Both the position numbers and the translations under genes were made by a program. The notes under the pieces are model-generated. The model worked only from the letters and a program-made list of their open reading frames with translations, was not told the origin of the DNA and ran no database searches. From Schmidtea nova (lineage: Eukaryota), in NCBI GenBank assembly GCA_044892505.1, contig CM097882.1, positions 172,670,001 through 172,734,000 of the forward strand: a DNA stretch of 64,000 nt, given 5' to 3'. This document shows, in pieces, positions 1 through 64,000 of the stretch (the stretch's first letter is position 1; each line of letters starts with the position of its first letter).

Positions 1-555
1 GGTCATTTTTGTTTTAATTTCAACTTTTTAGCGCCGATTCTAAATTTTACCACAATTATGAATTTTAATAATAAGGTATCAATAGTAAGCCTTCAGAGAA
101 GGTTTACTATTGTTATTTTATTATCATATTTTAGTAAACTCTGCTAACGACAAAACATTTTATATTTAAATTATGAATTTTGTTTAAATAAACTAAATAT
201 TTGTTAAATTTCTAAGTGCCAATTTTGAATTTAAACAAAGTTCTAAATGGAGGTCACTATAAGGAAATCCAATGATGTATTCTTTGTTAACGAAAATAAA
301 TTTAAATCACTATCAAAATGGGCACAAAGAAGTTTAAAAATAAGGCAAAAGAATTTTTTTTGACTATCACTAAACTTTCCGAAAAAGTTAAACAAATAAA
401 AAGCATATTGTTTTAAAACCCCTACCCTCCCGAGTTGCACTGCTATATCCATATCATTTTACTGATATATTATTGTAAGATTTAAAATATTAACTGGTTG
501 ACGTCAGATTAGCTAAAACTGGCATTAAGAATTTTATTCTAAAAAAGCTATTTAC

Positions 556-884
556 CTTTGGATCAATTGCGTAACAGGCGACTGCATACAAAGCCTGCTC
601 GGGCCATGAATAAAACCAGTCAATATTAGTGTTATTAACAATTCCTGGAAAATTACGGCACCTATTTCGTAAAGTGTTTCCAACTGGACTCATTGTTAAA
701 ACTACATGTAATCTTGCAAGGCACAGTTCACAAAAATATTGCCATATTCCTTCTTTATTTTCTGGATAACCACTTTTGATGCCATCATCCCATAAATGTT
801 CAAGTATTTCTTCTTTTTCATCATCTGTAAACAACGTTGGAACCATGCCCATTGTTAGCATATTATTAATTAACTCAAGAAATC
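556..884 (-). CDS. DNAH10: Dynein exon, AAA4
   Basis: [15 protein letters not shown]...[35 protein letters not shown]. Confidence 0.94.
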
Positions 885-3800
885 CTTAAAGATAACATTA
901 TTTAAAAAATATTGAAATTTATAAATTAAATTTGAAGTCTGCAAAATTCATCAAAAATATGTTGAGATTTTAATGTTTTTTTAAAAGGCAGTCATCCACC
1001 AAATATATTTGAAAAAAATATTTCAATTGATTGAAATAATAAATAAAGCTAAAGCAGTCAGGTGAACTTGCAAATCTTTTCTGTGTTAAACTAATTACTA
1101 GCGCGAAGAAGTGAATATGATATTCACACGACATGTTTGCAAGTTTACACATTATCTGATAGATCTACCATATTCAAGTGATGTGATATCCAGTGTACGA
1201 GGAAAGTATGAAATAAAGTTATCCCAACTTTGTTTTATACTTACCTGGCGTGAAGAACCAAAAGCTTGAAATTAGTCTGCCATTGGGGTTTTGCAATGGG
1301 TACTTTATTTTAAAGTTTTTTGATATATAATCTCAAATAAATTTTATTGTTGAATTTTCTTGAAATTCAAAGTTGATTCCACGAATTGGACCAGCTTAAA
1401 CTTGGAAATTTGTGACGTTATTCAAAAATTTTCGTGCTTGCATTGTGGTAGCGACAGTGCAAAAATAAAATTTTATTCGATTAGTTGCCTTTGTCGGATT
1501 CAGATTAAACCTGTGAGATTTTAGGGAATTATATAAGGAAATTAGATTTAGTTTGTAAATTTGTTCAATTAGCTATTGCAGGAGTTCTTAAGACTTCATT
1601 TCTTGCGACACACTTAAAAATTATTTTTTAACATCTTCGACGTTAAAAAAGATAGATGTAAAATTTAATTAATTATACTTTAAAAATTAATAAAATTTTA
1701 AATCAAAGAGATTTACTGTTGATATATTTTAAGCACATGCTTAAAAAACATGGTCCTTTTTTAGACAGACTAACACGCATTTATGTATCTATATAGCTGC
1801 TATTGAATCCCCGACATTTAAAATTTTATTGTAAACGTAAAAGTGACAATGGGATATACAAAGTGAATTAGAAATGAAATTACTACATTGATTATAAAAA
1901 ATTATCTATAACAGAGTTAATTAAAATCTTTAAAGATCCAAAAATATTTCTTCCAAATTACTACTCGTTAACTCACCCAGCCACTACCACTACTGCGCCC
2001 AAATTCGTTTCTTAGTTAATTACTTTGAGTACCTAAAGCTTTTTATATTAGCCTTCTATTTTCCTTTACACTCACTAAGAATTCCTTCGAATAAATACAC
2101 AACATTACACAAACTAGACCGCTACATATTACACTTCAATTAAAACTTATGGTACTTTATATACCAAAACAAGAACACTTGCTTTTTCAAGCCGATTTCT
2201 TTTCAAAAAGTATTACTTGATTTTTAATGAATCGTCAGACAATTCAGATTCCTCTGATTCATCTGGATATGGCTCAATCAAGTTTTTCGGCTTTTATATG
2301 AGCATGGATTCAAGAAAAAATTAAAAGTACCGGATCATTCATACACCGTGTTTCACTCATGAAAATCAGCTATAATACACGTGGTTGTGCCACATCCAGG
2401 GTTATTGGTAATGATTTTTTAAAAATTTTTATGCATTAGCCATTTTAAAATGACTTTCAGATAAGTTAATTTATAAAAATAACTGTAAGGCTTTTATTTT
2501 CATCTCATAATGATCTGAAATCACTATAAAAGATTTAAAAGATTAATTATGTTATATTTGTAAGAAATTATGATTTTATAAAGATTTTTTAGTAATTATT
2601 TACAATTAAAATAAGTTAAAATCATTTTTGGTTTACATTAATAACCGCGCGCTCTATACCGCGCCGTTAATAACCGCACACATCAAAACCGCGAGCTGTT
2701 AATAATAGTGTCGATCATAAACGCGCACCATAGTGATGTATTAAAATACAATATCTGTTTGCAGTCGATTAAGGGGGAATTAAAATCTTGAACAAAATCT
2801 GTCTTGTTTTTAACTTTATTTTTCTTAACTACTGATTTACTTTCAGCCTGTCAGTCTTACATACCCTCGTTTTCGTCCAAATTAATTGATCTTCCAAAAA
2901 CCAACAATTCAGTCGAGGGATGGCACAGAGGTTTCAGCGAGCTTCTTGGTGCCAGTCATCCATCCATCTGGAAACTCATTGAGGGGTTGCAGAAAGAACA
3001 GAACATGAACGAGATGACAATTGAACAGTATATCACTGGTCAACAACCTGCTCCTAGTCAACGAATATACAGAGATACAGCTGCCAGAATCAAAGTTATC
3101 GTCGCTGATTGCGCTAATCGTCCGTTATTAAATTATCTTCGTGGGATCGTCTATATACAAGTTTAGGTCTTAACTTTTTTAGCGTTCCATTTAAAATATT
3201 ATTCAGTATTAAAATATATATGGAGAATTAGTTTATTTTAAATTTATATGTGTTGAATTTACATACTTGTGTAGGAATTTAGGTTGATTAATTAAAATTT
3301 TTTCGGATTTATTAAATAGACTTTTGTAGAATTATCTTTTGTTTATATCTACTTATGTTATGTGTAATGTGTATATAAATACTTGTTTAGGAATATAGGT
3401 ATTAAATTTATTTTCATATTTTTTTATCTAAAGTTCCTCAAGTTGGAATTTTCAAGGTCGCGGTATTATTGTTGCGTGGTTTTAAACAACGCTGTTGTGC
3501 ATGCGCGGTTTTTAACGGCGCGGCTGTGCGCACACTGATATAACTGTATACCTCATTTTTAACTATAATTTATTTATAAAACATTAATTTCCGAGGCTTT
3601 CTACCACCTTTTCTGCCTTTTGATATAGATGGCTATATTTTTTATATTTATAAATTTTATTTCTGATTTAATTTTTTGGTATTCTAATGGCATTTATTAT
3701 CCCAGTTTTGTCAATATCTGAAAACCTATCACAATCTAATAATTTTTAAATATATTTTTCAACACACGATTTTCAAACATTTTTTCGTTTAACAAATATT

Positions 3801-6800
3801 GTGTAATTGGTACATGGAATACCTGAAAGACTAAAAACATGATAAATATTTTTATAATTAAAAATAATTACTCATTTTTGGAAAACCTAATAGTTTTTAG
3901 TGAAACACGTTTCGAAATTTTTTGAAAATTTAATATAACTTAAAATATAGTACTTACGATGTTATTTCATCAATTTCCTGAAAACTCTAAGATAATTTTT
4001 TTGAAACATTTAAAAAAAAATTATCAGCCACCTTAAAATTAATTTCAATAATTGAATAGATTAAAATTTTTGGGGTGTTTTGACCCACAGAAACGGTTAA
4101 GGTATTTGAAAGTTTATATCTTTTTACATATTTTATTTTTGTGTGCGCTTATTTTTCTCTACCTCTTTTTCTACTTTATAAATGCTTTTCCAAGTAAAAC
4201 CTCAATACTTAACTGACAGGAAGAGTTTCATTTTTCTTTACTAAATTCTTATTGATTTTTTTTAATATTATAATATTATAGTCATTGAATCATTGAATTA
4301 CACTGAATTACACTACTGAATTACACGGTGTTTGATAAAATGATACAATTTTGATAGAAAATATGCATTATAAGTGCTGGTGTCCAATAGACACCAACAA
4401 GGTTTTACAAAGTTTGACATTCAAAAAATGGATATGAAGATAAAAAGAATAATAGAATTTATTGACAAGCCATGCACATGGTATAAGCCTTTGGAATAGT
4501 AAACTAATTATATGGAAAAAAACATTTAATTAAGAAAAGTAAGCTAGAAATAAAAAAAAATATTTTGTTTAGGGTAAAATTATTCGTGGGTTTATGTTTT
4601 GCATTATGTTTTGCATTATGTTTTGCATTATGTTTTGCATTATGTTTGCATTATGTTTTGCATTAATTACTACAAAAATCTCAAATAAAATTTATTTCTA
4701 GTAAATTAAAACAACTGAAATCCATGACGTCTAGTCACTTTAACTTTGGGTCTAAATAACTCCAGAAATTTGAGAATTGTTAATTGTAAATTTATCATCG
4801 CAACAATCTTACAGAGCTATTCAATTTTCTAACTCACACAAAAGGAGAATAATACTTAGTGTCTTCTAAAATTACACCTATTTCAATCATCTTTTGGAAT
4901 TAACCTTCCACTCATTTCTGTATTGAAGTTGGAACTTGTCTATTCTTGGATCGGTTTGACATCTGGAATGAGTACCAATGACGCCGTTACATTGCGCATA
5001 CTGCCCAGCATAGTCGATGGAATACTCTCAATATATGCCTGGCAAATGTGTAATATTAAATAATCTCTTTTGTGCAATCTGAATGTTTTATTGGATTCCA
5101 ATACTGGGACTAACTGAACCTTTTTCATAGTTGAGCGATAAGGACAGTTCCCATAATCTTCAAAACTATATAAAAAACTTAACAACAATTAATCAGAAGT
5201 ATTGATGCAGTAATAGTAGGTAGATGTGTGGAGCCAGGAACAAAGACATTATGACTCATTGCGTGGGCGGAAAATAAGAACAAAGACCCCTCCCTCCCCC
5301 GGGGGTAGAATTTTTTTTTGATGAGTCATCGATGAGTCATCGATGAGTCATACTTTTTTTTTCAAATTTTTTTTTCGCGCCAAAATTTTTTTTCAAATTT
5401 TTTTTTCGCGCCAAAAATTTTTTTTCAATTTTTTTTTTCGCGCCAAAATTTTTTTTTCAAAATATTTTTTCGCGCCAAAAATTTTTTTAAAATTTTTTTT
5501 TCGCGTTAAAAATTTTTTTTCAAAAATTTTTCTTTTAACAAATTTTTTTAACAAATTTTTTTTTTTCAAAATTTTTTTTTAACAAATTTTTTTAACACAA
5601 ATTTTTTTAACACAAATTTTTTTAACACAAATTTTTTTAACACAAATTTTTTTAACACAAATTTTTTTAACACAAATTTTTTTAACACAAATTTTTTTAA
5701 CACAAATTTTTTTAACACAAATTTTTTTAACACAAATTTTTTTAACACAAATTTTTTTAACACAAATTTTTTTAACACAAATTTTTTTAACATAAATTTT
5801 TTTAACACAAATTTTTTTAACAGAAATTTTTTTAACAGAAATTTTTTTAACACAAATTTTATTTTTTATTTTTATGACTCATAGATGACTCATCGATGAC
5901 TCACCATTATGACTCATCGATGACTCATCCTTATGACTCATGGATAACTCATTTCAATTTATAAATAAGTCACGTCATCGGTAACTCATAACAAAGACAT
6001 TGCAATCCATGTGCAACATTAACAAAGACATTGCAATCCACATGCAATGTAAACAAAGACATTTCCTTGCCAAATTTCATAACAAAGACATTTCAATGCC
6101 AAAAAAACTAAACAAAGACATTTCATTGCCAAAATACTAAACAAAGACATTTCATTGCCAAAAAACTAAACAAAGACATTTCATTGCCAAATTTTATAAC
6201 AAAGACATTTCATTGCCGAATTTCATAACAAAGACATTTCATTGCCAAATTTCTTAACAAAGACATTTCATAACAAAGACAATTCATTGCCAAAAAAACT
6301 AAACAAAGACATTTCATTGCCAAATTTCATAACAAAGACAATTCATTGCCAAAAAACTAAACAAAGACATTTCCTTGCCAAATTTCATAACAAAGACAAT
6401 TCATTGCCAAAATACTAAACAAAGACATTTCATTGCCAAAAAACTAAACAAAGACAATTCATTGCCAAATTTCATAACAAAAACAATTCATTGCCAAAAA
6501 AACTAAACAAAGACATTTCATTGCCAAATTTCATAACAAAGACAATTCATTGCCAAAAAACTAAACAAAGACATTTCATTGCCAAATTTCATAACAAAGA
6601 CAATTCATTTCCAAAAAACTAAACAAAGACATTTCATTGCCAAATTTCATAACAAAGACAATTCATTGCCAAAATACTAAACAAAGACATTTCATTGCCA
6701 AATTCCTAAAATAACTAAACACAGGCACGAACAGAACATTTACTAGCAGAACCCTAGTAGCAGAACATCTTTTGTGATAGTTTTTATCTGCCAAAGCTTA

Positions 6801-9800
6801 TTACTCGAACATTAATTACAATTCAACTTCATTCAGCATCATTTGATAAAACAAAGACATATCATTGCCAAAACATCTTAACAAAGACATTACAGTACCC
6901 ATGCAGTGTAAGCAACATGCTAACAAAGACATTGCAATACAGATGCAAGTTAACAAAGACATTGCAATACAGATGCAAGTTAACAAAGACATTGCAATAC
7001 AGATCCAAGTTAACAAAGACATTGCAATACATATGCAAGTTAACAAAGACATACATGCAAGTTAATAAAAAATATTCAAAAATATTCAAAAATATTCAAG
7101 GGTTCAAAATTTTTTAAAACTATATAAATATCATGTGAAAGATATTTGAGATGTGTGTGTGTATGTTTTCAAACCTTCAAGATGTCAAAAAAAATAATTA
7201 AACTACCACAACGTAATATATTTTTATTTTCCTACCCATTTTGACGCTGCAATTCATGTGCAATATTAACAAAGACATTGCAAAACAGATGCAAGTTAAC
7301 AAAGACATTGCAGTTGCAAGCCAAGTTAACAAAGACAAGATGTCAAAAAAGACTAATTATTAATCACAAATGCATTCTCTTAACCAATGATAAAAATAAA
7401 TTAAATGAAAATACATATATTTTTGTACGACATTATATGTATATCACATGATATTCATCAATATTAATACCACAAGATTCACACTTATCAATATTTTTTA
7501 AACATTTTGAACAAATAATGACATGTCCACAAGGTAAATATAAAATGCCAACTCTATTGATATTACATATTGAACATGTGAGAAATCTTTGTTTGGTTTC
7601 TTCCAATTTCTTGGTTACATTTACCTCTAAAATATCCACATTCAGCATGAAAGTTCGAATAATAGTACGATATTTTCCAAGTCGAAATTCCATACATGAC
7701 CAGAAAATGGTATTCAAATTGAATTCAGTAGAATCGAGATCATTAAGAATCATAAAAAAACTGGATAATTTCATCATGGATTTATCATATCCGAATGATT
7801 CTGTTAAACCGATAATTAATTTATTATTGAAGGATTTGAATAATTTTGAAAGAATGTCGATATCGCATTTCTCAATCGATGTTAAAAGGTCATCAAGTAT
7901 TAAAAAGGATTGGATCCAATTGTCCAAAGTAATGAAATTATCTGTAACCTATTTTAAAATAATTAATTTAAATATATATTTTTAAAACTAACTTTATTTG
8001 TTTCTTTATTCATTTTCGTCAATCAATACTATTTACAAGTTGTATTTATATTGCAAAAATCAACCAATAATAATCTTTTTGAATGTATAGTAAAGATATT
8101 GAGTTTTTTTAGTTTTTTTAGTTTTGTTATATATATCATCCTAGTTAAAATTTTATTAGTATAGTTGTTATATTAAATAATAAACATGAAAAGTAAATAA
8201 CCTTTTTGAATGTATAGATACAATATATATTAAAGCTATTGATGATATATATAACTATTTTAAAAGATGAAGAGGTAAAATAATTAATGTCATTATTCAG
8301 ACCATATTTTTAATCTTGCGATGAAATTATTAAAAAGCTTGAATATATGTTATGATGGATATGTTTCTTAGGATATCTTGCTTGATACTTTGTTTTAATT
8401 GTTGAAGTTTTTTAAACATCTGACAAAATCCCCTAAATTATTATTTATATCTCAAATGAATTACTTATAAAATTGTAATAGATATATACCAGCTTTTATT
8501 ACGTTGTGGTACTTTATAAATATTTTACGTTGTGGTATTTTAAATTGTAAAATTTTATTTAGAACATGAATTTTGATAATCCGCTTTGTTTTTTACAAGA
8601 AATTAAAACTATGATGTACAGTTTGATATTATTTTAATTTATTTTCGTGCGTATTTCCAATAATTATTTTGTCACAGACTATATATTTCCAATAGTTATT
8701 TCACAATTTTGTTACAGACTATATATTTTCAATAACTATTTCAACATTTTATTTTGTCACAGACTATCATTTTATGATATTAATTTCATGCTAGCAGAAC
8801 ATTGCGAACAGAACATTTAGTAGCAGAACCTATTCTGTGATGGTTTTTATCTGCCAAAGCTTATTACTCGAACATTTATTGCAATTCATTCAGCATCATT
8901 TGTTATAATATTTTCACCAATTAATATTTTCTCTATTGGTTTCCTCATTTTAATGTAGAATTTACTCTAACAATTTATTGTCACTCGTATAATTTTCATT
9001 AAATTTATCCACTAGCCGAACATTTCGAACAGAACCTTTAGTAACAGAACATCTTTTGTGATGGTTTTTATGTGCAAAAGCTCATTATTCATACATATAC
9101 TAAAATAACAATCATTAGCATATGAGCTTCGATCAATGTAACAGACAAATTGTGAAAGTATATTACAATTACTGATACTCTTTTAATGACAATTATTATG
9201 TGAATATTTCTTGTTTGATGAATTGCTATGTATGTTTGATGAATTTCAATATATTTTTGATGAATTTCATAGTATTTGTGAGAATTTGTGGATATTTTCT
9301 TGTAATTACGCTATAGAATTATGATATTTCATATATTTAATGATACTTTGTGATGACATTTCATATATATTTGATATGTATTTCTGATGTATTTGTGATA
9401 TTTTGTGATAATATTTTGTGTATGTTTGTATTTTCTTCTTTTTTTGTGATAATTTGTACATGAATATCTATGTATTTTGTGATGAAATTTTATATGATAT
9501 ATTTTTAATATGTTATCAAATAATATTTGATGTATCTAATATCATTTTGTGAGTATTTTAATGTATTTGCACTATAGTATGACGATATTTCATGCATTCA
9601 ACCTCATTTTAAAGTAGAATTTACTGTAATGTTTGAAACATTTATTTCCATTCATATAACTTTCATTAATTTTATACTGTAGCATAACATGACTAGCAGA
9701 ACATTTAGTAGCAGAACCCTAGTATCAGAACATCTTTTGTGATGGTTTTTATGTGCAACAGCTCATTACTTGAACAATTATTACTGTTACATTAAGGTAT

Positions 9801-12800
9801 GTTGATATATGATAGTATATTTTGTATGTGTAATGAACTTTTGTATGTGATTATATCCTTTGTATATGATAATATTTCATATTTGTGATGATATAACATA
9901 TATTTTCAGATATTTTGTTATGTAATGACACTAGTATGTAGATATTTCTTTAATGATTATTGTTGTAAATTTGATGAATTTCTGTGTATTTTTGATGATT
10001 TTCTATGTACTTTGTGATGATATTTAATATGATCTTTTTTTTCTTTTTTTAATATTTGGTATAATTTTGATGATTTCTATATATTTTTTCTATGTTATCA
10101 AACTATAGTAAGATAATATTTGATTCATCTAAAGTCATGTATCTAAAGAGTATTTCATGTATTTGCACTATAGTATGATGACATTTCATGCATTCAACCT
10201 CATTTTAAAGTAGAATTTAGTGTAATGTTTGAAAGATTTATTTCCATTCATAATACATTGTTACATTTTCATCAAATTTATTCAGTAGCAGAAAATTGCT
10301 AGCAGAACATTGTGAGCAGAACCCTAGTAGCAGAACCTATTCTGTGATGGTTTTTATGTGCAAAAGCTCATTAGCTAAACATTTATTACTGTTAAATTAT
10401 AGTATGATGATATATGTAATTATATTTTGTAATTATATATTGTAATAAACTTTTGATATTTTGTATGTAACGAATTTCTATGTACATTTTATATTTTGTG
10501 TATGTATGATAATATTTCATATGTGTTGATATTTCTGATGATATTTCATATAATTTTGATATTTATGTATATTTATTATGTAATTGCACAAGTATGTAGA
10601 TATTTCTTTAATGAATATTGTTGTGAATTTGATTTAATATCTGTATATTTTTTTGATGATTATCTATTTAATTGTACTATAGTGTGATGATATTTAATGT
10701 ATGTAATGATACTTTGTAATGATATCCTTTGTATGACACATTTTATTTTGATATTATATATATATTTTACACTAGTATGATAATAATTCATGCATTTGAC
10801 TGACTATAACATGACAACTTTTCATGTGAATGATATCCTTTGTGTATGTATGATATTTCTTTTAATTATTAAGTGTATTTGGAATATATCATGATAATAT
10901 TTTGTCTGTATTTGCATTAAAGTATGATGATATTTCATGTTTGTAAAGATATTTTATGATGATATTTTATATATGTAATGATATCCTTTGTGTATAGGAT
11001 TTATTTCTATGTACTTTTGATATTTTGTATGGTAATATTTCATGCGTTATAACATTTTGTGTAATGATATTTCATGTATGTAATGATACTTGTATGCGTT
11101 TTAATAATTTTCTATGTATTTCAATGTATTTTTATGTTATCAAACAAAAATATGATAATCTTTTATATATTTTCTTTGTGATTCTTTGATATTTTATGGG
11201 CATATTTCATATATTTTGTGAGTATTTCTAATGTTTAGACACGATAATGTGATAATATTTTGTGCATATGTTTGTATTTTTCTTTGTGGTTTACATAAAA
11301 GTATAATAATATTTCATATATATGATAAACTTTTGTGCAATGTGATAATTTGGCACTGGTGATAATATTCTTTTTATGATTATTATTGTATGTATTTCTA
11401 GTGTGTAAAAATTTCCTATAATTTTGTGTGTATTTTGTGATGATATTTCATGTATCTTTGCTATTTTCTATGTAATTTACACTATAATAATAATATTTCA
11501 TGCATGTGATAATCTGTAATGTTATTTCTTATATATGATATTTTGTATGATGAATCTATATATCTGTGAAAGTTTCTGTATTTTGTGGATATTTCATGTA
11601 TTTCTATGTTATCAAACTATAGTAAGATGAAATTTTATGTATGTTTGTATTTCAGATATTTTGTATGTATATTTATTCACTATAGTATGGTGATATTTTG
11701 TACGTGTGTGATAAATTTTTATGTATTTTGTATGTATTTTTGATAATAGTTCATATATGTAATGTTTTTGTGTGTGACGAATTTCTATGTACTTTTCATA
11801 TTTTGTGTGTAATTTTGGTGATTTTTTATGTAATTGCAGTATGATGATATTTTGTATGTAATTTGCACAATAGTATAATGTTATTTCATGTATGTAATGA
11901 TACTTTGTGATAATATTTCAAGTATGTAATGTATATTTCATATATTTTTGATATATTTGTACTATAATTTAAGAAAAATTTGTATGATTATCTCAATAGT
12001 ATGATAATTTTTCATGTATTTGTCATAGTGACCGAACATTTAGTAGCAGAACATTGCGAACAGAACCCTAGTAGCAGAACCTATTCTGTGATGGTTTTTA
12101 TGTGCAAAAGCTCATTACTTGAACATATTTCTAATAATAAATATATTGTTACCTAATTTTCAATGTCCCTTATCATCATTTTAATGTAACAGTTTAGCAA
12201 AACTTTCAATCATTGGTTGGTTAATAAAATGGTTGGTTATTAAATTGGTTGATTTTTGCAATATAAATACAACTTGTAAATAGTATTGATTGACGAAAAT
12301 GAATAAAGAAACAAATAAAGTTAGTTTTAAAAATATATATTTAAATTAATTATTTTAAAATAGGTTACAGATAATTTCATTACTTTGGACAATTGGATCC
12401 AATCCTTTTTAATACTTGATGACCTTTTAACATCGATTGAGAAATGCGATATCGACATTCTTTCAAAATTATTCAAATCCTTCAATAATAAATTAATTAT
12501 CGGTTTAACAGAATCATTCGGATATGATAAATCCATGATGAAATTATCCAGTTTTTTTATGATTCTTAATGATCTCGATTCTACTGAATTCAATTTGAAT
12601 ACCATTTTCTGGTCATGTATGGAATTTCGACTTGGAAAATATCGTACTATTATTCGAACTTTCATGCTGAATGTGGATATTTTAGAGGTAAATGTAACCA
12701 AGAAATTGGAAGAAACCAAACAAAGATTTCTCACATGTTCAATATGTAATATCAATAGAGTTGGCATTTTATATTTACCTTGTGGACATGTCATTATTTG

Positions 12801-15800
12801 TTCAAAATGTTTAAAAAATATTGATAAGTGTGAATCTTGTGGTATTAATATTGATGAATATCATGTGATATACATATAATGTCGTACAAAAATATATGTA
12901 TTTTCATTTAATTTATTTTTATCATTGGTTAAGAGAATGCATTTGTGATTAATAATTAGTCTTTTTTGACATCTTGTCTTTGTTAACTTGGCTTGCAACT
13001 GCAATGTCTTTGTTAACTTGCATCTGTTTTGCAATGTCTTTGTTAATATTGCACATGAATTGCAGCGTCAAAATGGGTAGGAAAATAAAAATATATTACG
13101 TTGTGGTAGTTTAATTATTTTTTTTGACATCTTGAAGGTTTGAAAACATACACACACATCTCAAATATCTTTCACATGATATTTATATAGTTTTAAAAAA
13201 TTTTGAACCCTTGAATATTTTTGAATATTTTTTATTAACTTGCATGTATGTCTTTGTTAACTTGTATCCACATTGCAATGTCTTTGTTAACTTGCATATG
13301 TATTGCAATGTCGTTGTTAACTTTCATATGTATTGCAAGGTCTTTGTTAACTTGCATATGTATTGCAATGTCGTTGTTAACTTGCATATGTATTGCAAGG
13401 TCTTTGTTAACTTGCATATGTATTGCAATGTCTTTGTTAACTTGCATATGTATTGCAATGTCTTTGTTAACTTGCATATGTATTGCAATGTCTTTGTTAA
13501 CTTAGATCTGTATTGCAATGTCTTTGTTAACTTGCATCTGTATTGCAATGTCTTTGTTAGCATGTTGCTTACACTGCATGGGTACTGTAATGTCTTTGTT
13601 AAGATGTTTTGGCAATGATATGTCTTTGTTTTATCAAATGATGCTGAATGAAGTTGAATTGTAATTAATGTTCGAGTAATAAGCTTTGGCAGATAAAAAC
13701 TATCACAAAAGATGTTCTGCTACTAGGGTTCTGCTAGTAAATGTTCTGTTCGTGCCTGTGTTTAGTTATTTTAGGAATTTGGCAATGAAATGTCTTTGTT
13801 TAGTATTTTGGCAATGAATTGTCTTTGTTATGAAATTTGGCAATGAAATGTCTTTGTTTAGTTTTTTGGAAATGAATTGTCTTTGTTATGAAATTTGGCA
13901 ATGAAATGTCTTTGTTTAGTTTTTTGGCAATGAATTGTCTTTGTTATGAAATTTGGCAATGAAATGTCTTTGTTTAGTTTTTTTGGCAATGAATTGTTTT
14001 TGTTATGAAATTTGGCAATGAATTGTCTTTGTTTAGTTTTTTGGCAATGAAATGTCTTTGTTTAGTATTTTGGCAATGAATTGTCTTTGTTATGAAATTT
14101 GGCAAGGAAATGTCTTTGTTTAGTTTTTTTGGCAATGAATTGTCTTTGTTATGAAATTTGGCAATGAAATGTCTTTGTTTAGTTTTTTTGGCAATGAATT
14201 GTCTTTGTTATGAAATTTGGCAATGAAATGTCTTTGTTAAGAAATTTGGCAATGAAATGTCTTTGTTATAAAATTTGGCAATGAAATGTCTTTGTTATAA
14301 AATTTGGCAATGAAATGTCTTTGTTTAGTTTTTTGGCAATGAAATGTCTTTGTTTAGTTTTTTTGGCATTGAAATGTCTTTGTTATGAAATTTGGCAAGG
14401 AAATGTCTTTGTTTAGTTTTTTGGCATTGAAATGTCTCTGTTATGAAATTTGGCAAGTAAATGTCTTCGTTTAGTTTTTGGCAATGAAATGTCTTTGTTA
14501 TAAAATTTGGCAATGAAATGTCTTTGTTATAAAATTTGGCAATGAAATGTCTTTGTTTAGTTTTTTGGCAATGAAATGTCTTTGTTTAGTTTTTTTGGCA
14601 TTGAAATGTCTTTGTTATGAAATTTGGCAAGGAAATGTCTTTGTTTAGTTTTTTGGCATTGAAATGTCTCTGTTATGAAATTTGGCAAGGAAATGTCTTT
14701 GTTTACGTTGCATGTGGATTGCAATGTCTTTGTTAATGTTGCACATGGATTGCAATGTCTTTGTTATGAGTTACCGATGACGTGACTTATTTATAAATTG
14801 AAATGAGTTATCCATGAGTCATAAGGATGAGTCATCGATGAGTCATAATGGTGAGTCATCGATGAGTCATCTCTGAGTCATAAAAATAAAAAATAAAAAT
14901 TTGTGTTAAAAAAATTTGTGTTAAAAAAATTTGTGTTAAAAAAAATTGGTTAAAAAATTTATGTTAAAAAAAAAATTTTGAAAAAATTTTTTTGGCGCGA
15001 AAAAAAAATATAAAAAAATTTTTGGCGCGAAAAAAAAATTTGAAAAAAAATTTTTGGCGCGAAAAAAAATTTGAAAAAAATTTTTGGCGCGAAAAAAAAT
15101 TTGAAAAAAAAGTATGACTCATCGATGACTCATCAAAAAATTTTTTTTTACCCCCCCGGGGGGTCTTTGTTCTTTTTTTCCGCCCACGCAATGAGTCATA
15201 ATGTCTTTGTTCCCGGCTCCACACATCTACCTACTAGTAATGTCGAATGAGACATATAAGAATAATCTTTTTGATATTGACGATGAAATGATCAATTTCT
15301 GCAAAGACCAACTGCTGCAGTTCCAACCAAGTGATGATTATCAGGAAGGTTTGTAGTTGACAATCTTATTCATAGAAGATATTTCTTCAGAGCAGTTGCT
15401 GAACTTCACCGTGCGAAATAGATGTAAAAGATTACATAGTCCTTGAAGATCTGAATGTTTAGACAACAATTAAACAAAGAAGAAGAGAAGGGCGTTTGGA
15501 ACATTTGAAAATTTGTTGTGCAGATTTATGTAAATGCTTGGTTCACATCTCTCTTAGCCTTTTCCGCCCCTCGAATTCATCTCTACCTTGTTAAAGATAT
15601 TAATAAGTATAAACAAGAAAATGTAATTATTTCGAATGTTGCTCTAAAGAAGTTTCTTTCTATCTCGATCTTTATATTTGAAAATTACCAGAGTTAACCT
15701 AACTTTTCTTGGAGGTAGTGTCCCCTAAACATTGATGAAATAAAGTGAAATTTTCACAGGTTATTTTTTTCGACTAAAAACAGAATGATAACGTCCCAAG

Positions 15801-16264
15801 TAGATTTCAAAAAATAAATTTTTTATAATAAGTACTACCCTAATGTGTAAATGTGACAGAAACTGAAAACCTCATGAGATGACATGAAAATATAAAAATT
15901 GAGTAAATTATTTGATAATTTTATTTTAGAGTAAAAAACAATTAATACATAACTTAATGAATAATAACTTTTTTAATAACAGTGTTTGTCACCCATAACA
16001 TAATAATTCAGCAATTAAAGAAATAAATTTATTATAAGGTTTTATTAAGTTGATGTCTGATACTTTCAAAGAACCGTGAGAATGAACAATAATATTCTCC
16101 ACAGTTATGCAGTCTAATTAAATCATTATTATAAAGTGATAAATAGAGAAGAAAGAGGGAAACAGTTATTAAGGGTTAGGACTTTTGATAATCATGTTCA
16201 AAGTTCAAAGTTAAACCAGCAACTTTTACCGAGTATCAGTATAGTTTTTTATATCACACACACA

Positions 16265-16348
<84 letters not shown>

Positions 16349-19300
16349 GCCACTGTCAAGGAATTATTGCACCTTATTGATGTAATGTTTAAAGAAGGAG
16401 TGTAAAAGATACGTTATATATTTACCATACATGGTATATTAAAAGAAAAAACTTTTATCATGTATATAATACTTAATAAATTCAAATAAGACTATTTTTG
16501 ACGGGCTTGCTTTATGATTATTATTAAGACGTATGTTCATAAAAATATTAATTCTTTTATTATGAACATCCAAAAACAAATTTGTAAAATTTTAAAATAA
16601 TGTAGATATATGATCTTTACTTAGAATTTACCTTCTTGAGCTACATGTTGATCTCCAAATAAAAACATAAAGTCAGAATTTTCAGTTGCAAGTTTATTGT
16701 ACATAACTTTCAAATCCTCTCGAAGTTCTCTCTCTCCGTATCCTTTACTTAATGAAATTTCAAAGAAGCTTAAATCAGCCGCAAAAGCGGCAAGACGCGA
16801 TAAACTCCGCTTTCCTGACCCACTAACCGCAACGAGCAAAGCATGACCTCCATCCATTCTGAGGATTCTGTGAATACTATTCAGATGTTCCAGTGCATCA
16901 TCAAATAATACTAAATCTAATATTCCTTGGTCTAATTCGTTATAACTTTCAATTAACTGAAATTACGTTTTAGATATCTTATAGTAAGTCAACATTATTA
17001 ACCTCTTGAAAAAATGCTTTAATAACTGCATAATCCTGTAAATCCTCATAAAGTCTTGGTTCATCTTCTAATGATGCTGTCCAATAATCACCATATAAAA
17101 TTGGATTAGTTTGAACATATGACAAGTTTTTCGGGAATTCATCGTTTATGATGTTTAGTAATATTCCCTAAAATAAAATATAAAAAATAAAAAAACACAA
17201 AAACATTCTGCTAAAAGCAAATAATTAAGTTATCATTATAATAATAATTGTTTAAATATGTATATTTAGTCTTTAATAGTAAAAGAAATCATTCTAGAAT
17301 TTAAGATTAGTTAAGAATATTTCCAATAAAGAAATCAAAATCTATCAATAAATAACAGAAGAAGTTGAAGTAACTTAACCCTTTAAGAGCGGAATTAAAT
17401 TTCATAAAAAGTCAGGAAATATGTCAATTATCCGTCAAAAATAAAATTAAAGATATAATTGTGATTTTCAATAGCTATTCTATTCAATAGTATTCAGATG
17501 TATCCGCACCTCGCACTTGAGAGCTGTGGACGGTGATTCGGATTTATCCGTATCTCGCATCTAAAGGGTTAAAGTAATTCATCAATTAAACAGTAAAAAT
17601 AATAATAGCGGCAGTCATTTATTTATTGCTATGAAATGGTATTTGATTCATAGCATTTCCAAGGAATAAAGAAATTAATTCGAATCGGTTAACTAATTCT
17701 CAGATGAATTATTTTCCATTGAAATTAATAGTATTAGCATAACCTGTCCCGTATGATAAGCTGACAACACGTCAAAATTTGGCCTAATATAGGCTAAACA
17801 CATTTGAAAAAGCCAATGCAGAGAATTTGTGTTGGATATGAAAAAAAACATTGCAAAAAAATAATTTAGCCCCAATTGATTTTACAATTATTCAGTGGTA
17901 TTGTAATGTCTTTTATAAATATGTTTTTTTTGAAAATTAGATTACAGGAAAACTACGTGGTGCGCCCAATAAGTCGTGAGACTAATATAGAAATAATAAT
18001 AGTAAAATAATTGATACAGACATATTTAAACTTCAACATATATAGTTAAAGAAAATGTATTTTGTTTTAATAATCCATTATTGTTTAAGTATATTTTTGC
18101 GAACATTCGAAAAATGCCTCTGGAAAGTATTCAATACCGTAGCGTTATTCGCTTTCTCTTTCTGAAAGGAAAAAATAGAGAAGAGGTTCTTTCTGAACTG
18201 AAAGCTGTTTAGCAACAAGAGTGCCCATCCACAGCAACAATTTATCGTTGGTTCAATTACTTTCAGAGTGGTAGAACCTCCGTGGTGGACGAAGAAATAT
18301 CTGGAAGACCCTCAGAAATTGATGAAAAAATAACGCAAAAGCTGCAGACAATCGTGCAAAACGAAAGAAAAATAACGACGAGAGAGCTCACAACCCGTCT
18401 AAGTGTGAGCAAAGGCACTGTGCATACTCTCCTCACTCTAAGTGGTATTCGAAAACTATGTTCCCGTTTTGTGCCACGCTTCTTAATGGTGTAAATGCGA
18501 CAACGACGCTTGGAATGCTGCTTGGAGAATCTGCAGATCAGGACCAATGTTGGAGACCGTTTCATTGATAATATCATCACTGTGGACGAGACACCGTTGT
18601 CCCTTTATGTCCCCGAATCTAAAAGAGAGTCTCAAGAATGGAAACTGCCAGGAGAAAGCAGCTCACTGAAAATGCGGTCCTCAACTTGCCACCAAAAGGC
18701 TCTCATGCTGACGGTGTTTTGGGACGCCAATAGCATTATTCTGAATGACTTTACTGAATCCGGCGTGAAGATCAATAGTTCTTTCTACTCCAACATCGTG
18801 CAGCAAGCAAGGAAGGCACGACGCAAGAGCAGAGTGTGTGATCTCTATCTTTTACACGACAATGCTCCCATCCACACCAGCAGCGTTTCCATGGCCAAAA
18901 TTGAGCGTTGCGGGCTCAATTTGCTTCCTCTATTTACCATACTTGTTCTAAATACAAAGTTTTGTGTTGATATCTTAAGTCTTTCTATTTTAGTCTCACG
19001 ACTTATTGGGCGCACCACGTATATGATATATTTATACTAAGATAGGATAAATATTTAGTGTCTGACCCCATGTGTTTTCTATTCATAAAATTAAAGCTCA
19101 ACAATAGTAAAACTTTATTTACAAAACAAAATTTTGATCAAATAAATTTCACAAAGATTCATAGAATTAATTTTTTTAAAGATTTACTACTAGGTAAATC
19201 ATTTTATTAAATGTTACTGTTAGTTTGATCCGTTTAGTAACTGAAATATTTGGTTTTCTTTACATAGAAGGGCAAAAGCATAGTCGCTTTTATATGCTTG

Positions 19301-19455
19301 AGCTTTGTAAATTAATGATTTTCTGCGATCTCTTAACATAAACAAACTTACTTTAATACTGTAATTTATAAGTGTCCTTTAATTTCCAGTTATTGTTACC
19401 TTATTTCTCAACTTGTTATGATTAAGGGCGAAAGAGTACCACAGAAAAGTAATTT

Positions 19456-19514
<59 letters not shown>

Positions 19515-20274
19515 ATTATTATCAATAATTCTCATAATGACTATAGATCAAAAATTTTTTTTTTATAAACAATAACACAATATTTCGGCACAGCCTTTAT
19601 CAAGTGTGTATTTCTATCGTTATATTTACTTAATCCTAAATAGTAGCCTTAATTATTTTTTTAATATTTTATAATGATTTTATTTGATGAAAAAATTTAT
19701 TTTAATTTTTTTGTGCGAATTGAATGTTGATGGATGGTTTGTATTTTTTTATGTAAAAAGTCTCGGAAGCTAATTTTTGTAATGAATTTTTGAATCCCTC
19801 TTGTAGAATCTGGCATTTTGTTTCTTCTATAGATGGAGTTGTTTTATGTACTTTCTCCCAGTGTTCGTAATAATTACTGGTTTTGATTTTAGTGTGTTCA
19901 TTAAGTCGGGTGCGAAAAGTTCTATGTGTTTCTCCTATGTAAGTAGCGTCACATTTTTGGCAAGAAAGTTTATATACTATATTTTTGGAAAAGCAAAAGC
20001 ATCGGGTTGTGGAACGGCAAAGACATTTATGTTTGGAGATGTTGGAAATTGGTGGCTTTCGGAGTTGTGATTTTAACGGTGCGGAGGTTATGAACGTTGG
20101 ACGGATGTGGATAGGCAAATCTGTTTGATTAAAAATGTTGGTGATTTTGATTTATAAAATATTAAAAAAATAATTAAGGCTACTATTTAGGATTAAGTAA
20201 ATATAACGATAGAAATACACACTTGATAAAGGCTGTGCCGAAATATTGTGTTATTGTTTATAAAAAAAAAATTA

Positions 20275-20334
<60 letters not shown>

Positions 20335-23300
20335 CTTAAAAATGATTGCTGATTTCAACTCACTCCTTCAAAATATAATTTAATATTAATATTTGAAATT
20401 TAATCTTCATCTTATTTGCACATCACTAATAACATTTTAGAGAAGTGTTGCCACCTTTGGAAAATTGTTGACCCGGACATTTCAGTAAAAAGATTTTTTT
20501 TGAACTCGAGAAAAAGAAAATCATTGGAACATGAAAATGAGTTTTTATTATTAAAATTAAATAACATACAAAAATAGATTGCTTCTTAAAAAACAGGAAA
20601 ATGTTTTGTAAAGACAATGTAAATTTTATTTTTAAAACTGTATTTTATATTGCTCCTTTCTGCTTATAAAAAATTTTTATTTTCCTGTTGTTGTCGCATT
20701 TTATTTTTAAATTGTTAAAAAATAATAATTCGGCTTAAACTTGATTAAGCGTTAAACGGCTCCTTTTATCCCACCACAATGAACCCATTACTGAAAAAAT
20801 TCGTTCGACTAAGGAATTACTGGCGGAAATGCTGAATAAAAATTCCATTAACTTCCTCACTACAGGATATTCTCCTTCCCTCATTGCTTTTTCATTCTTT
20901 TCGTTTTCCGTGATATATTTAGCTAATATATCATTTTAATGAGCATAGCTCGTGAAATAAATCGTCACATTATGATTCAATGTCCACGTTTAGATATGCA
21001 CTTATTGCAATACACAATACTATTAATACAGTGCCGAAATATTGTGTACTTTTTTTTAATAAATTTTGATCTATAGTCATCCATTATNNNNNNNNNNNNN
21101 NNNNNNNNNNNNNNNNNNNNNNNNNNNNNNNNNNNNNNNNNNNNNNNNNNNNNNNNNNNNNNNNNNNNNNNNNNNNNNNNNNNNNNNNNNNNNNNNNNNN
21201 NNNNNNNNNNNNNNNNNNNNNNNNNNNNNNNNNNNNNNNNNNNNNNNNNNNNNNNNNNNNNNNNNNNNNNNNNNNGAAGTCACAAGTATAAATAGATTTG
21301 CAGTTGGCCTGAATTCACTTGAATTCAAGTTAATTTTTTATTTAAAATACAAAATATGTTTTAAAATTAAGATCTCCGATCTTACATTGGCGTTCGCGAG
21401 CCGCATTTTGTTAACCCCTGTTTTTGAAGTTAAACTACAATGTTATATCTGTAGATGAATTAACCAATTTAAATAAGTTAATTACCACAATTCAGAAATA
21501 AGAATACTAAATCAGTAAATTACACAATTCGGAAATAATAATACTAAATAAGTAAATTACACAATTCAAAATTATATTTTATACAAATAATATTCAAACA
21601 AATTTATAATTCATAATATTAAACGAATTTTAATATTATTAATTCACATATAACATTCCTCCGTCTTATTCGGCTCTCAACTCGAAATCGTCGTATAATC
21701 GCGGCTTCACATTTCTATTGTGTCTTTTCGGGTATCTTCCTGTGGTCTCTTTATTCTCTCCCGTCGACGTTGCTTCGTTGACCTCTTCCAATCTCTCCGA
21801 TTCTTTTGTTCTTGACCATATACTTGTTCCCCAACTGTCCGTCTCTATCTTTGCTATTTCTGATCTTACTGGTATAATCTTAATCTGGTTATAATTACGA
21901 TGTATTATCTTCCCATCCTCCTCTCTTCTTAATTTAAAAGTCAAATCATTTACTTTCTCCAGTATTTCATATGGGCCGCAGTATTTCTCCCCAAATTCTT
22001 GTTTCTGCACTTCTTTTACTAATGTCGAATCTCCTATTTTGACGTCTGTATTCCATCTATTTCGATTGTAGATCTTTTCGTTATATACTCTTGCTTTATC
22101 AGTTCTCTTTTTTACTTCCTCTTCTATGTTCGTTCCCTCTGTTCTCAGTTTCCTCATGAATTCTCCGTAGTCTTGTGGTCCTATTATGTCGCTTGTTTCT
22201 TCTCTTACTTTTGGTGTTCTGCCGAACATTAATTCTATCGGTTTATATCCAGTACTTTTATGGACTGTGTTCCTTACTCCATATTCTACCACGTGTACTG
22301 TTGAATCCCATTCCTTCGTCTTTCTGTCGAACATGGTCGCTGCCATCATACTTTTTGCTGTTTGGAACATTCTTTCGATTAAGCCGTCAGATTGTGGGTC
22401 GTACGGTGAAGTACAGGTTTTCTTTGTTCCTATCAGACTGCACAACCCTTTAAACATATTTGACTCAAAATTCTTTCCCTGATCTGAGTGAATCCTTTCT
22501 GGTATACCGAATTTTGTGATCCATTCTTCCCAAATTGCTCTAGCCACTGTTTCTGTCGTAATTTCTGGGAGTGCTATTAGACATGGGTATTTTGTGAAGT
22601 AGTCAATTAATCCCAGAATGTATCTATTTCCTTTTCTTGTCATTGGAAAAGGTCCCGTAATGTCTATTCCCAAAAATTCTAAAGGTCTACTGCTTATAAA
22701 ACTCTGTAGTGGTGCTCTTACTCTTCCGTTTATATACTTGTTGTGTTGACAGGCTATACATCGGTTTACTCTATCTAAAAAGGTTCTCGTTGATATTTGG
22801 CCAATAGTATCTTTCTTTGGCTGCTCTCGTGGTTCTTTCAATGCCGACATGTCTCAATTCTCGATGTAATTCGTCAATATATCTATTTCTTTCTTCTTCT
22901 GGTATTATTTTCCTATGTCCTTCTGCTTTCTTAATCATAAGATCTCCTTCGCTGACATACATAAGCTACGCTTTTTTCCATAGTTCTAAGTGTTTCCGGT
23001 TTTGTTCTTTTCTCCCTTGCTGTATCCAATCGATTATTTGTCTAACTTCTGAATCCGTCTTCGTATTTATTTGACATATAATTCTTTCTGACTTGTTCTC
23101 TTCTGTATAATTGTTTTCTTCCTCGTAAACTTTTACATTTCGTTTCTTTCTTGAGTCCGCGTGTTTCAGTCGGCATTGTTCGCATGGAGTAATTCTTGAC
23201 AATGCGTCCGCATTGCAATGGTCTTTCCTTTTTCTAAATTCCACTTTCATGTCATATATTTCTAGTTCTGCTTTCCATACACAATATTGAGAGGTGTTTG

Positions 23301-26300
23301 GACTACTCCAATCTAATAACCATTTAAGTGCCTGATGATCTGTTTTTATTGTGAACTTTTTACCTACTAAATAATACTTGTATTTTAATACAAATGTGTA
23401 AATTGCCAAAAGTTCCTTGCGTGTGATACAATATTTCCTCTGCGTTTTCGTCATAGTTTTCAACCCATACGCAATAACTCTCTCCTTTCCATCTTGGATT
23501 TGAGATAGGACGGCCCCTATTGAATCGTTAGACGCGTCTGTGTCTAAAACGTAGTATCCATCTGTAGTTGGTAATGCTAATATTGGCGGTGATAGTAAAT
23601 CATGTCTTAATCTCTCGAACGATCCTTTTCTTTCCTCCGTCCATCTAAATTTGTTTTCTGTTCGAAGCATTTCGTTTAAAGGTTCTGTCGTCTTAGCGTA
23701 GCTTTTAATGAAGTTTCTGTAATATTCCGTCATCCCTAGAAATGTCCTTAGCTCTTTCTGACACATTGGCTTCTCATATTCTCTTATCACTTTGGTTTTG
23801 TCTGGGTCCGTCTGTACTCCTTCGTTTCTAATGTGTCCCAAATATCTTACCTCGTTTTTTAGAAAGTGGCATTTCTCCGGTGACAATTTTAGTCCCGCTT
23901 CTCTCATCTTCTGTAGTACTCTACTTAATCTTTCGCTGTGTTCTTCAATTGTTTTCCCGAATACCAGAATATCGTCCAAATATATCACACAGTTAGTCCA
24001 GTTCTCTCCTCTTAAGACTACGTTCATTATTCTTTGAAATGTTGCTGGTGCGGCACATAATCCTAATAGCATTCTTGTGAACTCGTATTGGCCGAATCTC
24101 GTACTAAATGATGTCTTCCTTATATCCTCTTCTGCGATTGGAATTTGATAGTATCCACTGGACATATCTAATGTGGAAAAGAATTTTGCGTTTCCGATCC
24201 TATCAAAGACTTCGTTTGCTGATGGTATTGGAAATATTGCTCTTTCTGTTTTTACATTTAAAGCTCTGTAGTCGATACACATTCTCATGTCCCCATTCTT
24301 TTTTTTAGTTACAACAATGGGAAAGTTCCATGGTGAATTGCTTTCTCTAATAATTCCCGCTTCTTCCAATTCTGTGATGTATCTTCTCACATCTTCCTCC
24401 AATATCCTTTGTATCCTTCTATGTTTGAATGCTATCGGTGTTGTTTTCCCCGTTTCTATACTGTGTTGTCCCACATTTGTCTTCCCAATATCCATTTTGT
24501 AACTATTGAATACATCTTTGTTCCGCCATAAATTTTGTGTTATCTTCTGTTTTTCTATTATTGTTTATATATCGTCTAGGTTGTTTACCAACCCTTTCAC
24601 AATTCTGTCTATACTTCTCTTTTCTTTGTTTTGGTCGATTGTTGACAATTTCATCAACGTGTTAATTTTTTCTCCTTGTCCTTCCATTCTTCCGCTTCTC
24701 CCAGTGTTGTTCCTGTATGTAGACTTTTCACTCCTCCTTCCTGCATATTAATTCGAACCCAAATCAATCCCTCGGAACATTTTGCTAGTCCATCGGCTAC
24801 CAGTATACCTCTTTCCTCCATCTTGCTCTTGTTTCCTGTAAATAAACAATTAGTTACGTCTTCCTTTATCTTCTCGTTCTCCTTATCTACTATCATCCCT
24901 TTGATCCAATACTCTCCCTCTCTTTTCAATGTCAGATTTTCTGCTACCACTACTTTTCTCGTTTCTTCTTCCGTCCCTTTAACTAGTCCTCCCACTCCTG
25001 GACGCCTGGGAGTGGTCTTTAACAGTTTAAAGACGATGGTATTGATGTCTTGGATAGAAATTGAATTTGAATACCCTTTACCTCGATACAGTCTTCTGCC
25101 GGTTTCATTATTACTCCCAGTTCTTTCATGCATCTGAGTCCGATATACGCATGTGGGAATACCCCATTCATTATTTCGAATTTGTGTTTGGTCGTCCTTG
25201 GACCCAAACTCAGTGATAATACTAATTGTCCTCGGCTTTTTCCTTTACTTCCATCTGCGTACGCTACTCTAACGTTTGAATCCCTGACTTCTATTGTCGA
25301 ATCTCGTTGTATTATTTTCTCTGCCAGTTCCTCGCTAATGACATTCAGATCTGCTCCCGTATCGAATAGTACTTTAACTTCTTCTCCTTGGATTTTGCAA
25401 CAAATGATTGGCTTGTTGGTTGCCCTTTCCGATCGTCTTTGTGATATTACTATTGTGGCTTTTTTATATTTTTTAATTTGGTTTGTCGCCATTACCTCCG
25501 ATAAACTGTGCCCACTTCTTTTCCATTGTTAGCTTACTTTTCTTTGTCTTCTTTTCTTTTTGTGTAATCATTTTTATAATTCATTCTGATTGGTCGTCTT
25601 CTTCGTATTCGCTATCTGAACTTGTCCTTTGTACGGATACTTCTTCTAATTGTCGTACTCTTCTATACTCGTCCCTCTTATTTGGGCATTCTCTACTTAT
25701 ATGTCCCTCTTTTTTACAATTAAAACATGTTACCTTTTCTCGATACTCTCGGCAATTGCTCGATATATGTCCTGTTTTCTTGCATAGGAAACATCTTTCG
25801 TTCTTCTTTTCTTCGCAAAAACGTGCAATATGACCGGTTTTGCCGCAATTGTAATATTACATTTGTTGTCCATTGTGGAATTCTTTTCTACTTCTATCTT
25901 GGTTATTCAGTTCTTTTAAATTTTTTATAATTTCCTGAAGTCTCTTAATCTCTTCTCTTAATTCTTGTAACTCCAATGTGGCATTTTATCTACCCACATT
26001 TGTCTAGCGTTGTTGTTTCCTTTCGCTTGAATAATTCCTTTCCCGTCTCTCCATGCACTATAGCTCTCTTCTCGTAGTTGTGATAATCCATATTCTGGAA
26101 TTATTTCTTTCTGGTCCTATTCTTCCTTTATTAGTTCGACAGCTTCTTCTATGGTTTTGGGCCGCAATATTTTCACTGTATTTCTCATGATTTCACTTTT
26201 TAAACCTTCTTTAAAGATTATTAATTCTATTCTGTTTCGATCTTCTTTTGTGTCTTTCGTCGTTCTTTTTACCCGTCTACTGAAATTTACTATCGTCTCT

Positions 26301-29300
26301 CCTTCGTCCTGTTTGGCCGATAGGAAAATTTTAACCTTCTTGCCTCTTGACTCCTTTATTGGGAACATTTCTGTTAATGTTTTTGTGTACCAATCTACTG
26401 TGTTGTTTTATTCTCCATACGTACTTTTTGATTCCACCTCGAATAAAATTTCTGGATCGAAATATCTTTTTAGTAATCGCACTTTGTATGCCTCTTCCCT
26501 CTCGAACATCGCCAAAAAGGATGTTATATTCTCGAGATTTGTCCGCACATCCCTTTTACACTTCCTTGTGTATAGATAAAGGTATCCGTCTATCTCTTGT
26601 GTCAATAGGTTTTTGACAAAAGAATTGTCAAACGTAACTGTTCATGACGCCATGTTATATCTATAGATGAATTAACCAATTTAAATAAGTAAATTACCAC
26701 AATTCGGAAAAAATAATGCTAAATAAACAAATTACACAATTCGGAAATAATAATACTAAATCAGTAAATTACACAATTCAAAATTCTATTTTATACAAAT
26801 AATATTCAAACAAATTTATAATTCATTATATTAAACGAATTTTAATATTATTAATTCACATATAACATACAATTATTGAAAAATTTGCTTAGAATGAATC
26901 GTTATAAAATATTTACCTAAATTGTCCATTTTAAATTAATTATTTTATGTAATGATTACGATATACAAATAAGACAATTATAAATATAATACAGTATACA
27001 TTCAGTATAGTTATCTAAGTGTAACAATTTAATAATTAACAATTTATTAATTAGTCCGTAAACTTTAGACAAAATGTCAATTTTATATTACAATTAAATT
27101 TTAAAATATAACCAAATACTGATATAGCAATAATCACCTTTTATCTGAGGTGACTTTATCGGATGTATACTGTACATATAATATAAGAACAAATAAACTA
27201 TATTATCTTTATTTAAAAATGGTAATAAACCTGAACGATTTCTTTATCTTCATAAGTTATCATTCGATCATTAAATACTCGTAAACATTCATGTCTCCAT
27301 AGCCTTAACATTTGATTAGTTTTTGTAAATCTATCCACTGTTGACTGGCACAAACCTTGAAATATTTTAGAAAGATCTCTCAAATTCAATGTGTAATGAA
27401 ATTTGGCTGGAGTGGGTAACATTTTTAATTTTATAATCCTAAAAAACAATCGTTACAAAAAGAAAATACGAAAACAATTCATTGCTTGTCAAATTAATAA
27501 CCATTTTCCGGTAATTATTCATTTCATCGTAAGTGTATAATATCAGTTTTACCTTGTATTTTCACTTAATTTTTGTAATACAGATTTGTTTGCAAAGAGG
27601 TTAACTGTTTTGATTTAGAAAAATATATATTGTAAATGTGGAGTATTTAATACTATTAGAGTAAAATTAGATAATTGATTAATACTGTAATGCCGGATGA
27701 TATGGTGTGTGTTCCAGGGCCTTGCGGATAGTTACCAGTTGATAGTAACACGTGCTAATCATGATTCTGCTAACTGTCACTGTTTGGTGATACAAAAAGG
27801 TCATCACGTTTTCGTCAACCATTATTGGACATAAATATAACTTATGGGGACTTTCTAGAATGGATTGACAATCTAATGTGCAATGAAATGTGAAACCCCA
27901 CAGTCTGACTAGTGTTAATAACAATATTCGAAATAATATACCAAATTTTAAATTGAAAATATTTATTAATTAAATCGGAAACCTCAATGCTACTTGAAGA
28001 GTGATTCTTAATCTTACTTAAGTCTTACTTAAGTCTTTTTAAGATTGAAAAATCATTTCTAAACCCCTTCCTAAGAAATTAATTTTAATACGATATTAAT
28101 GTAAAAGATCATCGGAAATGGTCATAATTATTTTAAAATTTTTAGTCTGAAGTAAGTGGGGTTTCTTACCCATGTCTTAGTAATATACAACTCTCCAACC
28201 GAGAAGAGGATAATTCTTTAACATTAAAAGCTTAGATTTAAAATATTTTACTATATTAAAAAAAGAAAGTTAAACCTTTTCTTGCACCCCTTACGCTGTT
28301 GACTAACACCTCTAAAGGACACACGTACAACCGATTATGAAACAGTCTAAATAAACTATAATAAAATTCAATATGTTACACTTCTCAGAAACTCGATTTT
28401 ATAAATAAGCTAATAATTTAAAGTTTATACAAAGTGGTTGTTAATTAAAATAAATTTAAAATAATAAATAAGATATATTTTTGTTTCGTTGTAAATATTA
28501 AATATTTAATATGTGTACCACTAATCTGCAAATCAATGTCGCAAACTAAATTAAATAAGTTCAATTATTCACAAAATTTATATTTATATCTACAATACTT
28601 AGAAAACCAATAAATAGTTGTTTATTTCATTGCCCGTCATTGACATTTGCTGCTTTGATTTGTTGTCTTGATAATTTTTCTCTTTCCGTTAAACGAAATT
28701 GTCTTCGTTTGCTTTAGTGTTGGCATACAGTGTCGCTCAAATTAATTGCATAATTTTATGTAACATGGTATANNNNNNNNNNNNNNNNNNNNNNNNNNNN
28801 NNNNNNNNNNNNNNNNNNNNNNNNNNNNNNNNNNNNNNNNNNNNNNNNNNNNNNNNNNNNNNNNNNNNNNNNNNNNNNNNNNNNNNNNNNNNNNNNNNNN
28901 NNNNNNNNNNNNNNNNNNNNNNNNNNNNNNNNNNNNNNNNNNNNNNNNNNNNNNNNNNNNNNNNNNNNNNNNNNNNNNNNNNNNNNNNNNNNNNNNNNNN
29001 NNNNNNNNNNNNAAAAAGAAAATTATGATGATAATGATAATAATAATAATAAAAATATCATAATTATCTTTTTTCACCTTTGATCTTTTTTTATTATTAT
29101 TATCAATAATTCTCAAAATGACTATAGATCAAAATTTTTTTTTTATAAACAATAACACTTGTTATTGTTTATAAAAAAAAATTTTGATCTATAGTCATTA
29201 TGAGAATTATTGATAATAATAATAATAATAAAAGATCAAAGGTGAAAAAAGAAAATTATGATATTAATAATAATAATAATAATAAATTTACTCATAAGCC

Positions 29301-32300
29301 TTTATCGTAATGTTTGTCATTTTATCGATAGATTTTTTTATTTGTGGTGAAAATTGAAATGTATGACCGCTTAAAATTGAACCAAATATTTTTATCATTG
29401 ATTCCATTGTTAAATTTGGACAATATACTACCGAAAATAATGAAAGAAATCTTGGATCAACTGTATTCCTGCCACCTCCTGGTAATCCCATTGCGGCAAC
29501 ATAAGATAAATCTTTCATCCTTTTCCATGTAAGTTCTTTGCCTCTATCGTACATTCCTTTTTTTTCGACTAAAAGTTTCAGCATGGCAATTGGTTGTTGG
29601 GTGCCATATTTATCAATCTTAATTGAGTTATTTTAATTAATAGAGTAAATAACAACTTGAAATAATTAAAATCAATGTCCAAAATGTTTCATGAAGCTTC
29701 TTAATACTTCATAAATTTTCATTTATTTTATTATGTCAAGGTTAAAATTTTTATTTCAGATCTAACTTAGAGATCTAAAATAAAAATTATTTGACACTAA
29801 CTCTAATAATCTTTATATAAAAAATAAATGGAAAGTTCTGAAATAGAAAAGAAAAGATCAAATGTAAACAAAATAAAAGATGTAAATGATTCTAGAAATT
29901 AATATTTCTTTAGTAACACATTTTGTTGAAAAGATCAAAATTAAATTAATGTAACAATTAAATTATTTATTCAAAAAAGTAAAAATACTTAATTTATATC
30001 ATATATTTTTATTTCTGTAAATTTTTAACAACTTTTACAACATTCATGTTTATAAAGAATTAACTAGATTATTTTTCAAAATTCGAGACATCTTAATTAA
30101 TAAATTTGTAATTTGAAATGGCATTTGATTTTATTTATATATGTATATATATATATATACCCCGGCCTACCAAAAGTCTCCAGTCAGGCAATTATTTATA
30201 TATTGCAGTTTATAATATATTGCAGTGCAAATATGAACAGTAATGGAACAAAGGTCACCAAAACCTTCAACATGCTGCATGAGCACATGTACACACGTAC
30301 GCACTCACACACAGACGACACATACAGAATATGGCTACTCACACCAGACACAACAGTGATAACAGTTAGTCATGTTAATGAAGGATTGTCATTTTCTTAG
30401 AATATGGCTACTCGGAGAGAGCTTACAGACTTTCAGAAAAAAATTATTTACGGATGTTACCTGTGTGGAAAAGGTCAGAGTGAAACTGCTGCATTGACTG
30501 GCCATCCCAAAAGAACTATTAACTACTTCATGATTAAGTATCACCAGGAGTAAGTATCGCCCTAAACTTCTGAGCATTCGTACACAACGGCAGCTGAAAC
30601 GACTTGTGATGGCTCATCGTCGGTTCCCCTTGTCCAAGTTAGTGTCCATATTTAACACTGGCCATGTGCATGCCAGCATGTCCACCATTCATCGCGCATT
30701 AAATTCTCATGGTTTCTGTGGCAGATACTGTGCAAGGAAGCTTTTGATTGCATAAACAATTCGTCGTCGTTGCTTAAAGTGGTGCCGGGAGAGAAGGAGT
30801 TAGACAACAGAACAATGGCGCTCAGTCATTTGGAGTGATGAATCATGTTTCACTCTTTTCAAATCTGATGGACAACAATTCTGCTGGCGTCGTGTAGGAG
30901 AATGATTTCATCTTGACTGCATTCAGCCAATTGTAAAATATGGAGGAGGCTCCATCATGTTTTATAGTCTTTGCTCAGCCCGTGGAACTGGCCCTCTAGT
31001 GAAGTGCTGCAATCACATGACGTCAGTGGAATACTGTGCCATTCTGGAGAATGAGCTTGTTCTTTTTCTTCCAGAAATTGAGGGGCTCATTTTCAAACAG
31101 GATAATGAACCAATCGATATTTCGCAAATTATGAAGGAATTCTTTCTGCAACACAGCATCAACGTTTTGGATTGGGTTCCACAAAGCCCTAATCTGAATC
31201 CTATTGAGTTTCAATGGGACGTCATTAGTAGGCGAGTTCGCAAAAGGATTCCCATTTCCCGTAACGCCTCTGACCTGGAAACGCATCTGTATGAGGAATG
31301 GTCACACATCTCCCCTGATTTCCTGGCAAAAGTGGTCGATACAATGCCTAAAAGAGTGCGCCTTGTTATCCAGATGAAATGTAATATAACGAAGTACTAA
31401 CTCTCTCAGCACTACAGACATTCAGTATTCGTGTGTGTTTGTGACATTTGTTCACATTGCTGTACATTATAATTTGTTCATTATAAACTGCAATATGTAA
31501 ATAACTAACTGACTGGAGACNNNNNNNNNNNNNNNNNNNNNNNNNNNNNNNNNNNNNNNNNNNNNNNNNNNNNNNNNNNNNNNNNNNNNNNNNNNNNNNN
31601 NNNNNNNNNNNNNNNNNNNNNNNNNNNNNNNNNNNNNNNNNNNNNNNNNNNNNNNNNNNNNNNNNNNNNNNNNNNNNNNNNNNNNNNNNNNNNNNNNNNN
31701 NNNNNNNNNNNNNNNNNNNNNNNNNNNNNNNNNNNNNNNNNNNNNNNNNNNNNNNNNNNNNNNNNNNNNNNNNNNNNNNNNNNNNNNNNNNNNNNNNNNN
31801 NNNNNNNNNNNNNNNNNNNNNNNNNNNNNNNNNNNNNNNNNNNNNNNNNNNNNNNNNNNNNNNNNNNNNNNNNNNNNNNNNNNNNNNNNNNNNNNNNNNN
31901 NNNNNNNNNNNNNNNNNNNNNNNNNNNNNNNNNNNNNNNNNNNNNNNNNNNNNNNNNNNNNNNNNNNNNNNNNNNTGTTAAGTTAAAGAGTAATTAGTTA
32001 TTTACCAATATTCTAATTTAAAATATTTTAATGAATGTTAATGCTAAGTTTTATTTGTTATTAATAATATTATTAAAAGTAGTCATAATCCAATTAATTA
32101 AAAATTCAATAAATAAAGTAAAAATGAATGATAATAGTATAATAATTAAAATTAGTTATTATATAAAACGATTGGTTCAAAATTTATTAAGTAAAAATAA
32201 TTATTTACATAACAAAAATATTGAATAATATTGTAAATATTCAATTTAAATAATCAAATAACTTCAAAAATAAAATTAGTAATTAATTGAATAAAGATAA

Positions 32301-35300
32301 TAATAAATTAACTAATTAATTGAAAAAAGATAATAAAGATAATGTTGCAAAATTAATGAATTAGAATGCTAATACTAGTAATTATAATATTTCAAAGAAT
32401 TACTTCCAAACAATATAACATTACATAAAATTGTAAAAATATTAATTCTAATATATATATATATATATATATATGTGTGTATATATAGTATATATGTATA
32501 TATATATGTATATATGTATATATTTTAATAAAATTTTTTATGATTATATATATAATCATAATTATCTTTTTGTTTCATCTTTGATCTTTTTTTAATATTA
32601 ATATCAATAATTCTCATAATGGTAAGATTATAGATCAAAATTTCTTTAAACAATAATACAATGTTTCGGCACAGCTTTTATCAAGTGTGTATTTCAATCG
32701 TTTCATTAACTTAATCATAAATATACCTTAATAATTTTTTTTATATTTTACAATGATTTTATTGGATGAAAATAAATTATTTTTAATTTTCTTTTTTAAA
32801 CATGTAAAAAGTCTCGGAAGCTAATCCTTGTAATGAATTTTTGAATCCATCTTCTAAAATCTGGCATATATAGATGGAGTTGTTTTTATGTACCTTTCCC
32901 AGTGTTCGTAATAATTACTAGTTTCGTTTTTAGTGTGTTTATTAAGTCTGCTGCGAAAAGCTCTGTGTTTCTCCTTTGTAAGTAGCGTCACATNNNNNNN
33001 NNNNNNNNNNNNNNNNNNNNNNNNNNNNNNNNNNNNNNNNNNNNNNNNNNNNNNNNNNNNNNNNNNNNNNNNNNNNNNNNNNNNNNNNNNNNNNNNNNNN
33101 NNNNNNNNNNNNNNNNNNNNNNNNNNNNNNNNNNNNNNNNNNNNNNNNNNNNNNNNNNNNNNNNNNNNNNNNNNNNNNNNNNATACATGTTTACAATTAA
33201 ATTGCGATAAAACTAAGCTAAATAAACAAAAAATGAAAATTAAGAAACAAATCACGTTCGCATCACAAATTCAACGACAAACACAGTTTGGATACAAGTT
33301 ATTTTATAGAAAATTAAATTTTATTCGTACAATATTACAATGAAAACTTAATAAATCTATTTGAAATAGATGAGAATTACAAAATTATTTACAAAAACAC
33401 GTATGCAGGACGAAAAATGCCCACTTTCAAATTTTGAATTAAATCATTTTGTAAAAAATTAAATATTATCTAAATAATATTACACAACGAAAACTCAAAA
33501 AATTGAATTTATATAATTGAAAAATACAATTTTAGTAACAAAATACATGTTCATCACAAACTCAACCACATCCACTATTTTGAATAAAAGCATTTTGTAG
33601 AAAACAAAATTTTATCCATATAATATTACAATGAAAACTTTAAAAAGTTATTTTAAAAAGTAGAAAATTACAAAAATTAATTACAAAACACGTGTGAACA
33701 AAAAAATACGAAACATTTAAAATTTCTTTTTCTACCTATTCGACTCTTTCACTGAAAATCCAACCGGGTCGGTAAAACGTATAGAGAAGATTATTTGAAG
33801 ACTTGAAGTAGGTAGCTATGAGTGGTCCACAACAACATCCCCTGTGTGTAAATGAAATAATCATGAATTTACCTAGTAAACCAAGGGTGTTTAACCTGAA
33901 GCCCGGCACATCATACCGCGCATGGTATAACAAATATAAATAATTCCAATGCCGATGTTGTGTTTCACCATTTTTCTAATCTTTTTTCAATTTAAATTAA
34001 TTCAATAGTTATTTACGCAACTATGGAGAAAATTTGTTAGAAGAACATCATTATTTTTGAAATATTTTTGAAGAGGACACATTTAGAATCATTTTTTATT
34101 ATTTCATTTTTTGTTTAAGCAGTTTAATTTATCGCAAGATTATGATATTAGATACATTACATATACGTATATTTTCATTTTCAAAATAAAACTAAACTTT
34201 AAAATGTAGTTGACTTTTTTATGCGGCTTACATGCCTTCAAAAAACTAACAGTATGGCCCAGCGGCTGCAAAAGGTTAAACATCCTCTAGTAAACCGATT
34301 AAAAGAATTTTTTTTTGATTTTACACGTTAACTTATCTTTGCTATAACATTAGCAAGTTAATAAATGAAATTTATATTTTACATTTTGTATGGGGGATAC
34401 TGTCCTGATAACAAAAGTTGATTGAAAATCATTAGTCACACCAGAGGCTTGTTGTGTAAGAAAATAGCTGTTAAGTCATTTATTTAAGAGTTACAAATTT
34501 TTTTAATAAATTTGTCAGTTATAACTTTTTTCAGTTATAAAAATTGCTAAAAATATAAAATCTTACTATTGGCATGTTCATATCATCAATAAAAGTCACT
34601 AATAATTTTCCCGGAGAAGGCCCATAAATTCCTTTAGCTCGTTTTTCTAAATTAGCTTCAAGATTACGTTGCACATCCAGAGATGTTGTACAAGATGAAA
34701 AATTTATTTTCATCATACTATACTTTGATTTATCAAGAGAGCGCATCAGTGTTTGCACGGATGCTGTTTTCGAAGTGCCAGTATCACCGATTAAAACAAT
34801 AGGAATCCGTAAATCTAGATGTTTTCTCACAATCCATATTATTTTTATAGTTTCAATTGTTGGAACTAAAATTTCGGTGAATCTTTGACCAAAATTGTAT
34901 GAATAATGAGGAATGAAATGAGACCAATTATACCACTTATATTCATTTTCATTAAAAGTGTAATTGAATAAATTGGGAGACGAATTCGGAAGATAACCTA
35001 AAATTTATCAAAAAATGTTTTAACGATATTTTTATTAGATTTTATATAAGATTTTTTATATAGCGTAGATTTTTGATAGTTAGATTTTACAATGTTAAAA
35101 AATTAGAAAATAATATTAAATATATAACGAAATGATTAAATAATTATTTTCATAATAAATATTATTTTCAATAATATTTATTATGAAAGTCTAAGATTAT
35201 ATTTTACTTTAAACAATTAAAACATACTTACAAATATGTATGTATATATATATGTGTGTGTATGTATGTATGTATGTTTGTAAGTATGTATGTATTTATG

Positions 35301-38300
35301 TAGCTAGGTAGGTAGGTTTGGATAGGTAGGTAAGTAAGTAGGTAGGTAGGTAGGAAGCTAGGTAGGTAGATAGGTAGGTAGGCAGGTTGGATAGGTAGGT
35401 AAGTAGGTAGGTAGCTAAGTAGGTAGGCAGGTAGGTAGGCAGGTAGGTAGGTTGGTAGGTAGGTTGAATAGGTAGGTAGGTAGGTATGTATGTATAATAC
35501 AGACACTATTGAGTATAACTGTTATACTCAATAGTGTTTTTATTATATATTTTTACCTGTATTAAAAACAAATTATTAGACAACAAATGTTTTGAAGGGA
35601 GACCCTAGTGACTCGTTCAATTCTTTCAAAAATAGACTCTAAAGGTAAAATTTGGTTATACTAGAGAAGTCACTAGGCTTCCTTCGAAAAATTCATTAAA
35701 ATGGTTTTTGATATGTAATATTTGATATTTTTTTTATTATTTAGGAGTTATATTTTATTTGTTAATAAAGTTCACAACATTTTTCTTTTAAAAATTCAAC
35801 AAAAATAGTCTTCGTTTTAAAATTATTTCTCAGTTTTGATTTCTTAACACGATATTTATATTTTCATTAAATTGTATCGATTTAATAATAAAATAATAAT
35901 CCAGTTTGACTTCGGTTGACTTTACCAAATAAAAAAAACATTACAAAAAATATATTTTATTGCTAGATATTTCTCTGTGAATCAGGTACGTATAGAGTTA
36001 AAATTTAGTAATCACTGCCACTAGAATTCATATTATTTCGACATGATTCGCTTCTTTTTGATTCTGTTCTTATTGCAAATACACTTTCTTTCAGATTTCA
36101 CGTTAGCTTTTTTATTTTAATTACTGACATTAGAGCGACCACATTTTCTTCCCTCATTTAACAGTGACCGTCTTCTAAGTCTTCAAAGCACATTGTAAGT
36201 GTGGAACTGTTTAATCATACCCTAGACCAGGGATGAGGAACACGCGGGTCGCATTAGGCCCACCGAGGCATCTTTTGCCTTACAATAACATTATTTTTAA
36301 AATGAAATTGCAAAATAAATCCTCAGGTTTCCAAAACCTCAAATTATTTCATGAATTTTATAGTCTTATTTTATATACGTGGTGCGCCTAATAAGTCGTG
36401 AGACTAATTAAGAAATAATAATAGTAAAAAATTTGATACAGACATATTTAAACTTCAACATATATAGGTAAAGAAAATGTATTTTGTTTTAATAATCCAT
36501 TATGGTTTAAGTATATTTTTGCGAACATTCGAAAAATGTCTCTGGAAACTATTCAATACCGTAGCGTTATTCGTTTTCTCTTTCTGAAAGGAAAAAATAG
36601 AGAAGAGGTTCTTTCTGAACTGAAAGCTGTTTAGCAACAAGAGTGCCCATCCACAGCAACAATTTATCGTTGGTTCAATTACTTTCAGAGTGGTAGAATC
36701 TCCGTGGTGGACGAAGAGAGATCTGGAAGACCCTCAGAAATTGATGAAAAAATAACGCAAAGGCTGCAGACAATCGTGCAAAACGAGAGAAAAATAACGA
36801 TGAGAGAGCTCACAACCCGTCTAAATGTGAGCAAAGGCACTGTGCATACTCTCCTCACTGTAAGTGGTATTTGAAAACTATGTTCCCGTTTTGTGCCACG
36901 CTTCTTAACGCTGGAAATGCGACAACGACGCTTGGAATGCTGCTTGGAGAATCTGCAGATCAGGACCAGTGTTGGAGACCGTTTCATTGATAATATCATC
37001 ACTATGGACGAGACACCATTGTCCCTTTATGTCCCTGAATCTAAAAAAGAGTCTCAAGAATGGAAACTGCCAGGAGAAAACAGCTCACTGAAAATGCGGT
37101 CCTCAACATGCCACCGAAAGGCTCTCAAGCTGACGGTGTTTTGGGACGCCAATGGCATTATTCTGACTGACTTAACTGAATACGGTGTGAAGATCAATAG
37201 TTCTTACTACTCCAACATCGTGCAGCAAGCAAGGAAGGCACGACGCAAGAGCAGAGTGTGTGATCTCTATTTTTTACACGACAATACTCCCATCCACACC
37301 AGCAGCGTTTCCATGGCCAAAATTGAGCGTTGTGGGATCAATTTGCTTCCCCATCCACCATACAGCCCGATTTGGCTCCCTCCGATTTTTCCTATTTAAC
37401 CATCTTAAGAAGCATCTGCGGGGCCAGGTGTTTGCCAACAAACATGATTTGAGAGCAGCCGTGGAGAGTTTTCTGGGAGAAAAGCCTCCAGAATTCTTCA
37501 AAAACGTCTTTGAAAACCGCTGGGAAACTCGCTGGGAAAATTGTGTCAGTGCAGAAGGAAATTATTTTGAGAAATGATGCCTATTTACCATGCTTGTTCT
37601 AAATACAAAGTTTTGTGTTGATATCTTAAGTCTTTCTATTTTAGTCTCACGACTTATTGGGCGCACCACGTAGAATTGTAAAATGGTAAATTTTTTAATA
37701 AAAAATAAAAAATTTATGTTCTTTTTTCGATGTTTTTTTTAAACATGGCCCACGCAAAGTGTTTGTGTTTGTATGTGGCCCTCCGTTAAAAAAGGTTACT
37801 CATCCCTGTCCAAGACGTTGTTTCATATTTGGCTGAGTCAATCTTTGTACAAAATACAATAGGATATTTTTCCTTCGCGAAGAATTTGAAACTTGCCATT
37901 GAGGATTATTTGAATAAAATAATAAATGCATTCAATTCAGCTATATCTAATAGGTTCATAAATATTTTAGTATGGTCAGTGAGCAGTTCGTCTACCACAT
38001 GTGGTTCGCCGCGTCCAGCTCAAATTAATTTTCTCATCAATTGAAAATTCTGTATTTTTACGAATCTTCTTTTCCTCATAGCTTTTAGCTTCCAACTGTT
38101 TTCTACCGACCGCAACAGCTCGATGACCAGCTACAAATCCACTTGGATCGGTTTTGAATAACAGTGGCTTATCCATTTGACGAGGATCTTCTAAAAGTGT
38201 CCTGACGCTGATTAGAAGCTCCGAAAGAAAAACAGTCCTTGGAATTGACTTCATTGCTTCTCCAAAACTCTCTAAGAATCGTGACAGAGGTAAGTCCTCT

Positions 38301-41300
38301 TTTGACGCGCATAATTTTAGATAATTCTTGCGTCCTTTATTGATCATTTTCCTCAGATATGGTCTGTCTTTATACGAAATTGGCCATTGTTCGAACTGAG
38401 ATTGGAAAGAAGTGATTGAATTGTCTTTTCGATTTACGAGCATCAATTTTATATCATCAGTTTTATTAGTATCATTTCCCTCAGATCCATCTTCTATTTC
38501 ATCACGAATGAGTCTGGGATTGGACAAAATGCCCGTTCGAAAATTATAACAAAGTTTACAAATTGTAGAATTTTGGAGTTTTTCTGTAAGAGGTGTTCGA
38601 CCAACATTCAATTCGCACCAATAATCACTGTCAGATATCGGTGAATTAAATTGTAGCTTTTCTACAATTACTGAAGATCGCACTTTATCAGAAATGATTG
38701 GATCTCGCGAAGACATCACATTAATTAAATCATTAACCAAAGAGCTCTCGATTCCATTGACCACATTCGAATTAGGAATCTCTTCATAACAAGCCGCTTT
38801 ATCCAGGCTTTTTATAAAGGGAACTCCCAAGATACTGAGAAAGTCAGCACTTTCTCATAAACTATAATTTGAACCGCTATCAGAATATAGTTCGTTATCA
38901 AATTTCATTTCACCATTCATATTTAAATACAAAGACCAACAAAACTCTCCTTCACAAAACATTTATTCAATAATTTTCATAAAATTATTAATACATTTTC
39001 AAATCTTTTTTAAATTCCCAACTCAAAATATTTTTAAATTCCAAAAACCCACACAGGCAAAATAATAAAATTAGCCCAGATAAACAATTCGTCAAAACCA
39101 CTTTTTAAATCAAAAAACCCCAAGTTCATTAAAACTGAAACAGTTAAACAAATCAATAAATCATTAAAAAGTCCATTTTAAACCTGAATGTTTTTTATTA
39201 GCATAAACACAGCCAAAGATTCCAACGATCAATTTATTTTTTAATTCAAAGAGAAATTGAACCACTCGCGTCTATGTGCGCACCCCCAAAACAAATAGAT
39301 TTCACCACCACATATCACAGACGCGCTCACAGACAATTGCACGCATAATTCCAATTGATTTATTTAACCCAACTTAAACAGCGATTCCAAGATCCTCCTC
39401 GCACGCCGAGAAATCATTACACCATCACCATCGCGCACACAGACATAATAATCCACTTCTCACCTGGGTATAAACCGCTAGGTGTTTAATAATGTGTGGA
39501 TGATGGCATTGACGGATTATTTGCAATTCATTCGCAACTGCTTTAATAGCCTTTTTGTATGCCTAATAAATGTGTATCGGCTATTAGCATAATTCGTAGC
39601 GGTTTTTTCATTATTTAATGGAACATATGGATCTAGATGGTGTTTAGAAAGTGTTGACCATTTACAATTGAGAAGAACATAAATTTATTATAGAGTTTGT
39701 GATAAGACCGTATTAACGGCTTCCAGGCTCGCTCCGCAATCTCTCACAGCAATCCAGCCCCGCTTTTAGTTATTTAATTTTTATTTAATTATTTTTTAAA
39801 TATTTTTACAAAGCGGGCGCGACCAACATGAGTAATTTGTTGGCACAGACTTCCCTCCTTTAGGTTGTTCATGATCCATAATCATGATCGGCTTCAAGTT
39901 AACTTCGTTGAAGATAGAATTTTTCGCATGTTAGGAAGACTACAAATGTATCGTCCGTTTTTTTGTAACATACGACACCAATGAAAAATTAATTTTGTAA
40001 AAGCAAATTTAGAAGGATATTTTAAAGTTATGTATAATTTCAGTTCAATAGGTGTGTCCGTTTTATTTTTCCCAACATTCCCAAGAAGTGCAATTGTTTT
40101 GGTGAGAAGGAACTCGAAATAGTGAAAAACTAGTGAAAAATTAATCGACAGTTATATTTATGCCGAATCGAAACAGAGGTTCGATCAGACCCTTTTGAAC
40201 TCTGGCACCTTAGATATTTTCTATGAATCCACTTAGTTTCTTTCCTGTACAAATCCACATGTTTTATAAGTATGATATTTTCCAGGTTCAGATTTAATAT
40301 ATTTTATACATTTTCAACGAAAAGTTACCAATTGTTCATCGATCATTACTTTGCCAAAAGAAATTAAAGATTTTCAACAATTCTCTATAAATGCATTCTA
40401 GATTTCTCTTATGATTGCTAACTTGTCTTTCGGTTTTCTCGTGTCTCTAATAGATTTATCATCAAATCTTGTGTATTGAGATGTCGAAATCTCTCTGGGA
40501 ACATATATCTTCGAAACGATTCATCAGTAGTCCACATCAGTAGTCCACATCAGTAGTCCACATAAGTAGTCCACATAATATTGCGTGGAATATAACGCTC
40601 AAGCTGTTACAAATACAACAAAACATGCACCCAGTTCGGATACAGCAGCTGGTTTCCAAGTTCTTTATTTTCAGGGAATCTTTTATTGCACTTTTATAAA
40701 ATTCGATTACCTTCATGGTTTGTATGATTAGTGATCGTATCTTTTGTCATTGGTGTTATGGGATGATTAAATATATTATCAATTTGATTTGCTGGGCTCA
40801 TGTAACAGGTCACACTGGGTATCACGTTTAAAATATTTTTCTGTAATCTGCGCGTATATTAAAATGGCTTGGTAGACCAAACTAGGCCTGACTGCAATAT
40901 AGTGATCTACGACTTCAGGAAAATTAGTATCATCAACACCAACATAAATATCAGAAAGTGTATCATCAGCTTTTTATCTTTTTTTTAATTTCATCTTCTA
41001 TTTCTGAGGCTTGATAGTATTCATCAAATGAAGTACGAGATTTTGATCAACATCGTCCATATCTGCTTCCGAATCAAATAAATCATTCTCATCGTCAGTC
41101 ATAGCATCGTAATACTTTTCTTAATCTTTGTTTTGAGGGAGAAAAGATAAATATATGCTGAAAACGCCTTTTTAACTGTAATAAAAAAGCCAAAAACTGT
41201 AACATAAAATACGGAGTGGGGTAACTTGGGTCCCGCAAAACATATTTACCATTTTTTCATAAAGTAATTAAACAACTTATAAAATGAATAAGTAGTTATA

Positions 41301-42697
41301 TTAAATTTTTCAATAAAGTCGTAGAGAATAAATTATTTAAAAAGTTATTAGAAATAACAAATTTTGGGAGATCATAGCTCCCCTAATTCATATTCTTAAT
41401 TTTTAATTTATTTATTCTTCTTTAATTTTAGAAACCACAATTGGCTGAAATCAGGCGTTGAAACTTTTACGTGATGCGTTCAAGTACCCAGAATAGATGT
41501 TAAAGGAAACCAAAAAGAACTGTAAGTTTTATCACTTCCTTAAGCACTTCCTTCAGCAATACAAAAGTTTCCAAAGGCATTTTTAAAGAAAATTGGGCTT
41601 TGATCTTTATCAGGAAAGGTTCCTAATTCTTTTACAAATCTGTAGTATTTTGGTAGATTTTCAATCGCAACAGTTTCTTCATATGTCAGAATAAATAAAA
41701 GTGGTTAGGTGCATGATCGGGACTGTAGAGAAGGTGATATAAGAGAACAAATCCATTTTCTCAATCACTACCACAGTTTCCGTAATTTTATGGATTGGGG
41801 CTTTGCTTTGGAGGAGCCATATAGTGAGACTACGTAGCTTTCGGCGATTACGTCTGCGTATGTCCACGAGGTTACTGTAGTAGATGATATTAAATCGCAG
41901 ACATTTTCAGCGAAATCCGTAAAGATTATACCACTTGGATCCCAAATATTGTCAACATCAATGATTTAGGATTACATCTTCCATATCTCATCTTTCTGAA
42001 ACTCGTTTCTCTAAAGAATTTTAATTAACTGGACTCACGCTTTGTCTCAGAAACATACAAAGTTAAAATGGTTTCATCCATGACACATGATGACATTTCA
42101 ATGAAATTAGTCATTATGTTCATCAAAAATAAAAAGGTTTGCTTGACAGAATTACCTCAGATTTCTACACATCTCAAAAAAAAACATTAGACGAACCTGG
42201 ATGCCAAATGTCTTACGCAAGATTCATTCAGAATGGCATGCACACCTCCATTATCCCCATTCAACCACTGCAAGCTATCTTTGATATTGATTCGAAGTTC
42301 TTTCGTCAAGATTTGCAAATATTCTTCTTTTTTAGGTCAGAAATTATACAACGACGACCATCTTATACATCATAAAACTCTGACTGGCCACAATGGTTAA
42401 ACTGGCTAATTCAATAGTAGATAGTGCTACGAGAGTGCAACTGATTCAGTATTTGCAGACTCTTATCGACATGCAAATAAATTATTTAATCCCATTTCGA
42501 TAATCGACAAGATGTAGCATGATTTGACAAATAAATTGAAAATGTGATCTCCCAAGCTTCTATACAAGTACATTTTAAAACAAACTAATTTTGTAGCTAT
42601 AGATAATAATAATATCAATAATTCCCTTAATGGATGACTATAGATCAAAATTTCTTTAAATAAGTACACAATATTTCGGCATAGCCTTTATCAACTG

Positions 42698-42791
<94 letters not shown>

Positions 42792-44488
42792 GATTTCACT
42801 AGAATTATATTAGTTTATTATTAGTATAAGTATTATTATTTTTATGGGATAGCCCGGGTACTTATCGAACGCTCAACGTAAATTTTAAAACTGGATATAT
42901 ATTTCATTATCAAAAGTTTTATACGAATATGTTAACCTTTAGCTACTGAATGACTATCATCTTCTTCCATGTTTGGAAGTCCGCATATTTGTTTTAAAAT
43001 ATCATTGAATTTTTCTCTATCTTCAGACACAATTGATGCACCAAAAGACCAAATAATCGAATTGAGAAATAAAGCCTCTAAGAATTCAAGATCACCTGAT
43101 GATTCGTTGCTATCATCATAATCTCGGCTGTAATTTGAAGTCAATAAATCTTCTTGTGGTACAGGAAGTTGAGATGCAAAAATATTACAAAATTGTTTGA
43201 TAAGGCTCATTGGATTTTGAACAATTACCGTTTTTAATCTTTTACCTTGTTGCGAGCGAAATATTCCCTCGAAGATCAGATCTATTAATGGTGGGATGTA
43301 TTTCTCATATAATCTTTTCAATATTTCATGATCTGATTCCGGTTGGTGAAAAAATAGCTAAAATATTATTTATTTTAATTTTGCTTAAAAAAATTTTCTA
43401 ATTTTTTTACAAAAGTTTTTTTAATGAGCATACCCATTTGGCCCAATAAGGCTTATATCCAAGATTTTTTGGATCCACATATACCATTCCACATCGAGAG
43501 ACAGTGGCTGGGGAGGCATATTGCAAATCACCGACTTCAAATAGCAATGAACAATGCGGTTGTAAACGTATTCGTTCCCCATTAACAAGGGTCAATAAAC
43601 GGTTGTCATCCATCACCGAATTCATATTTTCAATCCATAGAGCGTCAACATCTCCATCAAATAATAAAAAGCGCCTTTCCTCTTTATCAGTCTGTTGATT
43701 AATTTGACGAAATATTGAAGACAGTAATCCATCCGTCCAATCTCTACTTGCTGGATCCAATGTTCCGTATAATTCATTTACTGTACGCTCCTTGGGATTA
43801 ATAGTGTACATTTTAGTTTGGATTTTTAACCTGGAAATATAATCAATTTATATTATAAAATGTTTTATAAAAATTAAACAAATTGGTTTAGCGTAGATTC
43901 TAAATACCACGGACATCGTGGTTAAAATTTGCTAATAAAATTTGAGCAATTAATTTAATTTTAATTTATGTTAAAATAAAGACTTACAATTGTTAAATTT
44001 TCATTTATTAGTGTTTGTTGGTAATTGTTTATATATATATGTTACGGTAAATGTACAAAATGTCAAAATGTACACATTCGCCGGTAAATGTACACATAGA
44101 CCACACCAATGGGTAAATGTAAGTTTACTATTTCGAAAAAGTTTGTTATACATACATTTACAGGTAAATGTATACATTATATCAAGGTCTTGTAAAATGT
44201 AGAAATAATTGACAAATATGTATATGTACCGGGAAAAGTACATATCGGCTTCGGGGCATTTATATCAAATCAAATTTTACTTAAAAAATATATTATTGTT
44301 TTTTCGAACATATAGATGGAGTTAATTTCAGGACATTTAATTTTTTTTATGTTTTGTATTTGAAAAATATTGAATTTGTTTTTATTTCGAAAAAAATGTA
44401 ATAAAAATGTACATTTGCCAAATCTTGCAGTTAATGTATACATTTACCGGTAAATATATACATTTACCTGGTTATGTACATTTACCGT

Positions 44489-44531
<43 letters not shown>

Positions 44532-44561
44532 AATCAAAGGTGAAACAAAATGATAATTATG

Positions 44562-44630
<69 letters not shown>

Positions 44631-47600
44631 ATAATTATTTTTAGATCAATTTTAATACAAAACAAAAATATATATGACCAAATAACAAAAAATAAGGCAT
44701 ATACATTTATTTTGTAATAAAGTTCATCTTAAAAATATTTAAAAATAAATTATAGCAATGACCAAAAAAACTAATAATTAATAAAAAAAATATTAAAACT
44801 ATCTAATGCAAAGATCGTACTATCAGATGAGAAACTTTATAACATTGATGATAAAATATGTTTTTATAACAATGATTAAAATTTACAATATTATTCGTTT
44901 TGTTCCTAAATATTCGATCCAATAATTTAATGGCGAAATGTAACAAGTTGAAGGACATAATTGGTTCAGTCGTCACTTTATGATTTAAAATATATATTTT
45001 TATTTTAAAACACATTGTAATTATCCAACATAGTTTTAAAAATTATTTTTTTAAATTTCTAAAAATATTTTTATTTGATTTATTTCAGGTTTAAAAAATA
45101 ACAAATATATGAAAATAAAATTTGAAATCATTTTCAAAAGAACATTTTTTAGCGGACTAAATTGATCTACAAAATTAATTTTAGACCAATATTAAGCACA
45201 TGAATACACACAGCATGTTTAATAAATACACACAATCATGTCATTCAAAACTTGAGTAAACCATTTTATGTTGGTTCATACTATATAAAACACTTTGGAA
45301 AGGGGAGTTGACAGAGTGGACACACTGCTTCAGTGCGGTCACAATATTATCATAGTTAAAACACACACAAATAAACCCATAAAATTCAAAATTTGTTTAA
45401 GCAAAAATTTTCTCACGCAAGGGTAATCTTTGTTCTTGGTTCAGTACGCTCACAACAAAAAAATTTAAATAAATACTTTTTTAATGCTTGACACAGTGCA
45501 CGAATAACTGTTGATTTTCCACCACAAGTTGGGCCAACGACCATGACACAGTGTCTCGTTAGGAGTATTTCGAATAATTGCACTACTTTATCTACCTTAA
45601 TAAAATTAATAAAATTTACTAATTAAAAACTAAAATTCTAAAATAACCGACTTAAAATCCGATTTATTTCTGTTATATATATTTTATTAACTACTAATGT
45701 GATTTATACTATTTAAACATCTTTCTCCTTTCAACAAGAATCGTTCAAGGTAGCTGTTAAAAAAATAACTTAATGACGAATTTTCGAATATGTTGAAGAA
45801 TTGAAAATGTATTCACTGCATGTAATACATAATTTAATCCAATATATTATTGCACCACCCCTTAATTATCAAAGTCAATTTTGTACAAATATTGATACCA
45901 CGAAGGTATCTATAGTTTTCTATTGGACCGGATGTCAATATTAGATTCTTATTTTAATTCTTGGATATTTGGAAGTAGAGGGTGCTCATCCTAAGATTCT
46001 CCTCGGTCGTACATTAATTCCTTTCAATTTTTCTACACCTCAAAAAATATTAATTGTTTATTTATTACACAAATCCAAAAGTTATTGATATTTAAAGGTC
46101 TTTGAATTGTTTATCAGGAGTTTATCAGGAGTTTATCAGGAGTTCCTCTTTCCCACAAAATATATTCATATATTCTATAAATCTCATCAAATTCTTCATC
46201 GATATGCCATCAAAATGGAAATTTGCTTGGTTTACAGTGGATTATTGGCATATTTATGAATTAAATTAAGATAAAATGACTATAAATTAGTAAAGTTAGC
46301 TATGTAGGTTGAATTATTATGGGTCGTTACGATGCTAATGCATCACTTGATCATCAACCAAGTCCCACAATTCTGATCCACAATGTATTCATAGGTACTC
46401 AACAGACAAACTATATATATCAGATTTATATCAGATAAAAGACCGTTATTTTACTCTTTGAAAAATATCAGCTCAATATATATCAATATATCAAATATTT
46501 TAATTATTTTAATCTAAATTCAGCCTGGGACAATTTTAACCCCAAATATAAAGGGAGAGTTAATAAGTTACAAAAACATTTAAAATAATGAAAACAAAAA
46601 GTGAAAATGGAATTCGGCCTGGGACAATTTTGACCCCAAATATAAAGGGAGAGTTAACAATATAACAATTGAGCTATTTCGCTAGCTTCCTCTTTAGAGT
46701 TAATTTTTGGGTGTTTGTCTCTAATGAGAATAGCTTCTTTAAGTCTGAGATTTTTTTCGTCATTTTCGCTTCTCAATATTCTTACTGATATTATTTTTTT
46801 CTTATTTTCTGTCTGACATTGTTGAAGATGTCTATATACAGATAACTTTCCACCGGGATGAAGATGTTCTTTAATTCTCTGATGCAAAGTCCGAAGGGTG
46901 CTCCCGATATAAATTTCTTCGCATTTATTACACATGATGCTATAGACAATGTTCTTGTGAAAGCATATTTTCTTTGGTGTTTGGCAATTTCTCATCTTAC
47001 ATGTATTTTCTTTTCTCGTGTTGTTAACCAGGGCTTGCCTCAATGTCTTAGATCTATGTGCCAAACGAATCGGAAGACCCGTGAGATTAAGTTCTTTGAT
47101 GATCATAAAAATTATTCGGTCATTGATGAAAGGAATTCGAAGGTAAAAATATTTTTTGTCATTTTGTAAGTTTTTCTGCCTTCTCTGGTTGAATTTTATT
47201 TTGTTGATCTCGTTAATATTATGGTATCCATTACGATGCAGGACTTCAGTAAATATTGCTTGTTGTACTGAGTTGTCCTCTTCCTTTGTGCATCGATTAG
47301 CAATCCTTTGTCTCTCATTTCTAATGACGTTTACTTTCTGCTGATGAGGAATTGCTGATCTTTGGTGCATAAATATTTCTTTGTGGGCTGACTTTCTGTA
47401 GAACCCATATGTTGGTGTGTCTGAGTTGATTTTTATTCTCAGATCTAATAGTTCGAGGGATCCGTCTTCTTTCGGGTATTCAATCTCAAATTTTATGTCA
47501 TTGTGTGCCGCATTGAAAATACGAAATATTTCTTCCGCTTCCTTTTTGCTTTTTGTTGTGATAAAAATATCATCTACATATCTTGCGTATATACCAATGG

Positions 47601-50600
47601 TATTTATGGTTATGAGTGTTTGTTGTTCGAGATAGCCCATGAATATAATCGCAAGTATGGCTGATATACTAGAGCCCATTGACAGGCCTCTCACTTGTTG
47701 GTATACTTTCTGTTCAAATGTAAAGTAGGTGTTTGTGAGAATCACAGTTAGAAGTTCAATGATGTCTTCTGTCTGCATCTCATTTATTATAAGTTTACAT
47801 TTTTTGACTTTCTTTCTAAACAATCTATAGCATCTTTAGGGTGAATAGAGGTGTCTATGGATACCACATCGAGGCTAAAAGGATAATTGAATTTTGCATT
47901 GGTATTTTTATCTGTTTTATTCAATTTTGACATAAGACAGTCACTGCTTTGAAGATGGTGTGGTACNNNNNNNNNNNNNNNNNNNNNNNNNNNNNNNNNN
48001 NNNNNNNNNNNNNNNNNNNNNNNNNNNNNNNNNNNNNNNNNNNNNNNNNNNNNNNNNNNNNNNNNNNNNNNNNNNNNNNNNNNNNNNNNNNNNNNNNNNN
48101 NNNNNNNNNNNNNNNNNNNNNNNNNNNNNNNNNNNNNNNNNNNNNNNNNNNNNNNNNNNNNNNNNNNNNNNNNNNNNNNNNNNNNNNNNNNNNNNAAAAA
48201 AATTTCTAAGACAGTTATTAGTCTTGTAATGAATCACATTGTAGGTCAAGGTCATATAAAAAAGGCATATTTTACTATTTAAAGACTTTATATTGTGAGC
48301 TACAATCACTCTATTTTAAATAGTTTTCTAAGTCAGAACAAAGACTCTACAGCTACAGCTCAAACTAAAGGTTGTATGAAAAATATCTTTAGTGTTTTGG
48401 AATCAGAATAAATTCTAAGACTTATTTCAAAATATAATTTTTCATAGGGTCGTTTCTTTAGCCGCAAAAGGGTCTTCAAATCTTTGTTAATCATGCATTA
48501 ATATTTCACATGTATTGCACTTGGATTGCAATTATTAAAACAAGATACATTAATACATTTATTTAAACTACAAAATATATCAAAATAGTGGCTTTCGTGT
48601 TTATGAAACTGGTTCTAGAAAGATCTCAATTTTTCTATGAGCACTATTTCAAATGGCCTGTTGAAGTAATTGTTTTATTAATTACACAATATTAAATTTA
48701 TTAGATAATTCACAGTGAAATATGCCCAAGAGTTGATGAAACTAGAAATTTGGAAACTTTAAAAGATCATTGCAAGAAACAGCAACATGCTCGAAAAGCA
48801 ATAAAATCATTAAAAATATTTTAAAATTGACCTATTGTATTACTGGATTTTTAGAAAATAAATTTATCGTTTTTAATGATATTATTTTTTATAAAAATGT
48901 ATTGTTTGATTAAAATACAATTATTAGTAATAATATTTCTTATTTAAAATATGAACAATCTTCATCTCCACAATATATTTTATATGTATCAACACCATCA
49001 TTTTGACAAGTAGGTTCATCAAATATTTGTTCATTAAGCTCATAATTATACTCGTAGATAGAATCTTCATTTAACTTCACAAGGTAATCAGTTTTTTATC
49101 ATTAATTTCATAAGTAGTAGTTACTTTGTCAATACTTCCATCTTTTACTATAGATACTAACATTTTGGAAATGTTGAAAATAGTTATTAACTTGATATTA
49201 TATAATAAAAATGTAATTATACACTAAAATTAAATTTAGAATTAAAATTAATTAATAATTTTTTCGATTAAATTATTCATTATTTTATTGAAAATATATA
49301 TTATTATTATTTAATTTATAGTTAATTTAAGCACGAAATAATTTAAAAATACTGAAAAGTAATATATTTCTTAGCCAATAAAAACCAAGATAGATAGAAA
49401 GTATATTACGTTGCAGTATTTTAGAATTATTTTACATTGAAGTATTTTAAATTTATTTTGTGAAAATAAATTTTTATCGTAATTTAAATTCTAATCGTTT
49501 TTAGAGTGCATACTTTGTTAAGGATAAAGGTTTTTGAATTTGAAAAAATTTGAAAAAAATGATGAGTCAACTTGGATTCACTTCTACCTATTATTATTAT
49601 CATTATCATAAATATAATGATTGTTATATCCAGGCCAGTTGATCAAAGCTTGAGAGAAAAGATTAGCAAAGACCAATGTAGACAATTTAATTTGCGGAGT
49701 TCTCCCGACGAAAAACCCATACATACATAATAATAGATTCATAGAAACTGTAACTGCACATCACATAATTCTATAGAATAAACTGCTCATCATAAAATGC
49801 GAAGAAGTGACTATTATTAGCAGTGCCACATGAATCCATCCAAACAATGTAAATGGATGCAGATAATGCTTCTTCACCAAGATGATAACGAACCACTTAA
49901 GGCCACAACTGTATATAAAGATCGATATAAATTGATGGCAAGAAACAAGCGATTGCAGTAAATCTTCTTTTGCCAATAATCTACGGAAATTTCCATTTAG
50001 ATAGACTTTGAAGCGATCTTCAGGTGGATTATCGTCAGAGACACGCGAAAGTATTAACACGATTGTCATTTTTAAATCACGAAGATAACGAAAACCTTCA
50101 TTTGAATTGAAAGAATTCCCATAGCATCTACGAAAGAAACTTGCGGTGGCTTTTTTCATATAGTCTTCAACGTTGAAATCTAACGAATTACTGTCACAAT
50201 CCGTCCCGATATCGGTTTCATTTGATAAATCGTTCCCATTAAACCATAACACATCCTAAGAATATCGTTTTACACTGTTACACGATTTCCAGAATCAAAT
50301 GCAACATTGCCATCAATTTTGTCCATCTTTTCCTTTTAAATTTTCACAAAAGTTGATTTAAATTGTCCATCAAAAATTAACATGAATGTCACTCACCAAA
50401 TTTAAAAATTTTTAAAAAAACAACTTTTCCAAACCGAAACCAAATTCAGTTATTAAAACAACTCAAAAGATCGATATCAGACAATTTCGAGAATCCTTCT
50501 TTAACCCGACCAATCAACATTCGCCAGAACCACACAACTATCTCAACGCCATTAGAAAGGCATCACGAGAGATAACAACAAAATAATCGCTCGATGCACA

Positions 50601-53600
50601 CACTCAAAATTGCCTTAAAAGACATTAAGATAATATTATCTACTATGCAGAATTGATCAATGATAATCATTATTCTTTTTACTTTATTATTCTTTTTAAA
50701 CTTTTTTTATTAAAATTATTAAATTGCCTACAATTCTTTAAATTCTCAAAGGACATTATCTTTGAAATTGAGAAATGTTTTGAATTATTTTATTTTACAA
50801 AGAAATTAAAATATATTACAAATGTTAATAGCTATTTAGTTAATAGCTAATAGTGACCTCTACATTTGACGGTTGCATGCTTGTTTCTAATGAAAATTGT
50901 CTTTTAAGTTCAGATATATTTTGATTATTCTATTTGATAATTTTAGTTTCTTCGGTTGATATTCTGAATATCTATATTAATTCCCACCACGGTAGTTGGT
51001 GTTCTCTAATTTTTTGTATAACGTTTTAAGTGTTTTTATAATTTATATTTATGAACTTACTGCACCTGATTTAATAGATAACTTTTTAATTTAAGTAATG
51101 GTCGTTAATGAATGAATTATTTTAAATAAATGTCTCCTAAAGTATTTCTCTGTCCATTTGGATTGAAAGTCATTTTTCAATGTCAAAGTTGAAGCGTCTT
51201 TTTTGATGACTTTGTTGAATATTGCTTATTGTTTTGAATCATTAATCTATTCAGTGCTTTACCTAATAATCTTTTGTTTTTGTTGTTTACCACGTTTGTT
51301 AACTATCTCTAGATATAGATATGTCGGTCTTGAATGACTAAATATTTTATTGTAGAAAGATTTTTTTAAACTCTATGATAGGCTTTAGCGTAGAAAACAA
51401 AACCTCGGGGTCTGTTGTTCGAAATTATTTATAAAGATGGTATCTAAAAATCACTTACATCACTCAATAAGATAGGCACTATGATAGAAGAAAATGTATG
51501 TTTTAATTAAAAATATATTTTTCCATAATCGATATTTGTTTAACTATATAAATCAGTGGTTCCCAAATTTTTTTGGCTCACGACACACTTTGAAAATTCA
51601 AAAAATCTCGCGGCACAGTATAGTTTTTATATTTTTTTTCCTTAAAATCATATATTAGGTAATTAAATGGAAAATTTTTCTAAATTAGATTGCAAATTAA
51701 TTCATTTTATTTAACAAAAAGGAACATGAGCTTTCTTTAATGAGAAGAATGTGTTTGCTTTTTCAAGCATAGTGCATCAAAACGTGGCTCCAGAACTGAT
51801 AAACATGCTCTCATTTCACTGACAATGTTGATTAATCGCTCTCGTTTCTTTGACTTTATTTCGGTCAAAGCCGAAAAACTAAATTCGCAACACCATGAAG
51901 AGGCAAATGAAAGAATAATTTTCACTGCTTTTGTAGAAATCAAAGGATACGTCGCTTTAATAGAGATCCAAAAGACGTCAAGTTTGTTTTCGGTGAAAGT
52001 CGACTGCATCGTTTTTAAAATCTATCTGTTCCTCCTCCTCTTCAGTACTTAGATTTGTTGTAGAAAAATTTCCAAAAGGATTCATTATCCAACCATATTC
52101 ATCGAGAGAGAGCGATGGAAAATATTGTTGTAATGCGGATTGAAGTTCCTTCAAAGAATTCATAACATCTTTCTTGATTTTCTTTTTATCTTTTGACTGA
52201 TTTACTGTTGGAAAGCAATCATAAATTCCTTTGGATATTTTGTTTTGCCATAAAATGAGTTTCTTCTCAAATGATTTTAATTTTGATGTCGATGTGATTA
52301 TATTTTCTGAAGGTCCTTGAAGGCTGGTATTGAGTGAATTTACCTTTTCAAATAGATCACCAATAAACTGAAGTTTAAGCCATTACATCTCATCCTGATA
52401 CGAAAATGGAAATTTGGCTTGCAACTCATCCAAAAATGCAATAACTTCGGTTTTAAGACAGATAATTCGTGCTAGCACTTTACCTTTCGAGAGCCATCTA
52501 ACTTCTGTTTGAAAAAGTAAACATTTGTGATCCGAATCCATTGCTTCAAAGTTGTGCAAAAGGTCGAGTGCGGAGAGGATGAGCTTTGATAAAATTCACA
52601 ACTTTTAGAACTTGCTCCAAAACTGTTTTCATATCATCGGGTAGCGATTTTGATACAAGTGCCTCTATTATCATACAGTGAGTGATAATCACATTTGAGT
52701 TTTGTTTTTGAACGAGAGCAGCAAGTCCTTTATTTTTTCTTAGCATCAATGGACATCCGTCTGTGCAAACGCTAACACAGTTGCTCCATTTAAGGTTGAA
52801 AGATAATAGATTTTCATTTACCAGCTCATAAATTTCTTTTCCTTTTGTTGTCAATTTTAACTCCTTGCAAAAAAAATTCATTCACGAATTTTGAATCTCT
52901 GATAAATCGAATAAATGACAAGAGATGTGCCTTTCTGCTTATATCGGTTGATTCATCGACTTGAAGACTCCATAACGATGAAAGTTAGTCAGCTTCACAG
53001 GCGTTGAATTGATCTTTAATTTGATCTTCCAGATCTGTTGAAATTTCTTCAATTCGACGGCAAATTGTATTATTCGAGTGGAATTTTCTTAACTTTCTCT
53101 GCTGCTTCAGGACCTAGCATCGTTTCAACGATTATTGCTAAAGCAGGAGCAATTACCGTTTCAGCTTCTGTGTGCGCTTTTTTTCGTTTCGCTAATAAAT
53201 GAGCAACTTTGAAGCTCACCATCAAACCTTTTTCAGGAATTTGCATAAAGCCAGTAAGTTTTTTTGCTTGCTTACTTTGCTGAATTGCAAATGCCTCGAA
53301 ATATTCTTTTGGCTTATCCTTCAGAGATGGATGATTCGTTTCTAGATGACGTTTCAACTTGCTGGGAACTAAAGCTTCGTTGGACAACATTGTAATACAT
53401 ATTAAACAAAGCGGCTGCTGAGAATCATCTGGTCCAAGAGCTGTAAAACCATATTGAATGTATTCCTCTTTGTACTTTCTCTTGGTGATCTGCTTTTCTG
53501 TTAAGCCTTTTTCCTTTTGTGGTGGAAGTTTTTGCAAATATTTATCCATTGCTATTAAGATAATAAATTACTTAAATATACAAAATTTTCGCAATTTAAA

Positions 53601-54705
53601 ATTTAAATATGTTGATATTTTTAATTTATCGCTTACTTATTAATTATTTCCACAATATCTTTTGCAAAATTAAATTTTACAGAATAATAAAATAAACTAG
53701 AAAAATTTTATATTCAGAAATTCAGCAAAAGTTTAAAAAAACTTCAGCTAAATTTTAAAAAAGAACTACAGCGAAATTTAAAAAATATAAAACCATCTAA
53801 AAAACGTATTTTTTTCGCCCAAAAAAAATTGAATTTTTTTTCACGGTACACTTGAGAATGTCTCGCGGCACACAGATTGGGAACCACCAATATAAATACA
53901 CACTTCAAAAGTATATGTCGAAAATTCCTGTGTCAATTTAAAAAATAATTTTATTCTATAGCCTTTATAAAAAAATAAATGAAAATTTCTGAAATCTAAG
54001 AGAAAGGATTAAAAAATAAATATGTTAATCGTAACTGCAAAATCTGTAAAATTTAGAATTTGTTTTAAAATAATGAAATTTTCTAAATAACTAAATATTA
54101 ATACGAACTTGAGATGGCAGAATTTCAAAGCTTTCTGATTCAAAGTAATCTGTTACTGCTTTGGACAAATATGGATGTAGAATTCTAGGACAATCAGCTT
54201 TTGGGAATAAATCTTGAATAAGACCCATAAACAATGGTACATCATCATAAATAAATTTCGGTAAATTCATATCCCTCAAGGCACGCATAAGAAGTTTTTT
54301 TTCTGATACTTCCGGATTTTCTCGTCGAATCCCACCTGCCATAACTAAAACCGATTTAAGAGCTCTCAACCCAAAATCATAATGATGTTGTTGTGATAAT
54401 TGTTCTTTGGCCAATTTATAAATTGTTGTCATCTTTTTTGCAAGCTCCTGTTATGATTTTAAATTACAAACATTTTTTTTCAAATTAGTACCTTTGCAGT
54501 TTGAAATCCTTGGGAAAACAGCATTATTTCACAAATGTATTCCAAGTCGGGAACAATCACTACCACAGGTCGAAATAATGTTTTCACACTTTCTGGTAGC
54601 TCCGTTCTTCCGGCGTAGCCCGGATTCATTGTAACAAAAACCCCGACATTATGTAGAAGAGTGATTTCATGCCCTTCAAACTTAAATATAAATCATTTCA
54701 TTATA

Positions 54706-54761
<56 letters not shown>

Positions 54762-57700
54762 TTCAAAGCCTTCAATAAAATTTTTGACTAATAATACTTA
54801 CAGAAAATGTTGCCAATTTTAGAATAAGTGCATTTTGAATTGTTTTGATTTGAGTAGTGACAACCGATAAAACTGACACGTCAATACGATTGAACTCATC
54901 AAAACATCCCCAAGCTCCACATTGACACAAACCAGATAAAAGTTTCCCAAAAGACTTAATAATTTTTCATATTATGTTATTCACTTAAATAAAAATTATT
55001 TAAATTTATTAAACAATAATATTTGAACGAAAAATATTTCATGAACACGAATGGTAAGTAGTATGTAAAATTAAGAAATGCGACCATAGGCCTGGGAAAA
55101 GTAGTTGATTGATTGTAATTTTCTTTTGCAAATATTGTTTTGTAAAATATTTTTCTCTGCGAGTGTAAATTAATTTCTATCAAATAACAATTTTGGTTAA
55201 ATTTTTAAAAATATTTTTAACGCAAAACTTTACGAAAGTTTTTTTTTGTTGCTAATTCATTTGACTCAACGTAATTTATTTATATTAAAGTCTAATAAAT
55301 CTTCAAAGATCATAACAGTATCTATGTATAGCTCAACATATCGTCAATTTGCTAAAAGTCCTGATACGTCTTGTGATAAATCCTGTGCTAACTGCTGTGC
55401 AAAACGAAAAAGTATATAATATCTGTGCTGTTAAATATCATTACGTTGCTTGACTACTAATTTTGCTAGCTATCAATTTAAGACATAAGAATGTATGAGA
55501 GCAAAGACATATATACTTAACTTCTATTTTTTTACCAAGGATTCTTCAAAATTTTATAATATGTCAAAGAATATCGAAGTCTTATCCTTAAAGGGGTAAA
55601 AACTTTTGAATTTTGGGTATCAATAGAAGTTGGCTTGACGAAAATAATAGTGTTAATCTGACTTACAAGGGGTTGGATTATTGGGGTTAAAAAATGTTCA
55701 AAGATTGGAAAATTTTAAAAAATTTTATTGTTGAAGTTTGTGTATTGAATATGATGGAAAAACATTCAAAGGTTTTCTGTTAGACCAAGTCCTTCAAGCG
55801 GAAAATATTTATCTTTGACTAAAACTTATTTTGAAAGAGGGTCGGCAAAACAGAGCTTTTAAAGATCTAATCTTTAAAAGTCTAAAGGGTCTAAAGTTTA
55901 TAAGGTTCTAAAGCCAAAAAGAGTCTTAGAAAATTTTTCAACACATTTTATATTTGTTTTGAAAACTTTAAATTTTAATTTAAAATTTTAAGTCAAAATT
56001 TTCATCAAGGTCCAGAACAAATAATATATGGAAAATAAAAAGTTTTTATAAAATGTTATATTATAAAATAATTTAAAATTAATAAGCCGTTTTTCGTGTA
56101 ATTCACTATGATATAGCAGACGCTTATCTGTTATTTATTTTTTAAGCATCGCTTAGCGAGCGTTTAGACCCATTCTTGCATTTACATCCATTCTCCTTCC
56201 AAATATTTAAACAAAATATGTCCTTATGAACTGAAATTTTTACCCTATTATTGATTTGGAAAAATAAGGCAGGGATCTCTTTATTTCCAAGTTAATTTTA
56301 AAAATGTTATAAGTTATTAGGGTCCTTCAGAAAAGTGCGTATGGGTCTCTCATATTTTTAGCTTAAATTCACAGGAAAATATTTTATGGTTTTATCTTGT
56401 TCCGCATATTTAATAGATTCTTAAAATTATATTTACTAAACTGTTTAGGATGCGTGCACATATCATAGATAAAAATACTTATTCAAGTCCATTTTATTCC
56501 AATGTAAAGATTTTGGTGCAACTTCACCTCTTTTTGTGAGACGAAGGCGGTGTAAGATACTGTAACTTGTGTCTGCGCCAGTGCCATAAGAATTAAAGCG
56601 AAAAGAATTCCTCTTTAATTCTTTCGAACACGTGAATACAACAGATCATGTGCCAGATCATCATTCAGGAAAGAGCCTTTTAATTAACCCTTTGGAACCA
56701 ACAGAGTTTCTATCGCTCGACGAAACAAAGAAATTTAATATAATTATGAAATTATTAAAGCAAGAGCATTAACATAGAAAATATTAAATAAAACAACTCA
56801 AAAATATTTATTCCAAAAATAAGCTTCTGATTACGATTACACAAACAAAGATTTATGTAATTGTTTTACTTGAATAGAAATACAATTTAAACAAAGAATT
56901 TGAGCCGAGATCTGCTAACAATAAAACTTGACTGGTGACAACGAAGTTAAATTATTGATTTTAACATCGTATTTATACTAATTTCCATATGTCACCTACG
57001 CATTCTGCTACCGGGTTTTATGTGTGGTGTGTGGAATTTCTTTCGCAATTATCAAGAGTCATGCGAGAGAAATTCACAGAATTTTAGAATTGGCTGCACA
57101 AACCTAAATATGAATTGATTTTATTTTATCTATAAATTTATTTTTATTTATTTAATTTATTTTCTAAATATTTATTCCTTATCTTACTAACATAGTTTGT
57201 CTATTTAAATAATAAAATTTATTTTATTTCAATTTGTTATTCTGTTTCGATGATTTTCACGGGAAATTTTTCTATACATTTTCTTAATCTACTTCCTTTA
57301 TTTTAATACTATTTGTATGACTTGATCATACTATTCGGTATGTATATTCGATTTGCAATCAAACTGCGTACTCTTTTTTGGAATGCTACTTTTTATTATT
57401 TTCCTTATTTCGGCATTCTGAAGAAATGCGGATTTGTAAGCCTATTAAGTTGGTGTTTGCAATCTCTTACCTTTTGAAATTTTATTTATTCATATTTATT
57501 GATGCTCGTATTTTATGTTTTTATTGAGTTCTTTGGTGTTATCATTTATTTTAAATTAAATTCTTGCAGTTGCATATATTTTTAAAAAATCAAAAATTTT
57601 ACTTCTCAACGGTCATTGCAATTTGGACTAAAGTTAAAGTCTAATAATAATTAAAAATTAATTAAAAAATTTTCGTTACAGATACTTCATACCCATATAA

Positions 57701-59215
57701 AAACTAATAATTATAGCAGTAAAGATAAAATTGTATGTAAATTATGAGCAACTCGTAAGCATGTTTAACAAATTCATTACAATAAATTCATTATTATTAT
57801 TATTGACTTATTATCTTGATGACTCACACACAAATAAATATAAAACACACACAAAATTTAACTGTCGTAAAAATCAATTAATTTCAATATTGAAACACCT
57901 TTTAAATTGTAAAATACCCAATTATCCTGTTTGCATGCTTAAACATCAGATTCAGATTGTAATTCAATAAAATTCTCTTGAATGAAAAATGGTAACAATA
58001 AATGTTTAAATTATACAAATAACATATGGATAATTAAAATAGAAAATAAAATAGCACAGCGCAATTAAGTCGTTCTTGTTAACATTGTCTAAATATTGCA
58101 CAAATGTTTTCACTGGCAATTGACACGTTGTTTTTTTTCTCGAACTCATACAAAATAAATGCACTTTATCCACTGACATTATTTTCACTTTAAATATCAC
58201 AAGTAACTAACGGATTCTATTAAAAATTTAATTTTATATAATAAAACAAGTAATAACCGGCTTTATAATATTAAATAATTTTTAAATAAATAAAAATTCG
58301 AAAAAAATTCGTTAGCCACGCTTATTAAAAATACGACAGAGCTTTCCTTCCAACCTAATAATTAATAATTAATATTCTGCGAAGAATAATATTTTTAAAG
58401 TTTAAAATAATATTCAAGTCGGAAAAAATTTTAAAATGAAAACAATATTTTTTATTGATACAAATTAATTTACACATGTAAATAAAAATTTCCAATTCAA
58501 GAAAAAAAATATTTACAAATATATTCAAATTTAAAAATTTTTTTAAAAAGACTGGAAAAAAATAAAAATTAAAACAGAAATTATTATTATTTATAAATTT
58601 TATTATTCTAACAACAATCGTAAATATAATAAAATTGTATAATAAAAATTGAATGTTATTTATATGAAATTTTTAAGTGAATCTTTAATCAAAGAAAACT
58701 TTTAAAAACGAAAAACAATATATAATCTTCCGAATATTTTACAGTTTCAATAAAATTTAGTGTATTTTTGAAGTTATAGATAATTATTTTAAAAATTTAT
58801 TTTTAATACTTTTGTAAATAGAACTTAATAAATTAATTACTTTATAATCCATTCCTTCACCACAGTTTGTCACGACACAAAGCAAACCCAATGCTTTAGC
58901 CAAATCTTTTACAGTTTCGGTTTTACCTGTACCAGCAGGACCAGCTGGTGCTCCACCAAGATGCATTGATAAAGCCTTAAAAATAATGAATTCGGTGTTT
59001 AATTAAATATTGCACAAATAAGACTCTAATTATTTTTTTCGATATATTCCGAATTTGGTTTTTGTCACAAGATATATGTGGTCCATATGATAACTCAAGT
59101 CATCATTTCTTAAGGATAACCTCTGGACTCAAATTTTTAAATACAAATTATTAAAATAAAATTAAGAAATTACAGCACAGACAGTTATATAATTTTAAAT
59201 AAAATTATTCTATAT

Positions 59216-59303
<88 letters not shown>

Positions 59304-59415
59304 CCATAATTATCTTTTTTCACGTTTGATCTTTTTTTATTATTAATATCAATAATTCCCATAATGATGACTATAGATCAAATTTTTTTATAAACAATAA
59401 CACAATATTTCTAAA

Positions 59416-59450
<35 letters not shown>

Positions 59451-61080
59451 GCATACTGCAAAAAGGTAGCAATGTAAAATTAATGAACATATTCGTAAGC
59501 TAAATGCTGTTTATTTTGATACAAAAGTACATGTGGCTACTTGGGCACCACAATATTGTTGCATTAGCTGTTCTTCTCGACTAAACAATTGTTTAAATAC
59601 TGTTTAAAACATTGGTATTTCCATGATTTGGCGTGAGTCAAAAAATCATTTCAAAGATTGTTATTTTTTCTGCATTATGATTTTATTATGGGTTTAAAGA
59701 TTATTGATAATCCTCCACGTCTTTCAACGAACAAAACTATATTGTCACTTTTACATATAAAATTAAATCAGATTAAGCAGTTTGTGAAAGTATTTCTGCT
59801 TTGCTGAAGTGACAAAAGATTCTATCATCAGACTACAGTTGTTTCTCGATCAGAACTTTGATAAAACTCTGAAACCAATTCAAAAGGCAGTATGGCTATC
59901 TTTTCGAAATGTTTGCAATGGTTTTCTTGGACGACATAACGCTGCAAATTTTGACTAGTTGATCAAAAATATGATGAAGAACTATGAAAGCCTATGCTGT
60001 AATGTCACTAAACCTTTTTTTATGGATTGGCACATTAATATTTTCCTTTAAAACACGTGGGATATATTTGATGAGCATAATTGTACGATTTCATTAATAA
60101 ATCAGTTAGATGGAAAGTCATAGTAAAGAAAAGTCTTCATCTGCATTAATTGTTGGCTACTACTAAATAGACAAGTACATGCAAGAATATTTTATATACA
60201 TACATTATTTTCAAAATTGAACTAATTGTTAACATCACAAATTGCATTACATGCACATATTATATTTAGTACATTTCAAAAATGAAAAAAGGGTTTCTAA
60301 TTAAATTTCACGAGTTAAAACGTTAAAACAAATGTCAAATTAGAATTAACAAAAAGTGTAATTGTTTTCGTAAAAATAAATTCATCAAATTTTGTTGGAC
60401 AGAGTACTTTAATATCGCGTTGTAGGAGAGTTACCTATGCATTCATTCATAGATCGTACACTTATGATCTTTCTAAAATTTCCGTTTACGTTCAACCATT
60501 ACTTTTAGATTATGATTTGATTTGATATTGAAAAAAAATAATATTATTATTGTAAAATATTAAAATTTAAAATTTTTTTTAACCTGGGTAAGTGTTAGAT
60601 ATATCCTGTCGGTTAAAGGAGTGATAACAAGCCGACCGTTCAATCCAAAATATTCATAACCATAACCAAATTCGCCTGAGCACTGTCGAATTCGTATACA
60701 GTCTATATCTTTTACCCAATAAAATCGCAATTGTGATTCCCATCCAAATTCTTCAGCTTCAATTACACTATTTGTAAATAATTATTTCAGTTTTTAATTA
60801 TAATATTGAAAAGAAACTAAATATTTATACAATTACCTATCTCGAATAAAGCCAAAAATAATATCTCTGGCATGAACATCTATGATCAGAACAGTTTCAA
60901 GTTTTTTCATGTCATTTTTAGTTAACTGGCTTCTAACGGCATGAACGATTTCTGAAATCTGATTGCTAACCTTTTTACCAAATTCTTTCATAGCCGCACG
61001 TTGTCCTTTTTTAATTTTATTGAATGTGTCTTCGACTTCCCATGTGAACCAAATTTGATTGGCAGCAAGAACAACCATTC
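556..61080 (-). CDS. DNAH10: Axonemal dynein heavy chain, DNAH10-like (inner arm I1/f alpha), partial: 15 exons in window, gene continues beyond both ends
   Basis: Exons in transcription order: 61080-60837, 60767-60584, 58975-58841, 54954-54802, 54680-54492, 54447-54109, 45595-45477, 43830-43434, 43357-42937, 34997-34567, 29617-29292, 27438-27231, 17167-17003, 16956-16632, 884-556. All have GT-AG boundaries and consistent phases. Motifs: GPAGTGKT (P1), [28 protein letters not shown] (P2), [28 protein letters not shown] (P3), [15 protein letters not shown] (P4). [16 protein letters not shown] and YDRGKEL resemble DNAH10 as I recall it; orthology needs a phylogeny. Confidence 0.93.
2636..3540 (+). 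mobile_element. Mutator/MULE DNA transposon remnant (transposase C-terminus at 2804-3166)
   Basis: [14 protein letters not shown]...[15 protein letters not shown] is a MULE C-terminal motif. It is flanked by GC-rich subterminal inverted repeats (cgcgccgttaataaccgc near 2660; gcggtttttaacggcgcg near 3505). Ends are approximate. Confidence 0.7.
4593..4665. repeat. 12-bp tandem repeat (tatgttttgcat), about 6 copies
   Basis: Seen directly. Confidence 0.85.
4860..5214 (+). pseudogene. 5' part of a decayed DNA transposase interrupted by the 10-kb element
   Basis: Joins in frame across the TSD to 15242 onward; many stops; weak on its own. Confidence 0.35.
5251..5945. promoter_or_regulatory. Clusters of AP-1-like (TGACTCA/TGAGTCA, about 10) and E2F-like (TTTTCGCGCC, about 4) motifs around a 15-bp tandem array; mirrored at about 14815-15200
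   Basis: Motifs seen directly; function inferred only. Confidence 0.45.
5581..5850. repeat. 15-bp tandem array (aacacaaattttttt), about 17 copies; about 4-5 copies in right arm (14895-14965)
   Basis: Seen directly; source of the spurious KKFVL-repeat ORF. Confidence 0.9.
6050..6710. repeat. 28-29-bp tandem array (aacaaagacatttcattgccaaa...); longer mirror at about 13775-14700
   Basis: Alternating variants ending aaaaact or atttcat; every unit contains AACAAAG. Confidence 0.9.
7433..8013 (-). CDS. IAP-type C3HC4 RING-finger protein lacking BIR domains, 178 aa, two exons (8013-7993, 7948-7433), left-arm copy
   Basis: Mirror of the right copy; the ORF-track translations are identical. ATG at 8013, 44-nt GT-AG intron at 7949-7992. 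Confidence 0.8.
8069..12243. repeat. Non-coding central spacer: degenerate tandem units, each with a conserved AGCAGAAC module of about 90 bp
   Basis: Modules at about 8791, 9012, 9680, 10285 and 12033 (also 6728, and inverted at 13670), separated by T/G-skewed degenerate atgatatttcatgtat-like sequence. Confidence 0.8.
12205..12298 (+). promoter_or_regulatory. Putative Pol II promoter of the RING gene: inverted CCAAT boxes and TATAAA (12262-12267)
   Basis: attgg at about 12212 and 12244; TATAAA 37 nt upstream of the ATG; mirrored in the left arm at 8014-8068. Confidence 0.5.
12299..12879 (+). CDS. IAP-type C3HC4 RING-finger protein lacking BIR domains, 178 aa, two exons (12299-12319, 12364-12879), right-arm copy
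   Basis: The ORF-track start at 12385 is TTG. An ATG exon (MNKETNK) splices through GTTAGT...AAATAG (12320-12363) in frame. The C-terminal CSIC-x11-CGH-x3-CSKC-x6-CESC has IAP RING spacing and ends IYI-stop. Confidence 0.82.
13235..13560. repeat. 30-bp tandem array (tattgcaatgtctttgttaacttgcatatg), about 10-11 copies; about 5 copies in left arm (6920-7065)
   Basis: Seen directly; source of the 10-aa-repeat ORFs. Confidence 0.9.
15242..15680 (+). pseudogene. 3' part of a decayed DNA transposase (family carrying a PRDDY-like motif)
   Basis: [28 protein letters not shown] ... [21 protein letters not shown]...VALKKF; stops and frameshifts; superfamily not assigned. Confidence 0.55.
16632..16956 (-). 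CDS. DNAH10: Dynein exon, AAA4
   Basis: [44 protein letters not shown]. Confidence 0.94.
17003..17167 (-). CDS. DNAH10: Dynein exon, AAA3-AAA4 junction, missed by ORF track
   Basis: NPILYGDYW...[12 protein letters not shown]; followed by a 46-nt intron. Confidence 0.9.
17379..17568. mobile_element. piggyBac-type MITE (190 bp)
   Basis: TTAA|CCCTTTA ... TAAAGGG|TTAA. Confidence 0.7.
17956..19019 (+). mobile_element. mariner transposon copy 1, internally deleted and defective
   Basis: TA TSD; about 30-bp TIR cgtggtgcgcccaataagtcgtgagacta; ORF from ATG 18114 with stops; TVDET and HDNAP present; about 230-bp deletion removes YSPDL and the third Asp. Confidence 0.93.
19571..19612 (-). ncRNA. Minimal type I hammerhead ribozyme-like motif (U3:A8 variant)
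   Basis: aatacacac-UUGAUAA-A-ggc ugu gcc-GAAA-uauu-guguuauu: stem I, stem II and palindromic stem III fit the fold; activity untested. Confidence 0.6.
20214..20255 (+). ncRNA. Inverted copy of the same hammerhead-like motif
   Basis: Exact reverse complement of 19571-19612. Confidence 0.6.
21441..21655 (-). repeat. 3' LTR
   Basis: Roughly a dozen differences from the 5' LTR by eye. Confidence 0.92.
21666..22962 (-). pseudogene. Gypsy integrase, frameshifted
   Basis: HVG...YYWP (22771-22962) followed by CIACQ, GIDITGP, IDYFTKY, HSDQG, GLIER. Confidence 0.9.
22966..24495 (-). pseudogene. Gypsy reverse transcriptase-RNase H
   Basis: [35 protein letters not shown]. Confidence 0.93.
25019..25492 (-). 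pseudogene. Gypsy aspartic protease
   Basis: [13 protein letters not shown]. Confidence 0.88.
25495..26620 (-). pseudogene. Gypsy gag, broken, with CCHC knuckles near 25680-25830
   Basis: ORF pieces 26408-26605 and 26117-26368 ([14 protein letters not shown]); zinc knuckles such as [15 protein letters not shown]. Confidence 0.75.
26638..26652 (-). promoter_or_regulatory. Primer-binding site, probably tRNA-Ser(CGA)-type
   Basis: TGGCGTCATGAACAG immediately inside the 5' LTR; the tRNA assignment is from memory of a ...CUGUUCGUGACGCCA 3' end. Confidence 0.55.
26653..26867 (-). repeat. 5' LTR
   Basis: tgttatatct...catataaca; three internal repeats of about 36 bp. Confidence 0.92.
27231..27438 (-). 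CDS. DNAH10: Dynein exon, AAA3 small domain
   Basis: [22 protein letters not shown]...[13 protein letters not shown]. Confidence 0.94.
29056..29263. repeat. Head-to-head palindrome of the Penelope-like 3' terminal sequence (arms about 100 bp, axis 29158/29159)
   Basis: ...ttataaacaataaca-ct-tgttattgtttataa...; arms match the 19510-19578 terminal sequence. Confidence 0.85.
29292..29617 (-). CDS. DNAH10: Dynein exon, AAA3
   Basis: [13 protein letters not shown]...[17 protein letters not shown]. Confidence 0.94.
30160..31520 (+). mobile_element. Tc1-family transposon, decayed; right end runs into an N gap
   Basis: TIR gtctccagtcag...tattgcagtttataat at both ends; inserted in (TA)n; ORF from ATG 30404; [24 protein letters not shown] (DD34E type). 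Confidence 0.88.
32555..32993 (-). mobile_element. Second, more decayed copy of the GIY-YIG/hammerhead Penelope-like family
   Basis: Aligns with 19530-19950; degenerate ribozyme motif at 32652-32693. Confidence 0.8.
34567..34997 (-). CDS. DNAH10: Dynein exon, AAA3
   Basis: ILVPTIET...[10 protein letters not shown]...INFSSCTTS...[18 protein letters not shown]. Confidence 0.94.
35235..35500. repeat. (TAGG)n/(TATG)n tetranucleotide microsatellite
   Basis: Seen directly. Confidence 0.9.
36228..37808. mobile_element. hAT (Charlie-like) MITE of about 290 bp, split by mariner copy 2
   Basis: cagggatgaggaac ... ggttactcatccctg; imperfect 8-bp TSD ccctagac/tccaagac. Confidence 0.7.
36378..37670 (+). 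mobile_element. mariner transposon copy 2, full length (1293 bp) and defective
   Basis: TA TSD; same TIR as copy 1; ORF 36536-37577 with stops and frameshifts; MDET, HDNTP, YSP(D)LAPSDF (DD34D). Confidence 0.94.
37810..38920 (-). pseudogene. Unidentified intronless ORF relic (284-aa open stretch at 37976-38830)
   Basis: ATG at 38920, one early stop, frameshift near 38030; continues to the hAT insertion and appears to resume left of 36220; no recognisable domain. Confidence 0.5.
40524..40577. repeat. 13-bp tandem repeat (agtagtccacatc), about 4 copies
   Basis: Seen directly. Confidence 0.8.
42603..42700 (-). mobile_element. Terminal fragment of the hammerhead Penelope-like family next to (AT)n
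   Basis: gatgactatagatcaaaa...cacaatatttcggcatagcctttatcaa. Confidence 0.7.
42937..43357 (-). CDS. DNAH10: Dynein exon, AAA2 small domain
   Basis: [13 protein letters not shown]...IIWSFGASI. Confidence 0.9.
43434..43830 (-). CDS. DNAH10: Dynein exon, AAA2
   Basis: INPKE...ELYG...DWTDGL...[25 protein letters not shown]...[13 protein letters not shown]. Confidence 0.95.
45477..45595 (-). CDS. DNAH10: Dynein exon, AAA2 Walker A, missed by ORF track
   Basis: [37 protein letters not shown]; 119 nt, phase fits neighbours. Confidence 0.92.
46517..47966 (-). mobile_element. Penelope-like element, second family (RT plus GIY-YIG; ORF 46654-47823, frameshifted upstream into an N gap)
   Basis: [62 protein letters not shown]; 45-bp direct repeat at 46517-46561 and 46611-46655. 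Confidence 0.9.
49570..50330 (-). pseudogene. Second unidentified intronless ORF relic (163-aa open stretch at 49761-50252)
   Basis: Frame continues about 60 codons past one TGA; no recognisable domain. Confidence 0.35.
51554..53889 (-). mobile_element. hAT Charlie/Buster-type transposon (ZBED5/SCAND3-like transposase), decayed
   Basis: TIR cagtggttcccaa / ttgggaacca; perfect 8-bp TSD ATATAAAT (51546-53 and 53890-97); PLCLIC...[36 protein letters not shown]. Confidence 0.92.
54109..54447 (-). CDS. DNAH10: Dynein exon, AAA1 small domain
   Basis: [24 protein letters not shown]...[11 protein letters not shown]. Confidence 0.94.
54492..54680 (-). CDS. DNAH10: Dynein exon, AAA1 sensor I, missed by ORF track
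   Basis: FEGHEI...[26 protein letters not shown]; followed by a 44-nt intron. Confidence 0.93.
54802..54954 (-). CDS. DNAH10: Dynein exon, AAA1 Walker B, missed by ORF track
   Basis: [32 protein letters not shown]. Confidence 0.93.
58841..58975 (-). CDS. DNAH10: Dynein exon, AAA1 Walker A
   Basis: [30 protein letters not shown]...NCGEGMDYK. Confidence 0.95.
59304..59411 (-). mobile_element. Terminal fragment of the hammerhead Penelope-like family between (TA)n tracts
   Basis: ccataattatctttttt...aataacacaatatttc; truncated inside the ribozyme core. Confidence 0.72.
59440..60400 (-). mobile_element. Highly decayed Tc1-like relic
   Basis: Traces such as VVQENHCKH (FQQDNDPKH-like); boundaries uncertain. 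Confidence 0.3.
60584..60767 (-). CDS. DNAH10: Dynein exon ([11 protein letters not shown]...[18 protein letters not shown]), missed by ORF track
   Basis: Manual translation; AG/GT boundaries; pre-AAA1 motif [20 protein letters not shown]. Confidence 0.92.
60837..61080 (-). CDS. DNAH10: Dynein exon ([17 protein letters not shown]...IIDVHARDI)
   Basis: AG at 61081-82, GT at 60835-36; DVHARD motif. Confidence 0.92.
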
Positions 61081-64000
61081 CTTAAAAATAGTTTTTGTTG
61101 AAATTAATATAATGAAAATTGTAAAGGGCAAAAATATGTTTAAATAATTTCCATTAAAAAAAAATATTTGAAAATGAAATTATGAAATTATCTCCTAATT
61201 CAGTAAGCCGCTATGATGTTTAAGTACGAGTACCTGAGAAGAAGAGTCGGATTTAAAAGGAATTGTGTCATCAAAGAGTTTGAGTCCCTTTTGTTACTGT
61301 CAGGCTTAATTCTATCTCAAGAATTAAATTTTGCGGATTATATTTTAAAAGAGTCTTTTCTATAGTCTTTTGTATACTTTTGTTTATTTTGCTTTTTATG
61401 GTACTGCCAATGACCTATAAATGCTGTCAAAATGTATTTATTTTTTTAATTACAACATCACATACAAAATCGTAAAAGGAACATACAATTGTTTTTCATC
61501 TCTACATTTGTTCATTTTAGTTTTGTGGAGTGGAAGAATTTATGAGGGCTCTTGTGGGGTCCTCATAAAATCCCGGAGTCCTGTGGATAATCCAACCCTG
61601 CTGATGAGTAACTGATAGCAAACAATGTTTTACACTAAAATAAGATGTTTGAGGAGTTCCATAAGAAAAGAATATAAAAATGTCACCTAAAGCATTATTT
61701 AGGATTTGAAAAAAAACATATTTTGTTCGACCAGAAATCTTATATATCTCACTGGAACTTATAAGAGTGTGACCGATTGATTTGACTCGAGTCTTATTGG
61801 TGTATATGGTAATTTGCAAAGATGCTATTTTTAATTGAAAAACAAGTCAATTTTCAATTGTCAAAGGCAGGAAAACAAAAGCTCTTATAGGATAACAATA
61901 ATTTGAAGAAAGTTGTGAAAGAAACATTAATTTAATAATTAGATGAACATACCGATCACACCGATCACACAAATGATAAAACTTTATTTTTATACAAAAA
62001 TTGCAGTTATTTGTAAAAAATAATCTTAACTTAATAAAAAGATGATTTTACCAAACGAACAGTAAAGAGTTAAGCTACTAGAATTCAAATTGAACCTAGA
62101 GACATTGTATTTTGGTACGTTGCAACGTTCCAAACTTAAGATGAAAAATATACTGCGAACGTAGAAAAACGTGAGAGACAATTGACTGTTCCTCAGAAAC
62201 TAAATATCAGCTTTATATTTAACACTATATTTAACTCTATAAATATCTTAATGTATAGACTAGACTAATGTATAGTTAATATAGTTGTTTAAATATTCGA
62301 AATTGTAGGTATAAATTTAAAATAAAGATTATTATGGTTGTCAAATTTTATATTGTAGTGTAATGACATTGCACTCGCTTTCTTCTGAAATCATAATTAA
62401 ATTTTAATAATAACAAGATTTAATTCCAAAAAGTTTTATTCTTTTTTAGAACATCTTATTCAAACAATATTAACCAATAATATTATTTGAATATTTTATT
62501 TTAATTTTATTCAGAATTGAAATAAAATACTTTTAATATTTTAAATTAAAATTGTATAATTTCATTTTTAAATCAATATTTATTAAACTTATTTTATCAA
62601 TTTTTAAATTTTTATATTAACACCTCTTAATTTATATGATGTAAGCGGCCAGGGTTCCGGTTACGTTGAACGATTACAATGCAATATCGTTATATCTTAG
62701 TAATTGTATATGATTATTTTATTTTATAAAAACGATAAAATTATTTTATTCATAAATTAATTTTTGTTTAATATTGCTCCTAATAAAAATTTAATAAATA
62801 AAATTAAGCCGTTGGTGCAAAATCTTTTATTAAGTAAAAATTTTCGATTGTAAAATAATCCTTATCACTCTCAACAATATGCTCGTTGAGCAGCAACAGT
62901 AGGTAAACCAGCTGAATAGAGTGAAGAATCGATGATGAATCAGTCGGATATGGCGCCTGCGGAAGCCAAACTACGACAGTAGGTATTACCCGCAAACGTA
63001 AGAAAAAATGATCAAAAATCGATGGCATCGTTGGCGTCATAAACTACAAGCATGGAAGCAGGTGAAACAAACCCAAAGAGCGTATCGGCAAAGAGACATG
63101 AGTAAAGGAGAGTAGGAAAGATATTTTTTTTGTTTTGTTTGTTTGTTAATAAACTTCTTGCTTTGAGCGTTCTTCAATTTTGATTTATTATTATTGTGGT
63201 AAATAACTAGGATAAAGTAGTGAGGAAGTTTTGCTTTGAATCACAACATTGAAATACAGAGATTTTTCAAATAAAAACGAGTTAAGGTAAACGAATGTAA
63301 ACGTGAAATTAGACAGGAGGCGAAACGGAGAGTTAATAGTCTATTGCAGAGATGCTAGAAGCTTGAACATATCTGGTTCAGTCCGGACAAAATGAAAAGA
63401 GATCACAACAGATAGAAGCTCTCGAAAAACGAGTGACTAAAAATGACATAGAGAATAATAAATAAATTAGAACACGCTGGGTTTCAAAAATTAAGATACA
63501 CCAAGCCTGAATTTCATTTATGTATTTTCCATATTAATCAGTTTAAATTTCTAGATTATTTTTTAATTTAATTTTAAGATAATTATTTTTTGTTAAATGT
63601 AACAATTTTATTATTTTTAAATATGTTTTATATAAATTTTTAGATTAGGAATTATTTCATTCAAAATGTTAATTATTTTTTTATTATTTTGTTAAATATT
63701 TTTCTCTTCAATTGATTAGATTTAATAATTTAAATCACTGTCGGTTTTAAGTCTTCAATTCCGTCATAAATTTATTTAATTAAAATTTTATAAAAAGTGC
63801 CAAATAATCAACTATTTAACCACAAGTTAATTTCTATATCCAACTTAATAAAAAATCGTCTGTAATGTTTGGCTGGGGGAATCGAAAATAAATTTAAATT
63901 AAATTCATCAAAATAAAATACATATAAAAGGAAACACATTCAAAACGCACGATAAGACATTGAGCAGTTAAATAAGGCAAGGGAAAATAAAACAGTAAAG

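Follow-up and report, generated by a model that had tools for sequence, protein, structure and literature searches.

A dynein heavy-chain gene in the 64-kb stretch of DNA analysed here (the window) has one of its introns occupied by a young mobile element (positions 5215-15235; 10,021 bp). The element is non-autonomous, and a 6-bp target duplication accompanied its insertion. The termini of the element are AGTAGG...CCTACT, and the hexamer AGTAAT was read directly on both sides of it (5209-5214 and 15236-15241). It has two long inverted arms, the left one of 2,854 bp (5215-8068, plus strand) and the right one of 2,992 bp (12244-15235, minus strand), the latter with the modules of the left arm in different array copy numbers. 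These values bear out the preliminary description of this DNA, in which a palindromic element of about 10 kb with arms of 2.85 and 2.99 kb, these same ends and an AGTAAT flank had been proposed. The 21-mer AGTAGGTAGATGTGTGGAGCC at the ends has two exact occurrences in the window, at 5215 (plus strand) and 15235 (minus strand), with none expected by chance.

The match between the two flanks is of six bases only, since bases 7-9 are mismatched. A 4-bp duplication (GTAA) with TAG...CTA ends fits the junctions equally well, as had been rightly cautioned before, and the empty site is the same under both parses because T and A pair as one extra base at each end. Ends of the form TA...TA arise only under the 4-bp parse, and the 6-bp parse gives AG...CT. 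Autonomous elements with the same ends, suggested as a check in the preliminary description, were searched for in the window, in IMG/VR and in the JGI metagenomes, and neither an autonomous partner nor a second copy was found there; the terminal 18-mer had no true match in IMG/VR and the JGI metagenomes. Since no other copy or partner was reached, a 4-bp duplication with TAG ends and a foldback-type transposon stay among the readings weighed below.

The palindromic shape and the near-identical inner arms could in principle come from a chimeric fold-back read that created a false second arm during assembly, a possibility that had been raised as fatal to the preliminary description. It is highly improbable here. 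The arms differ by 138 bp in length, by unlike copy numbers in four arrays, by seven substitutions and by several indels, and the differences in array copy number and in outer substitutions disfavour a simple fold-back. As estimated with TRF, the left and right arms have about 23 versus 6 copies of the 15-mer, about 22 versus 32 of the 29-mer and 4.4 versus 10.4 of the 30-mer. Besides, an asymmetric centre of 4.2 kb lies between the arms, both outer junctions enter unique intron DNA with the matching duplication, and no N run is present within or beside the element.

A palindromic duplication formed in place, through a fold-back during replication or repair that involved a RING gene already present at the locus, would be immobile, with AGTAAT as microhomology or a chance match. 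This explanation is improbable. The identity between arms is graded (seven substitutions in 309 outer bases versus none in 1,230 inner bases, p 1.2e-5), a pattern that arm-to-arm conversion, recent or still under way, could produce as it does in genomic palindromes, and a single copy is known. Against it, the inverted homology breaks off at exactly corresponding bases left and right, with the 6-base direct repeat immediately adjoining (probability of such a match at the flank position 6.6e-4, from the base composition of the window), and each end has a separate terminal segment, free of arrays, that contains a composite motif. Moreover, the block is foreign to the surrounding intron, its motifs being absent from the flanks, and the gene family is found elsewhere in mobile or virus-like contexts.

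The only gene found in the element encodes a RING protein, and one copy lies in each arm and points outward, in agreement with what had been claimed before. The RING ORFs (7433-7927, minus strand; 12385-12879, plus strand) match the Pfam family zf-C3HC4_3 (E 1.9e-9), and no other Pfam family was detected among the ORFs of at least 50 aa. Polymerase, integrase, ATPase, capsid and transposase ORFs are absent from the element, as previously stated; Pfam and tblastn agree on this point, the RING gene being the sole tblastn match of the proteins of a Polinton-like contig. Neither Rfam families nor tRNAs were found in the element. The left copy of the gene is intact (7433-8013, minus strand) and is composed of exon 1 (7993-8013), an intron of 44 nt with GT..AG borders (7949-7992) and exon 2 (7433-7948, stop codon included); the residues at the splice junction are common to the relative P0001. 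The right copy is likewise intact (12299-12879, plus strand; exon 1 12299-12319, intron 12320-12363, exon 2 12364-12879) and shows no substitution with respect to the left one across the aligned inner arm. A TATA-like box is located about 30 nt upstream of the gene, within the arm.

The gene product has 178 residues, with a six-helix N-terminal domain followed by an IAP-type RING (pLDDT of the structure model 93.6). All eight zinc ligands are conserved across the family (8/8). The C-terminal RING is similar to those of cIAP2, cIAP1 and XIAP both in sequence (E 7e-15 to 1e-11) and in fold (TM 0.83-0.87; 0.86 with rmsd 1.0 for cIAP2 and XIAP), and among viral structures its fold comes closest to that of IAP or RING proteins from baculoviruses, iridoviruses, entomopoxviruses and giant viruses. 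Beyond the RING, the six-helix domain had no match in the PDB or in the viral structure library. The protein shares with IAPs the C-terminal zf-C3HC4_3-type RING, but not the BIR domain, of which IAPs need at least one: the Pfam scan gave RING families only, and the N-terminal part is occupied by the six-helix domain. The combination of a six-helix domain with an IAP-type RING constitutes a small, previously unnamed protein family. Because of this architecture, with a RING of the IAP-type dimeric kind, the cargo protein is predicted to be an E3 ubiquitin ligase.

Relatives of the gene are rare, and they were found only in mobile or virus-like DNA, of three kinds: Polinton-like, long-inverted-repeat and retroelement-like contigs. 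The relative P0153 aligns with the RING protein across both domains (BLASTP E 5e-14; profile E 2e-36) and is encoded in two metagenome contigs, L012 and L013, with 30 bp between it and a downstream Pox_A32-type ATPase (28.5 bits; cutoff 22.8). The ATPase is followed in these contigs by an rve integrase (E 2.6e-15; weak chromodomain match), and a 412-aa ORF with a weak double-jelly-roll match is also present. Both contigs are 99.1% identical and come from two separate metagenomes. No protein-primed polymerase was found across their 8.2 kb, and for this reason they are designated Polinton-like and not proven Polintons. Long inverted repeats were also seen in contig L014, which has a RING relative and TRAF-like MATH genes and lacks Polinton genes, and a retroelement-like contig (L002/L015) contains a further relative. 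The gene is thus not specific to Polintons, given that its relatives are also in retroelement-like and other long-inverted-repeat contigs.

Affiliation to the Polinton lineage, as a reduced Polinton/Maverick-like derivative, is plausible without being probable, and we adopt it tentatively. A 6-bp duplication is the hallmark of Polintons (PMC10045372), and vertebrate Mavericks have 6-bp duplications and end motifs of the type (AGT)2//(ACT)2 or (AG)3//(CT)3 (PMC8097293). The element presents AGTAAT on both flanks (the 4-bp GTAA parse giving the same empty site) and AG...CT ends in which AGTAGG coincides with five of the six bases of (AGT)2, at each end and in single copy. Accessory-gene regions adjoin the inverted repeats in vertebrate Mavericks (PMC8097293), a placement that has its counterpart in the element; the relative P0153 of its cargo gene is found among accessory genes, with relatives in other kinds of elements as well. 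Terminal inverted repeats are present, but their 2,854 and 2,992 bp exceed both the 46-1,447 bp of vertebrate Mavericks, which measure 12.7-24.6 kb and have intronless intact ORFs (PMC8097293), and the 0.2-2.3 kb of the endogenous mavirus-like elements or EMALEs, of 5.5 to 21.5 kb (PMC8547959). In contrast to vertebrate Mavericks, the element is of 10 kb, lacks polymerase, integrase, ATPase, protease and capsid genes, has arms of 2.9 kb formed by tandem arrays, and carries a cargo gene with a spliceosomal intron. By definition (PMC5499653), an autonomous Polinton/Maverick has genes for a protein-primed family B polymerase and for an rve integrase; neither is in the element, so it could be filed only as a possible Polinton derivative. 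For non-autonomous elements, filing in Repbase relies on the same duplication length and on alignment of terminal positions 1-11 to those of an autonomous family, with one mismatch allowed (PMC4455052). Of the non-autonomous Polinton satellite that had been proposed, the bounded and non-autonomous nature, the inverted repeats and the duplication stand; the 6-bp length, the AG...CT ends and P0153 fit a Polinton origin, and the non-specific gene, its intron and the overlong array arms are neutral or against it.

Two other groups of reduced elements can be compared. Truncated EMALEs of Cafeteria with regenerated inverted ends have been documented (PMC8547959); they are also shortened Polinton-related derivatives (down to 5.5 kb) with inverted ends of up to 2.3 kb, but they have protist hosts, duplications mostly of 3-5 bp and retained viral genes, and a payload consisting only of an E3 ligase is not described for EMALEs. 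Transpovirons (about 7 kb) are linear and helper-dependent, have inverted ends and descend from Polinton-like viruses whose morphogenesis genes were lost; however, they possess a helicase/inactivated-polymerase gene and are associated with amoebal giant viruses (PMC5499653), neither of which applies to the element.

The bulk of the arms is formed by tandem arrays built on two short motifs, which are also side by side 25 nt from each terminus. In the left arm, a non-array terminal segment (5215-5319, plus strand) comprises the AGTAGG end, the composite site AACAAAGACATT + ATGACTCAT (5240-5260) and a C/G-rich palindrome. According to TRF and the repeat families, it is followed by the outer arrays (5320-5952, plus strand), with 11-bp units GATGAGTCATC, 31/32-bp T-rich CGCGCC units, 15-bp units and 11/24-bp units of ATGACTCAT, and then by the inner arrays (5989-7337, plus strand), with 29/58-bp and 30-bp units, each starting with the AACAAGAC-type motif AACAAAGACA. 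A spacer unit of roughly 130 nt lies among these inner arrays (6728-6860). The motif AACAAAGAC was counted 36 times in the left arm and 46 times in the right arm, is absent from the centre and has a single occurrence in the remaining 54 kb; its orientation is uniform in each arm, and all right-arm copies are opposite to those of the left arm. The arms are also where the TGA[CG]TCA sites cluster. One of the two array motifs includes an AP-1-type heptamer, the core AP-1 consensus having been described as tgactca (PMC3083148).

These arrays bear on the main alternative, a foldback-type cut-and-paste transposon of another superfamily (duplicating 4 or 6 bp, an AcademX-like element with TAG ends being one example), mobilized by a DDE transposase from elsewhere, in which the subterminal arrays would be transposase binding sites and the RING gene would have been captured from the host or from another mobile element. 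We consider it doubtful, while deserving serious attention. Arms of tandem arrays are a hallmark of foldback transposons (PMC3573991, PMC3169594), and the long inverted arms of the element are indeed made of tandem subrepeats, dominated by a motif that recurs within the terminal 60 nt, in a single orientation relative to the end, as in Galileo and Tm1. The junctions are compatible with a 4-bp duplication, and AcademX produces duplications of 3-4 bp (PMC10045372); GTAA is one possible parse, and no Academ-type gene is nearby. The cargo gene, with its intron and its own TATA-like box, resembles a cellular gene, and L014, another long-inverted-repeat contig with a RING relative, is devoid of Polinton genes. 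On the other hand, no transposase related to the element was found within the window, and none is known for it. Galileo (P superfamily, PMC3573991) and Tm1/FB (Mutator superfamily, PMC3169594) are similar in their very long arms of tandem units and in their many copies without transposase, and Tm1 also carries a gene, but their end motifs are different, and their duplications of 7 bp and 9 bp, respectively, do not fit the 6-base flank match. Ginger1 and Ginger2 were rejected, as they need TGTNR termini with a 4-bp duplication (PMC2836005) and the ends here are AGTAGG or TAGTAGG; so were IS3EU and GingerRoot, which need TA..TA termini with a 6-bp duplication (PMC10045372), as TA ends are paired here with 4 bp only.

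Under the tentatively adopted derivation from a Polinton/Maverick-like virus-like element, the ancestor would have lost its polymerase, integrase, packaging and capsid genes and kept the cis-acting ends and one accessory gene adjoining an end. The surviving end was probably copied inward, beyond the RING gene, to give a new second end, from which the presence of this gene in both arms would follow; the gradient of identity between arms is at odds with a single copying event followed by uniform decay. For integration, the element may have relied on a retrovirus-type (rve) integrase from an autonomous relative in the same genome, which would account for the 6-bp duplication and the AG...CT ends. 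The arrays multiply the two short sites lying together near each terminus, which are putative binding sites for an end-recognizing protein, either encoded by an element or a host factor, and they may double as regulatory DNA for the outward-pointing RING gene. The predicted E3 ligase may act on host cell-death or innate-signalling proteins to the benefit of the element, as is thought for viral IAP-like RING proteins.

It is rather unlikely that the element and L014 belong to a class not described so far, in which small palindromic satellites of Polinton-like viruses would carry cargo within the genomes of invertebrates or micro-eukaryotes. Such satellites would have lost all replication and capsid genes. 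Their inverted ends, rebuilt and several kilobases long, would be filled with arrays of sites for end recognition or for host transcription factors, and one or a few host-manipulating genes would remain, namely the family-specific IAP-type RING E3 plus, in L014, TRAF-like MATH proteins. As the RING family is common to Polinton-like and retrovirus-like elements, it would in this view be an E3 borne by mobile elements and moving between their classes. If the Polinton link is true, it would show that Polinton/Maverick elements of the animal type give rise to minimal derivatives, dependent on a helper and left with only their ends and a ubiquitin ligase that manipulates the host, a reduction documented so far mainly in protist virophage relatives and transpovirons. 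Independently of this link, a small unnamed family with a six-helix domain joined to an IAP-type RING is defined, and its location beside TRAF-like genes in one contig suggests that it manipulates cell-death or innate-immune signalling. The arms illustrate, in addition, how tandem arrays of kilobase length can arise by amplification of a terminal recognition site, by which satellite DNA may form, as may dense clusters of AP-1-type sites within a host gene.

The unique centre of the element (8069-12243; 4,175 bp, 23% G+C), in which no gene was found by gene and RNA scans, is composed of degenerate AT-rich repeats and five copies, all in the same orientation, of a 95-130-nt unit that is also present in each arm.

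At positions 5215-15235 of the window, the element forms an insertion with defined borders, inverted ends and a target-site duplication. The terminal 21-mer AGTAGGTAGATGTGTGGAGCC was present at two sites in the 64 kb, 5215 (+) and 15235 (-), where none was expected, and the inverted homology covered 5215-8068 and, in reverse, 15235-12244. This gives arms of 2,854 and 2,992 bp, matching the 2.85 and 2.99 kb of the preliminary description, with a centre of 4,175 bp and a total of 10,021 bp. The ends AGTAGG...CCTACT and the AGTAAT flanks reported there were read again at both junctions, AGTAAT lying directly outside each end; with the base composition of the window, the chance of six matching flank bases at that position is 6.6e-4. 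Since the duplication is perfect, the insertion is young. The caveat that a 4-bp GTAA duplication fits equally well also holds, because one further base pairs beyond each end and TAGTAGG...CCTACTA with GTAA leads to the same empty site. The Tc1/mariner parse, with a TA duplication, is improbable because AGTAAT would have to have stood as a perfect tandem in the empty site, and duplications of 7 to 9 bp were ruled out by the flank bases.

Neither a paralogous empty site nor further copies of the element were found within the window, where the element flanks are unique. The terminal 18-mer had no match in IMG/VR and seven in the JGI metagenomes, all due to chance, with similarity lost after 18-20 nt; the best of them, on metagenome contig L005, falls within a retrotransposon-like ORF. 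Searches of IMG/VR with the composite terminal motif and with the 29-mer array unit also gave no match. Formation of the palindrome in place, a reading that the single occurrence would favour and the duplicated AGTAAT at the borders opposes, was considered improbable.

The two arms were compared over their alignable non-array segments. The terminal segment (5215-5353) showed five substitutions and three gaps in 119 aligned bases, and the segment 5861-6050 two substitutions in 190; further inward, no differences were detected in the 226 aligned bases of 6700-6925, and no substitutions but two micro-repeat indels in the 1,004 of 7053-8068. Substitutions were therefore non-uniform, with 7/309 bases in the outer segments versus 0/1,230 in the inner ones (Fisher p 1.2e-5), which suggests either that the arms were built in two steps, the inverted repeat having been lengthened inward at a later stage, or that they are being homogenised from inside by conversion confined to their inner part. 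An assembly artefact, favoured by the near-identity of the inner segments and opposed by the outer substitutions, was judged very improbable; no N runs touch the element.

The outermost ~105 nt of each arm are non-array sequence, in which AACAAAGACATT and ATGACTCAT adjoin each other 25 nt from the end (5240-5260) and are followed by a C/G-rich palindrome. Next inward are arrays of 11-bp GATGAGTCATC units, 31/32-bp T-rich units, 15-bp units, 11/24-bp ATGACTCAT units, and 29/58-bp and 30-bp units, each of the latter two starting with AACAAAGACA. Copy numbers in one arm versus the other were ~23 and 6, 22 and 32, and 4.4 and 10.4. The motif AACAAAGAC had 36 occurrences in the left arm, 46 in the right, none in the centre and one in the other 54 kb, and its orientation relative to the element end was constant throughout the arms. 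TGA[CG]TCA had 10 sites in one arm and 9 in the other, with none in the centre and six in the rest of the window; the heptamer tgactca is described as the core AP-1 consensus (PMC3083148). The two sites present at the termini are thus multiplied in the arm arrays, which would be bound by a protein that recognises the ends or by a host factor.

The centre had a G+C content of 23%; its ORFs did not exceed 63 aa, its Pfam matches did not rise above noise, and neither an Rfam family nor a tRNA was present. Core-gene remnants were searched for there and none was found. A unit of 95-130 nt was present in five same-orientation copies in the centre (8791-12175) and once per arm (left copy 6728-6860), and the centre may consist of degenerate copies of an arm module. 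Three GCAGAAC motifs spaced 14 nt apart were observed in this unit.

The same ORF, encoding a C-terminal zf-C3HC4_3 RING (E 1.9e-9) and closed by an in-frame stop just 5', was detected in both arms. The splice model of the gene comprises a 21-nt exon 1 (7993-8013; mirror 12299-12319), a 44-nt GT..AG intron and exon 2 (7433-7948; mirror 12364-12879), giving a product of 178 residues, and is supported by the junction-flanking residues, which recur in the closest relative, P0001. A TATA-like box is situated inside the arm ~30 nt 5' of the ATG, and the arm stops 55 nt 5' of it; beyond the arm edges at 8068 and 12244, the two copies have different 5' sequences. Neither copy contains a stop, a frameshift or any other break, and both are intact. 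The preliminary description of a duplicated RING gene in an element devoid of enzyme genes was confirmed in both respects.

The structure model of the RING protein, obtained with an alignment of 19 family members, had a mean pLDDT of 93.6 and showed six helices followed by the RING. In sequence the RING was nearest to those of cIAP2, cIAP1 and XIAP (E 7e-15 to 1e-11), and the modelled fold was nearest to the same three proteins (TM 0.83-0.87, rmsd 1.0-1.5). The best matches in the viral structure library were IAP/RING proteins of insect and giant viruses, over the RING portion alone. No BIR domain was present in the protein and no structural match was obtained for the helical domain. We infer that it is an E3 ligase whose targets are host proteins of cell death or innate signalling; the MATH (TRAF-like) genes beside the RING gene of metagenome contig L014 point to such a role too.

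Homology searches with exon 2 as query delimited a small family, with P0001 at 49% identity and about a dozen proteins at 25-45%, all from metagenome assemblies. No contig could be assigned to P0001. Outside this family the matches were to IAP RING domains alone, mostly molluscan, and no match was found in IMG/VR. The RING-only relatives P0146 and P0155 sit on 26-kb contigs, and three of the contigs (L001, L003, L004) were too short to inform on the context of the relatives they carry.

The relative P0153, whose alignment to the window protein spans both domains (E 5e-14), is carried by two contigs from unrelated metagenomes, L012 (JGI 3300027940) and L013 (ENA ERZ27235085), which are 99.1% identical over 5.9 kb (L012 1295-7187, L013 1-5898). 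This near-identity suggests that the element was active recently or that its host is widespread. The P0153 gene is located 30 bp 5' of a Pox_A32-type ATPase (28.5 bits, above the Pfam cutoff), which is followed by an rve integrase (E 2.6e-15; weak chromodomain match) and by a 412-aa ORF with a weak double-jelly-roll match, all genes being on one strand. Judged by these predicted genes, the set is Polinton- or mavirus-like. Neither a protein-primed polymerase nor an inverted end was seen in the available 8.2 kb of L012/L013, and the 361-aa and 412-aa ORFs of L012 had no sequence match in the PDB.

A second context was provided by L014 (1-7898; 7.9 kb, 23.5% G+C), which carries P0050. Its inverted arms (481-1563 and 6791-7872) are 94.6% identical and are prolonged by low-complexity arrays up to either end of the contig, its RING gene begins 76 bp inside the inner edge of the left arm, and two MATH/TRAF-type genes occupy the right half; no transposase was found in it. 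L014 may be another element of this kind. The third context (L002 8360-10504, L015 157-5213) was that of P0009 and P0152, carried by L002 and L015 and located 3' of an RNase_T (DEDDh exonuclease) gene; the RING gene is there co-stranded with a very long retroelement-like gene call. A Monjiviricetes_fusion match was included in that gene call, and L015 also showed arrays of 21-, 33- and 152-bp units 3' of the RING gene. From these three contexts, the family appears to reside in several kinds of mobile or virus-like DNA.

Mavericks of vertebrates make 6-bp duplications and bear the end motifs (AGT)2//(ACT)2 or (AG)3//(CT)3; their inverted repeats measure 46-1,447 bp and are separated from the core modules by accessory-gene regions (PMC8097293), and 6 bp is the characteristic duplication of Polintons (PMC10045372). 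The element shares the 6-bp duplication in the AG...CT parse, and its ends, in this single copy, agree with (AGT)2//(ACT)2 at 5/6 bases, for which we roughly estimated a random-hexamer chance of ~0.005; its arms, in contrast, are 2,854 and 2,992 bp long. Endogenous mavirus-like elements of Cafeteria are between 5.5 and 21.5 kb long and their inverted repeats between 0.2 and 2.3 kb, and truncated copies retain inverted ends "which must have regenerated" (PMC8547959). Transpovirons, of ~7 kb, derive from Polinton-like viruses with loss of the morphogenesis module (PMC5499653).

On the other hand, long arms of tandem units are a mark of foldback-like transposons (PMC3573991, PMC3169594), which the largely array-built arms of the element resemble, and the GTAA parse, if the right one, would fall within the 3-4 bp of AcademX duplications (PMC10045372). 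A possible but less likely origin is therefore a cut-and-paste transposon that is of foldback type, belongs to another superfamily and has captured a gene. Several named groups were discarded: Galileo and FB/Tm1, with duplications of 7 bp (PMC3573991) and 9 bp (PMC3169594), are excluded by the flanks; Ginger requires TGTNR ends (PMC2836005) and the element has AGTAGG or TAGTAGG; and IS3EU combines TA..TA ends with a 6-bp duplication (PMC10045372), a length that in the element gives AG...CT ends. In Repbase, non-autonomous elements are filed by duplication length and by terminal positions 1-11 aligned to an autonomous family (PMC4455052).

We tentatively favour, at somewhat short of an even chance, a reduced Polinton/Maverick-like derivative represented by a single copy. 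Such an element would have retained its ends and an end-proximal accessory gene, the second end would have been rebuilt by copying the first past the RING gene, and an rve integrase acting in trans would have integrated it. There are precedents for non-autonomous elements with inverted repeats, for foldback elements and for truncated relatives of Polintons. What is new is that arms of 2.9 kb built from arrays, a duplication and ends of Maverick type and an E3 ligase as the only cargo occur together; the RING family and its spread across three classes of mobile DNA are likewise new.

Exon-sized ORFs with dynein heavy-chain domains occur in gene order on the minus strand, AAA_6 at 54091-54432, AAA_5 at 43407-43811, AAA lid at 42932-43321 and AAA_8 at 490-861, so that a single dynein heavy-chain gene spans the entire 64-kb window. 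The introns are very large and filled with transposons (Gypsy, Penelope-like and mariner), none of which showed kinship to the element. The Gypsy-type LTR retrotransposon (21666-25492, -) encodes its protease, its RT-RNase H and its integrase in one ORF each, and pol is therefore interrupted at least twice; the best relative of its RT was 63% identical, the named matches were from arthropods (~45%), and no exact match to the RT ORF was obtained. A Penelope-like element with RT and GIY-YIG (46654-47823, -), a second GIY-YIG fragment (19702-20118, -) and three mariner-type transposase fragments (Transposase_1/DDE_3; 18495-19040, 30957-31400 and 36893-37399, +) were also identified. A 284-aa ORF (37976-38830, -) gave a weak, sub-threshold proteasome-subunit match over ~45 residues.

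What the first reader, a model, noticed from the sequence alone, without database searches (positions are those of the whole stretch)
12299..12879. Intact, spliced, BIR-less IAP-like RING gene carried by the element
Seen: the ORF track starts at a TTG, but an upstream ATG mini-exon (MNKETNK) joins in frame through a 44-nt GT-AG intron, the same length as the host dynein intron at 54448-54491. TATAAA and inverted CCAAT boxes lie just upstream. The 178-aa product ends in C-x2-C-x11-C-x-H-x3-C-x2-C-x6-C-x2-C with a terminal aromatic residue (IYI). Established: this spacing and C-terminal position match IAP RINGs (cIAP/XIAP/DIAP), which dimerise through the RING tail. Inference: a BIR-less IAP RING could heterodimerise with or degrade host IAPs, or act as an E3 on its own, tuning apoptosis or immunity for the element. 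The stretch [13 protein letters not shown] may be a UBA remnant. It is the only undisrupted TE-borne ORF in a window where every other one is broken.
Basis: partly seen in the sequence, partly recalled or inferred. Interest (0 to 1): 0.82.

Follow-up and report, generated by a model that had tools for sequence, protein, structure and literature searches.

The report
Transposon-borne truncated apoptosis-inhibitor gene
A 10-kb jumping element that has lost its own replication genes carries two identical copies of a small spliced gene made from the back half of an apoptosis-inhibitor protein, which probably works by pairing with the host's own inhibitors rather than acting as an enzyme itself.

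Summary
The spliced 178-aa RING gene is real (12299-12319 joined to 12364-12879). It is not unique: an identical copy lies at 8013-7433 on the minus strand. Both sit inside the ~2.9-kb terminal inverted repeats of a 10,021-bp element (5215-15235) with a 6-bp target duplication and AG...CT ends. This is most likely a young, non-autonomous Maverick/Polinton, inserted in an intron of a DNAH10-like dynein gene.

The protein belongs to a family of about 23 BIR-less proteins, 17-50% identical to it. Profile and fold comparisons support a true IAP-type UBA domain (best fold match cIAP1 UBA, Z 7.0), followed by a helix and an IAP-type RING.

The new point: the family keeps the dimer-tail aromatic residue (21 of 22) but lacks the loop-2 proline and the linchpin arginine (1 of 22 each, against 25 and 18 of 33 BIR-IAPs). 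The best reading is a non-catalytic, MDMX-like partner of host IAP RINGs. That is inferred from sequence: expression, binding and activity are untested, and intactness may only reflect youth. IAP cargo in Mavericks is already reported; this BIR-less form was not found in my literature searches.

The parts
5215..15235 (.). Whole element, 10,021 bp; probable non-autonomous Maverick/Polinton derivative; ends AGTAGG... / ...CCTACT
5209..5214 (+). Left target-site duplication AGTAAT
   Evidence: chance about 7e-4
15236..15241 (+). Right target-site duplication AGTAAT
5215..8068 (+). Left terminal inverted repeat, 2,854 bp: 11-, 15-, 29/30- and 31/32-bp tandem arrays plus one copy of the RING gene
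12244..15235 (-). Right terminal inverted repeat, 2,992 bp; differs from the left mainly in array copy number
12299..12319 (+). Exon 1 of the right gene copy (7 codons, MNKETNK)
   Evidence: the only ATG-opened in-frame donor inside the repeat
12320..12363 (+). 44-nt phase-0 intron, GTTAGT...ATAG, 7% GC
12364..12879 (+). Exon 2 (171 codons plus stop): two N-terminal helices, UBA-like domain, long helix, RING, tail
12490..12633 (+). IAP-type UBA-like three-helix domain (exon-2 residues 43-90)
12736..12876 (+). IAP-type C3HC4 RING (C125-C159) plus 12-residue tail with Tyr at the cIAP1 Phe616 position; no loop-2 Pro, no linchpin Arg
12244..12267 (+). Candidate core promoter at the inner edge of the repeat (inverted CCAAT 12244-12248, TATAAA 12262-12267); weak evidence
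7433..8013 (-). Identical second copy of the gene (exon 1 8013-7993, intron 7992-7949, exon 2 7948-7433)
8069..12243 (.). Non-coding interior of degenerate repeats; longest stop-free frame 101 codons and compositionally biased
886..16629 (-). Host intron of about 15.7 kb (approximate ends) of a DNAH10-like axonemal dynein gene that holds the element

Best explanation
The gene is accessory cargo of a Maverick/Polinton-type element, duplicated because it lies inside the terminal inverted repeat.

Shown: the gene structure, two identical copies, the element's ends, a conserved family, and a UBA-like domain plus IAP-type RING without BIRs.

Inferred, most to least secure:
(1) The element lost its polymerase, integrase and capsid genes and moves with the help of an autonomous Maverick.
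(2) The gene derives from the C-terminal half (UBA plus RING) of an IAP.
(3) It is spliced and expressed outward from the inner edge of each repeat.
(4) The protein is a weak or non-catalytic RING that pairs with host IAP RINGs through its conserved tail. Like MDMX with MDM2, it lends the tail aromatic to the host protomer while its own E2 site is poor. It would thereby use up, or redirect, host IAP ligase activity, with the UBA binding ubiquitin chains, and so shift cell-death or immune signalling in the element's favour. The direction of that shift is unknown.

The confidence given is for the whole chain, including step 4. The element and domain assignments alone are about 0.8.
For: Element:
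- 6-bp duplication, AG...CT ends, 2.9-kb inverted repeats. 6-bp duplications and (AGT)2//(ACT)2 ends are Maverick hallmarks (PMC8097293; PMC10045372).

Family:
- Top phmmer hit is 50% identical over residues 3-171, E 1e-49; 9 proteins at E<=1e-10.
- The closest homologue has K then VTDDF where the spliced product has K then VTDNF.
- Without the intron the first in-frame ATG is residue 58, inside the UBA.

UBA:
- Profile-profile score 22.7, P 0.0004, against a maximum of 12.0 in 100 column shuffles.
- The model of residues 35-97 has cIAP1 386-449 as best match among 48,161 chains (Z 7.0, rmsd 3.5, 62 aligned), with XIAP UBA and many other UBAs in the list.

RING residues:
- Loop-2 Pro 1 of 22 against 25 of 33 BIR-IAPs; linchpin Arg 1 of 22 against 18 of 33.
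- Tail aromatic 21 of 22 against 19 of 33; tail of 12 residues in 18 of 22 (count corrected).
- In the supported 11-member core clade: Pro 0 of 11, Arg 0 of 11, tail Tyr 10 of 11.
- cIAP1 uses Met575, Ile604 and Arg606 in cis and Phe616 in trans; R606A and F616H impair transfer (PMC6349121).
Against: - No transcript, protein, binding or activity data.
- XIAP itself has Tyr at the linchpin and is still an E3 (PMC12326332). 15 of 33 BIR-IAP RINGs also lack Arg and 8 of 33 lack Pro. Five family members have Lys there, and the query keeps the Val573-equivalent Ile and the His588 equivalent.
- The residue counts are not phylogenetically independent.
- UBA evidence is moderate: Z 7.0 lies within the range of common helical arrangements, Foldseek found no clear match, the UBA template had only 3 sequences, and Pfam shows no UBA among the 25 of 35 families listed.
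- No Maverick core gene is present, the end motif is AGTAGG rather than AGTAGT, and the boundary can also be read as TA...TA ends with a 4-bp duplication.
- The genomic context of the homologues was not seen, so a Maverick link is shown for this locus only.
- The RING tree cannot place the family inside the IAPs.
Confidence: 0.42

Rival explanations
1. Same element and origin, but the protein is an active homodimeric E3 with its own substrates. The N-terminal helices and UBA recruit targets, and it pairs with an E2 that does not need the linchpin Arg.
For: All eight zinc ligands, the loop-1 hydrophobic residue and the tail aromatic are kept in the query. The tail would also be needed for a homodimer. 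Non-Arg linchpins occur in active E3s such as XIAP and Doa10.
Against: Several cis determinants are lost together (Met575, loop-2 Pro, Ile604 and Arg606 equivalents), and the positions vary freely across the family while the tail is fixed.
Confidence: 0.28
2. At this locus the gene is a passenger. It was functional in the parent element but is silent or irrelevant in this non-autonomous copy, and is intact only because the insertion is recent and the repeats are copied from each other.
For: 0 substitutions in 977 + 680 aligned bases of the arms, coding and non-coding alike. The promoter motifs are weak. No expression data.
Against: The gene, its intron and its start codon survived while the whole 4.2-kb interior is non-coding repeat. 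The family is conserved at 17-50% identity. This rival concerns the locus, not the family.
Confidence: 0.18
3. The element is not a Maverick but another cut-and-paste transposon with long, internally repetitive arms (Foldback/MULE-like or IS3EU/GingerRoot-like) that captured a host gene.
For: No Maverick coding sequence. Arms built of tandem arrays. The boundary can be shifted one base to give TA...TA ends with a 4-bp duplication. MuDR-related elements make 4-10 bp duplications.
Against: IS3EU/GingerRoot need TA...TA ends together with a 6-bp duplication, which no reading gives. The 6-bp reading gives AG...CT ends one base away from the (AGT)2 motif. Gene-bearing ~2-kb repeats are reported in polintons.
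Confidence: 0.15
4. The RING partners a non-IAP tail-dimerising ligase (MYLIP/IDOL, MUL1, MGRN1 or Mind bomb type), or derives from one.
For: IDOL RINGs tie with IAP RINGs in the fold searches. The RING tree is unresolved at its base.
Against: Sequence and profile scores favour IAPs (E 6e-15 against 7e-8 for MYLIP). The UBA-before-RING order matches IAPs. Mind bomb RINGs form a separate supported clade.
Confidence: 0.1

Closest known systems
cIAP1/cIAP2/XIAP/BIRC7-type IAPs (UBA-RING half)
   Same: RING spacing, 12-residue tail with the aromatic at the Phe616 position, and a UBA-like domain upstream.
   Different: No BIR and no CARD; lacks the loop-2 Pro, the linchpin Arg and the Met575, Ile604 and Arg614 equivalents; has two extra N-terminal helices; carried by a mobile element.
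Adintovirus/Maverick accessory IAP homologues (Starrett et al., PMC8502044; passages and a supplement search seen)
   Same: An IAP-related accessory gene in a Polinton-type element.
   Different: The paper gives no domain detail in what I saw (one mention in the text, one map label). Here the gene is BIR-less, spliced, inside both repeats, and the only gene of the element.
Nematode Maverick cargo genes wasp/krma (Widen et al., bioRxiv 10.1101/2022.07.12.499685; passages seen)
   Same: Intron-bearing cargo next to a terminal repeat, forming its own protein family.
   Different: That cargo is single-copy, outside the repeat, in largely complete Mavericks, and encodes proteases or kinases.
Butterfly polintons with gene-bearing ~2-kb repeats (bioRxiv 10.1101/2025.02.07.637071; passages seen)
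   Same: Long terminal repeats that contain genes, giving two copies per insertion; some elements stay mobile without polB.
   Different: The duplicated genes there are core genes (hexon, adenain), not a host-derived ubiquitin protein.
MDMX in the MDM2-MDMX pair (functional analogue; PMC6349121, PMC7010608 and PMC12326332 passages)
   Same: Proposed logic: a RING that binds E2 poorly but supplies a tail aromatic in trans.
   Different: A different RING family, and the role is shown biochemically for MDMX but only inferred here.
Burro giant Ty3 elements of Schmidtea with BIR, RING and BCL2-like domains (PMC6431247 passages)
   Same: A transposon carrying apoptosis and ubiquitin modules.
   Different: An LTR retrotransposon, with the domains inside a polyprotein and BIR present.

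Membership tests
Maverick/Polinton | 6-bp target-site duplication | tested here: met
   AGTAAT on both sides, chance about 7e-4; a 4-bp reading with one-base-longer arms is also possible
Maverick/Polinton | Long terminal inverted repeats | tested here: met
   2,854 and 2,992 bp
Maverick/Polinton | Terminal motif (AGT)2//(ACT)2 or (AG)3//(CT)3 | tested here: inconclusive
   AGTAGG//CCTACT, 5 of 6 bases of the motif given for vertebrate elements
Maverick/Polinton (autonomous) | pPolB, integrase, ATPase, protease and capsid genes | tested here: not met
   Interior has no stop-free frame over 101 codons. So it is not an autonomous Maverick; it is filed only as a probable non-autonomous derivative
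Maverick/Polinton | An autonomous partner sharing these ends | not testable with these tools
   No eukaryotic genome collection; the terminal motif occurs only at the two ends within the window
IAP (BIRC) family | At least one BIR domain | tested here: not met
   No BIR in the query, none listed for the 21 aligned members, 0 of 17 near-full-length members with the BIR motif. Not an IAP by definition; IAP-derived
IAP (BIRC) family | C-terminal IAP-type RING with a short aromatic tail | tested here: met
IAP (BIRC) family | UBA domain upstream of the RING | tested here: met
   Moderate: hhalign P 0.0004 against shuffles; top fold match cIAP1 UBA, Z 7.0; Foldseek unclear
Canonical active RING E3 | Loop-2 Pro and cationic linchpin after the last Cys | tested here: not met
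   Query reads C-E-S-C-G; family Pro 1 of 22, Arg 1 of 22, Lys 5 of 22. These residues are not strictly required for activity
Dimeric RING E3 (IAP type) | RING homo- or heterodimerisation | not testable with these tools
IS3EU/GingerRoot | TA...TA ends together with a 6-bp duplication | tested here: not met
   TA...TA ends come only with a 4-bp duplication; the 6-bp duplication comes with AG...CT ends
MULE/Foldback-type | Long repetitive arms and a duplication in the MuDR range | tested here: inconclusive
   Arms fit; 6 bp is inside the 4-10 bp range quoted for MuDR relatives but off the usual 9 bp (recalled); there is no transposase to test

The most novel reading that the evidence does not exclude
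Maverick-type elements of invertebrates carry an undescribed family of BIR-less 'pseudo-IAPs' (UBA-helix-RING). These have shed E2 activation but kept the dimer tail, and act as MDMX-like adaptors that hijack or deplete host IAP ligases. In this host a stripped, non-autonomous element persists with this gene as its only cargo, doubled in both repeats and flanked by arrays of E2F-, AP-1- and Sox/TCF-like sites, as a mobile cell-death or immune modulator.
Probability: 0.25. Interest if true: 0.82.

Novelty: new variant of a known kind. Interest (0 to 1): 0.58.

Why it matters
Mavericks are known to carry IAP-like and other host-modulating cargo, but what this cargo does is mostly untested. This locus gives a small, intact, well-modelled protein with a sharp prediction: it dimerises but catalyses poorly. 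That can be tested in vitro. If it holds, it would be a new way for a mobile element to control IAPs, through the RING tail rather than through BIR-binding motifs. It would also be a natural example of a ligase turning into a pseudo-ligase. The non-autonomous element, whose only gene sits in both terminal repeats, also bears on why such stripped elements persist.

Tried and rejected
Searches that gave nothing or little:
- The word-indexed search with the single protein found nothing (42 candidates, none at E<=0.001). The full HMMER scan found the family; the alignment search returned 8 proteins, 4 of them new.
- ESM Atlas gave generic RING hits under 0.9 and no usable hit for residues 1-118.
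- Whole-model fold searches were filled by the RING and by generic helical bundles. The UBA showed only when folded alone, and Foldseek missed it.
- A single-profile HMM search for the UBA was marginal: best domain 9.2 bits against up to 9.7 in 50 shuffles.
- Rfam: 0 matches over 5000-15500.

Considered and rejected:
- The 177-codon antisense frame over the gene is chance: 6.4% of 5000 synonymous shuffles reach the observed length.
- Alternative splice sites: the only other AG between 12340 and 12430 that was listed (12370) gives 20 aa. The only other ATG-opened donor (12232) lies outside the repeat and upstream of the TATA.

Could not be settled:
- dN/dS: the two copies are identical.
- RING trees are poorly resolved. 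One clade for the 23 family rows is not rejected (p-AU 0.60) but not shown.
- Host: the best dynein match is 78% identical, and exact look-ups of two window proteins failed.
- The original Polinton paper and the Schmidtea genome paper were not held, and I had no tool for Repbase.
Full report
1. The observation. The gene is there as described. ATG 12299 opens a 7-codon exon, a 44-nt GT..AG intron follows, and exon 12364-12879 completes a 178-aa protein ending in C-x2-C-x11-C-x-H-x3-C-x2-C-x6-C-x2-C plus 12 residues. Unspliced, the ATG frame stops after 16 codons, and the first in-frame ATG of exon 2 is residue 58. The intron is 7% GC against 27.5% for the exon, and host introns of 44 and 46 nt exist in the dynein gene. 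The frame is not chance (0 of 2000 shuffles). The promoter motifs are present but common in such AT-rich DNA. The main correction is that the gene occurs twice: 8013-7433 on the minus strand is identical over all 581 nt. The mariner, Penelope and Ty3 frames that I checked are interrupted.

2. The element. Both copies lie at the inner ends of inverted repeats, 5215-8068 and 12244-15235. The element is 10,021 bp, starts AGTAGGTAG, ends CTACCTACT and is flanked by AGTAAT on both sides (chance about 7e-4). The arms are built of tandem arrays. Two long segments, one including the gene, show 0 substitutions in 977 and 680 aligned bases; segments nearer the ends show 2 in 76 and 3 in 221. The insertion is therefore young, or the arms are copied from each other; an assembly collapse of the arms cannot be excluded, though the arrays differ in copy number. 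The 4.2-kb interior is degenerate repeat with no credible ORF and no Rfam match. The element sits in a ~15.7-kb intron between two consecutive exons of a DNAH10-like dynein gene. A 6-bp duplication and (AGT)2//(ACT)2 ends mark Mavericks (PMC8097293, passages), and 6 bp is the Polinton length, whereas IS3EU/GingerRoot have TA...TA ends (PMC10045372, passages). I call it a probable non-autonomous Maverick, at about 0.8. Against this: it has no core gene, the end motif is one base off, and the boundary can be shifted by one base to give TA...TA ends with a 4-bp duplication. The host is an AT-rich animal that I could not identify (best dynein match 78%). A planarian-like host is a guess from memory and was not tested.

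3. The protein family. A scan of 1.84 billion representatives gave 299 hits at E<=0.001, of which 150 were listed. The best, P0001 (UniParc UPI00060C5360, no organism given), is 50% identical over almost the whole length and has K-VTDDF where the spliced product has K-VTDNF. This is modest support for the junction. I assigned about 23 short proteins to the family by an N-terminal profile that excluded the RING and by inspection; the weakest assignments (P0012, P0028, P0062, P0068, P0152) rest mainly on the RING or on likeness to other members. Of 20 clusters looked up, 16 are singletons, and most come from ENA, JGI/IMG or Logan contigs of 0.5-23 kb. None has a BIR motif (0 of 17 near-full-length members). 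Their DNA context was not seen, so whether they too ride in Mavericks is open. RING trees give a supported 11-member core with the query (98/95) and an unresolved base; one clade for all 23 rows is not rejected (p-AU 0.60).

4. Domains. The model of exon 2 has mean pLDDT 88.6, with helices 8-23, 30-40, 43-52, 56-68, 75-90 and 94-122, then the RING. The RING is IAP-type: the ten best solved-sequence hits are cIAP1, cIAP2, XIAP and BIRC7, and the family profile scores E 6e-15 for cIAP2 against 7e-8 for MYLIP. Fold searches do not separate IAP from IDOL RINGs. The family profile aligns over residues 49-86 with UBA regions taken from two BIR-bearing hits (score 22.7, P 0.0004; best of 100 column shuffles 12.0). 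A model of residues 35-97 alone (pLDDT 85.9) has cIAP1 386-449 as best match of 48,161 chains (Z 7.0, rmsd 3.5, 62 aligned), with XIAP UBA (Z 4.9) and other UBAs below it. The evidence is moderate: Z under 8 can be generic, Foldseek gave nothing clear, and a plain HMM search was within shuffle range. The architecture is the UBA-RING half of an IAP without BIRs or CARD.

5. Mechanism. In cIAP1, Val573 and Met575 contact the E2; His588, Ile604 and the linchpin Arg606 hold the donor ubiquitin; and Arg614 and Phe616 act in trans from the partner's tail. R606A and F616H impair transfer (PMC6349121, section 8 read). A loop-2 Pro is a general E2 contact (PMC7010608, passages). The query keeps the Val573 (Ile), His588 and Phe616 (Tyr) positions. 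It has Asn, Ser, Gly and Val at the Met575, Ile604, Arg606 and Arg614 positions, and Glu in place of the Pro. Across the 22 family members with a full RING, Pro is present in 1 and Arg in 1 (Lys in 5), against 25 and 18 of the 33 BIR-bearing hits. The tail aromatic is present in 21 of 22 against 19 of 33 (the script printed 22 because it counted a truncated record, corrected here). P0002 and P0151 lacked a full RING and were left out, as were P0008 and P0055. The counts are not independent, so the Fisher P values overstate the case. Selection thus seems to keep what a protomer gives in trans and to drop what it needs in cis. That is the pattern of an MDMX-like partner (heterodimers with one inactive scaffold). 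I therefore favour a weak or non-catalytic partner of host IAP RINGs that depletes or redirects them (0.42 for the whole chain). A stand-alone E3 remains possible (0.28), because XIAP has Tyr at the linchpin and still works (PMC12326332, passages and section 6). A silent passenger at this locus gets 0.18.

6. Against what is known. IAP homologues are reported as adintovirus/Maverick accessory genes (PMC8502044, passages; a search of its one held supplement, cut when stored, showed an 'IAP' map label and no RING or planarian entry). Intron-bearing Maverick cargo is known in nematodes, gene-bearing ~2-kb repeats in butterfly polintons, and BIR/RING domains in Burro retroelements. The ingredients therefore have precedent. 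I found no description of a BIR-less UBA-RING family, or of a non-autonomous Maverick carrying only such a gene, in searches. That library lacks most subscription journals and Repbase, and bioRxiv supplements were closed, so absence is not established. Other papers were seen as passages only and added nothing on this point: PMC2836005, PMC8917759, 10.64898/2026.10.13.758929 (78), PMC8869227, PMC5803895. It is not an IAP by definition (no BIR) and not an autonomous Maverick (no core genes).

7. Verdict. A real, intact, duplicated cargo gene of a probable non-autonomous Maverick, belonging to an apparently undescribed IAP-derived family with a testable pseudo-ligase signature.

Noticed in passing
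window 5252-5940 and 14815-15198: The outer arms carry arrays that match transcription-factor consensus motifs (labels recalled): 8 of the window's 9 E2F-like TTT[CG][CG]CGC sites, 19 of 25 AP-1-like TGA[CG]TCA sites; 86 of 105 AACAAAG (Sox/TCF-like) sites lie within the element. They are tandem copies, so not independent, but they resemble a viral enhancer tuned to dividing or stressed cells.
   Followed up: partly
window 6744-13736: A box of about 85 bp containing TAGCAGAAC recurs seven times, once in each arm and five times in the interior, and nowhere else in the window. The interior may have grown by repeated duplication of a unit of about 600-660 bp.
   Followed up: no
window about 4900-5208 and 15242-15600: Both flanks look like one older decayed transposase interrupted by the element; the right flank reads through a QPSDDYQE stretch that resembles a Sola2-type motif (recalled). 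No homologue search was left to test it.
   Followed up: partly
protein P0055 (UPI00060138C0): Its first ~56 residues match this family and the rest is ELP1: probably a gene model that fused a related copy with a neighbouring host gene, hinting at further insertions in a related genome.
   Followed up: no
window 12212-12248: The two ATTGG boxes are 32 bp apart, a spacing recalled from NF-Y cell-cycle promoters; only the inner one is in the repeat, so the two gene copies have different upstream DNA.
   Followed up: no
window 12327-12860 (-) and 7452-7985 (+): 177-codon antisense open frame over the gene; compatible with chance (6.4% of synonymous shuffles).
   Followed up: yes
window 17954-19300 and 36376-37700: Two similar mariner copies (97% over the 300 bp compared), each with a broken transposase frame.
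   Followed up: partly
window 21470-26860: A Ty3/gypsy element on the minus strand with protease, RT-RNase H and integrase in separate frames and matching repeats at both ends.
   Followed up: no
window 46654-47835, 19702-20151 and about 32900: Penelope-like RT/GIY-YIG fragments; the longest is 393 codons and is out of frame with its upstream part.
   Followed up: partly
window 37976-38854: A 292-codon frame of unclear origin with only a sub-threshold Pfam match.
   Followed up: no
clusters of P0144 (15 members) and P0026 (10 members): Near-identical full-length family members recur on many short contigs from environmental assemblies, as expected of an abundant mobile or viral gene; context unchecked.
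   Followed up: partly
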